Shown here: piece after piece, positions 1-64,000 of the stretch | Layout: each line of letters opens with the position of its first letter | Position numbering within the stretch: position 1 is the first letter of the stretch | Source: Dimorphilus gyrociliatus | Taxonomy: Eukaryota > Animalia > Annelida | Reading direction: 5' to 3' | DNA length: 64,000 nucleotides | Assembly: GCA_904063045.1 (NCBI GenBank) | Contig: CAJFCJ010000025.1 | Span: 496,001-560,000, forward strand | Program-made: the position numbers and the translations under genes | The notes under the pieces: model-generated | Told to the model about the DNA's origin: nothing | The model's database searches: none | The model's input: only the letters and a program-made list of their open reading frames with translations

Positions 1-712
1 GCATATTGGTATATTTATATTCTGTACGTTATTCTTTTTAACATAAAAAATTATGTCACAAAAGAACTATAGCTCCAATTTGAAAGAGTAATTTCCATCT
101 TTTTCGAAATCTTTTTAGCTATTGCCTATTCTAGAGTCAACCTGCATTTACACCTAATCATTTAATTGACCTTTGGCAAACTTTTAACACAGGGTTAAGT
201 TATTTTATTATTCATCTAGGATAGATATAACTTACAATAAGATCTAGTGGTAATTAACAATAGAATGAAAGTTGTAAAATAAAGTAAAAGTAAAGGTGTA
301 TATGTATATTGAATTCATTGATCGAAGTTGACACAATATGATACTTAGATGGCGCTTATTGCTTGTGTTGTCTTTTAGCTAGATAAAACTATTTACTTTC
401 TTCCCTTTCTACCATTTCTATCTCCCCTTCCATCCTTCCCCACTTTTCTGTCGCTCTTTTACATAAGAAGTATTATTGCCTAAAGATTAAAACAGGTGGT
501 GAAATATCTACTAATTAATGGTTTGTCAAGAAAATCAAGTACATCTTAGCATTTGCCTAGCTATAAATAAACAAATTAAGTAAACGAAAGAAATGCAAGG
601 TGAGTTATTATTAATTGTGTCAGTTTTTTTTTGATCTTTTACAAGAATATTATTTTGAACAGACGAAAATAAAAGTGAAATGTTTGCTTAATTTAGTTAC
701 GACAAGTAAATT

Positions 713-2632
713 TTAATTTTCAGCAATTGTCTTTCTAATCCAATCAACAAAAGAAGAAACTCTGGTATAAATTCCGGGAAATCCTGGTCTTGCGCAACCG
801 TATCCAGTTGAGACGATACCATGGAGTACGAATTGAGAATTTCCCCTATCGTAGCAAACCATAGGACCTCCAGAATCGTACTGACAAGCGTCTTTTCCAC
901 CTTTGTCATACCTAATAAAGAAACAAGTAGCAAAGTATTTTACTATTATTCATACGTTGACATTTAATTTTGATTTGAAGAAAGGCTTTCTAAAGTAATT
1001 AGTAAAAAACATCATTTTGCGTATATATTTTTACATATATATATATACAGTATATATAATTTATAATTAAGGAATATTAGGCCTATAAGAATTAATAAAT
1101 AATGTTTTATTAGTATTTGTTGCAAAGTTTTTTCCAGATTATTTTAGATAACGAAAAAGGATGATAATGAAAAGAAAAGTACAAAACATACACGGAATTA
1201 TAAAATATATATACATTACAAGTCTAATTGAGTGGGGAACAGAAATATGAAAATATTGAATTTTAATAGATAATCAATTTCTTATGAACTTGCGAATTAA
1301 TTTTTATAGATGAAATACAATCGTGCAAGTAGATGGATTCTGATTACAAATTGTATTCTAAACATAGGAAGTCTTAGCCTAACCAAGGACGTTTCAGAAT
1401 ATTACCATATCTATTATACAGAGTATATATTTATTAGTATATACACACACAGTTATATACAAATGGATAACGTCTATTTATATCAATAATAAGTATATTA
1501 AATATAATTCTTTAGAATTTGTTTTTGAATCAGTTTCCTTTTTTTACCTTTTCCTTTCAGATTCCTTTTTTTATATCTTAGTGCAAAGTCATTTATAATT
1601 TTTTTAGAGCAGTTATCAAAGATACACTTATTTTTATATATTACTTAGTACAATCTGGCTTTTATTAGAATTGCATGAAATAATGAATAGTATTATATAT
1701 TTTGTTATTGTTCTAAGGAAACTAAGCTTTTTTTAAGTTTATTAAAGTATTATAACGCGAATTATTTGTCAATATTTCATAATCGGTCAGTAACCTTGAA
1801 CCAGAATTTGACTCGGAGAATACTTTACTCATTTAGGACCGAAAATAGCAGAAAAGATGTGTGAGATTTAATTTTTTCGACTTTAACAGAATAGGCTTAT
1901 GAAAGAATATAGACAGCTATATTTGTAAAAGTTTATTAGACTTACCCAGCGCAGACAATTTTATCAGAAATTTCCAATTTTGCCTTCTCTATTACACCGT
2001 ACATCTCATTGCAAACTCTGTTGTGTAAGATCGGAACGAGAACGTGACGAACGATTGTCGATACATTACCAGCTAGAAAAAGAAAATTGAGATTATGGTA
2101 ACGGCTGTAATCGACTGTATTGTTTTCAAAGACCTACATTATTATTTGGAGACAATCGCTTGTTTTAAAACTACTATTAATTATGCTATTAACTTACCTT
2201 CTATAGTATGACCCCATCCGGCAGTAACGCACATTTTATTAACGGAGGGGGATTCATCTTGTTCCGGTAGACAGGCGATGTTGACTATATTATTCAGATT
2301 TACCGGACGTTCAAGCTTAATCAAAGCTATGTCTCTGTCCAAAGTTTTACCAGCTGTTTGTTAAAAGAAGACGGTTTTTGTGTTCCTTAAAGTTTTTCTA
2401 TTTAAAACTTATAAAAAATGAAAAAGGATATTTTATGTATAAAGAGAGTTTAAAAGTGAAATATGACAAATTGATCAAGTTAATGCAAATAATTCCCATG
2501 CTAAATGAATTCATTCCGAATGAAATTAGGTTCCACTTGGAGGTCAACAAATTGAGAAGAACTACTTTAAACTTCTATGAAACCATACATTTTTAAACTA
2601 GATTAACATTTACATATCAAACAATTTGTATA

Positions 2633-2666
<34 letters not shown>

Positions 2667-5600
2667 CAGTATATCTATGTATTTGCAAATTGTATATATA
2701 AAAACTGTAAATCAACCAAAAAAAAATCCCATCATAAGTACAATTGGCGTTTTTACATTCTAAATTAAACCTTTTGACCTAGTAGTAAACTGCAGTATTC
2801 GTTAATTTATAGCTTTCCTAATTAATTTATGATGTATTTTTCTTCTCTTCTTTTTATGATAAAACTTTTCATTTACCTATTCTTTCAGGATGGAAAATTA
2901 TTTTTGTCGGCTTCATTTCGACGTGTTCAGTGTCTTCTTCGAATAGATGATGTTCCCCTAATCTTACTCTCCACGCATCAGGTCTATCGGTCAAGAATGG
3001 AGCCCAAATGTTTCTGTATTTATTAATAAATGTATAAAATTTTTTCAATAATATGTGTACTAACTCAAAACAATGAGCAGCGGAAATTAGCCATTGATCT
3101 TGTATTAAAGTCGCTCCGCATAAATGTTCAAAAGGGGAAGATTGGTTCATTTTTATGCGTAAAGTGGCCAACCATGGCCATTCGCCTGTTCTTGCCGACT
3201 CTCCTCCAACAATTCTCTTACTCCATTTACCCTCATATTGCGAATGATAAGCATTCTTGCCACAATGGGATGGCACATAAGCACCTATAAAAGAAAAAGA
3301 AATAGCATATAAGGTTTAGTATCCTTTAATCTAATAGATAACTCGTATAAAAGAGGAAAATACAGTGAAAACATTGAATGTCAACTATTGAGCTATTTTC
3401 TCATTACTACTTACGGAGTAGTTCCTCCCATATTAAATCCCTTTTTGGAAAGGCAAAAACCTGAAAAAATTAATCACAGTTATTTCCGTATACTTCTGTT
3501 TCTTTATATACGTAGTACATATATATATATAATGTACATCAGTATCTTTCTTTTTCTTTTCTGTTCTCTTTACATTTCGTCTCGCTCTCTTTCTCTCTCT
3601 CTCTCATATCTTTTTAACATTAAAATCGTTTATTTCCAAAGAATCAATAAAACAAAATAATAACATTCTTTGTTTTTCTATCTCTAAAGAGGATTTTAAT
3701 TAAAATACTTTTTTCTTCTTCTTTTTAAAATTATTTTCTTAAGTGAAAACGAAAACTTTATTATATTACTTTTACCTCTAACGTTAGAAAGAGGATGAAG
3801 ACGATCCTCTTCATAGCGCTCTTTCTGAACGAATGCTTCTCTGCCGCTTAGTGACGTCATCGTAATCGTGACAGTGACAAAACAGAAAATTATTATCTAT
3901 TGCTGAGTATATGAAAGTAAAATAGGAGACAAAATGGTATTAATTTAAAACAATATAAAAAAAGGAAGGCCGTAGTTGAGGATGAGGAGGAGGAAGAAGA
4001 AAAGATAATTGATGAAGTTTATCTTTAATGGTAGTATCACATTTGCTATAAAGATTATAGTGGAAATAGTCAAAACGTTTAGTTTGTTTGTCTTGCTAAT
4101 ACTTTTATAAATAAATTTGCGATATTACAAAATTTATGAAAGTAAAAAGCTTTAATTGATAATTTTAATATCTATTCACTTGTTACACTCTTCCTTATCT
4201 CTTTCGGTTTCGATATAAATTAAAGGAGAAGAAATCCTAATTAATCACCTATTTAAAATTATTCTCCAGAAAAAAACAATTAACTGAAAACAGAAAGCTA
4301 CCTTTGCTTTTTCATTAAAAAAACAAAGCAGAAGAGGGCAAATAGGGGAAGGGAGGGTAAAAGAGACATATAAAGGGGTTAAGATGAGAAAACAGAAAAG
4401 GAAAAAGAGGTTAATTTTTGTTGTTTTGTTGCTAAAGAAGAGTACTATTTTTTATCTATAACTTTATATATACACACACACACATATATATACAGTATAT
4501 ACAGAATATATATATATTTACATATACATTTATAAACGTATTTATTTTCTCTTTTCCTATTTCAAACTGATGAGTTATGCAAACTAACGATAAGGAAAAT
4601 GTATTTACTTCAGCAATCAATCATAGTGCATTTCTTACTTCTTATATAGCAAAATGATGAATAAGCACTCTTTTTCCTAATTTCATTAAGCAATAGGAAA
4701 AAAGATATCACTTGAACGGGAATTATCTAAATGAACTATAAACGCATTTGTAAATATTCGATATGCCTAGAATATACTAGTGCAAACATATTTAAATGGC
4801 AGACTTTTTTTTATGTGCACATAAATGCTGTAAAGATACATGTAGTGTATATGAGTTTAGAGTGACAGATAGAAAGAGAGAGAGGGAGAGGGAGAGAAAG
4901 AGAGAGAAAGAGAAAGTATATGAATGAAAGAAGCAGAGATAAATAGAGAGACTCTCTCTCTCTCTCTGTCTCTCTGCCTCTCTCTATCTCTCTCTCTCTC
5001 ACACATACACACACACACACAGACAGACAGAAAAACAAAAAAAAACTATATACTTCTTTATTAGTATAGCTAAACGAAAACTATATATAAAACACTAATT
5101 AGCAACTATATAAAACATTTCGACACTAAAAATTTAACTCTTTTATATTAATACAAAAATTGATAGACTGTCGCTATAACAACGTTCAACTTGATTTGTT
5201 AAAAAACAAGAGCTATATAATAAACGAGAAAATAGAAAACTATACTTTATTCTCAATTATATACTATACAGTATATACTATATAGTACATGTTCCTATTG
5301 AAAGAATATAGGAAAGGGTTGTAAAAAGCAGTATCTAACTTTATTGGCAGAAGCAAACAAATAAAATAATAGGCATATATTAATAATTAATAATTTCATA
5401 TTTAATATTACATTCATATTTATATGAATAATTATATTCTTAGGCGAGGAAGTTTTGATTAATTTAAATAAAAAATGTTTATAATGTCCTAATGCGTCTA
5501 CACGCTTATTTGTAATTTATCATATGGTATAATAAGCTAAACGCGGTTGCTTTCGGATGTTAATTATAGAACAAAGTAGTCTACACGCACTAGAGTAAGG

Positions 5601-6355
5601 AACTCCGACTGATTGGGAGCTCTCTCCTCTTATTTTATACCAAGCCTAATTATAGGCCTAAGACTTACCGTTATCAATAATCTTCATATGCTCGAAAGAA
5701 GTCTGTGTTTGATTAAAGAAGACACTAAACTGTCTATTTAACAATATAGTTTTTCAGCTATACCTTTCCTTTACATTACTACTCAGATGTTGTAAGATTA
5801 ATTTTGTAGTTTGGTAAATTTGAAAGATTGCACCATTTTCTACGTTAAAAGTTAAAATTCCGCTGTTTTTACAAAAAAGAAAGAATTATAACTTGACTTG
5901 TATTGTATAGCGTATTTATTCTTCTATTATCAAAGTATCTTTAGACAAAAGTTTATAAATTAAGGATAGTCAGATATTTGAGGTTTTTTTTCCCCACTTT
6001 AATCAATTATTAATATGGAAAGGAATTTCAGACAAAAGGTAAGAAGAAAAAAAACAACCAATATCCTATATGAAGAAACATTTTAAAGGAGGTTTAAAAA
6101 TAGAATAAAGCCCATATAATTAAATAAATCTTCATTTGCATTTCAAGAAATCAAAATAAGATTGACTAGTATTTTCTATTTTTCTTTCCTATTCACTTTT
6201 ATCATCCCTTTACATTTCTAATACAAACATATTTATAGGTTGATAAAGAGTGTATAATTCTCTTCGATTGAGCTTTCATTCTTATTCTTATCGTCCTTTA
6301 CCAAGAAGAATAGTAAGAATAGGTAATAAGCTTTCAAATATTCGGTATACATCAT
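713..6355 (-). CDS. Trypsin-family (S1A) serine protease, 7 exons, about 337 aa, N-terminal signal peptide or type II anchor
   Basis: Hand-spliced exons: 6355-6302 (tentative), 3896-3776, 3284-3065, 3013-2877, 2353-2198, 2072-1946, 911-713. All are GT-AG and phase-compatible. Motifs: activation site SKR/IVGG, WPW, ISAAHCF (His57), DRDIALIKL (Asp102), [17 protein letters not shown] (Asp189, Ser195), [14 protein letters not shown]. The first exon ([18 protein letters not shown]) is less certain than the rest. Confidence 0.9.
4871..5030. repeat. Compound (GA)n/(CT)n/(CA)n microsatellite in protease intron 1
   Basis: Directly visible dinucleotide runs. They explain the spurious ORF 4811-5038. 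Confidence 0.9.
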
Positions 6356-8148
6356 GCTCTTTCTTGCTTTTCTCTTCTTCTTCCTCCTTCTCCTTCTCCT
6401 TCCTCTTCTTGTTAATCTTCACCTACTCTACATAATTCTCATTTCTTTCTTGATTTTCTTTTATATAAAAAAAAATCAACGTTAAGTTTGGCTTTTTCGT
6501 CTGTTTTTTTTTTTATTAGGATCTTTTTTAACCTTCGACGTTTTTATTAAAACTTTCACGGAAGCACGTTTCACCTGTACTAGAAAATAGACAAATTTTT
6601 ATACCATTACAGAAAAAAATGGTCTATTTTGTATATTTTAATTTAAAAAAGAAAAACAAAAATAAACAGATGAAAGGTCTAAGTAAGATACACGAAGACA
6701 ATAGTTGTTATAGTAACTGTTATAGTAACTAGTATAACTTGTAATAATTCAGTTAAGGACCTACTTTCTGGAAACTCCCTAATGTATTTACTGCCGAAAA
6801 TTTAGAATTAAAAAAGAGTAAAGTATAGATTGTATATGTAAATGTAAGGAAAAGAAATAAACAGTATATATATGTATACTAATATATATATATTGTATAT
6901 AAAACTGTATAGAAAGTAAAAAACGAGGATTTTTTAAAAAAAAATTTTGTTTAAGAGCTCTTTCCTCATATTTGTTTTTGTTCTTTGTCTAACTAATTAT
7001 AATAAATCGCTTCTGCCCAAGCATTTAATCTATAAAAACAAAATACTGCAATTGCAAAATATTGTATAGGAGAATAAAATTGATAAATTGTCTTCATTCT
7101 TCTCTGGCTCCGTCACTCTATTATTTGCTTACTCTCTCATCAATACATTTCTCTTTAGTACAATGCAGAGATATATTTTCTATTTATTATAAAACATCAA
7201 CAAAAATTTTGTTGCTTATTCCATGTTTCTCACTTTTACCCTTTGTTTCTACATATTCCTTTGCTCTTTGCTCTTTCTCAGTCAATAACTTTGGTTCTTC
7301 CCCCCTCCCTCTCTTTGGCTGTCTCTCACATGGCTTTATAATGGAAATTAGTCTATTTTTAGTTCATTCTGCAAAACAAACATTTAAAAATTGCAATGCC
7401 AAAATAGGGTAATATATCATTGTAATATGTAGATATGATAAAAAATAGCATTAGGCAATAATGTTTCAAAATGTTGATATAGTAAATTACTATGAGAATA
7501 TTTAATGTGAAAGATAGAAATATAAACTTTTAATAAGTAAGGAAGAATTCATTTGTCTAATAAGAAGAAAATCACTAATTAGAAATTAATATTGATAAAA
7601 TACTCAGTACTAATTTACCATTTATATAAATACAATTATAGGCTTATTTTGAATTTATGGCCTAATATTTAACCAAGTCGAAATGTGTTTAAAAACATGG
7701 AATATATATAAAATTTAAGGATGAAAGGAGCAAGAAGAGAAGACTAGATAAGGGGAAAATGATAGAATTTCCTTTTTTTTGCTTGTGTAAATTAAGCATC
7801 AGTAGATTTGTTTCAGCTAAATTTTTCTTTTTAAACTTCTACTCAACTTATTAAAATATGCAATTAACTGTTTTTTATATAATTTCTTTTACGTAGTATA
7901 AGATGCTACTTAGGTATCTTAAAGATATATTTATGTATATTTTTAGGTTTATTTACCTTATTAAAGAATTATAAGGAATGAAAAGATATTTTTGATAGTT
8001 TATAGGCTTATATATCCAGATATTATTAAAGTTAATTGGTAGAAAAAACAAGTAATTAAGGTCTGTTATTAGTCTTTCGTAATAGCAATAATTTTTGACA
8101 CTGCAGTAAGTTTTTTATGCAGTAAAATACTTCTCACTCAGGCGGAAC

Positions 8149-10189
8149 ATGAATGGCATGTTGTGCTTAAAGTTTACTCTATTCCTAGTTGTTTTCTGTT
8201 TACTTGCTGATAACGCCGATAGTGTGTGGAGAAGAAGACGTAGACGATGCCGTAGGGTTGATTGTCAATGGGGACAGTGGTCTGAGTGGTCTGAGTGCAC
8301 TAAACCATGTGGTTTTAATGGCGTTAATATTAGAAGTAGATCTGTTGTAAGGCAAAGCTCATGCGGTGGCAGAGCTTGTGAAGGTAGTAACGTGGAAAAC
8401 AAACAATGCAAACTTCGATGTCAACACGGTTCCCTATTTAACAATAAATGCAAATGTAAGAAAGGTTGGAGTGGAGAATGTTGTGATATTGGTAATAATA
8501 ATAACATTAATATAATAGTTTCTCTTCTATTTCTTCTTTTTATGTTAATCTCTTGTATTTCTTTAGATATTAACGAATGCTTGAATAATCAACATAATTG
8601 TAGTCAAATATGTATAAACACATATGGTTCTTTTGAGTGTAAATGTAAAAGAGGTTATTTTCTCTCATTGGCTAATTCTACGTGTTTAGGTAAGTAACCT
8701 TTTTGTAAGAAATGGAACAAATCAAGGTAATTATACCATTGCCATATTTAGATATAGATGAATGTACATCAGGCCTACACAATTGTACAGCTAATTCAAA
8801 ATGCAATAATACTGAAGGAAGTTATCAATGTGGAGAATGTAAGAAAGGTTACACTGGAAATCAGGAAATAGGATGCAAAAATATTAGAGTATGCTCAAAC
8901 GATGGATTGTGCCCATACGATCATTCCGAATGCAAAGACGTTTCTACTCTACAGAACGGTTACCGATGCGTTTGTAAGAAAGGATACGCTGGAAATGGTA
9001 CTGAATGCGGTATTGATAATGATGGAGATGGTATTTCAGAAGAAGAATTAACCTGCTGTCAAAAAGACACATGTCCCAATTTTGATAACAATAGAATAGA
9101 GAATTTTACAAATTTTGTTCCATATTTCTATAAATCGAATTTTCTAGATGCGCCAATCTGGAAAGTTGATAACAATACTGTTACTCAATTGCGCAATTCA
9201 TTTCCAACAGTATTCTTAAATGATTATGTCTTTAATGGAGTTGATTTACAGCTAATTATCTCTGTTAACAGTTCAAATGAATATAAAGATAACGATTATA
9301 TAGGTTTGGTATTTGGTTTTATTAACTCAACTAACTACATAGCTGCTCTATGGAAAAGAGAGGATCAAATTTAGTAAGTAGATATCATAATTAAATTTAC
9401 ATAAATGAACATAACGTCATTTAGAAATTGTATACACATGATATAACAGCAATGGCTTTGCTGCGTATGCTGGATTACATATAAAAGCTATTAAAGCATC
9501 TACTTGGCCTGTACAAGTTATTCCAAACCTCTTGTGGAGTACAAATTCGGTGGAAGATCAAACAGAAACAATATGGAAGGACACTCGCAAAGTTCCATGG
9601 GAGTATGATGTCGATTATTATTTTAGATTGGAATATAGGCCAAAGTATAAAAAGATGAGTCTTACAGTGGAAAGATTAAAGGCAAGACCATAGTGAAAAC
9701 GACGTTAAACTTAGGGACTCGACCTAATATAGTATACATATTATATATATATATATATATATATAGATTTAAGCCTGTCCATTAACAAATTAAGAGTATT
9801 TCTAATTAGATTTTGTATATATTTTTTTCTTTTCAACTCATATCATTAATAGTAAATAAATTGTTTATAAGTCGCATTTATTATACAGGATAACACGATT
9901 ATCATAGAGACTGATATCCTAGAAAATAAAGCTTTTAAAAGAGGAAGGATCGGCTTGTACACAGATTCACAGCCCAACGTTAATTTCTCAAATATGACTT
10001 ATATATGCACTGGTTAATATAAATTATATTAATTATTATTATATTAATTATTTCTTCCTGATTTTAATCTATCTTTTAATTCATTTATATGAGAAAAAAC
10101 AAAACATTCAACACTTTTACTTTATTTCAGAGAGACAATTGGATGTTTATTACAATGATAGTAGATTGAGAAAGAAGCCTGTTAAATGA
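8149..10189 (+). CDS. Thrombospondin-like secreted protein: signal peptide, TSP type-1 repeat, 4 EGF-like domains, vestigial type-3 repeat, TSP C-terminal L-type lectin domain
   Basis: Exons 8149-8491, 8567-8689, 8752-9373, 9450-9681, 9889-10012, 10131-10189. TSR motif CQWGQWSEWSECTKPCG...RSR. Calcium-binding EGF motifs DINEC and DIDEC. CKKGYAGNGTECGIDNDGDG matches the TSP EGF-to-wire junction. C-terminal motifs DNDYIGLVFGF, LWKREDQ, IWKDTRKVPW and RIGLYTDSQPNVNFSNMTYIC correspond to the TSP C-terminal domain. Confidence 0.88.
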
Positions 10190-10227
10190 TAGCGAAGATT
10201 CTATTCAGCTACCTTTACCTAAATGAA

Positions 10228-10233
10228 AATAAA
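10228..10233 (+). terminator. Candidate polyadenylation signal AATAAA of the thrombospondin-like gene
   Basis: AATAAA about 40 nt after the TGA at 10187-10189. The motif is common in AT-rich DNA. Confidence 0.45.
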
Positions 10234-10863
10234 AACGAATTTGATACGACTCAAGGATGGTTGAAAAATTGAATTTTCAAATATAAACATTATATAACCC
10301 CAATAGAAATTATTAATGAATCGAATCATTTATGCTAAATACATTTATATCTATACTCATGATTCCTCTTATATTATTGCTCGTCTTCTTTAAATATCAA
10401 AGACGAATCCTGTTTAGGATTAGGCCAAATCTTTAGTGAATCATTTGAGGGTGGTCACAGGCGAATGATTTTATATGAAGCGCTTGAACAGAAAGATTGA
10501 ATATCGAATGAAGCGCCACACTCCGGTATTCAAGGTATTTAAAAGAGTCTTAACATTGGTAGCGCTTGATCGTATATAAGAAAAAAGGAATTAATAGTTT
10601 GTTAATTTATTACCTTTAGTTATAATAATATATCATAATTAAAACAAGCATATATGTATGTACATATATATTAAATGTATAAACATCTTATACATATATA
10701 TATATATATATATAAATATATTGAATAAGTATTGAATTTAATAAAGTATATGTCATACAGTAAAAAGCTCACCACTTTCCACGCCCTTCTTGACATAGCG
10801 TCATAAGAATTTAAGAAAAATAAATAATTACAAAACTGGATTAACGGAAAAAATAGGAATAAA

Positions 10864-13800
10864 ATGATTTTAAAGGCTCAATGGATATTCTTAATCTTCT
10901 ATTATTTACAGGTATTTTTTTATTTTAATTAAATGATAAGATAATTAGGTTGTAGGTTTTTTTATCTTATTTCTTTTATAGTTAAACCAAAATAATAATT
11001 AATTATGCTAATTTATTCTACTTTTACAGTGGAATAGTGTTGTTGATGGTGTTTTAACAGATTGTAATAATTGTACATCATCAAATTTACAAGAATGCAA
11101 AACGGTTACTGGTGGTTTTAAGTGTGTTTGTAAATCTGGGTTAGTTATTAAACTCTCCATATAGATATTAAGATATTTAATTAAATACTTCTATAGTTTT
11201 TATGGAGCCTATTGTTCGTTAAAACCATTGACTATTAGTGGCTGTGGAACGGACTCTTGTAATAACTGCGTCGATTCTGAGGTTGAAAGTGGTAAGAGAA
11301 GATATTTTCTCACTTAAATATAATATCCTACTTATCTTTACGATATTTTAAGCTTGTCCATCAACAACCTCAATTTATCAGTCCACTCCAACGACTTTGG
11401 AAATGACCACTACGGCTGTAGCGGATTCTGTTCAAGTTATTATTGATATGTTAGCAGCAAAGAAACAAGAATTGTCTCCAGCAGCCTACCAACAATTGGA
11501 AAATCAGATCTTGCAGCTTATCCTTAATTCCAGTATGATTTTATACTATATACAATAAAAGTGTAGGAAAGAAATTCAAATATAATCTTATATATCGATC
11601 CTTTTTAGATAAAAGAAGAAAGAGGAGAGCTATTAACGATTTGGAAGGAAAGTTTAGCGTTTCAATTACAAATATTGAACAAGTGATGAACACTCAAGGG
11701 TTAGTTAATGATTTAAGGGATTATTTGGTATTCTTATATATACCTTTTCAATCCTTGCAAATGTATAATTTACTAAGAAAACAACAATGAAACAGGGAAT
11801 TTGTTTATCGAGTGATACTCGATTTTTCATCAAACGATACAAGCGTGACAAAAGCAACCTTAGAAAGAGAAATAACAACCGACAGAGTTATAGCAGCTGC
11901 TAAGAAGACATTTAATAATACTGAAATATCTGCTAAGCAAAATGATTCTAGGACTCTTGCCAATAGTTATAGTCTATTTGTAAGAGGTTTCGTTCTAGAT
12001 AAGCGCGTTTTTAAACATTACGAACACGTTATAAAAGGAGCATTTTTCAACTCTCAACCATGTAAATAGTTATAAAATAAAGTATTTTATAAATAACTTT
12101 TAATTTAATCACGAAATCTTTTTTTCTACTTTTAGCTTTAAAGACTAGAGCAAACTTTAAAGTTGAAGTTTTAAGAGGAGAAGAATATTTTGGTTCTAAA
12201 GGGTTTGTATATGGAATACAAATAATAAAAACAAGAATTATTTGATGTTTACATCTATATTTAGCGAATCTATAACAAAGTTATACTACTTTGCTACTTA
12301 CGAGGAAAATGGTCAAACTGTTGAAGTATCCCCATTGGAAATAGAAAAACCCAACGACGATCACATACAAAACGAAGTAAAACAGAAACCAGAGTTAAAA
12401 GAAGAACCTTTGGAGTTTGCTGATCCATCTAAATTACGAGAGATAGATTCATTTTTTCTATTAGTAAACGGAATCGTCTACGATGTTGATGAAGCCAAAT
12501 TCGCCAATGCTATTCATATAGCATATCGAACTACTCTTACTACAGTAAATTTTAACGATATTAAAGTTATAATAAGCAGTAGGAAGACAGTAATATACGA
12601 AGGGTGAGTTTATTTTGTATAAACAACAGGCAGACGATTTTTAATGCTTTCAGGAAAGAATGTACAAAACTCATATACTTTCTTGAGAATACAAAGACTT
12701 CTGAAATTTTGTCTGCAACAATCTATCAGACAGTTATCGAATCCGATGTTAAAATCTCCTTCACAAATATATTTAATGAAAATTACGAATTAATTAAAGA
12801 TGTAAGGATAGAGAGAACAACTAAAACTCAAATTATCAGCGAACAAGAGGAAACCAGTTCAACTTTACTCAGTCTAGATAAGTCCTTTGTTTTCTTCTCC
12901 GAAATTGGTGTTGCAAGTGATTTATTACTTAAAATTCAAACATCCTTGGAAGCCGTTGTAAGAAAAAGTAAGTATGATGGTATTTTTCGTATTCCTCTCC
13001 ATCTATATTGGTTTATATTTTCGCATAGATTTCGAGCTTAATACTCTTGATGTTGACATTGTATCGACTAAGAGATTTGCTATTCCGGATAGAGATAATC
13101 TTATAACGCAAATATCATTTTTCATAAAAAATGGAACTAAAGTTTTGGACGCCCGTAGATTCGATTCTGTTAAAGCTTCTGTTGATGAAATTGCTACCAG
13201 TGTAACGCCTAACATTAACATAATTAAAATAGAGCCAAGACGCTTAGAAAAAACTGCAGTTTCCATTAAATCTTGCTTTAAGCAACTAATTAAAGGAATA
13301 GTTGTTATACAAGATAGTAAAAAATTTGAAGAAGCATTCAAGACAAGTATATTACAAGCGAATTCAGAACTCGTTAAAGATGAAACCCATATTAGGCTTG
13401 TATCTATTCAGGAAACACTATCAGAAAAGGGTGAAAAATTCTCTCAACTTTTTTTCTCTGCCGAAGAGGAACGTGTTCAAATAGACGCCAGTTTTAGAAC
13501 CAAATCAGAAGTTTCAGCTTTATCTTTTAAAAGTCATGTAACATTCAAGAGAAGGGATAAGACTAGTTACGAAGTTAGTACTGAAGTCAACCTTAAAACA
13601 AGTATCTACGAAGATTTAAGATTTTTCACATCGGAAACAAGAATAGTAGAGTCTGATTATACAAAAATTGAAGAGATCTATAAAACCGAAATAGAAAGTC
13701 AATTTACCCATTATAAATCCATTGTAGTAAATATAGTCAATCAAGAAACAGTCATTTTAAAGAGCAAGTAAGTCATACTCGTTTTTTTTTATATGCTTTA

Positions 13801-16800
13801 TCTATACTCATCTTCTTCCCCTTTCTCATTTTCTGATTATACTATTTCGTTTTTTAGGAAGAGAGTTACGAGAGTGGCGCTTTTTATACAAGATACTATC
13901 ACTAAAGAGATAATTGAATCCTATAAGATCGCCAGTATCAAATTCGAAAGTATTAAGACAAAGATTGGTTCTATTACTAGTAATATTGTAAAGAAATATT
14001 CCGTAAGCCAATTGGAGAGCGAAGAGAAGAGAGAGGAGACGCTTTTTGGTTTCTTTTTATCTACAAGCGTATCTAAAAATACCAGTTTAGAAGAAACAAT
14101 AGCAACATCAATAAAGAATGACGTAACTCTAGATATTAAAAAAGCGAATGTAACTGTTAAAATCATATCAATAAATGAAAGGATTAACTCGAAAAGTGAG
14201 CAAATGGTTACTCATGTCCAATACGAAGTTATGATAAATACGAGAAAAATATCTAAAAAGACAAGTTTACAAGTCTCAACTACAGAAATAACAAAAGAAA
14301 TATCAAAATTAACAACATCAACTGGAATAAGCTATTCAGTCATTAAAGTAGACGAAAAATTCGTGTTTAAGATGGAAGAAACGCATAGTTTCATTGTTAA
14401 AAATGTTATAAGAAAAGAGATTTTCCAACAGCTCCAACAAAGTTTAGTAAAAACTGTTCTAAAGAAAGTACAAAATGTACAAACATCTGACATCAGCGTA
14501 AAAATAATCAATAGATTAGAAGTATTTTCAACAGAGATTTCTCAGAAAATTACAAGAGTTGACTTTTCAATTTCAATTAAAAATCAACTTATCAGCATAA
14601 ATGAAATAACCAAAGTTAGTTCAACAGAGATAATTCAAGATTTATCTGTCGAATTATCAAAGAAAATATCAATTGTTCAAAATATTAATATTGAGGAAAC
14701 TGTTTCCGTTTCTAAAACTTTTGCTATAACTTTCAAAGAAAAGATTTCTAAGACTGAATTTTCAAAGATTAACGAAGTTATTAAAGAAAGTTTAGAAGCT
14801 GCTAGTATTACTGATGTTTCATCTAGTGTTGTAACAGTTGAAGAAGTTTTCCAGTTGGAAACGTACGTATTCCATCCGATATCTTTAGTAATCCTTTAAT
14901 CCAATATTTTTAAAACAAATAGCAAAACAGTTTTGCATTCCGTAAGAGTTATTGCTAAATCGAAGACGGAAGTGTTGAATGCTAAAGTTGAAACACTGGG
15001 CGATTTTGTCAGTGTTAAAAAGAGGATCGAAGAGAAGAATATCTTGACAATAAACAGTAAGAAAGTATCGGTAAGAATACGACGATCCTATTGAAGATTT
15101 TATACTGATATTAATTAATCCTCTCTTTTTACTTTAGATTGTTGCAATTAGTCTAGAAACAGTCGTACGAAAGTCTGAAACTCATAGGTTAACTTTAACG
15201 TCTGAATTCTCAAGATTAGATATAACAAAGGTTCAAAAAACCATCCTTAGCTTAATACAGGAAACTGATAAAAGTATACTACCATCTTTATTAATATTAA
15301 GAGAAATTTGTATAACTAATTATGATTTTTCTTAAAAAAAGGTATAACTTCAGTTACTATTGTTGGGATAACAAAGAGCTTTACCCTTGAAAAGTATGTA
15401 TAATAATGAATATTCATATACAGTATATCGTAAATGTATATAATCTACATATCTGTTATTTATCCTTTATTTCAAGAATATCTCGCGAATTTTCTAACAT
15501 ATTCTTAAAAGTTGTAAATGATGTTCAAAAGACTATCGTAACTGATTTCCAACAAATCAATATTGTAAAATTAAGTCAAAAACTTCTACAAGAAACAACA
15601 AGAATAAAATTGGAATTTATATCTGAAAGTAATATTCAATCAACGACTGTAAGTTTTCTTTAATAATAACTAACTTATTAACTAAATATTTTCTTTATCT
15701 GTTTCTACATAATCTTCTTCTTCTTCATTTATTAAAAACAACATAACTATCAATTTTCTTGCAGATTGTTGAAAAATCTCAAATGTTTAGCCTAACGTTG
15801 AAGAAAGCAATAATTTCTACGGATATTTCTAAAATAGAGAGTGCTTTTAAGGCGGAATACGAAAAAAGTTTGTCACTCTTTTTTTAATCTTTTGTATATT
15901 TCCTTTTATTGTTCTCTTGTAATTTAAGATTTTTACCTGAGTTCTTACATTCTCTTTTTATATATTTATTTATAGCTTTATCAAAGACAAACCTAAACGT
16001 CAAAATTGTTAAACAAATTGAAAAGATAACCGAGAGTGGGTTAGTTGATTTGTTAATTATATTTATCTATTATTCTATATTGTAAAATATCTCAGAGAAA
16101 CAATATGGGAAATACTTCATGTAGTTAGTGAGGAGAGTGCTGTAACTGGAGAAATAGTTATCATTGATAAAAAAGTTACCAAAGCAATATCGATAACAAA
16201 TATTAAGAAAATATTAAGCTCGATAATTAGATCGGATTCTACGAAGACTTATGAATCATTAGTTGAAACATCTGTTTCAAAAGTAGCACTGAGCGTCGCA
16301 ATTAAAGAAACATTTAAAACTATAATCGATAAGAGAATCGATATTACAAATATCGAAACCAGGACAAAATTTGAGCAAGTTTTGTTAAAATCCTTTAAAG
16401 AAACGGTATCAATAGGTATTTATATCTCATTTTTATTCTATTTATAGTTTTCTCTTCTTTATCCTCTTCTTTTTTTTCTTGTTAATCTTCTTCTCTCAAT
16501 TAAACAAATTTCTTTCCAAAAAAAAGACACAAAAAAGAGAGAACTGAAAAGAAAGCCAACCATTTGCCATATTGAAAAAAACCGTCTTTATTAGGGTTAA
16601 ATCTCTTTAAGATGGCTTCGTACATTTTTTTTCCTTTTTTTATGTTTAAATATTCATTTATGTTAATTTGAAAGGAAAAAATTATGATATTGATTAAGCC
16701 TATCGCCTATCAGAGATAATAAAGTTTTGTTCTCTCTTTTTTTAATCATATCCTGTATGATCCTTTATACGAGATTCTCTCCTTGTGTTACCTGTCATTC

Positions 16801-19800
16801 ATACATTCATATATGTCTATTCGTGTTTTGTGCTTATGCACGTGATGGGTGTTTATGTAACGCTATCAGTATTTTATATTTCAATACTTGGTTTCTCTGG
16901 TTTTGCACAATGCTCTTCGAATTACTTTTTATCACAAATTGAAAAAGACCTTCTTCCTTTCAAATATCATCTGATGTCTGCAAAAAAATTCTGCAAAATG
17001 ATCACATTTCGAAGCTATCTTATCTATAAATTATATAAAAAAAAAATCGCTATTATCTTCTCTCCACCTGGTTTGTATTGCAAGCTTTTAAGCTATTTTA
17101 TCATACTATATTGGTGTGTATAAGAAATTTTTAAATGTTAAATCGCTTGTCCTATTTTTAATTAAATTACTATTCCCTTTAGAAGAATACAAAAACATCA
17201 CAGTATCCATTATGGGAGTAGAAACTGGTTTTACAGAAATAGGGTAATTTACAATTTTCCCTTGATATATTAAATAATTGAAATGAAAAGTTTGCTAATT
17301 TTTTCTATTTTGCTTACTCTACTAAAAGTAAAGAGATACAAATTATCATCTATCGAGTAGTTTCAACTCAAACTACTAAACTTATCCTAAAATCTATTGA
17401 CGTAACCAAAATATCAACGGAAACTTTAATAAAGAATTTACAAATTGAGAATATTGTTACAGCAAAAGTTTGTATTATTAAGTTTATGCTCTAGATTTAA
17501 AAATAATATTTACTATTGATTATAGAAAGAGAAGATTTCTATTCAAAGCTTTGAAGATTTATCTATAATTAGAAAATCAGAGACTTTAAGCGTCTTTGTT
17601 AAAAAAGCATTTTCCAAATCTGATATTGAAATATTTCAAAAATCCATTAGTAAAACTTGGGAGAAAATTAATATTTTTACAATTGTTAAGATTATTTCTA
17701 CCTGGAGTTATGTAAGCGTCACCGGAGAAACGCTTACAGAAGTGATTTATAGTACTCATAATTTGTCAACCAATTCAACATCTCTAAGTGTAATTTCCGC
17801 TCAAACAATGACGTCGATTAATATCGAAACACTAGAGACTGTAATAAAGACGGAAAAAACAAGATTACAGTACGAGTTTATCAGTAAAGAGATACTCGAG
17901 AAAACTGAAACCTACCTAGAAAGTAATATCTTCGAATTTACACTCTCAACAGCCTTGAAAGAGGAAGACATATTGACATTCGAGGAAACTGTTGGAATAA
18001 CTCTACAAGAAAAACTAGAAGGTTGTAGATATTCTCATTTTAACCTTTCATTATTTATAGGAAACTTGCAAATTTCTTCCATAGTTAAAGAGGAATTGGT
18101 TGCAAAATTTATTAGAAGCGTCGAAAAGACTTCTATAACAACAACTAATCAATATTCTCTTGGGTTTGTAGTTAATAACTCTATATGCAAATTATACGGA
18201 ACAAATTAGGTCTAAAAGTGGCGTTTTCCGTAGGCTATCCGTATTTGTGCTTCAAGTTAGCCTTCAGACAAAAACTGGTATTGTTATAGATTCTCGAGTT
18301 GTTCGAAATTTGCTAAATGAAGAAGTAAAAGAAGCTATAAATCTAAGTGAAACTGGAACAAATGTTACTTACAGTGAAAGATTAGTTGAAATTAAAGAAA
18401 AGACGAAATTAATATCAAGAAACCATCTCTTCGGTATAACTTTCCAACAAAAAGTGTCCGATACTCAAACCGAAAGAACCAAACTCGAGCAAGTTTTCAA
18501 AGAAACCTTATCAAGACAAAATACAGGTTTGTACCATTCTTTTTCTAAAAGAATGTGATTTCAAATTATCTTGCCTTTAATCATATAAATTTTCTATAGA
18601 ATATACGGAGATAAGCGTAAAATTTGCCTATGTCGAAGAAGTATTCATTTCGTTTGCAAGATCCGTTTTTATCGTTCATTTTACTGTTGAAACTAAATCC
18701 GAAATACTTAGAGTATACGACCTTAAGGAGATTTCAATAACCATTGTTAAACAGGTAAAAGGAACATAAAGATTTCGTTAAGAGTATAATACTCTTATTA
18801 TGATTCTTTATCATTCTATTTATTGTTTTCTTTTTACAAAATATATATTAGATAATTAAAGAGAAGAAGATTACATCTATTAAAGAGGAAGAATACTCAA
18901 TTGTTGATATCAGTAAGGAGAAGATTATACGCAGAGTGGAAACATTCTCCTTAACGTTACGTAATCAATTTTCTATTGCTGACAAACAGAAGATAGTTGA
19001 GATCCTTAAAAAAACTACACGAGCAAGTTAGTAACATAGATTTATAGTATGATGAATTATCTTATTGTTCATTTTCTCTTTTAACTTAGCTTCCATTGAA
19101 CTAATCAGTATTGAAGAAAAAATTACTATTACGGGGTTATTATATCATTAATATAACTATACTAATTTAGTCATTCCATCAATAACTTGTGACTATTCTC
19201 TATAGATTAACGGTTACCAGTGTTTTATTTATACAAAAATCTCAAAATGGATTAATAATTAATCCAAATTATGTTGTTAAAACTTCCATTGAAGAATTTA
19301 AGAAGGAACTAGTAAAAACAACTTTTACTTCCGGCTTGATTTATACAGTTTTTGAGGAGACAACTAAAACGTTTTCGGAGAAGGAGACGTTTTCATTTGC
19401 TCTAAAAATTGGAGTTAGAGAGGTGGATTACACTCTAATTGAGAATAAAATTAGTACTTTCATTAAAACTGTTATTAGTGGTTAGTTCATTAATATTCAT
19501 ATAATAACTTAATTCGATATCGATATATTCATAAATAGTTACAACTTCTATTCAAGTAAAGATACTACAATGCGTTGAATCGGTAACGGAAACTGGGTAA
19601 ACATTTAAAAAGTATATAAAAAGTACTGTTAATAAAAAATTTCAATAACCTTTCATAGAGAAGTTGTCTACAAAACTGATTACGTTGTCATGACATCTGG
19701 CATAACAATCGATTCAAGAACAATTAGAGAATTTAAAACAACTGAAATACAAACTTTCTTACAAGTGAACATTTACGAGACGAAGGAAACATATTGGGAA

Positions 19801-22800
19801 AAATTTGTCTCAATTCAGAAGACAAGCATAATTAAACGAATGAATTTGCAAACTTTAACAGTTTCAAGTCAATTAACTCAAGTAACCATAAAGAAAATAA
19901 CTGATATCCTACTTTTACAATATCAAAAAGTATTCAATTTCATAAGCGTTACTTTCATTAAGCTAGAATCTTGTTTCATTGAAAATGGGTATGCCATAAT
20001 CTTCGTATAAATGATAGTAGTATTCTTAATAATTCTCTTCTTTTCCTTTCAGCGAGGAGGCATTTATAATCGTTTATAAAGTTGAAAATAATTCAACGAT
20101 TATTAGGAAGATCGATAACATTCAAGTTACATTTGAGAAGATAAAGGTACAGATTGAAATGGAAGATATAAAAACAATCAAGAATACGTCATTAACTCTT
20201 ATCGACGAAACCAAAATGAAAATTACAAGAAGATTAGAAACGAGTTATATTAAGATAAAGGAAAAAGTATCAAGAGAAGATTATTCAAAATTTGAATTAA
20301 TAATAAAAAATTCATTAAAGATAACTGGTAATAAATTAGAAAAGTTAATTTATTCATTCATTAATTAAATATTTTTGTAATAGAATCTACAACCGTAGTT
20401 GTTAAAGTTCTCAGAACTGAAGAGAGGATAACTATAACTGGGTAATTATTAAAGTTGTAAATATTCAGTAATTAATTCAATACTAATATTCATTCATTCA
20501 TTTTCTATTCAAATAGCGAAACCGTAATTTTGTTGATCTATTCCGTGAAAAGAAAGAGTTTATTAGTACACTCTCAACTGATATCTATTGAACAGACTAG
20601 TCTTATTCAAAAGAGAATTAGCGAAACTGTATTCATTTCTAAAAGAATCTATACAGTCTCTCAAGTAAAACTTGAAGAAAGTATAAATATTAAAGAGCTC
20701 TTTAGTTTAACATGCAAAATGTTCATTAAACATGAACATAGATTAATCATTGAGGAGAATATTGCCAAGGAATACAAAGAAGAATATAAATTGGATGTTT
20801 CAGTTAAAATTCTTGTGAAGATAGTAAAGATTATTGAAGAATTTACTGAAACAGGGTTTGTTATTTTTATAACTTTTATACTCTTTTATCTCATCTTTAT
20901 TAAATGTTTTCCTCCTTATCCTTTTTAGGGAAATTATCTACAAAACCTTATACAACATTGTTATCGGTAATAAGAGAATTAATTCGAGATTAATTAAAAA
21001 TGTTAGCGTTACGAGAATTAAGAAGATTTTTGAGCTATCTACTCAAACTAGTCTCTACTCGTCATTCGTCGTTGATATTACAAAGACTACCAAGATTTTT
21101 AGAAGGAGTGAATTACATCAATTTTCGTCAATTCAATCGATTGAAGATAAAACTGCTATTACTAGTTTAATTAAGGAAAGTTTAAAGATTTTAAATTATC
21201 TAGACGTTCAAATAAAGATAATCAAGTTTGAAGAGAATATCTTTGAAGGGAGGAGCGTTTTTACTTGCTACTATTCAGTCGTTCGGAAGAATGTCTATAT
21301 AAGAAATATAGATATTAGACGTATCACTAAAGAGACTTTAACACAAGTTTCGATTAACTTGAATATACTTAGTGTTAAAAAGGAAAAGATTACTTTTGTA
21401 CAAACTGAGAAGATCATAAGAAGAATAGAGACCTTATCGATTTCCATCAGAAATACAGTTAGTATAGCCGACTTTGAAAAAATACAAAGAGTTATTAAAA
21501 AGAGTTTAGAAGAGAGAAATGCTATAAATGTTAATATAAAAATCATTGGTATCGAAGAATACATCACAGAAACTAGGTAAGTAACGCCATCTCGTTTTCT
21601 TTTGAGAATTTTTCAAAATAATAGGCGTCTCTTCTTTTCTTTTAGCGAAACCGTGACAAAGTTAATTTATACGGCAACTACGCTTACATCTACTACGAGG
21701 ATAAACTTGCAAAGTCTTGTTGAATTTTCATCGTCAATCTTTGAAAAGTATCTTAAACTTGAACTGTTTTTGAACAATAGAATTTATCAATTGGAAAAAT
21801 CAAGTATAAAACTTATAAGAATTGATAAAACTTTCTCATTTACATTGAAGGAAAGTATAAAACTTGAAGATTATGTAAAGATTGAAACAAAATTGGCAAT
21901 AGAATATTCAAAAATCTTAAAACTACAAGTTAAAGTAAAGATCTTAAGACAAATTGAAGAATTTAGCGAAAATGGCGTAGTTTTTAAAAGAATTATATTT
22001 AAAATAGAAAGTTTAGATAAAAAGTTGATTGATAAACGAAAAACTGTTGAAATATCAAATGAAATACTTCAAAAATCAATCTTGAATATTAAAATTGCTG
22101 GTTCAATAACGAAAACATATTCAGAGACTTTAATTACAAATATTAAAACCTCTATTAGAACGGAAAATACTCATAATTTCTTAATAGATAAAACAGTAAG
22201 TTTATCTATATCTTATTCAATTTTATTAATGTAATTTCAATAATTTCCCTAGGTTTCTTTTGAAAGTGAAATAATAAAGAAACAATGGGAGAGTGTTATT
22301 CTTTCTAGTTGGAAGAAAGTTCATTCCGGTTCGTTGTTATTCTATATACTAACTATCAAAAAAATTTTTACAGTCTCAAAGAAAAGAACACAAGAAGAGA
22401 ATTTTACTCATTTAATCACCTTATCCCTTTTGTCCGTTTCTTCATTGTCGCTTTGTTATATACTGTATTTATTAGTATCTCTATATATATCAGCTTCCAA
22501 ATATTGTTACTTATTGTGTTTGTTGTTGAAAAGGAAATACGGAGAGAAACTTAGCCTATAGCTCTAACTTATTACCTATTGAATATGTTTATTATTTAAT
22601 TTCGTTGAATGTACATTTTCTTTTATTTAGATACAACGGATATAGAATTAAAGATATTGGGAACTGAAATAATCTATAAACAAGGGTAAACAATAAATAA
22701 CATACTATTTATAGTTTTAAGACAAAACGTTAAACTAATTAATTAATTAATTATCTTAATATTTTTTTTAGAAAAGAGTTTACTCAAATTATTTATAAAG

Positions 22801-25800
22801 TTTTTAATAAGAAAACTCAAACTGTTTTACGAGAGATCGATGTTAAGAAAATTGACTCTAAAGTGATACAACAAAATATTGACGATGTCAAGCTGACAAC
22901 TATTAATAACGAAAAAATAACTGTAATTATTAATGCATATATATTTGTATATATACTAGTAATTATAGCTAATTAACTAATGTTATTATTAGGTGTTTGC
23001 CTCATCCGAACTTGATATCAGGGAAAAGACTACTTTCAAATTAACTTTGAAAACTCAAATACAAGAATCAGATAAACAAAAATTCGTTCAAGCAATAAAA
23101 GAAGCTGTTATCAGCAGTAATAAATTAGGTATATATTTATTTAGACTATTTAATTAACTATTTTAAATAACTAATTTTTGTTAATTAATCAAATATTTCA
23201 GTTTTATCTGAAAATACTACGTCTGCTATCTTTGATATATCTAAGGAAGAAATTACAAAATCAGGGTAATATATATAATCTACGTTATGAATATTCATGA
23301 AATGAATTACTAATTTTTTTTTTACAGAAAAATTGTTGCAACTGTTTCAATAACGGTAAAAAGAGATTCAAAAATATTCTCTTCTCAGGAAGCGGCTTTT
23401 AATATTTCTACAGTTGAAGAACTTTTATCAAATATAACAGTAACTGGTAAGGAAAAACGCATACAAAACTTATTAAATTCTCATAAAAATCCTCTAGTTA
23501 ATGAATATTTTTAATTTTTAATTAATAAGGTACCGACGAAAAGTTTAGCGACGTTTTATTAAGTGCCAAAGTAGCTATTGAACACCAAAATATAATAAAT
23601 AAAAAAGAGAATATTGAAATGGACAAACTACTTTCACTAACTGTAGACAAAACTCTTAAGATAAACGAAGAAAACAAATTAGCCGAAATTGTTAAGAAAC
23701 TTATTGTTAAAGAGAATACTAGTAAGTTAACTGGGAACTATGAATAAATTATGTAATTTAAGTATTAACACTATGCTCTTGCTTTATATTATTAGATATT
23801 GCAGAAGCAAATTTAACTGTTGAGGTTGTCAGACAAGAAAAAGTTATTGATAAAGCAACTAAGGAGACTAAGGTCAAAGTTAAATTGGCAATAAGAGTTA
23901 ATGGGAAAATAAAGGATGCTAGATTACTAAAGATATCCAAAGAAAAGATACAAGAAGAAATCAATAAGGAAAATTTGAATATTAACATTAAATCTATTGA
24001 CAAAGAGATAAGACTGGAAAAATGTATGAAGTTATTAATAAAAAATGTACCACTCGCAAACGAAGATGTTGATAAAGCAATTAAAACTCTACAAGATAGT
24101 CTTAGAGAGTCTGACGCAAAATATAAAGATGGTATCGTCACACTCTGCACAACTCGTCAAATAATAAATGAAAAATCGTAAGTTCAATGCTATTTCTCTC
24201 TCCTACCTTTCATTCTATCAATTAGTGTACGATATAATTAATAATCCTTTACTTTTATAGGGAAACATTAACGGAAATACTTTACGAAGTTTCCATAAAT
24301 AATAAAACTATTGTGCAATCTGTTGATAAAAAAACAATTATTAAGAATTTCAAAGAGAAGAAAACAATTAAGAAAGAAGAATTTAAATTGGTTATCCAAA
24401 ATGAAAAGACTGAGATTATCGATTTTGAAAGTACATTCAAACTTTATTCATTAAACATCTTTTCGAGGGCTAGTTATACTCAAATCATAGCTTCTATCAA
24501 TCAAGTATGGAAGACAAAACTTCAATCTGGTAAGATATTTATATATATATATATATTAATAATTAGTATTTCTATTAAACAAATTAATGTTATATTATTT
24601 ATTATTAGTTATGACGACAGACGTTGATTTTGATATCAAAATTACATCGTTTAATGAGGTATTTGAAAGGAAAGTGTAAGTATTATTTATTATTATTAGT
24701 AATATTATATATTAATGTAATGTTAATGAATTATTCATTATTAAGGAGTGGACCATTTAAAATTATCTACGAATATACATATACTTTGAGTAAAAAGACA
24801 ACGAAAGAGTTAATTTCTGCTCTAAGACTTGAAAAATTGACATCTAATGAGTTGGATGAAATATTTACATCCATCGATATATCATTCAAATTTACCGGAA
24901 ACGTTGAGAATCTTGTTTCAAAGATGAACCTATTCAAGTTAACTGTTAAACAATACGTTCTTGAAAGTCAATATACAATTCTACAAAATAAACTCGAAGA
25001 ATTTTGGTCCGAAGATTCAAGTTGTAAGTTACAAAATAATCAAAAAACTAATGAAACATTCTACTCGATAGTTAATTAATTGATTAATTAGTAATTTCTT
25101 TTTTAATTAATTTATAGTTAATAGTAAAGTGGCAACATTAAGAATCGTCCAACAGCAATACTTCTTAACTTCTGAAAGGGAAACTGTTAGCGTTCTGTTT
25201 ATACTAGCCACAGATAATTCAAACGCTATTATAAAATCTAAAGATTTCCCGAATTTCAATATTCAAGCTTTAACTATTAAATTTGAATCGTTAACTATAA
25301 GATCATCGAAAGGAACTAAATATCTTCTTATGGAAACTGACCAATCAAAATTAATTGAAAGGACAAAAGTCTATAAATTCTTACTAAAGAAATCAATTAA
25401 AATTGAATTTGTATCTTCATTAACAACTGAAATAAGAAAAGTATTTGTACAAATGAAGAAAGGTAAATATTTTCCATACTCTTTAATATATCAGTAATAA
25501 TTTTATTTTATTATTACAGGTATTGTTAGAGAAGAAGATATAAAAATTGAATTGCTGCAACAAGAGGAATACATTTCTGTCAGCGACAAGTAAGAAAGAA
25601 CTCATTCTTTATAAGAACTCATTATAATTAATTATATTTCGGTTAATTCTTTCTTTTGTTTTCTTTTTTAAGAACTACCGCTCTTGCTTCCAATTTCCTC
25701 GTACTTATAGCAGACAGCGTCCTAGATTCGAGACTTGATCTTATTACAGACTCAGATTTGGAAGATATCCTAACATCCATATCGGATTATAAAGATTCAT

Positions 25801-28800
25801 TAGTGAGAAAGATTGAAGAAGGAAACTATATACGTTTCGATAGTTTATTCACTATTCTTACTGAAGTTAGAGTAGAACAAACAACCGAAATTACGAATGA
25901 AATCAAAAAACATTGGCAAACCAACTTACAAAGTAAACATTTCTTTACTTGCATCTTTAACTAATTAATTATCCAAATAGAATATTCATGACATATTTTT
26001 AATAATTTGTATTTTCAGCCTATACAGTTGATAAACTGGAAATAATAACGCAAGAGGAGGTAATACTAGAAAAGAGGTATACAAACTATAAATCTATACA
26101 TACTGCATATAGCGTATATACAATATTTAATATATTGGGTATATTAACTTGGTATTTTTTGTATTTAGTTCTACTTTCGCTTTTGGCGTCTTTTATCTAG
26201 TAAAAACTGATAAAGAAACTCTAGACGCCAATAAAATTGACGTTAAATACACGAAATTACAAGAAATGATTAGCAAAGCTGAAATAATTTATCAAGGAAC
26301 AACTTACAAATATAAAATAGTTGAGATGGAATTATTCACAAGAACAACAGTGACAAAGACTATTCTTATTGAACGAGAAGAGATTGATAAGGTTGTAACC
26401 CTCTTATCTAATCTTTATCTTCTTCATCTTACTTTCCCCCGAAATAGGATAGCTACGAAGTAATTGAAAAATCTTTGGAAGAATCCTACAAAATATCTAA
26501 CAACTTTTTCGTAGATAAATCCATAGAGATTATCGTTAAAGATGAATATATTAGTCTACAAGGGTAAGACTGGATTATGATTTAAATACTATATAGTATG
26601 GACACAAATATCAATTATCATTATCTTCTTTTCCTTTTAGAATTTCGGTTATAAAACTCTTTTATAAAGTTTTACAAGAGAATAAAGTATCAATCCTAGC
26701 CGAATCATTTAATGAAATATCACATTCCGATATACAACAACAACTAAAGGAGTTTAAAGTCTTTACGTCAAATGACAAACTATTTAGATATAAGAAAAAG
26801 TTCTCGTTTGTACTTGAAAGATTCGTATTGAAAGATAACGTTGGTACCATTCAATTGAATTTGAATAAAGCTTGGGAGGCTAGATTACAAACGAATACTA
26901 TCTATTTCGTCAAACAAGAAGAAGTTCTTAACGATAACGGAAAGATATTTTATCAATCGTCCTATTTCGTTGAAAATACAGCAACAAATACAGTGCTAGA
27001 TTCGATTGTTTGGGGTGAATTGGAAGAAAATATCATAGAAGAAGCATTAGACGTTCAAGTTCAGAATTTACAAGATAAATATAAAGATTTTCTAGTAATT
27101 ACTTCAAATGCTACTGAATTAATAAGATGGAAAGACGCTTTTTCAATTATGACTATTGTAAAAATATCTAAACAATACCATGACGATATTAAGAGAGCTT
27201 TAACAAATATGTGGAGGAATATAAGGAAGTTATCAGTGGATATTCATATTTTCCCCAATAGCGAAAAATACGTTCAAGAATCTGGGAATATTATTCATAA
27301 ACTCTTTTATAAAGTTAAAGAGAGTTCAAAATTATTGAAAGCCAGTAACCTTGGTAATTTTGAAGATGGTGAAAATCAGGAAAATTTCAAAAATGTCATA
27401 GTTACAAATAATCAGCAATTATCGTCATTGGTTAGTTAAATTTATTTATATATTTATTAGAATAATTAATTAATTACTCTCCTTCTATCCTATTCATTCC
27501 CTTAGCTGTTCAAGTCAACCAGTGGAGAGTTGTATAGAATAAAGAGTACTTTTAATTTCCAATTATCGCGATCTATATTAAAAACTGATGAAGTTAACAT
27601 TAACACTCAGTTGCAAACTATATGGAAAGCTTCTAATTCCGGTAAATAATTTACTATTATTAGTAATAATCTCATTATTTTCTTTGTGAATTAATTAAAC
27701 AGAAGTTTCAACTGTAACGATTTTGGCCAGAGAAGAATTTATCATCAAATCTAATCTGGAATCTCTATATAAAATATATTATCTCGTTAAAACTGATAAT
27801 AAAATTTTAGACGCCGTTTTTAACAGTGATATAGAATCTCAAAAGGTAATAGAAGAGTAAAATATATATGATCTGTAAAAGTTCTCAACCAATTTATATA
27901 CTCTAATTGCAGATTAGAGACGCTCTTGATGCAGTAACAATTGGTCAAAGCTCTAATAAGTACTCGGAATTTTTCCAAACATATTTGGCATCTGAATTAA
28001 TACCTTTCGACGATTTAATGTCGTTAGCTCTTCGTCAAACTGTCATTAAGACTGATTATATTATATTGGAAGAGAAGTTGAAAGAAGCTTGGGTAAAGAA
28101 GACATCACTTTCGGATGTTGAAATAAAAATTGTAGGTCAAGAACGCTATACATTAGACAAGTAAGAATTGATGAATTTGTTTCTATTTTTTAATTATTAT
28201 TCATTGATTATTCCTCTCTCTCTCTCTCTCTCTCTCCATGAATAGATTATTTGTCTCCAAAATTCTATATACTTTTACCCGAAACCAAGTTATCTATACA
28301 CCAATCGATTTAGAGATGTTAACAAAAGTTGAATTATCAGCTATCGAGGAAATTGATAGTGCCAACGGAGAAAAGTATTCTATTATCGATTCGTCAGAGA
28401 ATTTAATTAGATTCAAGAAAGCCCAATTCATTTACCTTGATAATTATATTAAATTAAATCAAATGGATAAAATCATAGATATTATCTCAAACGTAATTCA
28501 AGATAATACAATCGAAATTCAGTTGGGTCCTTCGGAAGAATTTATCCATCCTACGTAAATATAAACAACAAATATAATCGTTTTATCAATGCTATACTTT
28601 TTATTATACACATTACAGAAAGAAAGTTATTATTCGATTGTCCTACTTTTCATTTATAAGTAACCTTGTTATTGATGGGCGTTTAAGACCTGCTCTATCT
28701 ACTCAAAGACTACAAACCGAACTCGATTCTCTTAAATTAAAGATTGTTGTTGATACAACAAATTATATTAACGAAGTACAAACAGCTACTTTAATGGTTA

Positions 28801-31351
28801 TTGGAATACCTAGTAGGACGGATAATAAAATCATTGCAGGTTTGCAAGCAGTTGCGTCCGGTCTGCTACCAGGATCAACTGCCGAAATTATAAATTATCA
28901 ACCATATATTAGTCAAACTGGATTAGAATTGACTGGAATTTTTTATAAAATTACCTTAAATGGTGAAATACAAAATCCTAAATTGTTGAAAATTCCTGAA
29001 ATATCTTCAGACGACGTCTATAAGGGAAAAGATGTTCTTAAACTGAATAAATTATATAAGTTATCCCTTACGGGTCTAATTTTAAATGGTGATACTCAAC
29101 AAATGATAAAGCAAGTAACATTTGTAGGATCTTGGACTGAATATTGTAAGCATTTATTATAGAAATGGAGCATATATTATTTAAATCTATTCTTCTTTCG
29201 CTTTTAGTACAAAAGAATAGACTGGATTTACAAATATCATTCTACAAAGCCGATGTTAATTTTGGTCTTTTTGGGTAAAACCAGTTTATTAATACTATTA
29301 TTAGAGATAAACTACTATAATCATAACGTCTTTCTTTTCCAGAGAAATCGTTACGAATGTATTATATTCAGTTGAATCGAATGGTTTTATTTATCATCCC
29401 GCTATTCAAGATCCTGTTCCAAAATCTACCAGTTTCCGTCAGGCAATAAAATCAATTGTACCAGTAAGTAATTTTTATATCATTTAATATCAAATATTAA
29501 TATATACGATACTTTTGTTACTTTCATTAGGAAACGAGCTTGTTCGATGAGAGTCGAACGCTAATAAGACGTGATAGAACATTTAGCCTTACTTTTGAAA
29601 GGACTTTAACAAGTGACGATATCGAAAAGATTACTAATGAATTACAAGCGAAATGGACGACAATTGAAGCCTTGGATGAATCGCCAAAGATTATTGGAAT
29701 TTCGGACAGAACTGATGAAACTATGGGGTAAATATACTATTGTTACATCTATAGAGAGAATCCTAATAACGCATGCTACTCGCTCTTTGTTTTTAGCAAA
29801 TCTATTGTTCAAGTTTATTACATTGTTAAGAAGAATGGTATTAACATTGAAGTTACTGATGTAGACGGTCCAACCGATTTACCATCGTTTCCCGCGTTCG
29901 ACCAACCAACTGTACCAGTTGAATCGTTATATATTTCGGGTAGAGTTAACGATTCATCTACTAATAATATTCAAACTGTATTGGAAACAACATGGCGAAG
30001 AGCGACAAATGTTAACGATTTGAAAGTTAAATTAACTTCTGTAAATTCAAAATTTACCTCTGTGGAATGGAAAAAAGTAACGCTAGTTAAATATGCGGTT
30101 GAATCTGAACAAAAAGGAACGCCTGGTAGAGATTCAATAGAAGGAGGATTAGGTACTTTTGGTTTAAGATTATGTAATTGCGTTGCCCAAAAGGAGAGAA
30201 AATTGGTTTTAAAAGCTGAGAGAGCAGACGTGGTGGAAAGTGTCGTATCAGAATCTATACAGGCTGCTTGGGAAAATAAGAATTCAGAGGTTAACGGTAC
30301 TTTCGAAGCCAAAATTAAGATAGACCAGAGTAGGAAAAAAAGAGCTGCTACTGGTGGCAGTGGCTTGACAGTTGATAATGGGTAAATATTGCAAAACTTG
30401 ATGATTTATATTGAATAGAATAGACAATATATTTATTGTTTTTCTTTTTCCTTTCCATTTTAGCACTGCAATAACTCCGATATCTGATCAAGTCACTTTA
30501 GATAGTATGCCTCCTCATCCTCTACTTATTAAAGAGCCTACACCTCAAGAGATTGACGATGAGCTAAAGAAACGATCCAATAATGTTGAAGTTTGCCACG
30601 GAGTTTGTAAACCAAAGATATGCAGATTTATGAACGTTAAGAAAACGGAATCTAATAATATTGAAGATGTTAAATTAGCTATTCAAGAAGCTTACGTTGA
30701 GGCTAATCCTGGAATGGAAAAATCAGATTTTGAGGTAGAAATAACACAAGTTCAAGAATTGCTGGATAGCAACGGGTTTGTAGATTAATAACATATTATG
30801 CAATAATTATATCTTCTATTATTTTTTATCGTAGATTAAGCTATTCTAAAGTTAATTATTGCGTATCGACAAAAGATGGATCAATTCCGCAAGAACCAAC
30901 AGACGAGCAGTTAAATAGGGCTCTTAAAAAATATGGCTTTGAACTGTTCGATGCAGAAGTTACAACCGAGAAACCTGGTGATGTAGTTGAAGAGGGAGAC
31001 GTAAATATACATTTATTTACCTTGTATATACAATATATATATATATATATATGTATTTATTATATTACATATAGCTAAAATGGATTATCACGGCTGGAGT
31101 ACTTTGCGGTTTATTCGCCTTAATCTTCTTAATTTTGGCTATTGTCAAAATTTGGATGAGATCGAAGTAAGTTTAAGGAAAAGGTATTTAAAAATCATAT
31201 TAATAATTTTCCTTTATAAAGACGTCTCCAAAGACAAAAATCAAGAGAACAAGATCGGGAATATTTACACGATGAAGAATTCTATCCAAAATCTAGAAAT
31301 GGTACTTTCGCAACTTATAATACTCTTCATTCAACAGCTAACTCCTCTTAA
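10864..31351 (+). CDS. Giant multi-exon type I transmembrane protein: signal peptide, EGF-like Cys domain, dozens of divergent SEA/ferredoxin-like modules of about 110-130 aa, TM helix, short cytoplasmic tail
   Basis: Exon 1 10864-10911 plus exon 2 11030-11139 give MILKAQWIFLIFYYLQWNSVVDG followed by an EGF (CKTVTGGFKCVCKSGFYGAYC). Every stretch I traced (11.0-13.1 kb, 14.9-17.3 kb, 30.8-31.35 kb) splices in frame. The ORF-track fragments from 11.8 to 30.8 kb share one repeat pattern. TM exon 31075-31166 encodes WIITAGVLCGLFALIFLILAIV; the tail ends ...STANSS* at 31349-31351. Not every junction was verified. Confidence 0.8.
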
Positions 31352-31406
31352 ATGATCTTTTCTTTATCCCATAATCTCTTTTTTTTATAAACGTTAATGA
31401 ATTTGA

Positions 31407-31412
31407 AATAAA
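31407..31412 (+). terminator. Candidate polyadenylation signal of the giant membrane-protein gene
   Basis: AATAAA about 55 nt after the stop codon. Confidence 0.45.
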
Positions 31413-31453
31413 AACAAAGCAATACACAAATAGGTTTGAATTGGCATGTTATG

Positions 31454-31459
31454 TTTATT
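31454..31459 (-). terminator. Candidate polyadenylation signal of the granin-like gene
   Basis: TTTATT on plus (AATAAA on minus), about 110 nt past the stop at 31570. Confidence 0.45.
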
Positions 31460-31569
31460 GTGGTTTTGAAATTATAGGGCATAATATTTCACTTGTTCTA
31501 TGGTTTTATCATGTTTCAATTATTGCTCATACGATAGGTAACAAGTTGCTCCAGATTTACATATCTTGC

Positions 31570-32502
31570 TTAGAGGCTGTCGTTTGCTTTAAGTAAAAGC
31601 ATCAATTTTCTCTGTAGATTCTCCTCTCTTCTCTGTTTTTCCTTTAGCAGTTCTTTTTCTATTAGTTGGTTTAATTCTCTGGAGAGTAAATCGTTTTCAG
31701 TTCGCTTGACTTGGTCCTCATTTCTATTGAAAAGGGAACTGTATTCGTTTTTCAGAGTATCTTTCTTGTCTTGTAATAATTGGCTATCTAGTCCCAAAGA
31801 TCGTAATTTGCTTAATTGCTTATCTTCCGTAAGCTTTTTCTTTGCTAGTTCTGCCTTACGTTCCTGTTTCAATTGACTTTTTAGATCGTTTAGGAGGTTA
31901 TCAAACTCCCTTAGGTCGTTTTGTTTTTTTGCTATTGCAGATTCTTTCTTTTCCTCTTTCACATCTTCGTTTTTCTTCTCTTGTTTCAAAGCGGATTCTT
32001 TATTTACAGTTTCACTCTTTTTAGCTACTGAATTCTTACTGTCTTCATTTTCGTGTAAAAATTTCTCTATTAAATTTCTAAGTTCGGAATCATCTTTAGA
32101 AATAGTCTTCTTCTCCTCTTGTTTTTCTTCCTCTTTCTTTTCAACTGGACTATTTTCCTCTTTTTTCACAGCTGTTTCGGCTTCCTTCTTTTCTGCAGTT
32201 TGACTTTCCGTCTTTTTCTCTGAATCTTCCTTTTTAACTTCCTCTTTACTGGTTAGTTCAGTTTTCTTTGCTGTTTTTTCACTTTCACTGTTGTCGGCGA
32301 GATTTAATTTTGCGATCAAACCTTCAATTTCTCTTAATACATTACTATCGTCATTACGTTTCAAAGTTGGTAGAAGATCTTCTTTATCATCGTAACGTTT
32401 CATTAATTCCAGCAAGTTTTCATCGCTTTCGGTTAAAGGTAGCGATTGAGTTTGATAGACAATGCAAAATGCAAGTAAAATCTTTAAAATCTTCGAAGAC
32501 AT
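31570..32502 (-). CDS. Single-exon secreted, highly charged granin/prohormone-like protein (310 aa)
   Basis: The ATG at 32502 (not the TTG at 32520 used by the track) starts a signal peptide MSSKILKILLAFCIVYQTQS. The mature region is Cys-free and E/K/D/L-rich, with several KR and many KK dibasic sites and repeated amphipathic motifs (LREIEGL, LRNLIEKF, LREFDNLL, LSRELNQL). Confidence 0.8.
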   Translation of the reverse strand: MSSKILKILLAFCIVYQTQSLPLTESDENLLELMKRYDDKEDLLPTLKRNDDSNVLREIEGLIAKLNLADNSESEKTAKKTELTSKEEVKKEDSEKKTESQTAEKKEAETAVKKEENSPVEKKEEEKQEEKKTISKDDSELRNLIEKFLHENEDSKNSVAKKSETVNKESALKQEKKNEDVKEEKKESAIAKKQNDLREFDNLLNDLKSQLKQERKAELAKKKLTEDKQLSKLRSLGLDSQLLQDKKDTLKNEYSSLFNRNEDQVKRTENDLLSRELNQLIEKELLKEKQRREENLQRKLMLLLKANDSL

Positions 32503-32570
32503 TTCGTTTCGATATCTCAAATTTAAGTGAGAGTATTAGTTGAATAGTGATATAAGAATAGAACTAGTTG

Positions 32571-32578
32571 CTTTTATA
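32571..32578 (-). promoter_or_regulatory. Candidate TATA box (TATAAAAG) of the granin-like gene
   Basis: Consensus TATAAAAG about 70 nt upstream of the ATG, with an Inr-like TCACT about 25-30 nt downstream. Confidence 0.45.
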
Positions 32579-32690
32579 ATTCAAACCAGTTTCTTTATTA
32601 GAAAAGTTCAATATTACTTTTACAAAACAGGTAAAAGAGATGACTGAAGGATAATAAACATTTCTTTTCTATTCTTCTCGCTATGGTATT

Positions 32691-32754
32691 TCTCTCTCTC
32701 TCTCTCTCTTTCATTCATTCATTCATTCATTCATTCATTCATTCATTCATTCAT
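32691..32754. repeat. (CT)n followed by (TCAT)n microsatellite
   Basis: Directly visible. Confidence 0.9.
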
Positions 32755-33027
32755 TATTCCCTTTTTAACAATCATTCTACAGATAATTTTTAGAAAGAGT
32801 AGAAGAAGTATAAAAAATGAGTAGTTAATAATAAAATATTTATTAATAATTAATAAAATAAATATCTAATTAATGAATTATTTAAGTAATTTGAGTTTTA
32901 ATAGAAAGAATTAATGAAATAAAAACTAGGAAATTAGAGATGAAAATGAAAATATAATGTAAACAAGCCAATTGGAATTGTTTGAAACTGTATTTTTAGT
33001 TAAATAGATTAAGAATCTTCATCATTT

Positions 33028-33063
33028 TCTTCTTCTTCTTCTTCTTCTTCTTCTTCTTCTTCT
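33028..33063. repeat. (CTT)n trinucleotide microsatellite just downstream of the lyase gene
   Basis: Directly visible. Confidence 0.9.
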
Positions 33064-33164
33064 ATATAAAATGAAATGAAAAGAGAAATTATTAGAGTTG
33101 TTTTCTTTTACTTGTTTATTTATTTTATTTGTAAATTGAAATAACCTTGAACGGAAAAAAAAGG

Positions 33165-36099
33165 TCAAGAAAGAGTAAGATCGAGCGGAAATCCTTCGTC
33201 TAAGAATAAATTTAGGTGCATGTTCCCTTCATCATTTTTTTCTTGGGTGAAATGACAATATTCATTAATTGATGTCTGTTTAATATTCCATTTTCCTTTA
33301 ACAACCACTCTAGTAGATTGGATAGTTTCTTTATCATTGAATGAAAGTTTTGGTAAACAAAAGGTAACATTTACCAATTTTCCTTTATCTATCTCTTCCA
33401 TCATGATTAATAGTGGTGTTTCTATATATAAAAAGTAATCTATTTCTGTTGTAATCGGCGCAGAGAAAATACTTATAGCAATTATATTATCGACCTTTAT
33501 AACGTGTAAGGTATCAGTTTGATAAACGACTTTCCATAATTGGTGATAAGAAGATGATTTTATAGAGTGAATTGACGAATTTGGTATAATAATATATGAA
33601 AAATTATTGGATCTATTTTTAGAATGATCTAAATAAGCCAACAACTTTTTAGCTTTAGTAAAATTACCATTACCGGAATGATGCGGTGAAATTTGTTCTG
33701 AATGTTTTACGCATAAATGATTACCTTCGGAAAGAATATATCCAGTTGAGAAATTATCTAAAATCCAATATCCTTCTCCATTCCATTCTTTCTTTAATTT
33801 TTCATCATTTACTATCACATTTTCGCCATTTAAATCCAATTGAAAAATTGTCGTTACCAATTGATGATTGTGCTTAAAATATAAATTTGTTACAACTACG
33901 AAAATCTTTCCGTCAATTGCAATTACGCTCTTTCTAAATGTAAAATAGTCATTTTTCTCATAATTTTCCCCTTCATTTTGACGAAAATCCATTGCGAACA
34001 TACCAACTTCTCCGTGTTGATCTACCCTACCCAGAATACTATTTCCTATTGATTTAAATCTTAACGAGCCAACAAAGTCGTAATCTTTATATAGATATTC
34101 ATCGTATCTCTGACTATTTGGATTTAATTGATGAAATGGTAACACTTTTGTTGTTGTTCCTGGTACAAAATTCCAATTGAAACCTTCTATAGAATGTCCA
34201 TTCTCTCTATTTATATATCGTAGATCTATAGAACCGTAACTTTGATATTTACCAAATCTGTTCTCGTTGGGATAGATTTCCGCACCCCATAGTTTTGAGG
34301 TTAGGCCTAGTGTTTGGATTGGATAAAAAACATGATTATTAGATACGTTCCTATCAAAAACTAAGGTTCGAATGTTAAGAGAATAAAAGGTTCTGCTTAG
34401 GAAAAAAATGTAAATATTCAATTAAAGACTAAGAACCTTGATTCTCTTGGGAAAAACCTTTAATTGTAATCGCCCAATCGTCTTTCCTATAGATAGCCAA
34501 AGGTCCGTAATTTACTTGCCAAAATCCTTCTTCTGGTCTATACTTGAGAAATGGAAAGCTATTATTTGTCAAGGTAAGATTATTATAGGCCATCGCTAAT
34601 TCTCTATCAAATTGATTATCTCCATAGATGTCTCCTCTTAAATAGACCAAACGCTTTATAGACCATCCTGGTAATATTTGATAGGCATTGAAAGGATAAC
34701 GTCCGCAAAGACCATTCGAGAATTTCTCATTAACGCATAACACTAGTATTAAATATACAGTTTTCTTTAATTGTTCATAGCCTGTGGGTTTTATTTGGAA
34801 GTTTGTTGATTTTAGTGTATCAAGAGCATTAATTAATTCCTTTAAGGCATATAAATAATGAGGATAGAAAGTAGAATGGTGAAAGCACGTATTGTCAACT
34901 TTAAAACCATCGCATCTTCCTTTAGACTTAATGAGAAACTTTTCAAAATAAACCTTTGTTAATTTCATTGCCCGAATTCTTTCTTCATTCGTTTCATATA
35001 GGAAAACATTTTTCGTTATTAATTGCACGCAACCAACGTAGATTTTATCTGTACTTATATTAGAATAACTATGCGGATCTCTTATTCCTATATGTTCGTG
35101 AATCCAATACAGCATATCGGATAGTTTAGTTCTTAACTCTTCTGTAAGTTTATCGGCAATTAAGCAAATAGCTGGGGCGAAGTCTCTGAAAGAGTATGCA
35201 AATTTAATATCACTACTAAACCTATTATGACTCCCATAAGCAACGCCTTGATCTAGAATATGCTTTGCTAATACAACAAATCTATTTAAGATATTTTTAT
35301 CATTCGTGTGATAGATATATTTTGAGAATATTGACAAGATTTTTTGAATTTCATTCAAGTTATCGCCCGTTATTCTCTTGCCGCAAAGTCCATCTGCCGT
35401 CTCTTTTATCTTGTATTTAGCAAAATTAGCAATTTGTTCATCAACTAATTGCTTAGATGGGGCCATTTTACCGCTTAAAATGGGTAATAGTTTCCCTTTA
35501 ATAATAAACAAACTATCTAAATCGTTTTTACAAGCTTCTTCTAATGGTATAGACCAGGAAGCAAATTGTTCTTTTGCCCTATCCTCATCCGAATAATAAC
35601 CTCTTATTCCAGGATTATACGGTGTCCTAAATCGTTTCTGTCTTTCCTTAACCCATTGGATATTATCAATAAATATACAACCCCGAACATTTGTCTTACA
35701 TTCTATTAGAACGTGGTAGATATCATCCGACCTCCGATCTCCTACTATTTCTGTATCGTATTTGTAGCTACGTAAAACTTTACGCCATCCTTTGAAATTG
35801 AGTAGAATTGAGAAAGAATGAAGAATATTCATAGATTCACTTAAGAATTTAATAATTAATTGGCAATGTGTGTCATTTGAAAAATCGCTATCATTATATA
35901 TATCCATTGAGAAGGTATGCCAATAAAAATTTAGTATTTTATCCTTATCTATATCAATATATTCAAAATAGAGACAACATTCACCATTAAACTCCCATTT
36001 TAACGAAGAATTACATGATAAATATTTCTCTTTACTTATTTTACAAGATGAATTGAAATATTTCAAATTTTGCGGTATTCCACTATCGAAATTTAACAT
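33165..36099 (-). CDS. Polysaccharide lyase family 8, chondroitin sulfate ABC lyase-like, 2 exons, 927 aa
   Basis: Exon 1 36099-34458, GT-AG intron 34457-34307 (151 nt, phase 1), exon 2 34306-33165. Splicing gives ITIKG/LTSKLWGAEIYPNENRFGKYQSYGS, collinear with the chondroitinase ABC motif VTLKAYNTNVWSSEIYNKDNRYGRYQSHG as I recall it. The N-terminal FDSGIP...ISKEKY...SLKWEF resembles Lyase_N. Catalytic motifs: FHHSTFYPHY, LCGRYPF, WGAEIY. GFNWNFVPGTT and MFAMDF...FRKSVIAIDGKIF are typical of the PL8 central domain. Confidence 0.93.
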
Positions 36100-36993
36100 A
36101 TTCTTATTTTACTTCTTTCGCTAAATGACTTTTTTATGTTGGAATATTAACCTTTTTTTTTGTTTTTATATGACCTAGTTTTAAAAAGTATATAACGTTC
36201 TTAATTAACATTCATATGAAGGACGGAGAAGGCAAAAAACAGTAAACTGATCGAGTTATGCTTCATTGTATCCAAAGTATTCTACTATTTCACTATACAT
36301 TTCCTATAACACATTGCATAAAGCATATATAGTATACTAAACATAGTATATAACTACTCTTCGTCCTTAAAATTCGGTAATTACAGTCTAGTCATTCCTC
36401 TCTCTTACATATTTATTTATAAATATTACTTTTTATGTAAACTGGAAAATTTGAACATTCAATTTTATCAGATTATGCAGTATGAATAGTGAAAAGATAA
36501 AAAACAGTTCAAACGATACGGAAGGAATAAAGGTTTTAAGTTTAAGGGAAACAAGAACATCTTAGAGAGAATAGAAACAAAATGTCTCTCGTACTTAGAA
36601 GATAAAGATAGAAAGAAAGAAACAAGTAAATGCGTCGGTGTATATGTCATTAATAATGAAAATGTCTCTAATTAGAAAAGAGAGCAAGAAAAATAAACTA
36701 AGTGTATAACGCTAATTTCTACCCTTTTCCAGCATTCCCTTATATCTATATATAGTGTGTATGTATAGTATACAGTATATATATTTCGTATTTGTAAATG
36801 TACATACACTTTATGTGCAGTACGCAGTGTTCGGTGAAAAACAAGAAAAAGTGCAATCGATGCATATTTTCTCATGCGTCACTCTTCCCTTTCTTCTCCT
36901 AATCAGTCAGTAGACATTTCTTTTTACTATCAATAATTATTTTGTTTATTATAAAAGGTTTGAAATTTATGTAAGTTATATTTTTAGAATAAA

Positions 36994-37034
<41 letters not shown>

Positions 37035-37781
37035 GAATATTTTCGATAAGCATGTAATAATTAGTATAAAATATGAGATTATACCAGATAAATGTTACGT
37101 AATCTCCAAATCGGATTTTTTTTGGAGAGGTTCGTCATTTATCCTTTTGCCTTATAAATATTCATTGATGAATAAAGGTTTGTTATTGAAGCTAGGAATG
37201 AATAATCTTGATATAAGCAGAAAAATAAGCACCAGTGTAGTAGAAATTATCGCCGTTTTCTTTGTTAAATATACGTATAGCAGAAGTTGGCTGAAGTAAT
37301 GGGGGAAATAAATAGAGCGAAAGAAAAAAGGAACGGAGGTGAAGGATAAGGAAATGATAATACTAAGAGTAATTATGCTCCTATTAAAAGAAAAAGTTAG
37401 GCAAATGGAGTAAAAAGAGAGAAAGTGAAAATAAAAGAATGATACTAAATAAAAATGTATTGAAGCTTTTTCGTTCTTAACAAGACACGTTAATGTTGTT
37501 GTTTTTTGTTTCCTTTAAAAAAAAGTTTCATAACAAATAGAGATAGAAGATACTAATATTAATCACAAAGTTTGTTTGTCTTTCTTCTTTGACATAAAAT
37601 CAATATAATTAATATAAATATAATAAGAAGAATTTCTTATTTTCAGTAGCAGAGATATTATCATTTTTTTTTTGTAGTCTCTAATTAAGCATTAAAAAAT
37701 CTTGGTTGTCTTTTTCCCTTTTTTTCTTTTTTTTTTCCTTTTCAAATGTGTTTATATTTCGTCTTTTTTTGTTGGTTAAAA

Positions 37782-38321
37782 TCACAGAACAAGCGGTAGA
37801 CATAAGAATATTATATAAATCATGTGTTGAAAGTGAAAATTTTTGTGAATAGAATGCGAGCTATTACATAAGTCTTCCTTGCAGCAATAAACTCGATGAC
37901 TGGCGATATTGTCAGGCTTGCAGTCTTTCTGCAATTTTATACATATACATATATATATATATATATATGTGAGTATATGTATACAGTGTATAATTTATCT
38001 ACTTACTCTACATCCTCGATGTATGACTCTTCCATTTGGATCTGTTGCCCAAGAAAACTGAAAAATAAACAAGAAAATACTTAAATTTATGAAATGACTA
38101 ATTTGACTATTAGCTTACATAGCACATTTCATCTTTATGACATCGTAATTGACGAACGTATTCGTCGTCAGAATTGAAAGGAATTCGACATGCCAATGTT
38201 CCTGAAGGACCTCCATTTCGATTGGAAAAATTACATGACCAACATCTTAAGCCACTTGGTTCATCCTTTTCATTTTGGGCTAGTGCCTTTGAAGTGTTGT
38301 ATCGACTTCCATAAGTGATTC
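37782..38321 (-). CDS. Ly6/uPAR three-finger (quiver/sleepless-like) GPI-anchored protein, copy A; leader exon(s) unresolved
   Basis: Exons 38321-38119, 38057-38007, 37928-37782. Ten-Cys LU pattern (CWSC...C...C...C, RGC, DC, CC..DLCN) followed by a hydrophobic GPI-signal-like tail MIYIIFLCLPLVL*. Confidence 0.85.
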
Positions 38322-38688
38322 CTATAAAAAACGATAGTTATAATACACATTAAAAGAATAGGATAAGGTACGATTACTAAATACGTCAAATAAAGGTACT
38401 AATTATTAAAAAAGAGACAAACAAATATCATTTTATAACAATGAATATTATAATTCGTTTTATTCAACGCCTTTCTTGCTAATTTCATATTTTGTTTTTA
38501 ATATTTTTTTGTTGTTCTTTTTAGTTTTGTTTTTTACAACCGTTAGACTTTTTTTATCCAAATAAATAAATAAATAAATACATATATGAAACAAAAGAAA
38601 CGAAATGTTCTGGAGTTGATTGAAGGAGGGAAAAGAAGGTACAATAATGAGAACTTTCCTTTCTTTTACGAAACAAATACATGTAGTT

Positions 38689-38730
<42 letters not shown>

Positions 38731-39786
38731 CATATATCGTATTTTATTCAGCAACAAAAGAATACATTTGCCACAATTTTGACGATTTGACGACGTTTAT
38801 CACAAATCAAAGGCAGATTTTGGCAAAATTGGCAAACTACACGTATACCATAATTTACCTATAAACATACTTTTTTAACATAGCCTTACTGGCCAGTTTG
38901 TTTTTTACAATTTGAATGCTAAAGCATCTCATTTTTGATGTTATATTTTTTCCTTATTTTACTAAATAAACCACTTTATTTTTTTCTCTTAGCTAATAAA
39001 CTAAAGAAAACATAAATCGTTTCTACCAACAATCTATGAGTTAATAGTTTTCGCAGTATAACCGAATTTGCAGTTTTCCTTTTTTCTCATAGAAGTAAAA
39101 AGTGACAAAAGATTATATAATTGATTGAGAAGGTTTTTGGTTTTTGCATTTTGTTTCTTTTGCATCTCTTTCTCTCTCGCTGCACTTCTTTTTCTCTGGC
39201 ATGTAGAAAAGGAAGAGAGAGAGAGAGAGAGACAGGGAAAGCGAGCGCAAGTACAAATATAAAGAAAACGGTAGAGTAATAGATGCATAAAAATATTCTG
39301 CTATTTGTTTTGCGACTAAAGAACTGCAAAAACATAAATGTAGATGTATATATATATATATATATATAACTATAATTGAAAAGTAGTTTAATGAGACAGT
39401 TATTAAAGAAATGTGAATATTTTGATCGTAGCCAACTGAACATAACCTAGTAGAAAAATTTTTTTCCTATTTATATTTTCTTTGGCAACGTTAAATATAA
39501 TCAAATAAAGAGAGAGAGAGAGAAAGAGAAAAGAAAAAGTGAATATTTTCCTTCGATACATACATCTTAAATAAAATAATATCACAAACTATTGAAGCGC
39601 GTCAAATATTCTCTTATTGTACACGTCAGAAGAATGGTTTTTGTTTTATTATAGTTATTTTTTTAGAGACTTTTCTTTAACTGGTTTGTGTTACCTTCTT
39701 TTTAGAGTTTGATTTTTGGTTTTTGTTAATTTTTAGTTGTTTTTTTTGTTTGTTTTTAATAATTTTTAAAGCTGTTTGATTTCTGT

Positions 39787-42223
39787 TCAACTAAAAATTC
39801 TTTGTGGAATTACAAAAAAGCAGAATGAAAAAAGAATAGAGAGAAAAAAGACTAAGAAGTTCGAGCGGTCAGTCAGCGACGAATTGCAAAAGCTTCCAAT
39901 GCAACATTTTACGTAGCCATGGTTGGTTTCCGAGTCAAAACAATCTTCCTGTTTAGAATAATAAAAAAGAAAAAATTTTCTTATAAAAGTAAAATAAACG
40001 TTCTGATATCGAGAACTATTCAAAGGGTGTAAGACGATCTTTTCACTAACTGTACGATTTAATTTACCCAATCTAGAATACGAATGAAAAAGCAGCAATT
40101 CTATACAATAGCCTTTTATATAACCCTCTTTCAGAGTCGATTTTTGCATATTTCCTCTTCAACTATTCTTGAAATGAAACAAGGAAAAAGGAAATTCTGG
40201 TTATTTTTAAAGCAAATAAATCGTCAACAGCCACTTTGAATATTCCTCCTTATTTTAATAGTATATTAACCTTACAACCCCTATATAAATGATATTCTTC
40301 ATTTGAACGATGCACGGATTTCTAGAGGAAGGTGAAAACATAAAAATTTACATTAATATAACACTCTCTTTCTCTTCTTTAAAACCAAAGATATAATAAA
40401 GTGTTTGAATGATGATCAGAAAAAAAATTAAGAATAAATAAAAGAGCTGAGGTAATAAAGAGAAAGAGACAGAAACAGAGATAGAAAGCTTACGTAGCAG
40501 GGAGTATCACAGGTTTGAATCAGAATGTCTTCGGATCGAAATGGTTCTCTGCAATTAAGATCGCCACTGGTCGTAGAACCATGCGAACTAAATACGCAAC
40601 TGTAACATTGGTATTTAGGTTTTTCTACAGGAATTTCTTGATCACTCATCTCTTTCTCATCAAATTCATAAGAAGCGCTTGTCGCCTTTGTCCAGGTGAC
40701 GCCTGAAATTTTTGTACGAGTGAAATAAACAAATATAAAATAATTGAACATAAAAAAAATAATCAGAAAGAATATAAATAGAATAATTTATACATCTAAA
40801 CTGTATATATTTATATACAGTATATACAAAGTATATACACTAAATCTATTGTGCGTATATCGTTATGTATATAATAGTTGAATATAGGCTAACTGTATTG
40901 AAAGAAAGTTAACAATAAAAAGGAATTTTTAAATTATGAATATATCCTAATAACTCTTATGATTCGTTATGAAAAGTGAAGATTATCTATCTAATTTCCT
41001 ATCGTTTACTTTTCCTTACTTTTCTCTTTTTTTGCTTTTTAAAATTAATCCTTAAACGAATGATTTTGACATTCTATTCTTTCAAATCTCTATTTTTCCC
41101 TTTCCCTCTCACGCTCTCTCTCTCTCAAAGTTTTTGGAATGAGAAAGATGTATTGACTATGTTAAAAATAAACTAGGAGTGTTATATTTCCTTTATCTAA
41201 AAAAAATATTCAATAATTAGCTCTTTCCTTCTTTCTTTTTATCACTTTGATCTAATTCTTATCCATTATTATATATATCTTAAATATATAATTTTTTCCT
41301 ATATTATATATTATATAATGTATACATAATAGTGTTGCAAAAAAACACTCTGTATTTTAACCTTTTTGCTATTCTGTTTCTTTTCTTCTTCTTTAATTTG
41401 TCAGAAATAAATCATAAGTATATTCTATTTTGTCAAGTATTACTCTTTAAAAAGCATATAGGCTTAAAAGAGGAGCTTAAGAATAAGAGACGAGGAAAAG
41501 AAAAAATAGCTGAATGATGTGTTCCATATGTTTTACGCTAAAGTTCTATTGTTATACTAGATATCAAATAGCTGAATTGCTGATACGAAACATCCTTTAG
41601 CTCTATTCTGTAAACGATCTCAAATGATAAATTTTAGGGAATTGAAGGAAAATAGCATCATTTATATTATTTAAGCTGATGATTTCAAGTTGTATAGCAA
41701 AAAGATAAAGAAATGTATAGAGAGAGAGTGTGTGTATGTGTGTGTGTCTGTACGTTACATGCAGAGAATAGAGAGAGAGATAGAGAGTGAGTGAGAGAGA
41801 GAGAGATAAATAGATAGAGAAATCTCACTTTATATTTTCTTTTGATTAGAAAAAATTTTGATCAAGGTATGCAATTACATTGAAAAGTAGGGTAAAAAAT
41901 TAGAATAAGAATTAAATTGATAGATGGCGTTACCATAGAAATATCTATACCAATAATGACAATAATAAATAGTTTCCCTACTGAATAAAATACACTATGT
42001 TTTCTATTTTTGGTTTCTTTAGATAAAATAAAATTTTTTATAAAAAGTAAAAAATTAGTTTAAAAAAAAAATAAAAAGAAAAAAGTATATAAAAATAAAT
42101 ATATATATATGTATAAACATATATATATATATATATACTGTTTATACACATTGTATATATTGAAAAACAATAAAAAAGTAACTACTCACCAAATCTTAAA
42201 AAAAAAGCAAAACAGCACAGCAT
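39787..42223 (-). CDS. Ly6/uPAR three-finger (quiver/sleepless-like) GPI-anchored protein, copy B
   Basis: Exons 42223-42190, 41980-41951, 40702-40494, 40321-40271, 39948-39787. Signal peptide MLCCFAFFLRFVGKLFIIVIIGVTWTKA. Ten-Cys LU domain (CYSC, RGC, CC, FCN) and a hydrophobic C-terminal GPI-signal-like tail. Confidence 0.88.
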
Positions 42224-42550
42224 GCGAGGAGGAAGTGTGAAATAAAAATAAAAAAAATAATAGGTCTATTTCGATAAATCATAAATTTTATGCTGCCAAA
42301 AGTAAAAAAATATAACATCAAAAAGGAAATCAAAAAAAGATATTTTATAAAATAAAGAAGAAAACCAAAATATTTCTGTCGATTTGTAAAAAAACAAAAA
42401 TATGACAAGGAAAACAAGAAGAATTTTTTGGCTTTATTTTTTTTTTAAATAATAATTTTTGTTTTCTATTTCAACCATAATAATTTCTTTTTTGTGTCGT
42501 TTTTAGGAAAAATGCTAATATCAAAATAAAACAGAAAAAATACGCACTTT

Positions 42551-43361
42551 GTTTGTCAGGAGGGAACAAACAAATGGGTTAATTCACGGCGCGTGAAAAT
42601 TAGTTGCAAACCGGCACGTTTTACAGCCGTCTTATTATGCGAAGTAAACTTTTTTTTTTTTTTTTTTTGCAGTAGAGAACTGCAAACAATAACATTCCCG
42701 TGACAGACTTCGTTATTCAACGTAAACACGGGGCCTACTAATTGCGGAAACATTCGCAGTGCCGAGCGTTTTAATGGTTCTATTCAACTTCACATTGCTG
42801 TGACTTATCAAACCACTTGTTTTCGACCAGTCGTCGAATTTCCTGGATAAGTTTCTGATTTTCTTTTTCTAACCGCCTTGTTTCTAATTCAATTACAAAT
42901 TAGTTTGCTCTTTTACAGACTCTTTGTAAGAGTATACTGGAGAGAGGAGCGGTAAGGAAAAAATATAGGCAGAAATAGATAGAATAGATAAATAGATAGA
43001 AAGTAGAGAGAATTTGAGAGAGGGAGGCCTAAAACAGGTTCACTTTGCCTTGCGTTCAACTTTGTTACAAATTTACAAATTCTCTCAAGTATCACGTGAT
43101 TGCACCAAGTAGAAAAAGTCTTTAACAGCCTCCTAACTAACTTTCGTGCCAAACGTGAAGCGTTTGTCAGGACAGAATAAACAAGCAAAATGGTTCAAAC
43201 CGGTGATATATTGTATAGCCGTCTTATTATGCGAGGTAAACTTTTGCAGCAGAAATTACAAACAATGACATTCCTGACAGCATTCGTTATTCTGCGTAAA
43301 CAGAGGCTGCTAATTACGCCCATTGCTGTACGGAGTATTTTAATAGCTCCTTTCACTTCAC
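42551..43361 (+). repeat. Diverged direct repeat, two copies (about 42551-42793 and 43162-43361)
   Basis: Shared blocks occur in the same order in both copies: GTTTGTCAGGA, CAAACCGG, AGCCGTCTTATTATGCGA.GTAAAC, CAAACAAT.ACATTCC, TTCGTTATTC..CGTAAACA, TTTTAAT.G.TC, ACTTCAC. Confidence 0.75.
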
Positions 43362-44803
43362 TGCCTGCTTCTAACCCCCTCTTTTACAGTTTATAGGCTA
43401 GTTCACGGAAAGGCTACATTTTGTAGTACACGTATTTCAAACAAACTGTTGTTTAAATAGAAAAGAAAATCTTGTAAAAGCTAAATAGAACGTCATTATA
43501 TAATAGTTTATAAACTTTTTCCCTCTTTAAACTTTGCCAATCAACTTTATCCTTTTGACTTTTGGTTTTACTGTTATAAAATACATATACTACCCATTTA
43601 GCGATAGTGAACTTTCAGATGCACAAAAATGTATACATATAGACACACTCATACTCACACACACACACACACACACACAGTGCAGCTATAGGGCATATAC
43701 TAATTTGCATATTCGTATGAATATCAAGATCGAAAGGTAATCTTAACATTTTGCTTCGGGTAACCTTGTTAATTATCTCGTCATTATTATTAATTATGAA
43801 CTCTTAGTGGCTTGTTTAGCATGTATGGGAGGTGGGTGAACTGGCCACTTGTTTCCATGTCACGTGATTAGAGCAGATAAAGCGTGAAGATTTACTGAGT
43901 CACTAGCCTCCAGGCAAGCTGACTACAAAATTTTTCCAGTTACAAGCTAGTTACTGCAAAACACATGCTATTCAGGGTCATGTGATCTGTGTAAGGCGAG
44001 AGGCTACAGAGAATTTCTTTACTAACAATTCACCCTACAATACTTTAACATCTAGTGTAAAAGTAATACTTTATCAGTCGACAAAAAGTTAAGTGAAATT
44101 TAGGTAGTCAGTAAAACTAATATTTTCTTCCAAGATGATATTTCTCAATGAAAATAGTCTATTATAAGAGTTACCCAATCAAAATACGCTATTTAAGTAA
44201 TCAATTTTAAAACAGACAAAAAAGAGATCGTGTCCCTTAAGCTACTAACTAATATCTTACAATTCCTTCACTTGTTAAAGCCAATAGACGAAAAAAAATA
44301 TACTTGGCTTATGAATTGTAGTTTCTAAGCAGCTTTTTCTTGGTGGTGTCACGTGACTGCATAAGATTAGGGTAAACTGAGTTGGTTTCCCCTTTAAGTC
44401 GACTGAGAAATTTAATTATAGTGAAACGCTTCTCTTTCCTTCAATCACGTGACTAAATATAACGCCAAAACATACATTATAAGGCGCTAAACTACTGCAA
44501 TGCAGTTTTCCCTGTGCTAACTGCTAAATTTTCTTTCTGGATTCACGTAAGTTTAGATAAGGCAAAATAGAAGAGATATAGCAAGTCCCTAAACTGCTAC
44601 AATAAATGGGATATTTGTCAATTCCGTTGTCCGTTGGGTCCTTAAAAAGAAGTTAGCTGTAAATTAGTTGCCAAAACCACGTGACTCTTTTAGGATAACT
44701 CGAAATGATAAACCATGGTGTTCTATTGACATGGGGATAATGATTTACGAAACAGCAAAATAGTTATGATCGTTAAAAACTCATTCATCTAAAATCACGT
44801 GAC
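43092..44803. promoter_or_regulatory. Homotypic cluster of CACGTG E-boxes (USF/MiT-TFE type flanks)
   Basis: CACGTG at about 43093, 43861, 44350, 44446, 44678 and 44796, mostly as RTCACGTGAY, plus GTCATGTGAT at 43977. The cluster lies 5' of Ly6 copy B. Confidence 0.55.
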
Positions 44804-47800
44804 ATGAAATACTATTGTTAAATATAGAATTGCAAAATAGGGATATCGTTTTACAACTATTTGACCAGTATATACTATCTAATCTAAACGACTTTTGCCA
44901 CAGGAAGAAATGTGTTCGCTAGTTTACTTTCCCGTATTGTAAAGTTACTAACAATCGAACAGAAACCTGTCAATGGTAAAGATTCAAAAGAAAGTGAGAA
45001 AGAGAGAAGGAGAGAGAAAAAAAGTAAAAGAAAAAACTGCACGCAATCACTAAGCTAAAACGCAAATAAGGGAATTCCAACCAATAAAAAGCCAACCGCA
45101 AAAAACTCTGCAGTCGACGATTGACCAGTGCAAAGCACTTAATTTCCAGTCAGGCAGCTTAAGATAAGACTAGAAGACATCAAACCTACTAAAGTAGGAA
45201 TTTTACTGATTCAAAAAAAAGAAACCTAAATATCTGATAAATAGCTAAATAGTAAAAAGAAATCTTTTATCTTTTCCTTTCCATTCTCTCTTTTTCTTTT
45301 TTCACAGTCGCCAATTAATCATTGTAAATGACTTTTGACTTGAGATAGGTTGACAAAGGAAATATTTGATGATCTGAGCGTTCGATTAAGTAAATCTTAA
45401 CTTTTTCTCTCAGTTAATCAATTCAACAAAATAAAAACTGTTCTTCAACATTTCTCTATAAAGCAACTATTGAAATACATTTTGATTTATATTCTTTTAT
45501 ACAAAATGTATTATTTCCAATTGAACAAATTCTATAACCGAGTCCTTTTGATTAATATAAATATTTATTAATATCTTTCTTCTTAAAAAACAATAAATTC
45601 ATAAATATTTTTAATAGTTAATAATTTATTGATTACTTATTATAAATATTATAACAAATAAATTAGGAAAATCTATGTCTATACAGTGTATATGTACAAC
45701 TATTCCTTATATAAATATACAATGTACTAACGTACGTATGCCATTTACACCAATATATATTATTTATATGATTTAGAATAGTCTAACGCTAAAAGATCTT
45801 TATTCATTTAGGAAGTATTATAAATTCAAGCTAATTCAGCGAATATTTCAAACTCATATTTACATAAACTCTATATTCTATATGACGGTAATAGCTTCTC
45901 TTTTTTTCTCGCTTTTTTTTTGCTGATGCAACTAGATGATTAAGTCAACAACCGATTTAATTCTTAATTTATGCCTTGTTTTCCCATTTGTTCGATTCAA
46001 TAAAAATTTTCTGACAGATCCCAAAAGCAAAAACTTCCCTGACGTCAATAAATCTTTAAGATTGACATATTTTTCGGTCTCTACTGACTTAAGGAAAATG
46101 CGGATACAAAATTTCGACAACCCATACTAAAATCTCTTTAAGAACGGAAGTAGTGACGAAATATAGTCAAGGTTTTTACAGTCCTGTGAATAATCTTAGT
46201 GAATAATTCGCTTTCCGGAGTCGTACCACTCGAGATAAGGCGACAATGGTGGAATTTTTACAGATCTTAGCATTCGATAACGAATCGACTGCAAAATTCC
46301 AGCAACCGATAATCAGGCGCTGCTTAAGTAGAAGGAACGAAACGGATGAGCCTCTACGGTAAAAGATCACACGCTCTTTGAGTTACGCCAACTGCCAAAG
46401 TATGAGCGGGAAAAACGTTATTATATGAAAAAAAAAATATAAAATAACCCTTGCACTATACGACTATAAAACAAAAACAACTAACTAAAATGATCTTTTT
46501 AAGGGAATTTTTAATTGAAAGCTTATTATTATTAAACAATAATTAAAAATATCATTATTTGGAAAATAATTTAATAATGTATTATCATTTAATATGACAC
46601 AAGTTAAATGTCAACTACATGAAAGTAGGAACTTTATCCGCTTTCTATTGGAAGCCCGAAGGTAGGTTTTGTGGGAGGGAAAAAGGGAAACATTTTTCTA
46701 TATATATATATATACAGTGTATTTGGTTTTATAAAGTATCTATGGCTAATTTATATATTGTCTGTATGAAGCCTTAGTAACATAGGAACAAAATCATTTC
46801 TCACAACAATCTACTTTGAAAGATGTATACTTCGAAATTTCGTAGTTATTTTATATATATATTGTAAACTACTGTTTAATAAATTAGTGTCTTATTTTTT
46901 TTTTAAGAATATATAACTGGCATGGCAGGTGTTGTACGTTTATCGTCATCACGTGATTGGTAAAACAAACAGGACAAACTAATCAATAGTGGTATAAACG
47001 TATGCATAGCTAGTAAATCCCGAATCGTTTCTTTACACCCTAAGTAAATAAATTGCGTAATTCATCGCCTACTCCAAAAAGGGGAAAACTTTTTTTATTT
47101 CTATTTCTTACTAAATATTTTTTGTTTGTGTTTCAATATTCTCCTTTCATTCTATTCTTTACAATCCGAAAAATGTTAGAAGAGAAGAGGCGATAGAAAG
47201 GAAATAGGGGGAGAAGAAAAAAAGCTACCGCAAACCAATTCTTTCTTTTCATCTAAAAATCAGATAATTATTCTTAAAATTGCGTATCGTTCGAATATAA
47301 AACTGTAATAATTGACGGAGCCAGTGTAAAATTAACTTCCGTTAGAGATATTTTTCTTATTTGCAATAGAAATTAAGCGTAAATGCATAGTATCATACTA
47401 TTTCTAGATAGAGTAATAAAACGTATAATAATAGTTGTAAATACAGTAACGTGGCCGTTTGTTTCGTATTCTATCTGAATTACGTTTATTATAATCTATT
47501 ATACATACATTTTTTATAAATTATTTACATAAAAACAAAGGTAAAAATTGCTTTTGCAGCCAAAATAAAAACAAAAAGAAAACAAATATACAATGAGAAA
47601 AAAAGAATTTAGCTCATTGACCCTTTAAACCTTTACAGACTATATATACAAGCGTAAATGGTTCGAAAAAACAAAATAATGCCAAACACGTAACAGTATA
47701 GGATATCCTTAGATAGATTAGAAAAGAAAAACGAATAAGAAATAATAATAAAAAGAACCTTAAAAAAAATACGAAGATTTCCTTTAAATATACCCATAAA

Positions 47801-48980
47801 TAGTAGAATATATACAGTATATATATATATATTTTAAATTACTGCTGCTGATTAAGGAAGCTTTTAAGCAACAATCAAGATCTATCAATTTGGTTTCAAT
47901 TATTGACAGAATCGTCTAGTTGGTTTAAAACTCAATCATTTTAACTAAAGGAAAGTAGTAATCTAGCGGTACCCGTAAGACAATGTTTGAAGCATAGAAG
48001 GATTTAAACTTATTAGTCTGATCATATATGTCATAGTTTTGACTGTCACGAATATAGAAAAATATTGCTTATGAAAACTGTCTACTGAAATTAGCTTTTA
48101 TGGAAAAGATTTTATTGTATTATTGGAGTTTTGAGGAAGTGAGAGATAGAGAGATAAAAAGACGGGTGGTAGATAGAGAGAAAAAGCTAGAGAGAGTAAA
48201 AGAAACTGACAGACAGATAGAAAGAAAGAGTGATAGGGAGCGTAAAATATAGAATATTTCAAGTTTTAAATAGATAAATTATTCAATCCCTAATTGTCAC
48301 ATTAACTTAATTATAGCTTTTATAGAAACAGTGTAAAACGTATTGTGTCTAAGCTAATACATGGATTTTCATAAAGGATAAAATATGTAAAACTCATAAA
48401 TAAAATTAATAAACACCAACTATAATCGTGCTTACACAAACGAATTGTTGAATAAAATTTTGCAATCTCCTCTCTTGAATATTGTAGTTGCTTCAAATCA
48501 TTCAATGAGGTTGTAATTATATCTTTGCCTGTTATTGATTAATGGAATTGAAAACCAAATTAGGTTTCAGGCAATTAAGAGTAGCCAAGTTTACTTTTAA
48601 TAATCAACTTTCCCCAACTTGACCTTACAAGAAGCTATGATTAAGTGACTTGAAATCAAAGGAAATACTCAATCTCGCCCTCTTTTCCTTCTTATATAGT
48701 ACCGTACACCTTTTTTATTTCCTTTCTCCTTTTTACTTTAGATGTGTGTAGGATAAATAACAATAACAAAAGGGAGAAAGAATACATAGTCTATATGGAT
48801 ATATGGTATATAATAAATAAGACTATATTTGCATCGTTGTTTTTGTTATTGTTTCATTTCTTTTGTATTTTCTTTTTTAACTATTCCTTCCAACCAATTG
48901 CCTAAATTGATATAGACTAAAAAATTTCTCGGTTGACTTGTAACTTATAATAAAAAATAATAGCGAAACGGTGTATCTCT

Positions 48981-49885
48981 ATGTTACACGATCAGTCTGT
49001 CAAAAAATATGAAAAGGAAAAGCGATATAGGCAGAGAGAGAGAAAGAGAGAGAGAGAAAGAGAGAGAGGGAGAAAGAAAGAGAGTAACGCTTCTATTTCA
49101 ACTCTATTCCGTGTGAAAACACCAGGTATATACTATAATTAAAATGCCAATGCGATTTATGACGTCATTGATAAAAAAAATATACGTCTCATAACCGGAC
49201 ATAAGAAGGGCTTCTTATAGAGCCTACTTATTTCTATAGAAAATTCTCACGTTTCCAATCGATATCGATTAGACCTGTATGAGAAAGGAAGAGTCGATAA
49301 AAACAATGCACGAGCTTTTTTTATATAATAGAGCCTTCATAATTTACATTTTCTTATTCATAGACTTACGACAGTATAGAAAAAATTACGCTATAGGAAA
49401 TTGCAGAAAAAGGGTCTTCTTTACTTTGAACGATCCAATGCTTTTGTAAGCACACGCCTCTGTTCGTTGGTGAATAGATCAAAAGAAATAAATATATCAC
49501 CAATTACAAATGTAACGTATACGGAAAACAATAACGAGAATCCTTTCTCTTAATTCAACTCTTACTGGTACCCTCTTTCTCTTCCACTTAATTCTACTAT
49601 TAACGGTTTAAACAGGGTTTCATAATCGGTTTCTAAGTATTTAAGTATAATTATAACTCTTTCTGTCTCACTAACCGGTATTTATGCTCTATTTTCTCAT
49701 GTACTATCGTACATACTTTTATATATAATTTCTTTTTTCTCCTTTAGACTTTAAAGACAATTTCTCGTTTAACAATAGAAGGACAAGATTATAATAAAGT
49801 AAAAAGAGAAAGAGCTTTCGAAGATCAAGCATCTTTGTCATATATGGTACAAGAGAGGAATTATCCTCATATTCGTATCGTGTAA
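48981..49885 (+). CDS. Possible small 4-exon orphan gene (122 aa); weak
   Basis: Exons 48981-49125, 49240-49276, 49397-49445 and 49748-49885 splice in compatible phases from ATG to TAA. No recognisable homology, and exon 1 includes a GA microsatellite. Confidence 0.2.
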
Positions 49886-50230
49886 AGATTAAAAAGGAAA
49901 AGCGAACAAAATAAGATAGGTAAAACTAAGCAAGAAAAAAAAAAAGAAGAGATTATACCTGAAGAAAAGATGATATATGAAATGAGCAGAGGAAATATCC
50001 CACTCTCTCACACTTAATTCTAAATAAACTAGATTCAACTTAAAATATTCGATAATTATTCCCAAACATTAACTATATGTAAGGAGCTTTCTGAATAGTC
50101 TAAACTAAAATACAGTAAATTAAAACATAATCACAAAAGAAATCGATACAATAATTAAAAATACAACATAATTAAATGCGCTTTGTCATACTATATATAT
50201 ATCTATTTTACTAGTAATATAACTTTTATA

Positions 50231-50485
50231 TATACAGTATAGTACGTACTGATATAATATACCTGATATTTCCTACACACATATATATATATATATAAAT
50301 TTATATATACTGTATATAGTATATGTAATTTTCTCTCCTGTAGAAAATTGTTAATCTGTTAAATAAGAATTTCTAATGAGGGAAAATGTAAACTATCTGA
50401 ATACCTTCAGGTAAATATAATATAATAATAGTCACCAGTAGAAGAAAAGCTGCTTAAAGATATATATATATATATATATACAGTA
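50231..50485. mobile_element. Three closely spaced TA-CAG/CTG-TA motifs in TA tracts (putative Tc1/mariner excision footprints; representative of a window-wide pattern)
   Basis: TACAGTA at 50233 and 50479 and TACTGTA at 50308, each embedded in (TA)n-rich sequence. Confidence 0.4.
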
Positions 50486-53400
50486 TTATGTATATCTACA
50501 TAATATTTAATTTATTCCCTTGAAAATTTTTAATGAACTCCATGAATTGTAAATTGTTCTTTATATATTTCAAACAACTGATAAAAATAGAATGATTAAA
50601 TTTCATTTTTGCCTTTCTTTTCCAATATCTCCATCTTACTTGAGCGTGGAAGAGAACAGTATAAAATCGATAACGAATAATTAAATTGTAGGGAAATGAT
50701 AAAAAAAGTAAGTTTTGCATGATACTTGAGATATTTTTAACACAGAATTGGAAGAATATCAAAGAATTAGACAGAGGAACAACGAAAGAGGGAAATAGAA
50801 ACGGTGAAAGAAAAAAAAAACAGTTAGAAAAATAGGGCGATCAGACAACGTCAGAAATAGAACAATGGTATAAAGTAACTGTAGAAAAACGCTTTCTTAA
50901 TATCGAGCGTCTTTATTACGTAGTTTCCGGCGTCGCTAATCGCGTTCGCCGTCGTGCGCCGAATTTTTGGAGCGGCGAAAATCGATTAGAGAAGGTTTTT
51001 TGCGTTCTGATTAGAACAAACCGTATCAGAAAAGGCAAAGAAGGAAATCGAATGAAAATCATACTAAGAGGCAAGACCATACTATACAAAAAAACATTCG
51101 TGAAAAGAGACGCCCAGTCACGTGATATAGCTAAAAAATGGTTTTAGCCAATTGTTATTGCTATATTTTTTCTATAATACTAATGGATTATCTCCAAAGT
51201 TTTCAGATTTTAATGGACAGAAGAATGATAGAGCGTGCTAGTTAAATAAATGAAATTTTAGTATTATTCAAATAGAACAATGATAGGAATGAATAAACTT
51301 CAAGTTAATTTGTCACGTACTTTGTATATGTGTATTTATATGTATATACTAAATCTACACATACTAATATTATGTCTTATATAAACTTATTAAGAGAAAT
51401 AACTTCTAATGTAGAAACACTATGATTTACACTTAATACAGAACATTTATAAAGCTATACCTAAACGAAAAGTAATTAATGCAAGATATAAATATTCATT
51501 ATAAGCTTGTTATTTGTTTAATAAAACTATTATAGTACTTTTATATGAATAATTAAATGTGTTTATAAAAAACACTAAAATATTTTGAACAACGCAATTT
51601 CAAAGGAAGGAAGAATAGAAAGTCAGCTATTTATATTCGATCTAGTAAATTATGCAGATTCCACACAAGAGAGCTATAAAATGCTGTAAAAGAACACATT
51701 GATATAATGAATGAATGTCAGAAAGGGTCTGACTAAGTTGTGAAAAAAGCAATTGTTTCACAATCAATGTACTCAAGGAGAAATTGAAAATTTAAAGTTA
51801 AACGAATGTTTTTAATAATAAGACTAACAATATAAATAATAGATATTTAGGTATGTATTGAATATTGGTTAAAATCAATGCTTAAAAACCAATTAAATAT
51901 ATTTATTATTATTATGGAAATGATGATTCTAAAGTTCTCTACTACATATGTTCGGTTAAAGGCAAATAGCCAACTTGAAAAACATGTGGAACAGCTCGGT
52001 TGTAGAATCACCTACACAATTTTCAATATATATACATATACTGTATATCTATGTATAAATTATATATTTTTTTAATGATTCTGTTTCAAAAGAAATAATA
52101 CCTGTATAAAATTAATAAGTTAATTAAAATATGATTTTAATTTTAAATATATCAGCTCTAATTTGCCAACTATCTTTTTCTACTCATATTTTCTTTTCTT
52201 TCTTCTACCAATCTAATTAAGAGAATTATCAGTATAACGTTACAATGTCTCATTAAGTCCTTAATCATATTTTAAGCAAATTAAATGTAATTTTTCATAA
52301 AACTATTAACATTAATGATGTACCTTCATTTATTTTTTCTAGGTAATACACAGTGTTAACGAGTAAGAAAGATCTCATCTAATGATATACTTAATAAACA
52401 CGAAAGCAAATATTCCCTTCCAATCTGGCCTAGTAGTCGATTATTGGCGTATGTGATAAGGCAACAACTGTACAGTACGTACGTATGTGAGCCTGTGAGT
52501 CTGCATGTTGATATGGAAGCATGAACATTTATACATAAATATATAAGTATATGTATGTACATGTGTGTGAGAATTCATATATGCTTATTTTTAGTAATTA
52601 TAGATATTTGCTTGACGGAGCAAAATTTAAAATAACATTTTGCGAGTGTAAATAATGAGTAAAAGAAATAAATGTGCTTATTGATTAGTGAATGTTAATG
52701 TTATAAACAATAAGTTCATTAAGAGTAAGGAACGAGAGTGAATGGTATATCATCCGTTATCAATTATTAAGAATTGATGATGATAGAAAAACTTCTAGTT
52801 TAGGGAGTTACGTAATAGCTTTTGCTAATATATAGCAATGTAAGAATCTAAAATGGCTTATTAATTGCATACACTTAAAATTAATATAATATTTATTATA
52901 TGTTCATTTCCAAGGGTCAAATTAACAAGGAGAATCTATAGACTTAAAACTTTGCATTAATAACAACCACTATTACTATAAATTATACAACAAAGAAATA
53001 CATTTCATTAATTTCGTATAGCAAGAAAAAAATATCTTAAGATTACTCTTAAGAGCTGATATAATATTACGGCAATATACAATCTTAATATGATTATCAT
53101 TTAGAACGAGCAAGAAATCAAAGAATAATATAAAAAGACTTAACATTCGCTAATTATTTTGATAAACTGATGATAAACAATTAAATTAACTAGTTTATTA
53201 ATCTATTCAGATATACCATTTCCTTCTGCTTCCTAATACTAAATTTTCTATTTGAACAAATAATAAAGTAGAAAAGAGAAAAAGCAAATCTTGTTATATT
53301 AAGTTATTAGCTATTTTATTTAACTAACAATTATTCTAAACATGAATTATATTCTCTTTCCTTTTTCATCAAAGTTATTTTTTACCAATTTTACAATCTT

Positions 53401-54173
53401 TTTCACCTAAAATGGACTATAAACTGTAAATACACAATATAAACCTAACTAAATACTTGTTATTCTAGTCCTATTATATACTTTTGACATTTTGTCTCCA
53501 ATACTTGATTGTAAAATTATTTGACTAGGAAAGTTAATCTCAAATAATGTTAACCTTCATATTTAAATAAGATTAAGCAATAAGGCAATTAAACTTTTGA
53601 TATTTTTAGTTCAACTATTATTCAATATGACTGGAAATGTCTTACAAAATGGCATTACTTTTCTTTCATTTGTTATTCAAACTAATAAAGAGTTTCCTAA
53701 ACATCGAATATAGTCTTCTACGCCCTCGTTTTCAATAATTAATGATTATGTAATAACTAAAAACGAGTTATACAAAACCACCTTTTCAGAATTAAAAAGC
53801 TTTTACAAACACAGAACGCATTAACTATAGATTAATACATGAGCAAAACGAGAATAGGAGAAGGTAGTATCACGTGACCTACTGTAAAAGCCGGGCGATT
53901 AGTGAGCGGTATATAGACAAATTTTTACTAATAATACTAATGGAAGCGTTTTGTACATTTTCCAGAGAAGTGACTGAAAGAGAGGCAGAGAGAAAGAGAG
54001 AGGGAGAGAGACAGAAAAATAGGTAGAAGGTTTATGAATAATTTCTTAGGATAACTACAAAAGAATATGTAAAAGTAAAAAATATGGATATATAGAAAAA
54101 ATAATAAACGTAATAATCTTCCATGGGATAAGCGAGTCAAAACATATTGAGATTAATATATAAATATATATAT

Positions 54174-54238
<65 letters not shown>

Positions 54239-57200
54239 GCAAAAATCAATGGCGGCCGCAAACAGCGTTTGTTTAGAACTGCCGCCGCTTTTAGGAGTCG
54301 TGCGTTTATCGATATAATCAACGGACCGTTTAAGTGCGCGATTATAGGCCTTTACTTACCCTCTACTTTTTTTCTGTGTAAATATCATATAATATTAATA
54401 CCAAATTCATTAGAATTATAATAAGAATCCTTAGCAACTTAGTAGTTAGTAGAAACTGATAATTCTCTCTTTTATTATTTAAAAATTAAAGAAAATATAA
54501 TAAATCTTTTCTCTCTAATAGGATAAAGCTTATATGAATATTCAATATATATAAGTCGTTAAAATTCTACATTACGCATTCATACTATAAACTTTAAAAA
54601 CTATATTAAGTCTGTTTATTCTTTTATCTTTTTCAGAGAAATTATTAAAAATGAATAATATTTCTTTTATCAATCATTCATTCTCTTTTCCTATTAATTT
54701 TTTTCATTTTTGAAATTATACCAATTAGACTGGTTTTTTTCCTTTTATAAATTGGCAGCTAGGAAGTAAAATGTGCAAATTTACCAGTCATGTTAAGAAA
54801 AAGTAAAAGAAGATTATTATAAAATATTTCTTTCAACACTATGATGGAAATAAATTTAAAAAAAAAGGCAGAGAAAGGAAATCGTATTAGCAACGAATAT
54901 AATGTTCTATCAATATCAAAAAAGTGTGATGAATCCGTCGAGTAGTCTAGAAAATATTACGACAATTATTATTTTTGACGTATTGCCCGGCAGCAATGAC
55001 TGCAAAAAAATTTGCAGTTTGGCGGAAAGTGCGAATTTCGACACGTGTTTCCGATCAACTGAATTCGTCTTCGAGCGCAACTGAGCGATGAAGCAGAACT
55101 TCTGTCTCTTTTCGCACGATTTTTTTTTTATATTGCAGTAGAAAGTTCTGTCTAAAAATCCTTTGTTTGCATTTGAAAATGGCGTGCTGACGTTATAAAT
55201 GGGAAAATAGCCAGAATAAACTAGAAAGAAAATTAGTATTGCGATTATATCCTTATAGCTTTCTTTCTCTTTTTGTTTACAAATAAATAGCAGACGTGGA
55301 AAGTAGGCGAAAAAAGGACGATAAATCTTCTACAGAGATTATATTAGCAGTAGCCTATGCGTTTTTACTCTATTGATATATATATATATATATATATATA
55401 AGACCAATCGGAGTGAAAAACTTTATAATCAAAACGACCTTTACATGATTTGCGGTTGAGAAATTTCTTTTGAATTAGAATAGAAAGAAAGTGTTCACCT
55501 TAGACAAGAATAGTTTCTTTTTAACTATTTGCACCCTTTTCTACTACTTGTATTCCCGGGGATATTCTCTTATTTCACGCATAAAAATAATAGTAAAATA
55601 AATCTCTACTGCCTCCATACGTAACCTTTTAAAAACTTCTTACTGTCTACTCCTTTCACCGTAAACAACTTTGTTTACATAAACAAGACTTTTTCCACTT
55701 TAACATAAAATTACACAGTATAATAAAATAACAAGCTATCATGACATATTGCAGCTGCTAGAGCCTACATTTTTTTCCCACAGTTCTCATTATAACATAT
55801 CATTTTTTATACAAAATTCTAATACAATACCTCAAGATATATTTACAAATAAAAATGTCCAAAAGCTATCAAAACATTCAACACAATTGGGAATCCTTCT
55901 CGAAAAGATCTATATAGAGTATAAATATATATATATATATATATATTGCGTGTACTATAAACCTAACATTAAAACTATTCTCTATACCTCTTACTATCTG
56001 GTCTTTAATCTTAGGCTTATACAGAGATTATAATTTGGCTTTCTTCTCTTATGTCTGTATCTATAATATTATATCTGCTATACATATATATTTAAACATA
56101 GCTTATTAAAATCATAAAGAAATTAAAACAATATAAAGAATAAGATGAACATGAACAGCAGTATTAATATGAATGAATTTGGTTTTCTTACCCACGACAG
56201 CTTTAAAATGAAAGAAAACTAGCTTTGTAGATTTTACATCTTTACATGGTTAATCTAGTAATCACATTAGATAATTGATTATTATTGTTGATTGGCCAAT
56301 CTTAATCCATCAACAGCGGAGAGCGAGCGAAAGAAAGTCATTCAACTCTATCTATGTTATTATATCACATTTATTTATTCACTCTTTCGATACTTTTTAT
56401 TAATAAGATAAAAAAATTCATCGATTGTGATATTGAAGTAGAAAACAAACAAATCCCCTCCCTTCTCCTTTCCAATAGGCGACAAACGTAGTAAAATATT
56501 GTATTTATTGTTGTTCATTCTCTTTACTTTACTATTAAGTAGAGTTTTTTTATTCGATATTAAATAATCCCAACGAATAAGACCTCTTACTTAACACTAC
56601 CAAGCGTTTATTTATTAAAAAGAGAGTTGGGGAACGTTAAAGAAATAAAGAAGAAATAAACCAATAGCTATTTAAGAATGTCAATCATAATTATTCATAT
56701 TTTCTCTCTATTCCCTATAGTTTAGCATCCTTATATATATTGGTATATATATATATATGTATTGTATGTCTATAGTTTACATTTATTTATAAAATAAAAC
56801 CGGATGTTCAACTTGTAAATATACATCATCGAATTTAACCAAGTGAGAAATTTCAGCTCTTTTTATACAATATACAAACGCAATCAACATTGTCTTTGTA
56901 AACGTTTAAAGAGGCGTAAACAAAAATTATTCATTCACCGGAAACATCTAAATATTGTTGAATAACATCGTTCTGCATTCTCGAGTTTGATTTATAGCTC
57001 TTAAAACATTATGGACCAATAACTGTGCATAAAGCAATCATTACGGAAAATGATAAACAAGATAAAATGATTTACGGTTTAAAATAGACGGTTAAGGTGA
57101 ATAGAAAACACCTCGCTTTTTATTTCTCTTTTTAGCACTCTCTATCTATATACATAGCTATTTTTATTCCTTTAAGTCCCGTTACTAACTCTGATTATTC

Positions 57201-60200
57201 CATCAATTTAAGACAAATTTTCATTTATCTCTTTACCACTTGATATTTTAAGAATGAAACCTAGGAAATTGATATATTTATATAAAGATATATTTGTACA
57301 AAAATACACTTTTATAATGGTAAAACGCTTTGCTAAATTATCAGAATAATTGTTCAAATGACATATCTTATTTATAGGCCTAACTATTCAACAGCAGGAT
57401 TTTCGGTGCGTTTTACAACCTGTATGACTAATTAATCATAGGTTTGAACAAAATAAGAAAATTATATCGAGTATTACTGATTTATTACAAAGGCGAGCGA
57501 TTATATAGAATCTATTGAATTATTTAATGGAAATATCAATACCGAAATAATTATGAATGATATATATTTATATCATCTAATGTTTAATCGTTTAAATATA
57601 GTATTAACTATTTTCATATCAAAAACATGTAGTAAATGTATATATCTATAGATTTACTAGTATATATCTATATATATGTAAATATACAAGGAACATGAAT
57701 GATAAGGAAATTTTTATCTTTATTCTAGAAAGCTTAAAACTCTTTCTTATATTTTTTTTCCCTAAGTCACTTAGACTTTCGCCAGCTGCGACCAAGTTTT
57801 TTTTAGTTGCTATAGAAACAATTTTTTTTAAAAACAAACTATAAAAACTCTCCTTTCTATATTGGAAAGGGTATTCTACACAATAGTTTTAGTCTCACTC
57901 TGTCCATTGTTGTTTGTTTTGTTTTGTTTGTTCGTTCAGTTTAAAAAAAAAATAAAATAACGGTTATAAACCATTCTTGTGAGAAGTTTTAGTAATCTTA
58001 TCGTTCAAGTTAATTTTGAAAAATTATGTTCAAACACATAGAAATTAAAAATATAAACATAAAAAAAATAAAGAAAATATAGAACACAATGAATATTAAG
58101 AACAACAGTAAAAAAAAGATATATTTATATATATGCAGTATATATTAATACTAAGTTTAAAAAGTTATAAGGGATATTTTGTCTCGGTTTTTAATCGGTC
58201 AGTTTGTTTTTAACTGCTTCTTAACAAATTACACATATACATATAAATGTATCAAATACACAGAGAATAAAAATGTATGCTTACCAGCGAAAACGGATAG
58301 GTGCATAAAAACGATAACATGCTGCCCCAACGCCTTCATTATTGTTATTTTATACTTATTTACTAATTTATCCGTGTATAATGCCCTTTTACATCCTAAT
58401 TAGAAACCTTCTTTGATGAGAATTGAAGTGAATTTTCCTTTTAAAGAGAATAAACTGAATATAATAAGATCCTGTCAATGAACTCTCGTGTACAAAGCGC
58501 GCTCGTACTCTGAACTGTTAGAAAATTTTACAATACTGATCACATGACTTTTCGACAGTGGTGACACCTGCCGACAAAACGTAATTATAAAGGAGGGTGT
58601 ACTAAACTCCCATAGTAACAGCGCAAAAGCTTATAAAAAATTTCCATACGCTCCCTCAGGAGGGGGTGGAAAATTAGGAAGCAAGTTTTCTTTCCGGTTT
58701 GCGGTTTGTTTGCTTTTTGCCTACGTCAAAACAATACGGTTCTCTTTCCTTTTCCTTCTCTCCTCCTCTGCTTTGTATAAAGAAGGAAAGGTTTTCATGG
58801 CGCATCTGGCGGTTTATCGGCGAGATATTTACATTCTATTAATCCTCGGGTTTTCTCATTTTGAGTAGCTAGATAATTGGGAACCGGAAGCTTTCCTACC
58901 ATCCTTACAATAAAAGTAAGTTATTGAAACTCCTTACAAACTTTTTATGACAAAACTACAAAATAGCTAATAGTGTAATCCTACGCTTCAGATTCGTTAA
59001 TCTCTTAATGCCTAAACAGAGAGAAAAATAGACTAGGATGAAAAGATGAAAAGGATTAGATTTAGAACCTATGTCCCGCATCCAATTGTCAATGGACATT
59101 GTTCATTTTAGTTTCAGCACGGCTAATTGGAAGATAAATGAGTAATAGAAATAATAAGACAACCGCCAAGGGACCGTTTCGTTTTATCTCAACTCCTTAA
59201 GTCAGCCAATAATTTTTCGTTATTCTTTTCTAAAATGAGGACAAGAGGAAGATGAGGGAGAAAAGAAAAATAGTGGTATTTTATATAAAGAAAAGTAAAA
59301 ATATGTAGATTGACGAAGAAATAAAGGACTCAAAAAATTAATACAAACAGGCAAACAACATACACACACAGATAGAGTCAAGTAGATGGCTAGGGAGAAA
59401 AAGAGCAGAGAATGAATGATAAAGATAGTGTATATGATAGAAAAATAAAGAAAAAACAAGAAAAGAAAAGCGTCCAAAGTTAAATGGAAAAATGAGATGA
59501 AAGAGTATAAAAGCTTAAAGAAGAAAGGATAAAATATCATTTTTTATTCCATTTTACTACTTAATCGACTATTTTAAAAGAGAAAGATTATAATGAATTT
59601 ATCATTTATATAAAATTTCCTGCTATTGATTTGCTGCTTCAAGGAAGTGTCTCTCAGTCTCTTAAACTTATGCCCTTTAGCTGTCATATAAAACCACCTT
59701 TTTTTATTAACTAATAATCAAAATATTCCCTTAATCGACATTTTTTCCAAACCATATAAGTCTTGTTAATGTTTTTACAATTAGATACTTTCACTTAAAT
59801 GTAAAACTTTGAAATAATATATCTTTTCCCTTTACCCATCATAAGTACTACTACTCATGGTTGCACGAATATTATGTTTTAAAGGAAATAAAGCTCTATA
59901 AATAGAGAGCTATTTATAGAAAGGAAAAAAAGCCAAGGTAAAGATAGGAACGTTGGATGAAATAACGAATATCAGAGGAAAAGAGAAGATGAGTAAAAGG
60001 AAAATTGATGGATAGTCGGTGGAGGAAGTGTGGCAGGGAGATGAAGGGTCAGTAAACGGAGTAAGAAGAACGGTAGAAAAGAAGATTTCCTTTCTTAATA
60101 TCTCTATTTGGACCATTACTCTAAGTCGAGATAAGGCAAAAATTGTCTTTTGATTATCATAAGTAATCATCACAATAACGATCGGATTTTTACAATAGCT

Positions 60201-62197
60201 TTCTTTCTATCTTTTGTTTTACAACTGACAAACTTTTCCTCTTCATCTCTCAAAGGAAATCGCAAAAAGTACGGCTTAAACCATAGGAAAAAATAAAGAC
60301 AAGAAGAATGAATTAGGAAGTAGTAAGTTTACCAGGTTTTGTCAAAAAAATTATGCCCAGCTCGATCTAATGAGAGTTTGAAGGAGACAAACTATAGTAT
60401 AGTGTTTGCATCGATCTCCTTCCAGCAGACTTGCGGTCGATCCAATGATTTTCGTTCGCTACGAAACATCAAAGAGGGAAAATCGTTTAACGCCATGTAT
60501 GTGAGTAAATCATTCTCTTTTTCGTCACGATTTTCGTGTATTTTATCCGTTTGTTTATCAGTTTCCTGTATTATTTTTATGTTATTTTGTTTACTTTCCT
60601 TTTTAAAACAAGATTTCTATCAGATATATATGTAATTGAACACAGTCTTGCGTACAGGATTGTTGATAGGTTGCTTTCACCAAATAGGTGAAGGGGGAAG
60701 AGTAGCTGAAAGAAATCCTTCTAGAAAAACAGGAAAGAAGGAGAAATATTAAAAGTTCACTCTTCATTCTTTTGATCTTAGGCAGATAAATTTTTTCGTA
60801 TTAATTGAAAGAGTTATTCAACGTCAACTCAGTTCAAAGAGGGATCAAAAACTCTTGGGTGCTACATCACGGTGGAAAACATCTATCAACATCAGCGTAT
60901 GGTTTAATATTTAGATCGATTTTTACAATATCCTCCTTCCTGTACATTATATGTATACAATAGTTATTCACAAATTCTTTTAACCCCTATCAAATTTGTG
61001 TTATTTTTTCAATTAGGATATTTTTTTATGCTAAATGCGGCGCATTTCTTCCTTTGGACTGCAAAAGGCGTCTCTAATCAACGAAAACTCGATTGCCTCT
61101 GGAATAAAAAACAAAAAAAAACAGAAAGACAATAGTTTTCATTTTAACTGAAGAATTACTCTACTAATTGTTTCTATTTTTGATCTATTCAATAATTACA
61201 TGGAAGACATACAAATAATCTGGATTCTCATCAAATGCAGCACCATAATGCTGAATTGTGTGATAAAACTGGGTCAATGACCCAATAATGTACTTGATGT
61301 AGAGCCTATATCACCAGCTGTGTTTCATCTTTTTCGTCTTATTCTACGAAGACAAAATTTTTATTCGATAAGACGACAAAGAGATTTATCATAATATAAA
61401 CAGATAAGAATAAATTAAAAAACAACAAATGTCTTTGTTATATTAGACTTAGGAAAAAGAAAAAAAGATCGCCTCTTTGGAATTTCAACAACCTAATATT
61501 CATTTACCTTTCTCTTGGAACCGGAAATAAGCCATCCCATACTATTACTCTAGTTCCCCACATAAAGGTAATTACCATAGTTAATTTGCACAACTGCTTG
61601 TATGAATTAAGTGCATCATTAATTGTTTAACGGATTTAATTAATTCACTTTCATAATTGTAATTCTATATTGGCCAATTTTTTTGAACTAAATAGAGGAG
61701 AGAAATGTGAGAGGAAATAGGGAAGAAAGATTTTCCTTCTCTCTTAGAAATAGAGCAGTAAGATGAGGTGTCTATCACAGTAAAGATTACACACATAATC
61801 TATTATAAATAAAATTATAGGTGGCGTAATAAAACAGTGAATATTTCCAGTGAATTTTTCCATCCAATTAGGCGTTTAGTACCAGTAATGGATTAGTTAC
61901 GTGACCAATACGTCACTTTAATGTAATTGATACTGGTGACCAATGGAAGAGAGGAAAAAACGCCAGATGCTTTTTTTTCCTTTTGAAAAGCAAAACACAA
62001 GATAAATATGTAAAAAAAAACCAAAGACTCACAAGATTAGGTCGTGAAAAAAGAGGAAAAAGAAAACACCGACTTTTAGATATTTAACATGCATATAATT
62101 ATGAAAAGAGCTTTTGCTGTTAGATGAGAAGAAGGAATTAGGAGAAGTGTGAGAAAAAAGATGAAATCAAGTCCCGAGTTTGTACATGTATACAATA

Positions 62198-62261
<64 letters not shown>

Positions 62262-62519
62262 AAGAGAGAAAGGAAGAAATGAAAATATAACATTTATATA
62301 AGAGATATATGATTTTAAATGATCAATTAACACCTTCTATGTCCTCTTTATAAGTATCAATTATTTAGACACCATGATTATGTTTATATACTATATATAA
62401 TATACTAATATGTATTATAAAATGCATATCATAGATAGAAATACTGCAAACAGTCCTAAATACTTTTCTACTCATATTCACTTTTTTCTTTATCATTCTT
62501 TCAATTCAATCTTCCCTTT

Positions 62520-63430
62520 TCATTTTTCAATATGTCTGGAGGTATAATGACGAGCAATCTGAGGTTCAGTTCCTGAAAAGTACAAGTACGAACATATAAA
62601 ATTTACTTAAAGGAATCTCCCAAAGCTTATTAAATATTTATACTACTTTAAAGCTAAATTTATAGACTAATTCAATTTAAAAAATAGGTTTCATCAGCCA
62701 AACTCTTCTCCGTTTACTTTATAAGATTTTGAGTGCGTTTTAGTTTTTTTTACAAGCTTACTTTATGCTGTCGTAGTGTACTATACATTTAAAATCTTCT
62801 TAATCACTTGTATGTCAGTTTTTACTATAAGTATTCTCATATACAGAAGTATGAATATATACATATATACTGTATATATCTATATATATATATATTAAAA
62901 TGTAACATCTTGTTATAAAAAAATAATATTCCTTACCCACAAAATACTTTTCTATAGCCTCAATTCCTTTCTTACACACTTCAATTGGTGGATGTTCAAG
63001 GGGATTATCATCAACGCAAACGGAGAATGTGTGAACATTACCCCATTGTAATTTCTTCAGTCTCGCAAAATGCCTTGGTAAACGTCTTAGACGATTATTA
63101 CCGACCCATAAATCTTCTAAATTAATGAGGTCGCATATAGAGTCCGGTAGGTGGCGCAGAATATTAACGTGTAATAAGAGATTTTGCAGGCTACGCATGC
63201 GAGAGATTCCTTCAGGAAGATCAGCTATGCGATTGTTGCATAGATCTAGGAATTCTAAATCTCTTAGATTGCACAGAGAATTCAGAAAGACATCTATATA
63301 ATTATTACAGGCATGTAGTGATTTTAGTCTCGATAGATTGCCTAGTCCTTCCGGTAACTTTTTTAAGTGGTTGTTACTGATTGATAGTTTTTCCAAATTA
63401 CTTAATAGGCCTATCTCTTCGGGGATTTCG
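62520..63430 (-). CDS. Leucine-rich-repeat protein, 3' part (5' exons not found; probably beyond the window)
   Basis: Exons 63430-62937 and 62572-62520. At least six LxxLxLxxNxL-type repeats, then the C-cap DNPLEHPPIEVCKKGIEAIEKYF as seen in LRRC30/LRRD1/MFHAS1-like LRR proteins, and a short tail GTEPQIARHYTSRHIEK*. Confidence 0.9.
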
Positions 63431-63883
63431 CTGGAGGTAGTGAATATTAGATAACAATGTAGTTAAAGTATTTAGGGATTTATGCAGAGAGAAGGGGGGG
63501 GGGGCAGGGGGAGAGAGAAAGTTTATTTTGTTTGCATTCCTCTATATAATTTTTCATATCTTAAATTCGTCTTTTACTCATACCTTTAAATAATAAATAG
63601 AAAAGCGGCCTACTAGACAGGAAAATATAGGATGAAGATGCAAACGAAAACAGGGGAGAAAATTCTTTTATTCTCTATTACACAAGAGCAATTTTTAATA
63701 TTTCTATCACTGATATTCTAATAATTCTTATATACTTATTTAAGTATAAAAGAATAATAAATAAGAACTTTACACTCTAAATATAGCAACCAATTATTGA
63801 TTAGAATTTTTAAGTTAGTTTTCTTTGTTAATAACTAGCTTCCGCTAAGCTTTTCGTTTGTTCAAATAGAATTGATTATACAG

Positions 63884-63919
<36 letters not shown>

Positions 63920-64000
63920 TGATTGAAAAAAAGAGAGAAAAGCTAAAATAGAAAGAGAAGGATGGAAAGGTACGACAACGGAAATAAGAAATATCTAGCA

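Follow-up and report, generated by a model that had tools for sequence, protein, structure and literature searches.

The region 10864-31351 (+ strand) of the window, that is, of the whole 64,000-nucleotide stretch of Dimorphilus gyrociliatus DNA that was analysed, is one intact, single-copy gene of 64 exons for a type I membrane protein of ~4,980 aa. It is likely that this giant gene encodes a chain of SEA/MAD-type beads and that its product, as far as function can be deduced, works at the cell surface as an extensible tether or spacer that a furin-type protease splits near the membrane. The protein starts with a signal peptide and a single EGF-like domain; a short Thr/Ser stretch leads into ~36-41 modules, and the protein ends with a transmembrane helix and a tail of 43 aa (Table 1).

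The gene model was built by chaining exons through dynamic programming, with the two ends set by hand, and it runs from the ATG at 10864 to the TAA at 31349-31351. All 63 introns are GT-AG (median 70 bp, range 50-767). The first-pass annotation had read the apparently unrelated ORF fragments of this region as a single spliced frame of 4,500-5,000 aa, and the model bears this out, with zero in-frame stops across the 64 exons (15 kb of coding sequence) and an encoded length of 5,022 aa in its first version or 4,980 aa when exon 34 ends at 22328. The latter end is probably correct, as the frame is preserved and 42 anomalous residues drop out. The alignment of exon 34 to L011, a contig of a close relative, covers its first 30 residues only, where that contig stops. 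Exons 1-34 are present in L011 in unchanged order, with 35-85% amino acid identity, and BLASTN against it covered 88% of the exon bases and 45% of the intron bases. In the worm's own genome, every whole-genome match of the module profile (28/28) fell within this gene.

Since the chaining script always returns some chain, and exon 34 was at first mis-modelled, the single frame might be an artefact, and the region might instead contain more than one gene or an array of gene fragments in decay. This is, nevertheless, very improbable: 15 kb of coding sequence are free of stops, there is a single signal peptide and a single transmembrane helix at opposite ends, the relative keeps exons 1-34 in order and phase, 18-aa exons included, and each mollusc orthologue is annotated as one protein of 3,600 aa, all of them mutually collinear over their full length. 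Frame continuity and the orthologues point to one mRNA from the whole region. The composition is also as first described, rich in Ile, Lys, Thr, Glu, Ser and Val (11.9, 10.5, 9.5, 9.4, 9.4 and 7.9%, respectively) and poor in Cys (0.5%) and Pro (1.0%). A thrombospondin gene lies upstream in the same window.

Table 1. Features of the gene (positions in the window).
Feature	Position	Strand	Basis
Exon 1: start codon and hydrophobic leader of 16 aa, signal-peptide-like, then GT donor	10864..10911	+	direct reading
Exons 2-3 (11030-11139, 11197-11291): EGF-like domain	11030..11291	+	Cys motif
Exon 4: Thr/Ser-rich stretch (11361-11414), then helix-like segment	11353..11532	+	
Exons 5-59: main array of ~114-aa modules	11609..29727	+	profile matches, alignment
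Polybasic K-R-R-K-R-R, furin type, at start of exon 5, directly before first module	11611..11628	+	putative cleavage site
Exon 11: 334 aa, intronless, nearly three modules; basis of three-module AlphaFold model	13858..14862	+	
One complete 128-aa module	14351..14734	+	AlphaFold
Only long intron, 767 bp	16416..17182	+	exon chaining
Exon 34, uncertain 3' end	22253..22454	+	alternative donor GTTCGT at 22328
Exon 60: module end, one whole module, then beta1-alpha1-beta2 of penultimate module	29797..30381	+	
R-K-K-R furin-type site, directly after strand beta2 of penultimate module	30332..30343	+	profile alignments
Exons 61-62: remainder of split module, then last, membrane-adjacent module	30464..31000	+	
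Exon 63: transmembrane helix, 25 residues (31081-31155)	31075..31166	+	direct reading
Exon 64: 43-aa cytoplasmic tail with Y-x-x-D-E-E-F (31262-31282), then TAA	31222..31351	+	

An equivalent of the exon 1 leader (M-K-K-I-L-W-I-L-S-I-I-I-Y-A-Q) precedes exon 2 in L011. In the EGF-like domain, an intron splits the motif C-x-C-x-x-G-F-Y-G-x-x-C and two further Cys pairs follow; exon 2 alone gave a weak EGF_CA match in Pfam (E 0.037), and all the cysteines of the domain are kept in L011. Exon 4, which is 80% identical to L011, occupies the position of a ~200-aa mucin stretch in the mollusc orthologues, and the polybasic site that follows has the counterpart K-K-R-R-K-R in the relative. Towards the C-terminus there are a C-N-C motif in exon 60 (30173-30181) and a C-x-x-x-C motif in exons 61-62 (30594-30608). 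After the transmembrane helix come a basic stop-transfer and the tail, in which the Pfam scan recognised no domain. The leader at one end and the helix, stop-transfer and tail at the other agree with the type I topology proposed before. The protein has only 27 N-glycosylation sequons and its Thr/Ser stretch is very short, which speaks against a coat of mucin type with heavy glycosylation in D. gyrociliatus.

The repeated pattern noticed in the first-pass annotation was recovered by a module profile of 87 columns, built from 12 exons, which matched 42 exon pieces at >=15 bits. On the other hand, the same profile gave no match at all in 20 shuffles of each exon and in the reversed exons, where the best decoy reached 12.3 bits. 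With another profile, built largely from foreign sequences, 34 modules were counted by helix alpha1, or 36-41 with the weak ones, close to the 35-45 that had been guessed. Modules are ~114 aa long and share 8-24% pairwise identity, and Tandem Repeats Finder reported two short AT-rich arrays only, both intronic; thus the earlier remark that there is no obvious tandem identity at the DNA level was right. A pair of exons recurs per module, one of ~90-110 aa and one of 18 aa which holds strand beta2, and the hairpins show E-x-x-x-E-x-G followed by a hydrophobic strand.

The complete 128-aa module was modelled by AlphaFold with confidence (pLDDT 90.4, pTM 0.82) as beta1, alpha1, a long beta2-beta3 hairpin, a short strand, alpha2 and a closing strand. 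The three-module model of exon 11 had a mean pLDDT of 78.8 and a pTM of 0.71, with pLDDT >90 over residues 170-290, in its best-covered module. Foldseek placed PCDH15 MAD12 at the top (probability 1.0, TM 0.58), with an E value of 0.05 that is not significant, and VIA-align gave Z 8.8-9.1 for the same domain (rmsd 3.4-3.7 Å over 99-109 residues; for the complete module Z 8.8 and rmsd 3.7 Å over 109 residues) and a further match to it at Z 8.6, where Z 8-9 is the upper edge of the scores of unrelated models in this structure library. Lower scores were obtained for Nup54 (7.4), CELSR1 and CDH23 MAD28 (6.9 each), the SEA domains of dystroglycan and MUC16 (5.1-5.2, with 5.0 as the lowest MUC16 value) and of TMPRSS (4.3), IA-2 (4.1) and the Notch2 HD domain (3.7); the solved SEA domains 1ivz, 7sa9, 8gkl and 2e7v scored 4.3-5.1. 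These models support the ferredoxin-like fold that had been anticipated. The SEA-like assignment stands in part: the structural neighbours are of SEA/MAD type, but the closest are cadherin MAD domains and canonical SEA domains score only around 5. The suggested KIAA1549/DUF3827-type domain was not upheld by any Pfam scan, neither that of 20 exon translations at E<=1, which gave no SEA (PF01390), cadherin or KIAA1549/DUF3827 match, nor that of the orthologues P0001, P0002, P0003, P0007, P0010 and P0016, which gave no SEA and no KIAA1549/DUF3827. According to the models, the modules would have a small SEA/MAD-type fold, and the solved structures closest to it come from extracellular domains next to the membrane.

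It is a real possibility, although not the one we expect, that the modules are an independent ferredoxin-like invention and that the likeness to SEA and MAD domains is structural convergence only. The ferredoxin-like fold is very common, unrelated models can reach Z values of 8-9, the intracellular protein Nup54 is on a par with some MAD domains in score, and the module sequences are similar neither to solved SEA/MAD chains in the PDB nor to Pfam SEA. However, seven of the top eight structural matches (all but Nup54) and several lower ones are extracellular juxtamembrane members of the fold, from PCDH15, CDH23, CELSR1, dystroglycan, MUC16, IA-2 and Notch HD. The worm modules share with them the extracellular context next to a transmembrane helix and a processing site in the same hairpin, as described below. 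The cadherin MAD domains differ in that each occurs once after cadherin repeats, with 4-12% sequence identity to the worm module, whereas the worm has ~38 modules in tandem and no cadherin repeat in any exon.

Searched against 1.84 billion representative proteins, the module profile found 52 matches, and the named ones were all from molluscs or Owenia. The orthologues are proteins of 3,400-3,600 aa from bivalves, gastropods and the annelid Owenia, and include the hypothetical proteins KAK3591160.1 of Potamilus streckersoni, KAK6195844.1 of Patella caerulea and CAH1774350.1 of Owenia fusiformis (20, 23 and 6 module stretches by profile, respectively). Exon 60 matched residues 3197-3395 of orthologue P0002 (E 9e-14), and exon 61 matched P0002, P0007, P0001 and P0016 collinearly (E 1e-8 to 1e-5, with P0007 at 1e-8). 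The whole C-terminal block is collinear, from the Cys motif through the last module and a transmembrane helix at the equivalent place to an acidic-aromatic tail, and the tails of Patella and Potamilus, proteins which align over their full length, are similar (Y-D-x-E-x-F ... F-x-N-x-x-Y). Hence, sequence comparison makes the D. gyrociliatus gene an orthologue of these giant proteins. All of them are uncharacterised and neither the exon nor the orthologue scans gave a Pfam match to a named family, which fits the first impression of an unnamed family rather than a plain orthologue of a characterised one; no literature on the family was found, and no Pfam model exists for it. The orthologues, the heads of those in molluscs (see below) and the conserved furin-type sites were absent from the first-pass annotation.

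The mollusc orthologues begin with an MNNL-DSL head, followed by the Ser/Thr/Pro mucin stretch and ~25 modules. Pfam found MNNL and DSL in the Patella protein and DSL in those of Potamilus and Owenia, and two of these three carry the automatic UniRef name 'Delta-like protein'. The Owenia gene model contains 19 EGF and three DSL domains as well as VWA, and may be a fusion of neighbouring genes. These proteins are shorter than the worm's, with fewer modules and DSL-containing heads, and in molluscs with the mucin stretch. The worm's copy has neither the MNNL-DSL head nor the long mucin stretch: tblastn with the mollusc heads found nothing in the window or in L011, and none of the 13 DSL matches in the D. 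gyrociliatus genome lies on the contig of the gene.

MNNL and DSL form the Notch-binding head of Delta, Serrate and Jagged, and the worm protein retains one EGF-like domain at the equivalent end. However, what comes after the head in molluscs is not a series of EGF repeats but a mucin stretch and modules. The protein could be primarily a signalling molecule, a Notch-ligand relative or a force-sensing receptor with a proteolytic switch next to the membrane, in which the chain is a lever. Besides the heads, the conserved cytoplasmic motif and the fact that SEA-like juxtamembrane domains can be force-dependent switches favour this idea. We regard it as quite unlikely, given that DSL and MNNL are missing from the window, from L011 and from the worm's genomic contig, that the tail has just 43 aa and no recognised domain, and that Notch binding by the mollusc heads is a supposition from their sequence.

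The extensible tether could also be placed in a broader history, which we put forward tentatively, at somewhat less than even chances. The worm gene would belong to a family of half-megadalton surface proteins that is ancient, undescribed and specific to lophotrochozoans, and its modules to a new sequence family of the SEA/MAD fold. Its ancestor would have carried the MNNL-DSL head on an extensible stalk of >100 nm with a furin-split juxtamembrane module. Such a protein would have been a Notch-ligand-like tether, long-range or force-buffered, and only its stalk would remain in the miniaturised worm.

Regarding processing, profile alignments place the R-K-K-R site of the penultimate module in its beta2-beta3 hairpin, and the proteins of Potamilus, Patella and Dreissena have S-R-x-R-R at the corresponding position, with no furin-type site there in the Owenia protein. 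This hairpin is where SEA domains cleave themselves. Mucin SEA domains are self-cleaved and the SEA-like domain of Notch is cut by furin, and in both cases the two chains stay associated. Thus the worm protein resembles MUC1-type SEA and the Notch and dystroglycan HD domains in having a processing site within a juxtamembrane ferredoxin-like domain. It differs from self-cleaving SEA in its dibasic R-K-K-R, presumed to be a furin-type cut site, and no G/S-V-V-V autoproteolysis motif was found in the beta2-beta3 turns of the aligned modules. Because R-K-K-R lies in a juxtamembrane-type fold, the protein is predicted to consist of two chains that the split domain keeps joined: a furin-type protease would cut the hairpin, and the outer chain would then be held to the membrane stub solely through the split domain, by analogy with mucin SEA and Notch. 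Such a domain could allow release or signalling under force, and SEA domains can serve as force-sensitive proteolytic switches (bioRxiv 10.1101/2024.07.10.602225).

Alternatively, furin could free the ~4,800-aa ectodomain permanently as a secreted component of matrix, cuticle or mucus, with the membrane anchor used for delivery only. Conserved R-x-[KR]-R sites near both ends are compatible with this, as is the presence of an extracellular-matrix gene, the thrombospondin, in the window. We consider it unlikely, since the putative cut site is within a folded module and not in a linker, and when SEA and Notch HD domains are cut at a comparable position their two chains remain together. Moreover, the transmembrane helix and tail motif are kept from the worm to molluscs, which suggests that the anchored form matters.

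For the anchored protein, the ectodomain is expected to form a very long bead chain off the cell surface, ~100-200 nm when folded. As the N and C ends of the fold are adjacent, each bead should unzip at low force, paying out roughly 40 nm, so that the chain could extend and serve the apical surface coat as a tether, spacer or shock absorber. The termini of PCDH15 MAD12 are likewise adjacent, and a low mechanical strength is predicted for this domain (bioRxiv 10.1101/460097). The long extracellular chain of modules that had been proposed is therefore retained, but not the stiff rod, since neighbouring chain ends make an array of weak, unzippable beads likelier.

MUC16 (CA125), a membrane mucin of vertebrates whose SEA domains stand in tandem by the dozen, is a close known parallel in design: it too is a giant type I protein with a short cytoplasmic tail, and its ectodomain is a long tandem row of ferredoxin-like modules of ~110-150 aa. 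However, there is no sequence similarity between the modules, those of the worm abut with almost no glycosylated linker and are devoid of the conserved SEA disulphide, and an 18-aa Thr/Ser stretch stands where MUC16 has a huge mucin domain. Furthermore, MUC16 is vertebrate, whereas the worm family is limited to lophotrochozoans. To our knowledge, giant surface proteins of tandem SEA type are known essentially from MUC16 only. The same design in an unrelated, single-copy sequence family of worms and molluscs, conserved across more than one phylum, indicates that it appears to have arisen repeatedly or to be older than thought.

We know of no discussion of an architecture that joins such a stalk to Delta's Notch-binding head, as in molluscs. 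In addition, the ~38 divergent copies of one small fold offer a natural series for sequence-structure tolerance and for the mechanics of tandem ferredoxin-like domains, and the furin site, if it cleanly replaces SEA autoproteolysis at the same hairpin, would connect mucin, Notch and dystroglycan-type processing.

Finally, the only long intron of the gene gave no match in an Rfam scan, and its counterpart in L011 is likewise long (~970 bp) and scarcely alignable.

Between 10.8 and 31.4 kb, the plus strand of this AT-rich window (GC ~28%) carries dozens of short open frames, which the first-pass annotation had read as a single giant gene. A model was built by chaining GT-AG-bounded open segments by codon-usage score, with both ends set from the DNA reading, and the outer positions proposed earlier, 10864 and 31351, turned out to be the exact ends of its start and stop codons. 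The coding sequence has 64 exons and the 63 GT-AG introns range from 50 to 767 bp (median 70 bp). The concatenated coding sequence, used for length and stop count only, contains no in-frame stops; all searches were run per exon. The first model gives a protein of 5,022 aa, but 22328 (GTTCGT donor) is the more plausible end of exon 34, which keeps the frame and yields 4,980 aa. Rfam and tRNA scans returned no matches. Feature coordinates are collected in the table.

Features of the giant gene and its neighbours (window positions)
Feature	Position	Strand	Description
Upstream gene	8709-10014	+	EGF_CA, EGF and thrombospondin C-terminal (TSP_C) exons
Giant-gene coding sequence	10864-31351	+	ATG at 10864, TAA at 31349-31351
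Leader			exon 1; 16 hydrophobic residues
EGF-like domain			exons 2-3; intron interrupts the C-x-C-x-x-G-F-Y-G-x-x-C motif
Thr/Ser stretch			start of exon 4; 18 residues
Polybasic K-R-R-K-R-R	11611-11628	+	start of exon 5, directly after the EGF-like head; kept in the relative's contig
Module modelled singly	14351-14734		
Long intron	16416-17182	+	767 bp
T/C-rich 24-bp tandem	16448-16494		within the long intron
C-N-C	30173-30181	+	
R-K-K-R	30332-30343		furin-type site
C-x-x-x-C	30594-30608	+	
Transmembrane helix			exon 63; 25 residues, clean
Cytoplasmic end			exon 64; basic stop-transfer and 43-residue tail
Single-exon ORF	31570-32520	-	316 aa, signal-peptide-like start

With a leader in the first exon and a helix and tail in the last two, the giant protein is therefore of type I, as had been proposed. 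If the polybasic site behind the EGF-like domain is cut, the small head would part from the stalk unless it is otherwise held.

The stalk consists of repeated modules of about 114 aa. A profile seeded from one module at strict thresholds recovered its neighbour alone; because the modules are too divergent, the search was reseeded from exon-register alignments. Twelve mid-sized exons fit one alignment register, and the iterated profile built from them matched 42 exon pieces at 15 bits or more, against none in 1,260 shuffled exons (top score 12.3 bits) and none in reversed exons, which bears out the claim of divergent repeats. A second, single-module profile made mostly of foreign sequences found 53 pieces, with about one expected by chance. 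Coverage of helix alpha1 by this second profile gives 34 modules, and 36-41 once weaker N- and C-terminal copies read by eye are included. Pairwise identity to a reference module is only 8-24%. In the central modules an exon pair recurs, one exon of ~90-110 aa and one of 18 aa with strand beta2; the introns interrupt the module at the beta2-beta3 turn and in the stretch from alpha1 to beta2. The coding exons have no tandem repeat at the DNA level, and the composition is as first described, with Ile, Lys, Thr, Glu, Ser and Val leading and little Cys (0.5%) or Pro (1.0%). The protein carries 27 N-glycosylation sequons, and so few argue against a classic mucin coat in the worm.

Concerning the fold, Pfam gave no matches for 20 exon translations, and the suggestion of a KIAA1549/DUF3827-type domain was rejected for want of any Pfam match. 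Exon 11, whose 334 aa hold almost three modules, was modelled by AlphaFold from 33 aligned rows with pLDDT 78.8 overall and above 90 across the best-covered module. For a single module (56 rows) AlphaFold reached pLDDT 90.4 and pTM 0.82; in this model beta1 and alpha1 lead into a long beta2-beta3 hairpin, after which come a short strand, helix alpha2 and the closing strand. In an exhaustive structural comparison, whose Z scores of 7-8 are often reached by unrelated models, PCDH15 MAD12 (membrane-adjacent domain) scored Z 8.0-9.1 over 99-109 residues, the Nup54 ferredoxin-like domain 7.4, CELSR1 and CDH23 MAD28 6.7-7.3, the dystroglycan and MUC16 SEA domains 5.0-5.2, and the SEA or SEA-like domains of TMPRSS, IA-2 and Notch2 HD 3.7-4.4. 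Foldseek also placed MAD12 on top for the single module (probability 1.0, TM 0.58), with non-significant E-values; the three-module model matched generic tandem ferredoxin-like proteins alone (ACT, RRM; E ~1e-3). Searching the ESM Atlas features with exon 11 yielded no usable match, and the module profile found chance-level matches alone among PDB sequences, with no solved SEA or MAD chain. A ferredoxin-like fold of SEA/MAD type is thus well supported by the predicted models. The resemblance to SEA and MAD domains is one of structure, with no match in sequence, and any homology to them is putative.

In the worm itself the modules appear confined to this gene, as all 28 matches of a six-frame profile search of the 77.9-Mb genome fall inside it. 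In a close relative, an 18.8-kb contig (L011, run SRR23372228) carries exons 1-34 in the same order, with leader, cysteines and first polybasic site all retained. Amino-acid identity to L011 is ~60%, a level at which synonymous sites are probably saturated. Several further assembly fragments show 50-70% identity to single exons. The gene's sole long intron has its counterpart at 12279-13247 of L011 (~970 bp); the two share almost no sequence, and no Rfam match was found.

Among 1.84 billion representative proteins, the module profile matched 52 at E <= 1e-3. Those named come from bivalves (Potamilus streckersoni, Dreissena polymorpha, Tegillarca granosa, Mya arenaria), gastropods (Patella caerulea, Gigantopelta aegis) and an annelid (Owenia fusiformis). 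One HSP spans the whole of the Potamilus (KAK3591160.1, 3,590 aa) and Patella (KAK6195844.1, 3,634 aa) proteins, whose modules have a period of ~110 aa. Exons 56, 60, 61 and 62 of the worm gene are collinear with the orthologue C-termini, where an S-R-x-R-R site and a C-x-C-x-P-[KR]-like motif are shared, as are the last module, the membrane-spanning helix and a tail of Y-D-x-E-x-F type. An unexpected extra is the Notch-ligand head of the mollusc orthologues: in Potamilus and Patella, DSL (with MNNL in Patella), EGF and a ~200-aa Ser/Thr/Pro stretch precede the modules. These heads found no match in the window or in L011, and a DSL search of the worm genome gave none on the giant-gene contig. 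The Owenia protein (P0007, CAH1774350.1) has 19 EGF domains, three DSL domains and one VWA domain ahead of about six modules; it may be a fusion model of neighbouring genes, or the family head may be very variable.

The last two modules of the worm protein begin with the C-N-C and C-x-x-x-C motifs, which are among its few cysteines beyond the EGF-like head; similar C-x-C motifs are found in all orthologues. By analogy with protocadherin-15, in which MAD12 promotes dimerisation, these membrane-near cysteines could form an inter-chain disulphide.

A furin-type site was placed with a trimmed single-module profile, the multi-module HMM from A3 being too long. In the profile alignment, R-K-K-R sits in the beta2-beta3 hairpin of the penultimate module, directly after beta2, and S-R-x-R-R occupies the same position in three molluscs, while Owenia is without the site. 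It is in this hairpin that SEA domains cleave themselves, and in a cut SEA domain of MUC1 type the shared sheet keeps the two chains joined until force separates them. In the fold that MAD12 represents, the N and C ends are adjacent, so that pulling at low force is predicted to unzip beta4 from beta1, and a domain of ~120 residues, once unfolded, adds more than 40 nm (bioRxiv 10.1101/460097). Moreover, SEA domains act as force-sensitive switches like the Notch NRR in cell culture (bioRxiv 10.1101/2024.07.10.602225). Taken together, the hairpin site, the MAD12 mechanics and the SEA switches suggest that the giant protein is probably an extensible tether or spacer of the apical surface coat. Furin would split it near the membrane, in the penultimate module, and the outer chain could be released, or could signal, under load.

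In design the nearest known protein is MUC16, which likewise combines SEA-fold modules in tandem with a single transmembrane helix and a short tail; the modules themselves are nearest in structure to the cadherin MAD domains. The giant protein belongs to neither group by sequence or architecture. Full-text literature on lophotrochozoan DSL or SEA proteins yielded Notch-ligand surveys and no description of this family; one survey reported expansions of DSL proteins and excluded those with "unexpected architectures" (PMC8166818). For these reasons the sequence family is rated as novel, and the fold and architecture type as already known.

A 3,092-bp contig (L015, JGI sample 3300036281) encodes a further family member, P0003 (765 aa, seven modules), followed by a 254-aa ORF. 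Its coding sequence has no introns, unlike the worm gene, and P0003 is more acidic than the worm protein; the contig may be transcript-derived, from an unknown animal.

Regarding the neighbouring genes, the upstream thrombospondin-like exons were considered as part of the giant gene and rejected: TSP_C exons are the last of the upstream gene, its frame is shut after them near 10014, and ~850 bp separate this end from the ATG. Downstream, the minus-strand ORF converges on the giant gene, with stop codons ~220 bp apart. The ORF has no Pfam match, and its body is extremely Lys/Glu-rich and probably coiled or disordered.

Follow-up and report, generated by a model that had tools for sequence, protein, structure and literature searches.

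A gene in the annelid Dimorphilus gyrociliatus most probably descends from a bacterial PL8 lyase that was transferred, gained an intron and now functions as an animal gene for an exported enzyme, predicted to be an AC-type glucuronate lyase. It lies within a 64,000-nt stretch of contig CAJFCJ010000025.1 (the window), where a first-pass annotation had joined two open reading frames through a single intron into a lyase of 927 aa. The corresponding features, together with a putative upstream exon, are as follows.

34429-36099, minus strand: ORF 1, 556 aa, in a frame different from that of ORF 2
33165-34421, minus strand: ORF 2, 418 aa, in a frame different from that of ORF 1
36210..36266, minus strand: putative 5′ exon, encoding the 19-aa signal-peptide-like leader MKHNSISLLFFAFSVLHMN
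36103..36209, minus strand: putative first intron, 107 nt, GT..AG, phase 0
34458..36099, minus strand: main exon, residues 1-547 and the first base of Gly548, with the Lyase_N and Lyase_catalyt domains
34307..34457, minus strand: intron, 151 nt, GT..AG, phase 1, starting with GTTTTT and ending with CACTAG
33165..34306, minus strand: last exon, residues 548-927 and the stop codon, with the Lyase_8 beta-sandwich and the C-terminal part
33115..33129, minus strand: candidate polyadenylation signal, three AATAAA motifs that overlap one another and lie 36-50 nt beyond the stop codon

The proposed joining of the two reading frames across the 151-nt GT-AG intron (34307-34457) was borne out by gapless junction alignments. 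If kept, the predicted intron would introduce an in-frame stop and shift the frame; without it, the coding sequence measures 2784 nt, corresponding to 927 codons plus stop with no internal stop codons. Once the intron is taken out, the junction ITIKG/LTSKLWGAEIY (the slash marking the exon boundary) aligns without gaps to the 12 best bacterial homologues, and likewise to residues 640-655 of Proteus chondroitinase ABC I (1HN0). The frame is open over 547 + 379 codons in DNA of 29% G+C, which is far beyond chance. By its sequence, the intron is of the spliceosomal type, with splicing predicted on strong sequence logic; expression and the 5′ exon are likewise predictions from sequence logic. No self-match or transcript-derived protein was found in an exhaustive search of 1.84 billion representatives, nor a self-match or transcript fragment in a 5.8-billion-protein collection queried with the 556-aa ORF and with the final 160 residues that the main exon encodes. 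Six ORFs of the window were also searched for by identical sequence, and the collection contained none of them. The AATAAA cluster agrees with a eukaryotic 3′ end but is no more than a candidate signal, such motifs being common in AT-rich DNA. As had been noted, the gene is intron-poor compared with its neighbours, its 2.8-kb coding sequence being interrupted by one or two introns, whereas the plus-strand neighbour is divided into blocks of 85-203 codons.

Bacterial homologues carry ∼20 leader residues ahead of the point where the ORF of the window lyase begins. This ORF cannot continue further upstream without splicing, as a TAA lies in frame at 36109-36111. The leader listed above is the nearest ATG-led hydrophobic peptide upstream of the main exon, and a phase-0 GT donor after AAT in its putative exon pairs with a phase-0 AG acceptor at 36103-36104. 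Because further hydrophobic mini-ORFs occur upstream, we treat this exon as a candidate. The lyase contains 18 cysteines against a median of 4 in its bacterial homologues, a number that would fit a eukaryotic secretory protein.

Profile searches, which the first-pass annotation had suggested as a check, found the three-domain PL8 architecture complete, with Lyase_N (1.6e-15, 57.8 bits), Lyase_catalyt (1.9e-34, 119.9 bits) and Lyase_8 (1.3e-16, 61.3 bits) all above their Pfam gathering scores. Sequence matches of the main exon in the PDB were 2Q1F, 7EIP and 1HN0. An AlphaFold2 model of residues 1-547 reached a pLDDT of 89.9 and a pTM of 0.89, and Foldseek placed 2Q1F at the top (E 2.4e-30, TMq 0.82), with 7EIP/1HN0 at a TMq of 0.75 and xanthan and hyaluronate lyases, both PL8, also among the matches; this fold comparison covers residues 1-547, the C-terminal half having been compared by sequence. 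The residues relevant to catalysis are encoded as follows.

34876..34878, minus strand: codon of His408, corresponding to His501 in Proteus ABC I and to His454 in 2Q1F; the residue is invariant across 40 aligned homologues
34855..34857, minus strand: codon of Tyr415, equivalent to Tyr508 of Proteus ABC I and Tyr461 of 2Q1F
34699..34701, minus strand: codon of Arg467, equivalent to Arg560 of Proteus ABC I and Arg514 of 2Q1F
34278..34280, minus strand: codon of Glu557, equivalent to Glu653 of Proteus ABC I and Glu628 of 2Q1F
35047..35049, minus strand: codon of Asp351, aligned to Asp398 of 2Q1F in a column invariant in 40 sequences
35188..35214, minus strand: loop SDIKFAYSF, at the place where characterised ABC lyases have His-His (His344/His345 of 2Q1F)

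The catalytic tetrad is indeed intact, as claimed: within the motifs HHSTFYPHY (407-415), CGRYPF (465-470) and WGAEIY (554-559), HMMER aligned His408, Tyr415, Arg467 and Glu557 to His501, Tyr508, Arg560 and Glu653 of 1HN0/7EIP, and all four are invariant across the 12 best homologues. The spacing had been described as that of the Proteus enzyme, which holds for His408-Tyr415 (7 residues) and Tyr415-Arg467 (52), both identical, but not for Arg467-Glu557 (90, against 93 in Proteus). More broadly, the lyase keeps all 17 columns that are invariant among 75 bacterial homologues, 35 of the 40 conserved at ≥95% and 51 of the 62 conserved at ≥90%, the losses being mostly conservative. Asp398 of 2Q1F, to which Asp351 aligns, is tabulated as the charge neutraliser (PMC12088678).

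The name 'chondroitin ABC lyase' did not hold up as well, the protein being closer to an uncharacterised, largely Bacteroidota-type group and missing the second histidine base. In our alignment, 17 of 19 rows from the Proteus/Cetobacterium side had the His-His motif, which was absent from the window lyase and from 56 of 56 sampled rows of its nearest bacterial group. His345 is listed as a second general base of 2Q1F, the one solved ABC lyase tabulated (PMC12088678). The role assigned to His345 comes from that table in a single paper and, reportedly, from Shaya et al. (2008). The model block containing the loop region (291-300) has a pLDDT of 67, lower than anywhere else in the catalytic domain. 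With the motif absent, the dermatan sulfate ('ABC') specificity is doubtful. Lacking a second histidine base, the enzyme would be expected to act on glucuronate polymers, such as chondroitin 4-/6-sulfate, hyaluronan or a similar microbial or algal glucuronan, with little or no activity on dermatan sulfate. That the substrate is a glycosaminoglycan at all is an assumption, and the natural substrate of an active lyase may instead be a dietary microbial or algal acidic polysaccharide. We regard such a substrate, which rivals only the glycosaminoglycan part of the first-pass reading, as a serious possibility though not the favoured one. It would suit the uncharacterised nearest bacterial group without the ABC-type second histidine, the three bacterial loci read in detail, in which neither sulfatases nor unsaturated glucuronyl hydrolases adjoin the lyase gene, and the inclusion of xanthan and hyaluronate lyases in PL8 and among the fold matches. 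However, the closest solved structures and the best Pfam models are those of chondroitinase ABC, and the AC-type tetrad and neutralising Asp are the ones used on chondroitin.

Exhaustive searching of 1.84e9 representatives gave a best match of only 31% identity, and none of the best 150 matches exceeded 34%. The Bacteroidota-type group was hit with E-values of 1e-74, compared with 1e-19 to 1e-24 for the Proteus, B. thetaiotaomicron and Cetobacterium enzymes. Organism names are missing for most of the 410 homologues, so that bacterial origin refers to those traced; these adjoin bacterial genes and have T9SS tails, and are mostly of Bacteroidota type. One of them, P0068, comes from a Chitinophagales MAG, the single locus returned by a reference-genome search, and another cluster (P0102) includes Parapedobacter. 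Among the 34 nearest homologues, 13 contain a Por_Secre_tail domain and five a PATR domain. Every close homologue that we traced was bacterial by gene neighbourhood or accessory domains, except P0236, the only eukaryote-type relative found; JGI metagenome contigs and IMG/VR yielded no more eukaryotic relatives. The most identical fragment, P0105 (34%), was rejected as a eukaryotic relative, being encoded on a contig of 41-47% G+C and having a lipoprotein-like start. In the tree, the lyase falls inside a 57-row group (SH-aLRT 100%) on a branch of 1.7 changes per site, against a median of 0.53, and an AU test on a reduced 36-row set did not reject placing it together with the characterised ABC lyases (p 0.195). 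Given the long branch and this test result, the tree fixes neither the donor nor the subgroup; by similarity, the lyase belongs with the uncharacterised, largely Bacteroidota-type group.

The surroundings of the gene are those of an animal chromosome.

31570..32502, minus strand: downstream neighbour and synteny marker, Lys/Glu-rich, with a signal-peptide-like start, on the same strand as the lyase
32710-32759: (TGAA)n microsatellite flanking the lyase
33016..33063, minus strand: (GAA)16 microsatellite downstream of the lyase
36999-37032: (TA)17 microsatellite flanking the lyase

Flanking microsatellites had also been mentioned in the first-pass annotation. A transposon or cargo origin was rejected, the repeats around the lyase being only microsatellite-based. 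The gene is AT-rich like its neighbours, as had been stated, with 30-32% G+C in a window of 25-33% throughout, and its GC3 of 0.23-0.27 compares with 0.20-0.32 in the other coding ORFs of the window and 0.28-0.38 in bacterial relatives. A thrombospondin-type gene (TSP1/EGF_CA/TSP_C; 8149-9374) lies on the same contig, 24 kb from the lyase. With this gene, the host-like GC3 and the bacterial homologues, the claim of a bacterial-type PL8 gene in an animal chromosome is well founded. Linkage to animal genes is provided by the assembly and by a second, separately assembled locus. This locus, on contigs L005-L007 from three other sequencing runs (SRR23372216, SRR23372229 and SRR23372231), encodes P0236, which is 67% identical to the last exon, the part that the comparison covers as the contigs of the relative break inside the intron. 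The acceptor CTAG/G is conserved in these contigs, with non-coding sequence bearing (GA)n upstream of it. Furthermore, the ORF after the lyase in L005 shows homology (E 6e-11) to the N-terminal part of the downstream neighbour, and the lyase already stood beside this neighbour in the common ancestor of the worm and the relative. Over 376 aligned codons, the two lyases differ with a dN of 0.22 and a dS of 1.2 (dN/dS about 0.18-0.24); identities at the three codon positions are 76/85/57%, and the relative is open over 379 codons. The lyase is under purifying selection in more than one lineage. The gene had been called domesticated, which agrees with its host composition, its intron, its retention by selection (dN/dS about 0.18) and its presence in a relative.

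These observations also bear on three other explanations of the gene. Since the family is overwhelmingly bacterial and some Bacteroidota relatives are fairly AT-rich too (36-41% G+C), the sequence might derive from a bacterium living with the animal, through contamination or a chimeric assembly. We consider this extremely improbable: a frame-shifting insert of 151 nt with GT..AG ends would break a bacterial gene, its removal restores a gapless alignment, no bacterial protein among the best 150 matches is more than 34% identical, the flanks are microsatellite-rich and animal-type with the thrombospondin-type gene on the contig, and the arrangement recurs in separately sequenced and assembled runs, apparently from a different species. 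A transferred gene might also have decayed into a relic that is no longer functional, for which one could cite the very long branch, the failure to find a transcript-derived protein in the protein collections and, as there is no self-match, a possible absence of the lyase from public annotation. Its 927 open codons in DNA of 29% G+C, the retention of the tetrad and of all 17 universally invariant columns, the dN/dS of about 0.18 against a relative that is itself open over 379 codons, and the high-confidence folding of the model make decay improbable. Old vertical inheritance, in which an ancestral eukaryotic or animal PL8 gene was lost almost everywhere, appears similarly hard to credit. It could draw on the chondroitin sulfate lyase genes of choanoflagellates, one of which was reported not to be unique to its lineage (PMC7971027), on the large share of the 410 homologues without a named source and on a tree that leaves the position of the lyase unfixed. 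Against it stand the bacterial nature of all close homologues traced apart from P0236, the lack of any identity above 34% in the best 150 matches of the exhaustive search, and a 2.8-kb coding sequence with one or two introns next to a plus-strand neighbour in blocks of 85-203 codons.

Under the favoured history of transfer and domestication, the ancestor would have been a bacterial lyase of family PL8 with the chondroitinase-ABC architecture (N-terminal beta-sandwich, alpha/alpha toroid, beta-sandwich), which after transfer acquired the base composition of the host and gained at least one spliceosomal intron. Export would probably be directed by the short signal-peptide exon about 110 nt upstream. 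The enzyme would then use AC-type machinery to break hexosaminyl-glucuronate linkages by beta-elimination. Asp351 and Arg467 would serve to neutralise the carboxylate or hold it in position, proton abstraction and donation would fall to Tyr415/His408, and Glu557 would play a supporting part. Its role would most likely be extracellular, in the digestion of food-derived or mucus polysaccharides or in the remodelling of matrix or cocoon.

The breakdown of glycosaminoglycans in animals is generally ascribed to hydrolases. To our knowledge, they do not make a PL8-type lyase, and we know of eliminative glycosaminoglycan breakdown only from microbes and some viruses. An endogenous beta-eliminase under selection would therefore give an animal a new route of catabolism or remodelling, and would be a clear addition to the few well-supported examples of bacterial enzymes acquired by annelids. 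As a tentative and rather unlikely proposition, an animal may make and secrete its own eliminative lyase for glucuronate matrix polysaccharides, with a parent group that perhaps has an undescribed PL8 specificity. If true, a chondroitinase-type enzyme would already have evolved for the eukaryotic secretory pathway. In experimental work on spinal cord injury, scar proteoglycans are dissolved with bacterial chondroitinase ABC, an enzyme that is unstable and needed re-engineering for secretion by mammalian cells. On the practical side, a form that evolution has fitted to eukaryotic secretion would merit assay. The missing second histidine leads to a sharp prediction, namely activity on chondroitin or hyaluronan but not on dermatan sulfate, which extends also to a large uncharacterised bacterial PL8 group.

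Among known enzymes, the ABC lyase of B. thetaiotaomicron (2Q1F) is the best structural match (TMq 0.82) and shares with the window lyase the three-domain architecture, the FHH...Y motif, the Arg, the Glu and an equivalent of Asp398. However, identity is only about 18-25%, and the window lyase is without His344/His345, has an intron and 18 cysteines, and has no bacterial leader in the same exon. Chondroitinase ABC I of Proteus vulgaris (1HN0, 7EIP) is collinear, window residues 268-550 corresponding to 360-646 and exon 2 to 647-986, but the E-values are only 1e-15 to 1e-19, the window lyase has no His-His loop motif, and it carries His where the Proteus enzyme has Arg ahead of the catalytic His. 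The top-scoring proteins are the Bacteroidota-type T9SS-tailed PL8 lyases (P0068 and the P0102 cluster), which are 29-32% identical over their full length, also have no His-His motif and align without gaps at the window intron junction. Unlike these, which have signal peptides of bacterial type and, at the C terminus, sorting or adhesin domains, the window lyase is a bare core that ends at model position 931/932. A literature search of incomplete coverage turned up no animal genome reported to encode a PL8 ABC-type lyase. Other invertebrates do possess bacterial carbohydrate-active enzymes, such as the pectate lyases and cellulases of plant-parasitic nematodes and beetles. These resemble the present case in that enzymes from bacteria took on the composition of the host and acquired introns and, probably, a signal for secretion by a eukaryotic cell, but they belong to another enzyme family with another target. 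Candidate horizontally acquired chondroitin sulfate lyase genes have been described in Salpingoeca rosetta (PMC7971027); compared by description only, they are likewise eukaryote-encoded, of proposed bacterial origin and directed at matrix-type polysaccharides, but they belong to a protist and not to an animal.

Two minus-strand ORFs of the window, proposed by the first-pass annotation to be the exons of one lyase gene, were arranged as follows:

34429-36099, (-): first lyase ORF, 556 aa, in a different frame from the second ORF
34457-34307, (-): predicted lyase intron, 151 nt, starting with GT and ending with AG
33165-34421, (-): second lyase ORF, 418 aa

With these 151 nt removed, the reading frame is 2784 nt long (927 codons) and contains zero internal stops. 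In HMMER alignments to Proteus vulgaris chondroitinase ABC I, the first ORF covered residues 360-646 and the second, from its third residue, residues 647-986; since these stretches are contiguous, the two ORFs abut exactly. After splicing in silico, the junction (ITIKG/LTSKLWGAEIY) aligned without gaps to the twelve best homologues, and the four catalytic columns were invariant across this alignment. The suggested profile check was positive for all three domains: the first ORF contained Lyase_N and Lyase_catalyt, the second contained Lyase_8, and each exceeded its curated Pfam cut-off. The catalytic motifs map to residues 407-415, 465-470 and 554-559, and the His-Tyr and Tyr-Arg spacings were as claimed (7 residues for His408-Tyr415, 52 for Tyr415-Arg467), whereas the Arg-Glu spacing is 90 in the lyase (Arg467-Glu557) and 93 in the Proteus enzyme. 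Overall, these data confirm the original observation.

Several lines of evidence agree that the lyase belongs to the animal genome. G+C content was 25-33% from end to end of the window, and the GC3 of the lyase (0.23-0.27) resembled that of the other coding ORFs (0.20-0.32) and was lower than that of bacterial relatives (0.28-0.38), which we count toward an animal location. Microsatellites were located on both sides of the gene, as described, and three overlapping AATAAA motifs lie 36-50 nt past the stop codon. The D. gyrociliatus genome paper reports AT bias and short introns, in agreement with the window (PMC7854359). The following features surround the gene:

8149-9374, (+): thrombospondin-type gene encoding TSP1 and calcium-binding EGF domains, followed by the beginning of a thrombospondin C-terminal domain
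24300-30800, (+): long upstream multi-exon gene with many blocks of 85-203 codons each
31570-32520, (-): downstream neighbour of the lyase, 310 aa, Lys/Glu-rich, containing several KR pairs and starting like a signal peptide
62815-63396: ORF with leucine-rich repeats

A Pfam search gave no match for the downstream neighbour, which may be secreted, as an acidic or propeptide-like protein. By eye, the blocks of the upstream gene seem to repeat one module with a conserved Trp near its end (contexts …AWE…, …MWRN… and …AWV…); two tested blocks had no Pfam match. The lyase protein was absent from a collection of 15 billion proteins in sequence searches; the public genome annotation may therefore lack this gene.

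When the last exon was used as query, a related protein emerged, P0236, with 66-67% identity over all 379 residues. It is encoded on short genomic contigs with 26% G+C that Logan assembled from other sequencing runs; three of these contigs (L005-L007) were read. Since the window's own lyase ORF was not found in these runs, they represent a different organism. The window's last exon and the P0236 exon share a CTAG/G acceptor, and the P0236 exon is preceded by non-coding sequence with a (GA)n microsatellite. The three separately assembled contigs all break within this intronic microsatellite (first 60 bases), which explains why the search did not recover the first exon of the relative. About 0.9 kb downstream of the exon begins an ORF encoding a homologue of the downstream neighbour in the window (E 6e-11):

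L005:2275-2613, same strand as the lyase exon: ORF with homology to the N-terminal part of the window neighbour

Across 376 aligned codons of the last exon, dN and dS were 0.22 and 1.2 by NG86 and 0.20 and 0.84 by LWL85, and identity at first, second and third codon positions was 76%, 85% and 57%. This second-genome copy, with its shared acceptor and neighbour and these codon statistics, shows that the gene was present before the two lineages split, with the intron acceptor and the neighbour already in place, that assembly error does not account for the arrangement, and that the last exon has been under purifying selection. Together with the thrombospondin-type gene on the contig and the host-like GC3, it upholds the reading of a bacterial-type PL8 gene in an animal genome.

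When 1.84 billion representatives were searched exhaustively with HMMER, 410 homologues were returned (best E 1.6e-74); among the 150 best matches listed, no identity to the lyase exceeded 34%, and all top matches that were traced were bacterial. P0068 is located among bacterial genes in a Chitinophagales MAG, P0069 and P0071 carry T9SS sorting tails, and the P0102 cluster includes Parapedobacter. The three lyase domains were present in all 34 nearest homologues, accompanied by Por_Secre_tail in 13 and PATR repeats in five; others carry bacterial Ig, cadherin-like or CBM domains. JGI metagenome contigs and IMG/VR yielded no relative. In a 76-row tree, the lyase fell into a 57-row group split with 100% SH-aLRT support from a 19-row clade containing Cetobacterium enzymes. 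Judging by length, motif and PDB scores, we assign that clade to the characterised ABC lyases' side. A bacterial origin is thus well supported, with a Bacteroidota-like donor plausible. The tree fixes neither the exact donor nor the subgroup, because the lyase has a very long branch (1.7 changes per column; median 0.53) and an AU test on a reduced set did not reject joining the lyase to the 19-row side (p 0.195).

The homologue fragment of highest identity (P0105, 34%) lies on L008, a 1.77-kb contig (Logan ERR6349568) with 41-47% G+C. One reading frame spans this contig in full, broken only by in-frame TAG codons at 392-394 and 1547-1549, which may reflect an organism or element reading TAG as sense, or sequencing errors.

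The lyase ORF starts two residues ahead of the bacterial Lyase_N start point, before which bacterial homologues carry about 20 leader residues, and an in-frame TAA prevents its upstream extension. A candidate leader lies further upstream:

36266-36210, (-): candidate leader peptide MKHNSISLLFFAFSVLHMN, ATG-led and followed by GT

This GT can be joined in phase to the AG at 36103-36104, in which case the intron would measure 107 nt and the precursor 947 aa. As the nearest strongly hydrophobic upstream candidate, among others, MKHNSISLLFFAFSVLHMN could be the 5′ leader exon. The 18 Cys residues of the lyase (median of 4 in bacterial homologues) would fit an exported eukaryotic protein.

All 17 columns that do not vary among 75 bacterial homologues are kept in the lyase, as are 35 of the 40 conserved at ≥95% and 51 of the 62 at ≥90%, with mostly conservative losses. 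An AlphaFold2 model of residues 1-547 (mean pLDDT 89.9, pTM 0.89) was closest to the Bacteroides thetaiotaomicron ABC lyase 2Q1F (TMq 0.82) and the Proteus structures 7EIP/1HN0 (0.75), followed more distantly by AC, hyaluronate and xanthan lyases. Asp351 aligns with Asp398 of 2Q1F, a tabulated neutraliser (PMC12088678). Unlike characterised ABC lyases, however, the lyase lacks the His-His motif and has the loop SDIKFAYSF instead; the motif occurs in 17 of the 19 rows of the ABC-side clade and in 0 of the 56 other rows of the lyase's group. Shaya et al. in 2008 reportedly assigned His345 of 2Q1F as the base for the iduronate epimer. His345 is tabulated as a general base together with Tyr461 and His454 (PMC12088678). 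Because the motif is absent, AC-like specificity for glucuronate linkages, rather than true ABC specificity, is predicted; a GAG is the assumed substrate. The label of an intact chondroitin ABC lyase therefore holds for the tetrad and core columns but not for the predicted specificity, and the absent second base adds interest as a testable prediction.

We consider it very probable that the lyase gene is real, host-integrated, selected and bacterial-type. Invertebrate genomes are known to contain bacterial carbohydrate-active enzymes; finding this enzyme class in an animal was unexpected, which adds to the interest. Our literature search found no report of an animal PL8 lyase of the ABC type, and transfers are not a topic of the D. 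gyrociliatus genome paper (PMC7854359). For the choanoflagellate Salpingoeca rosetta, candidate acquired chondroitin sulfate lyases have been described (PMC7971027).
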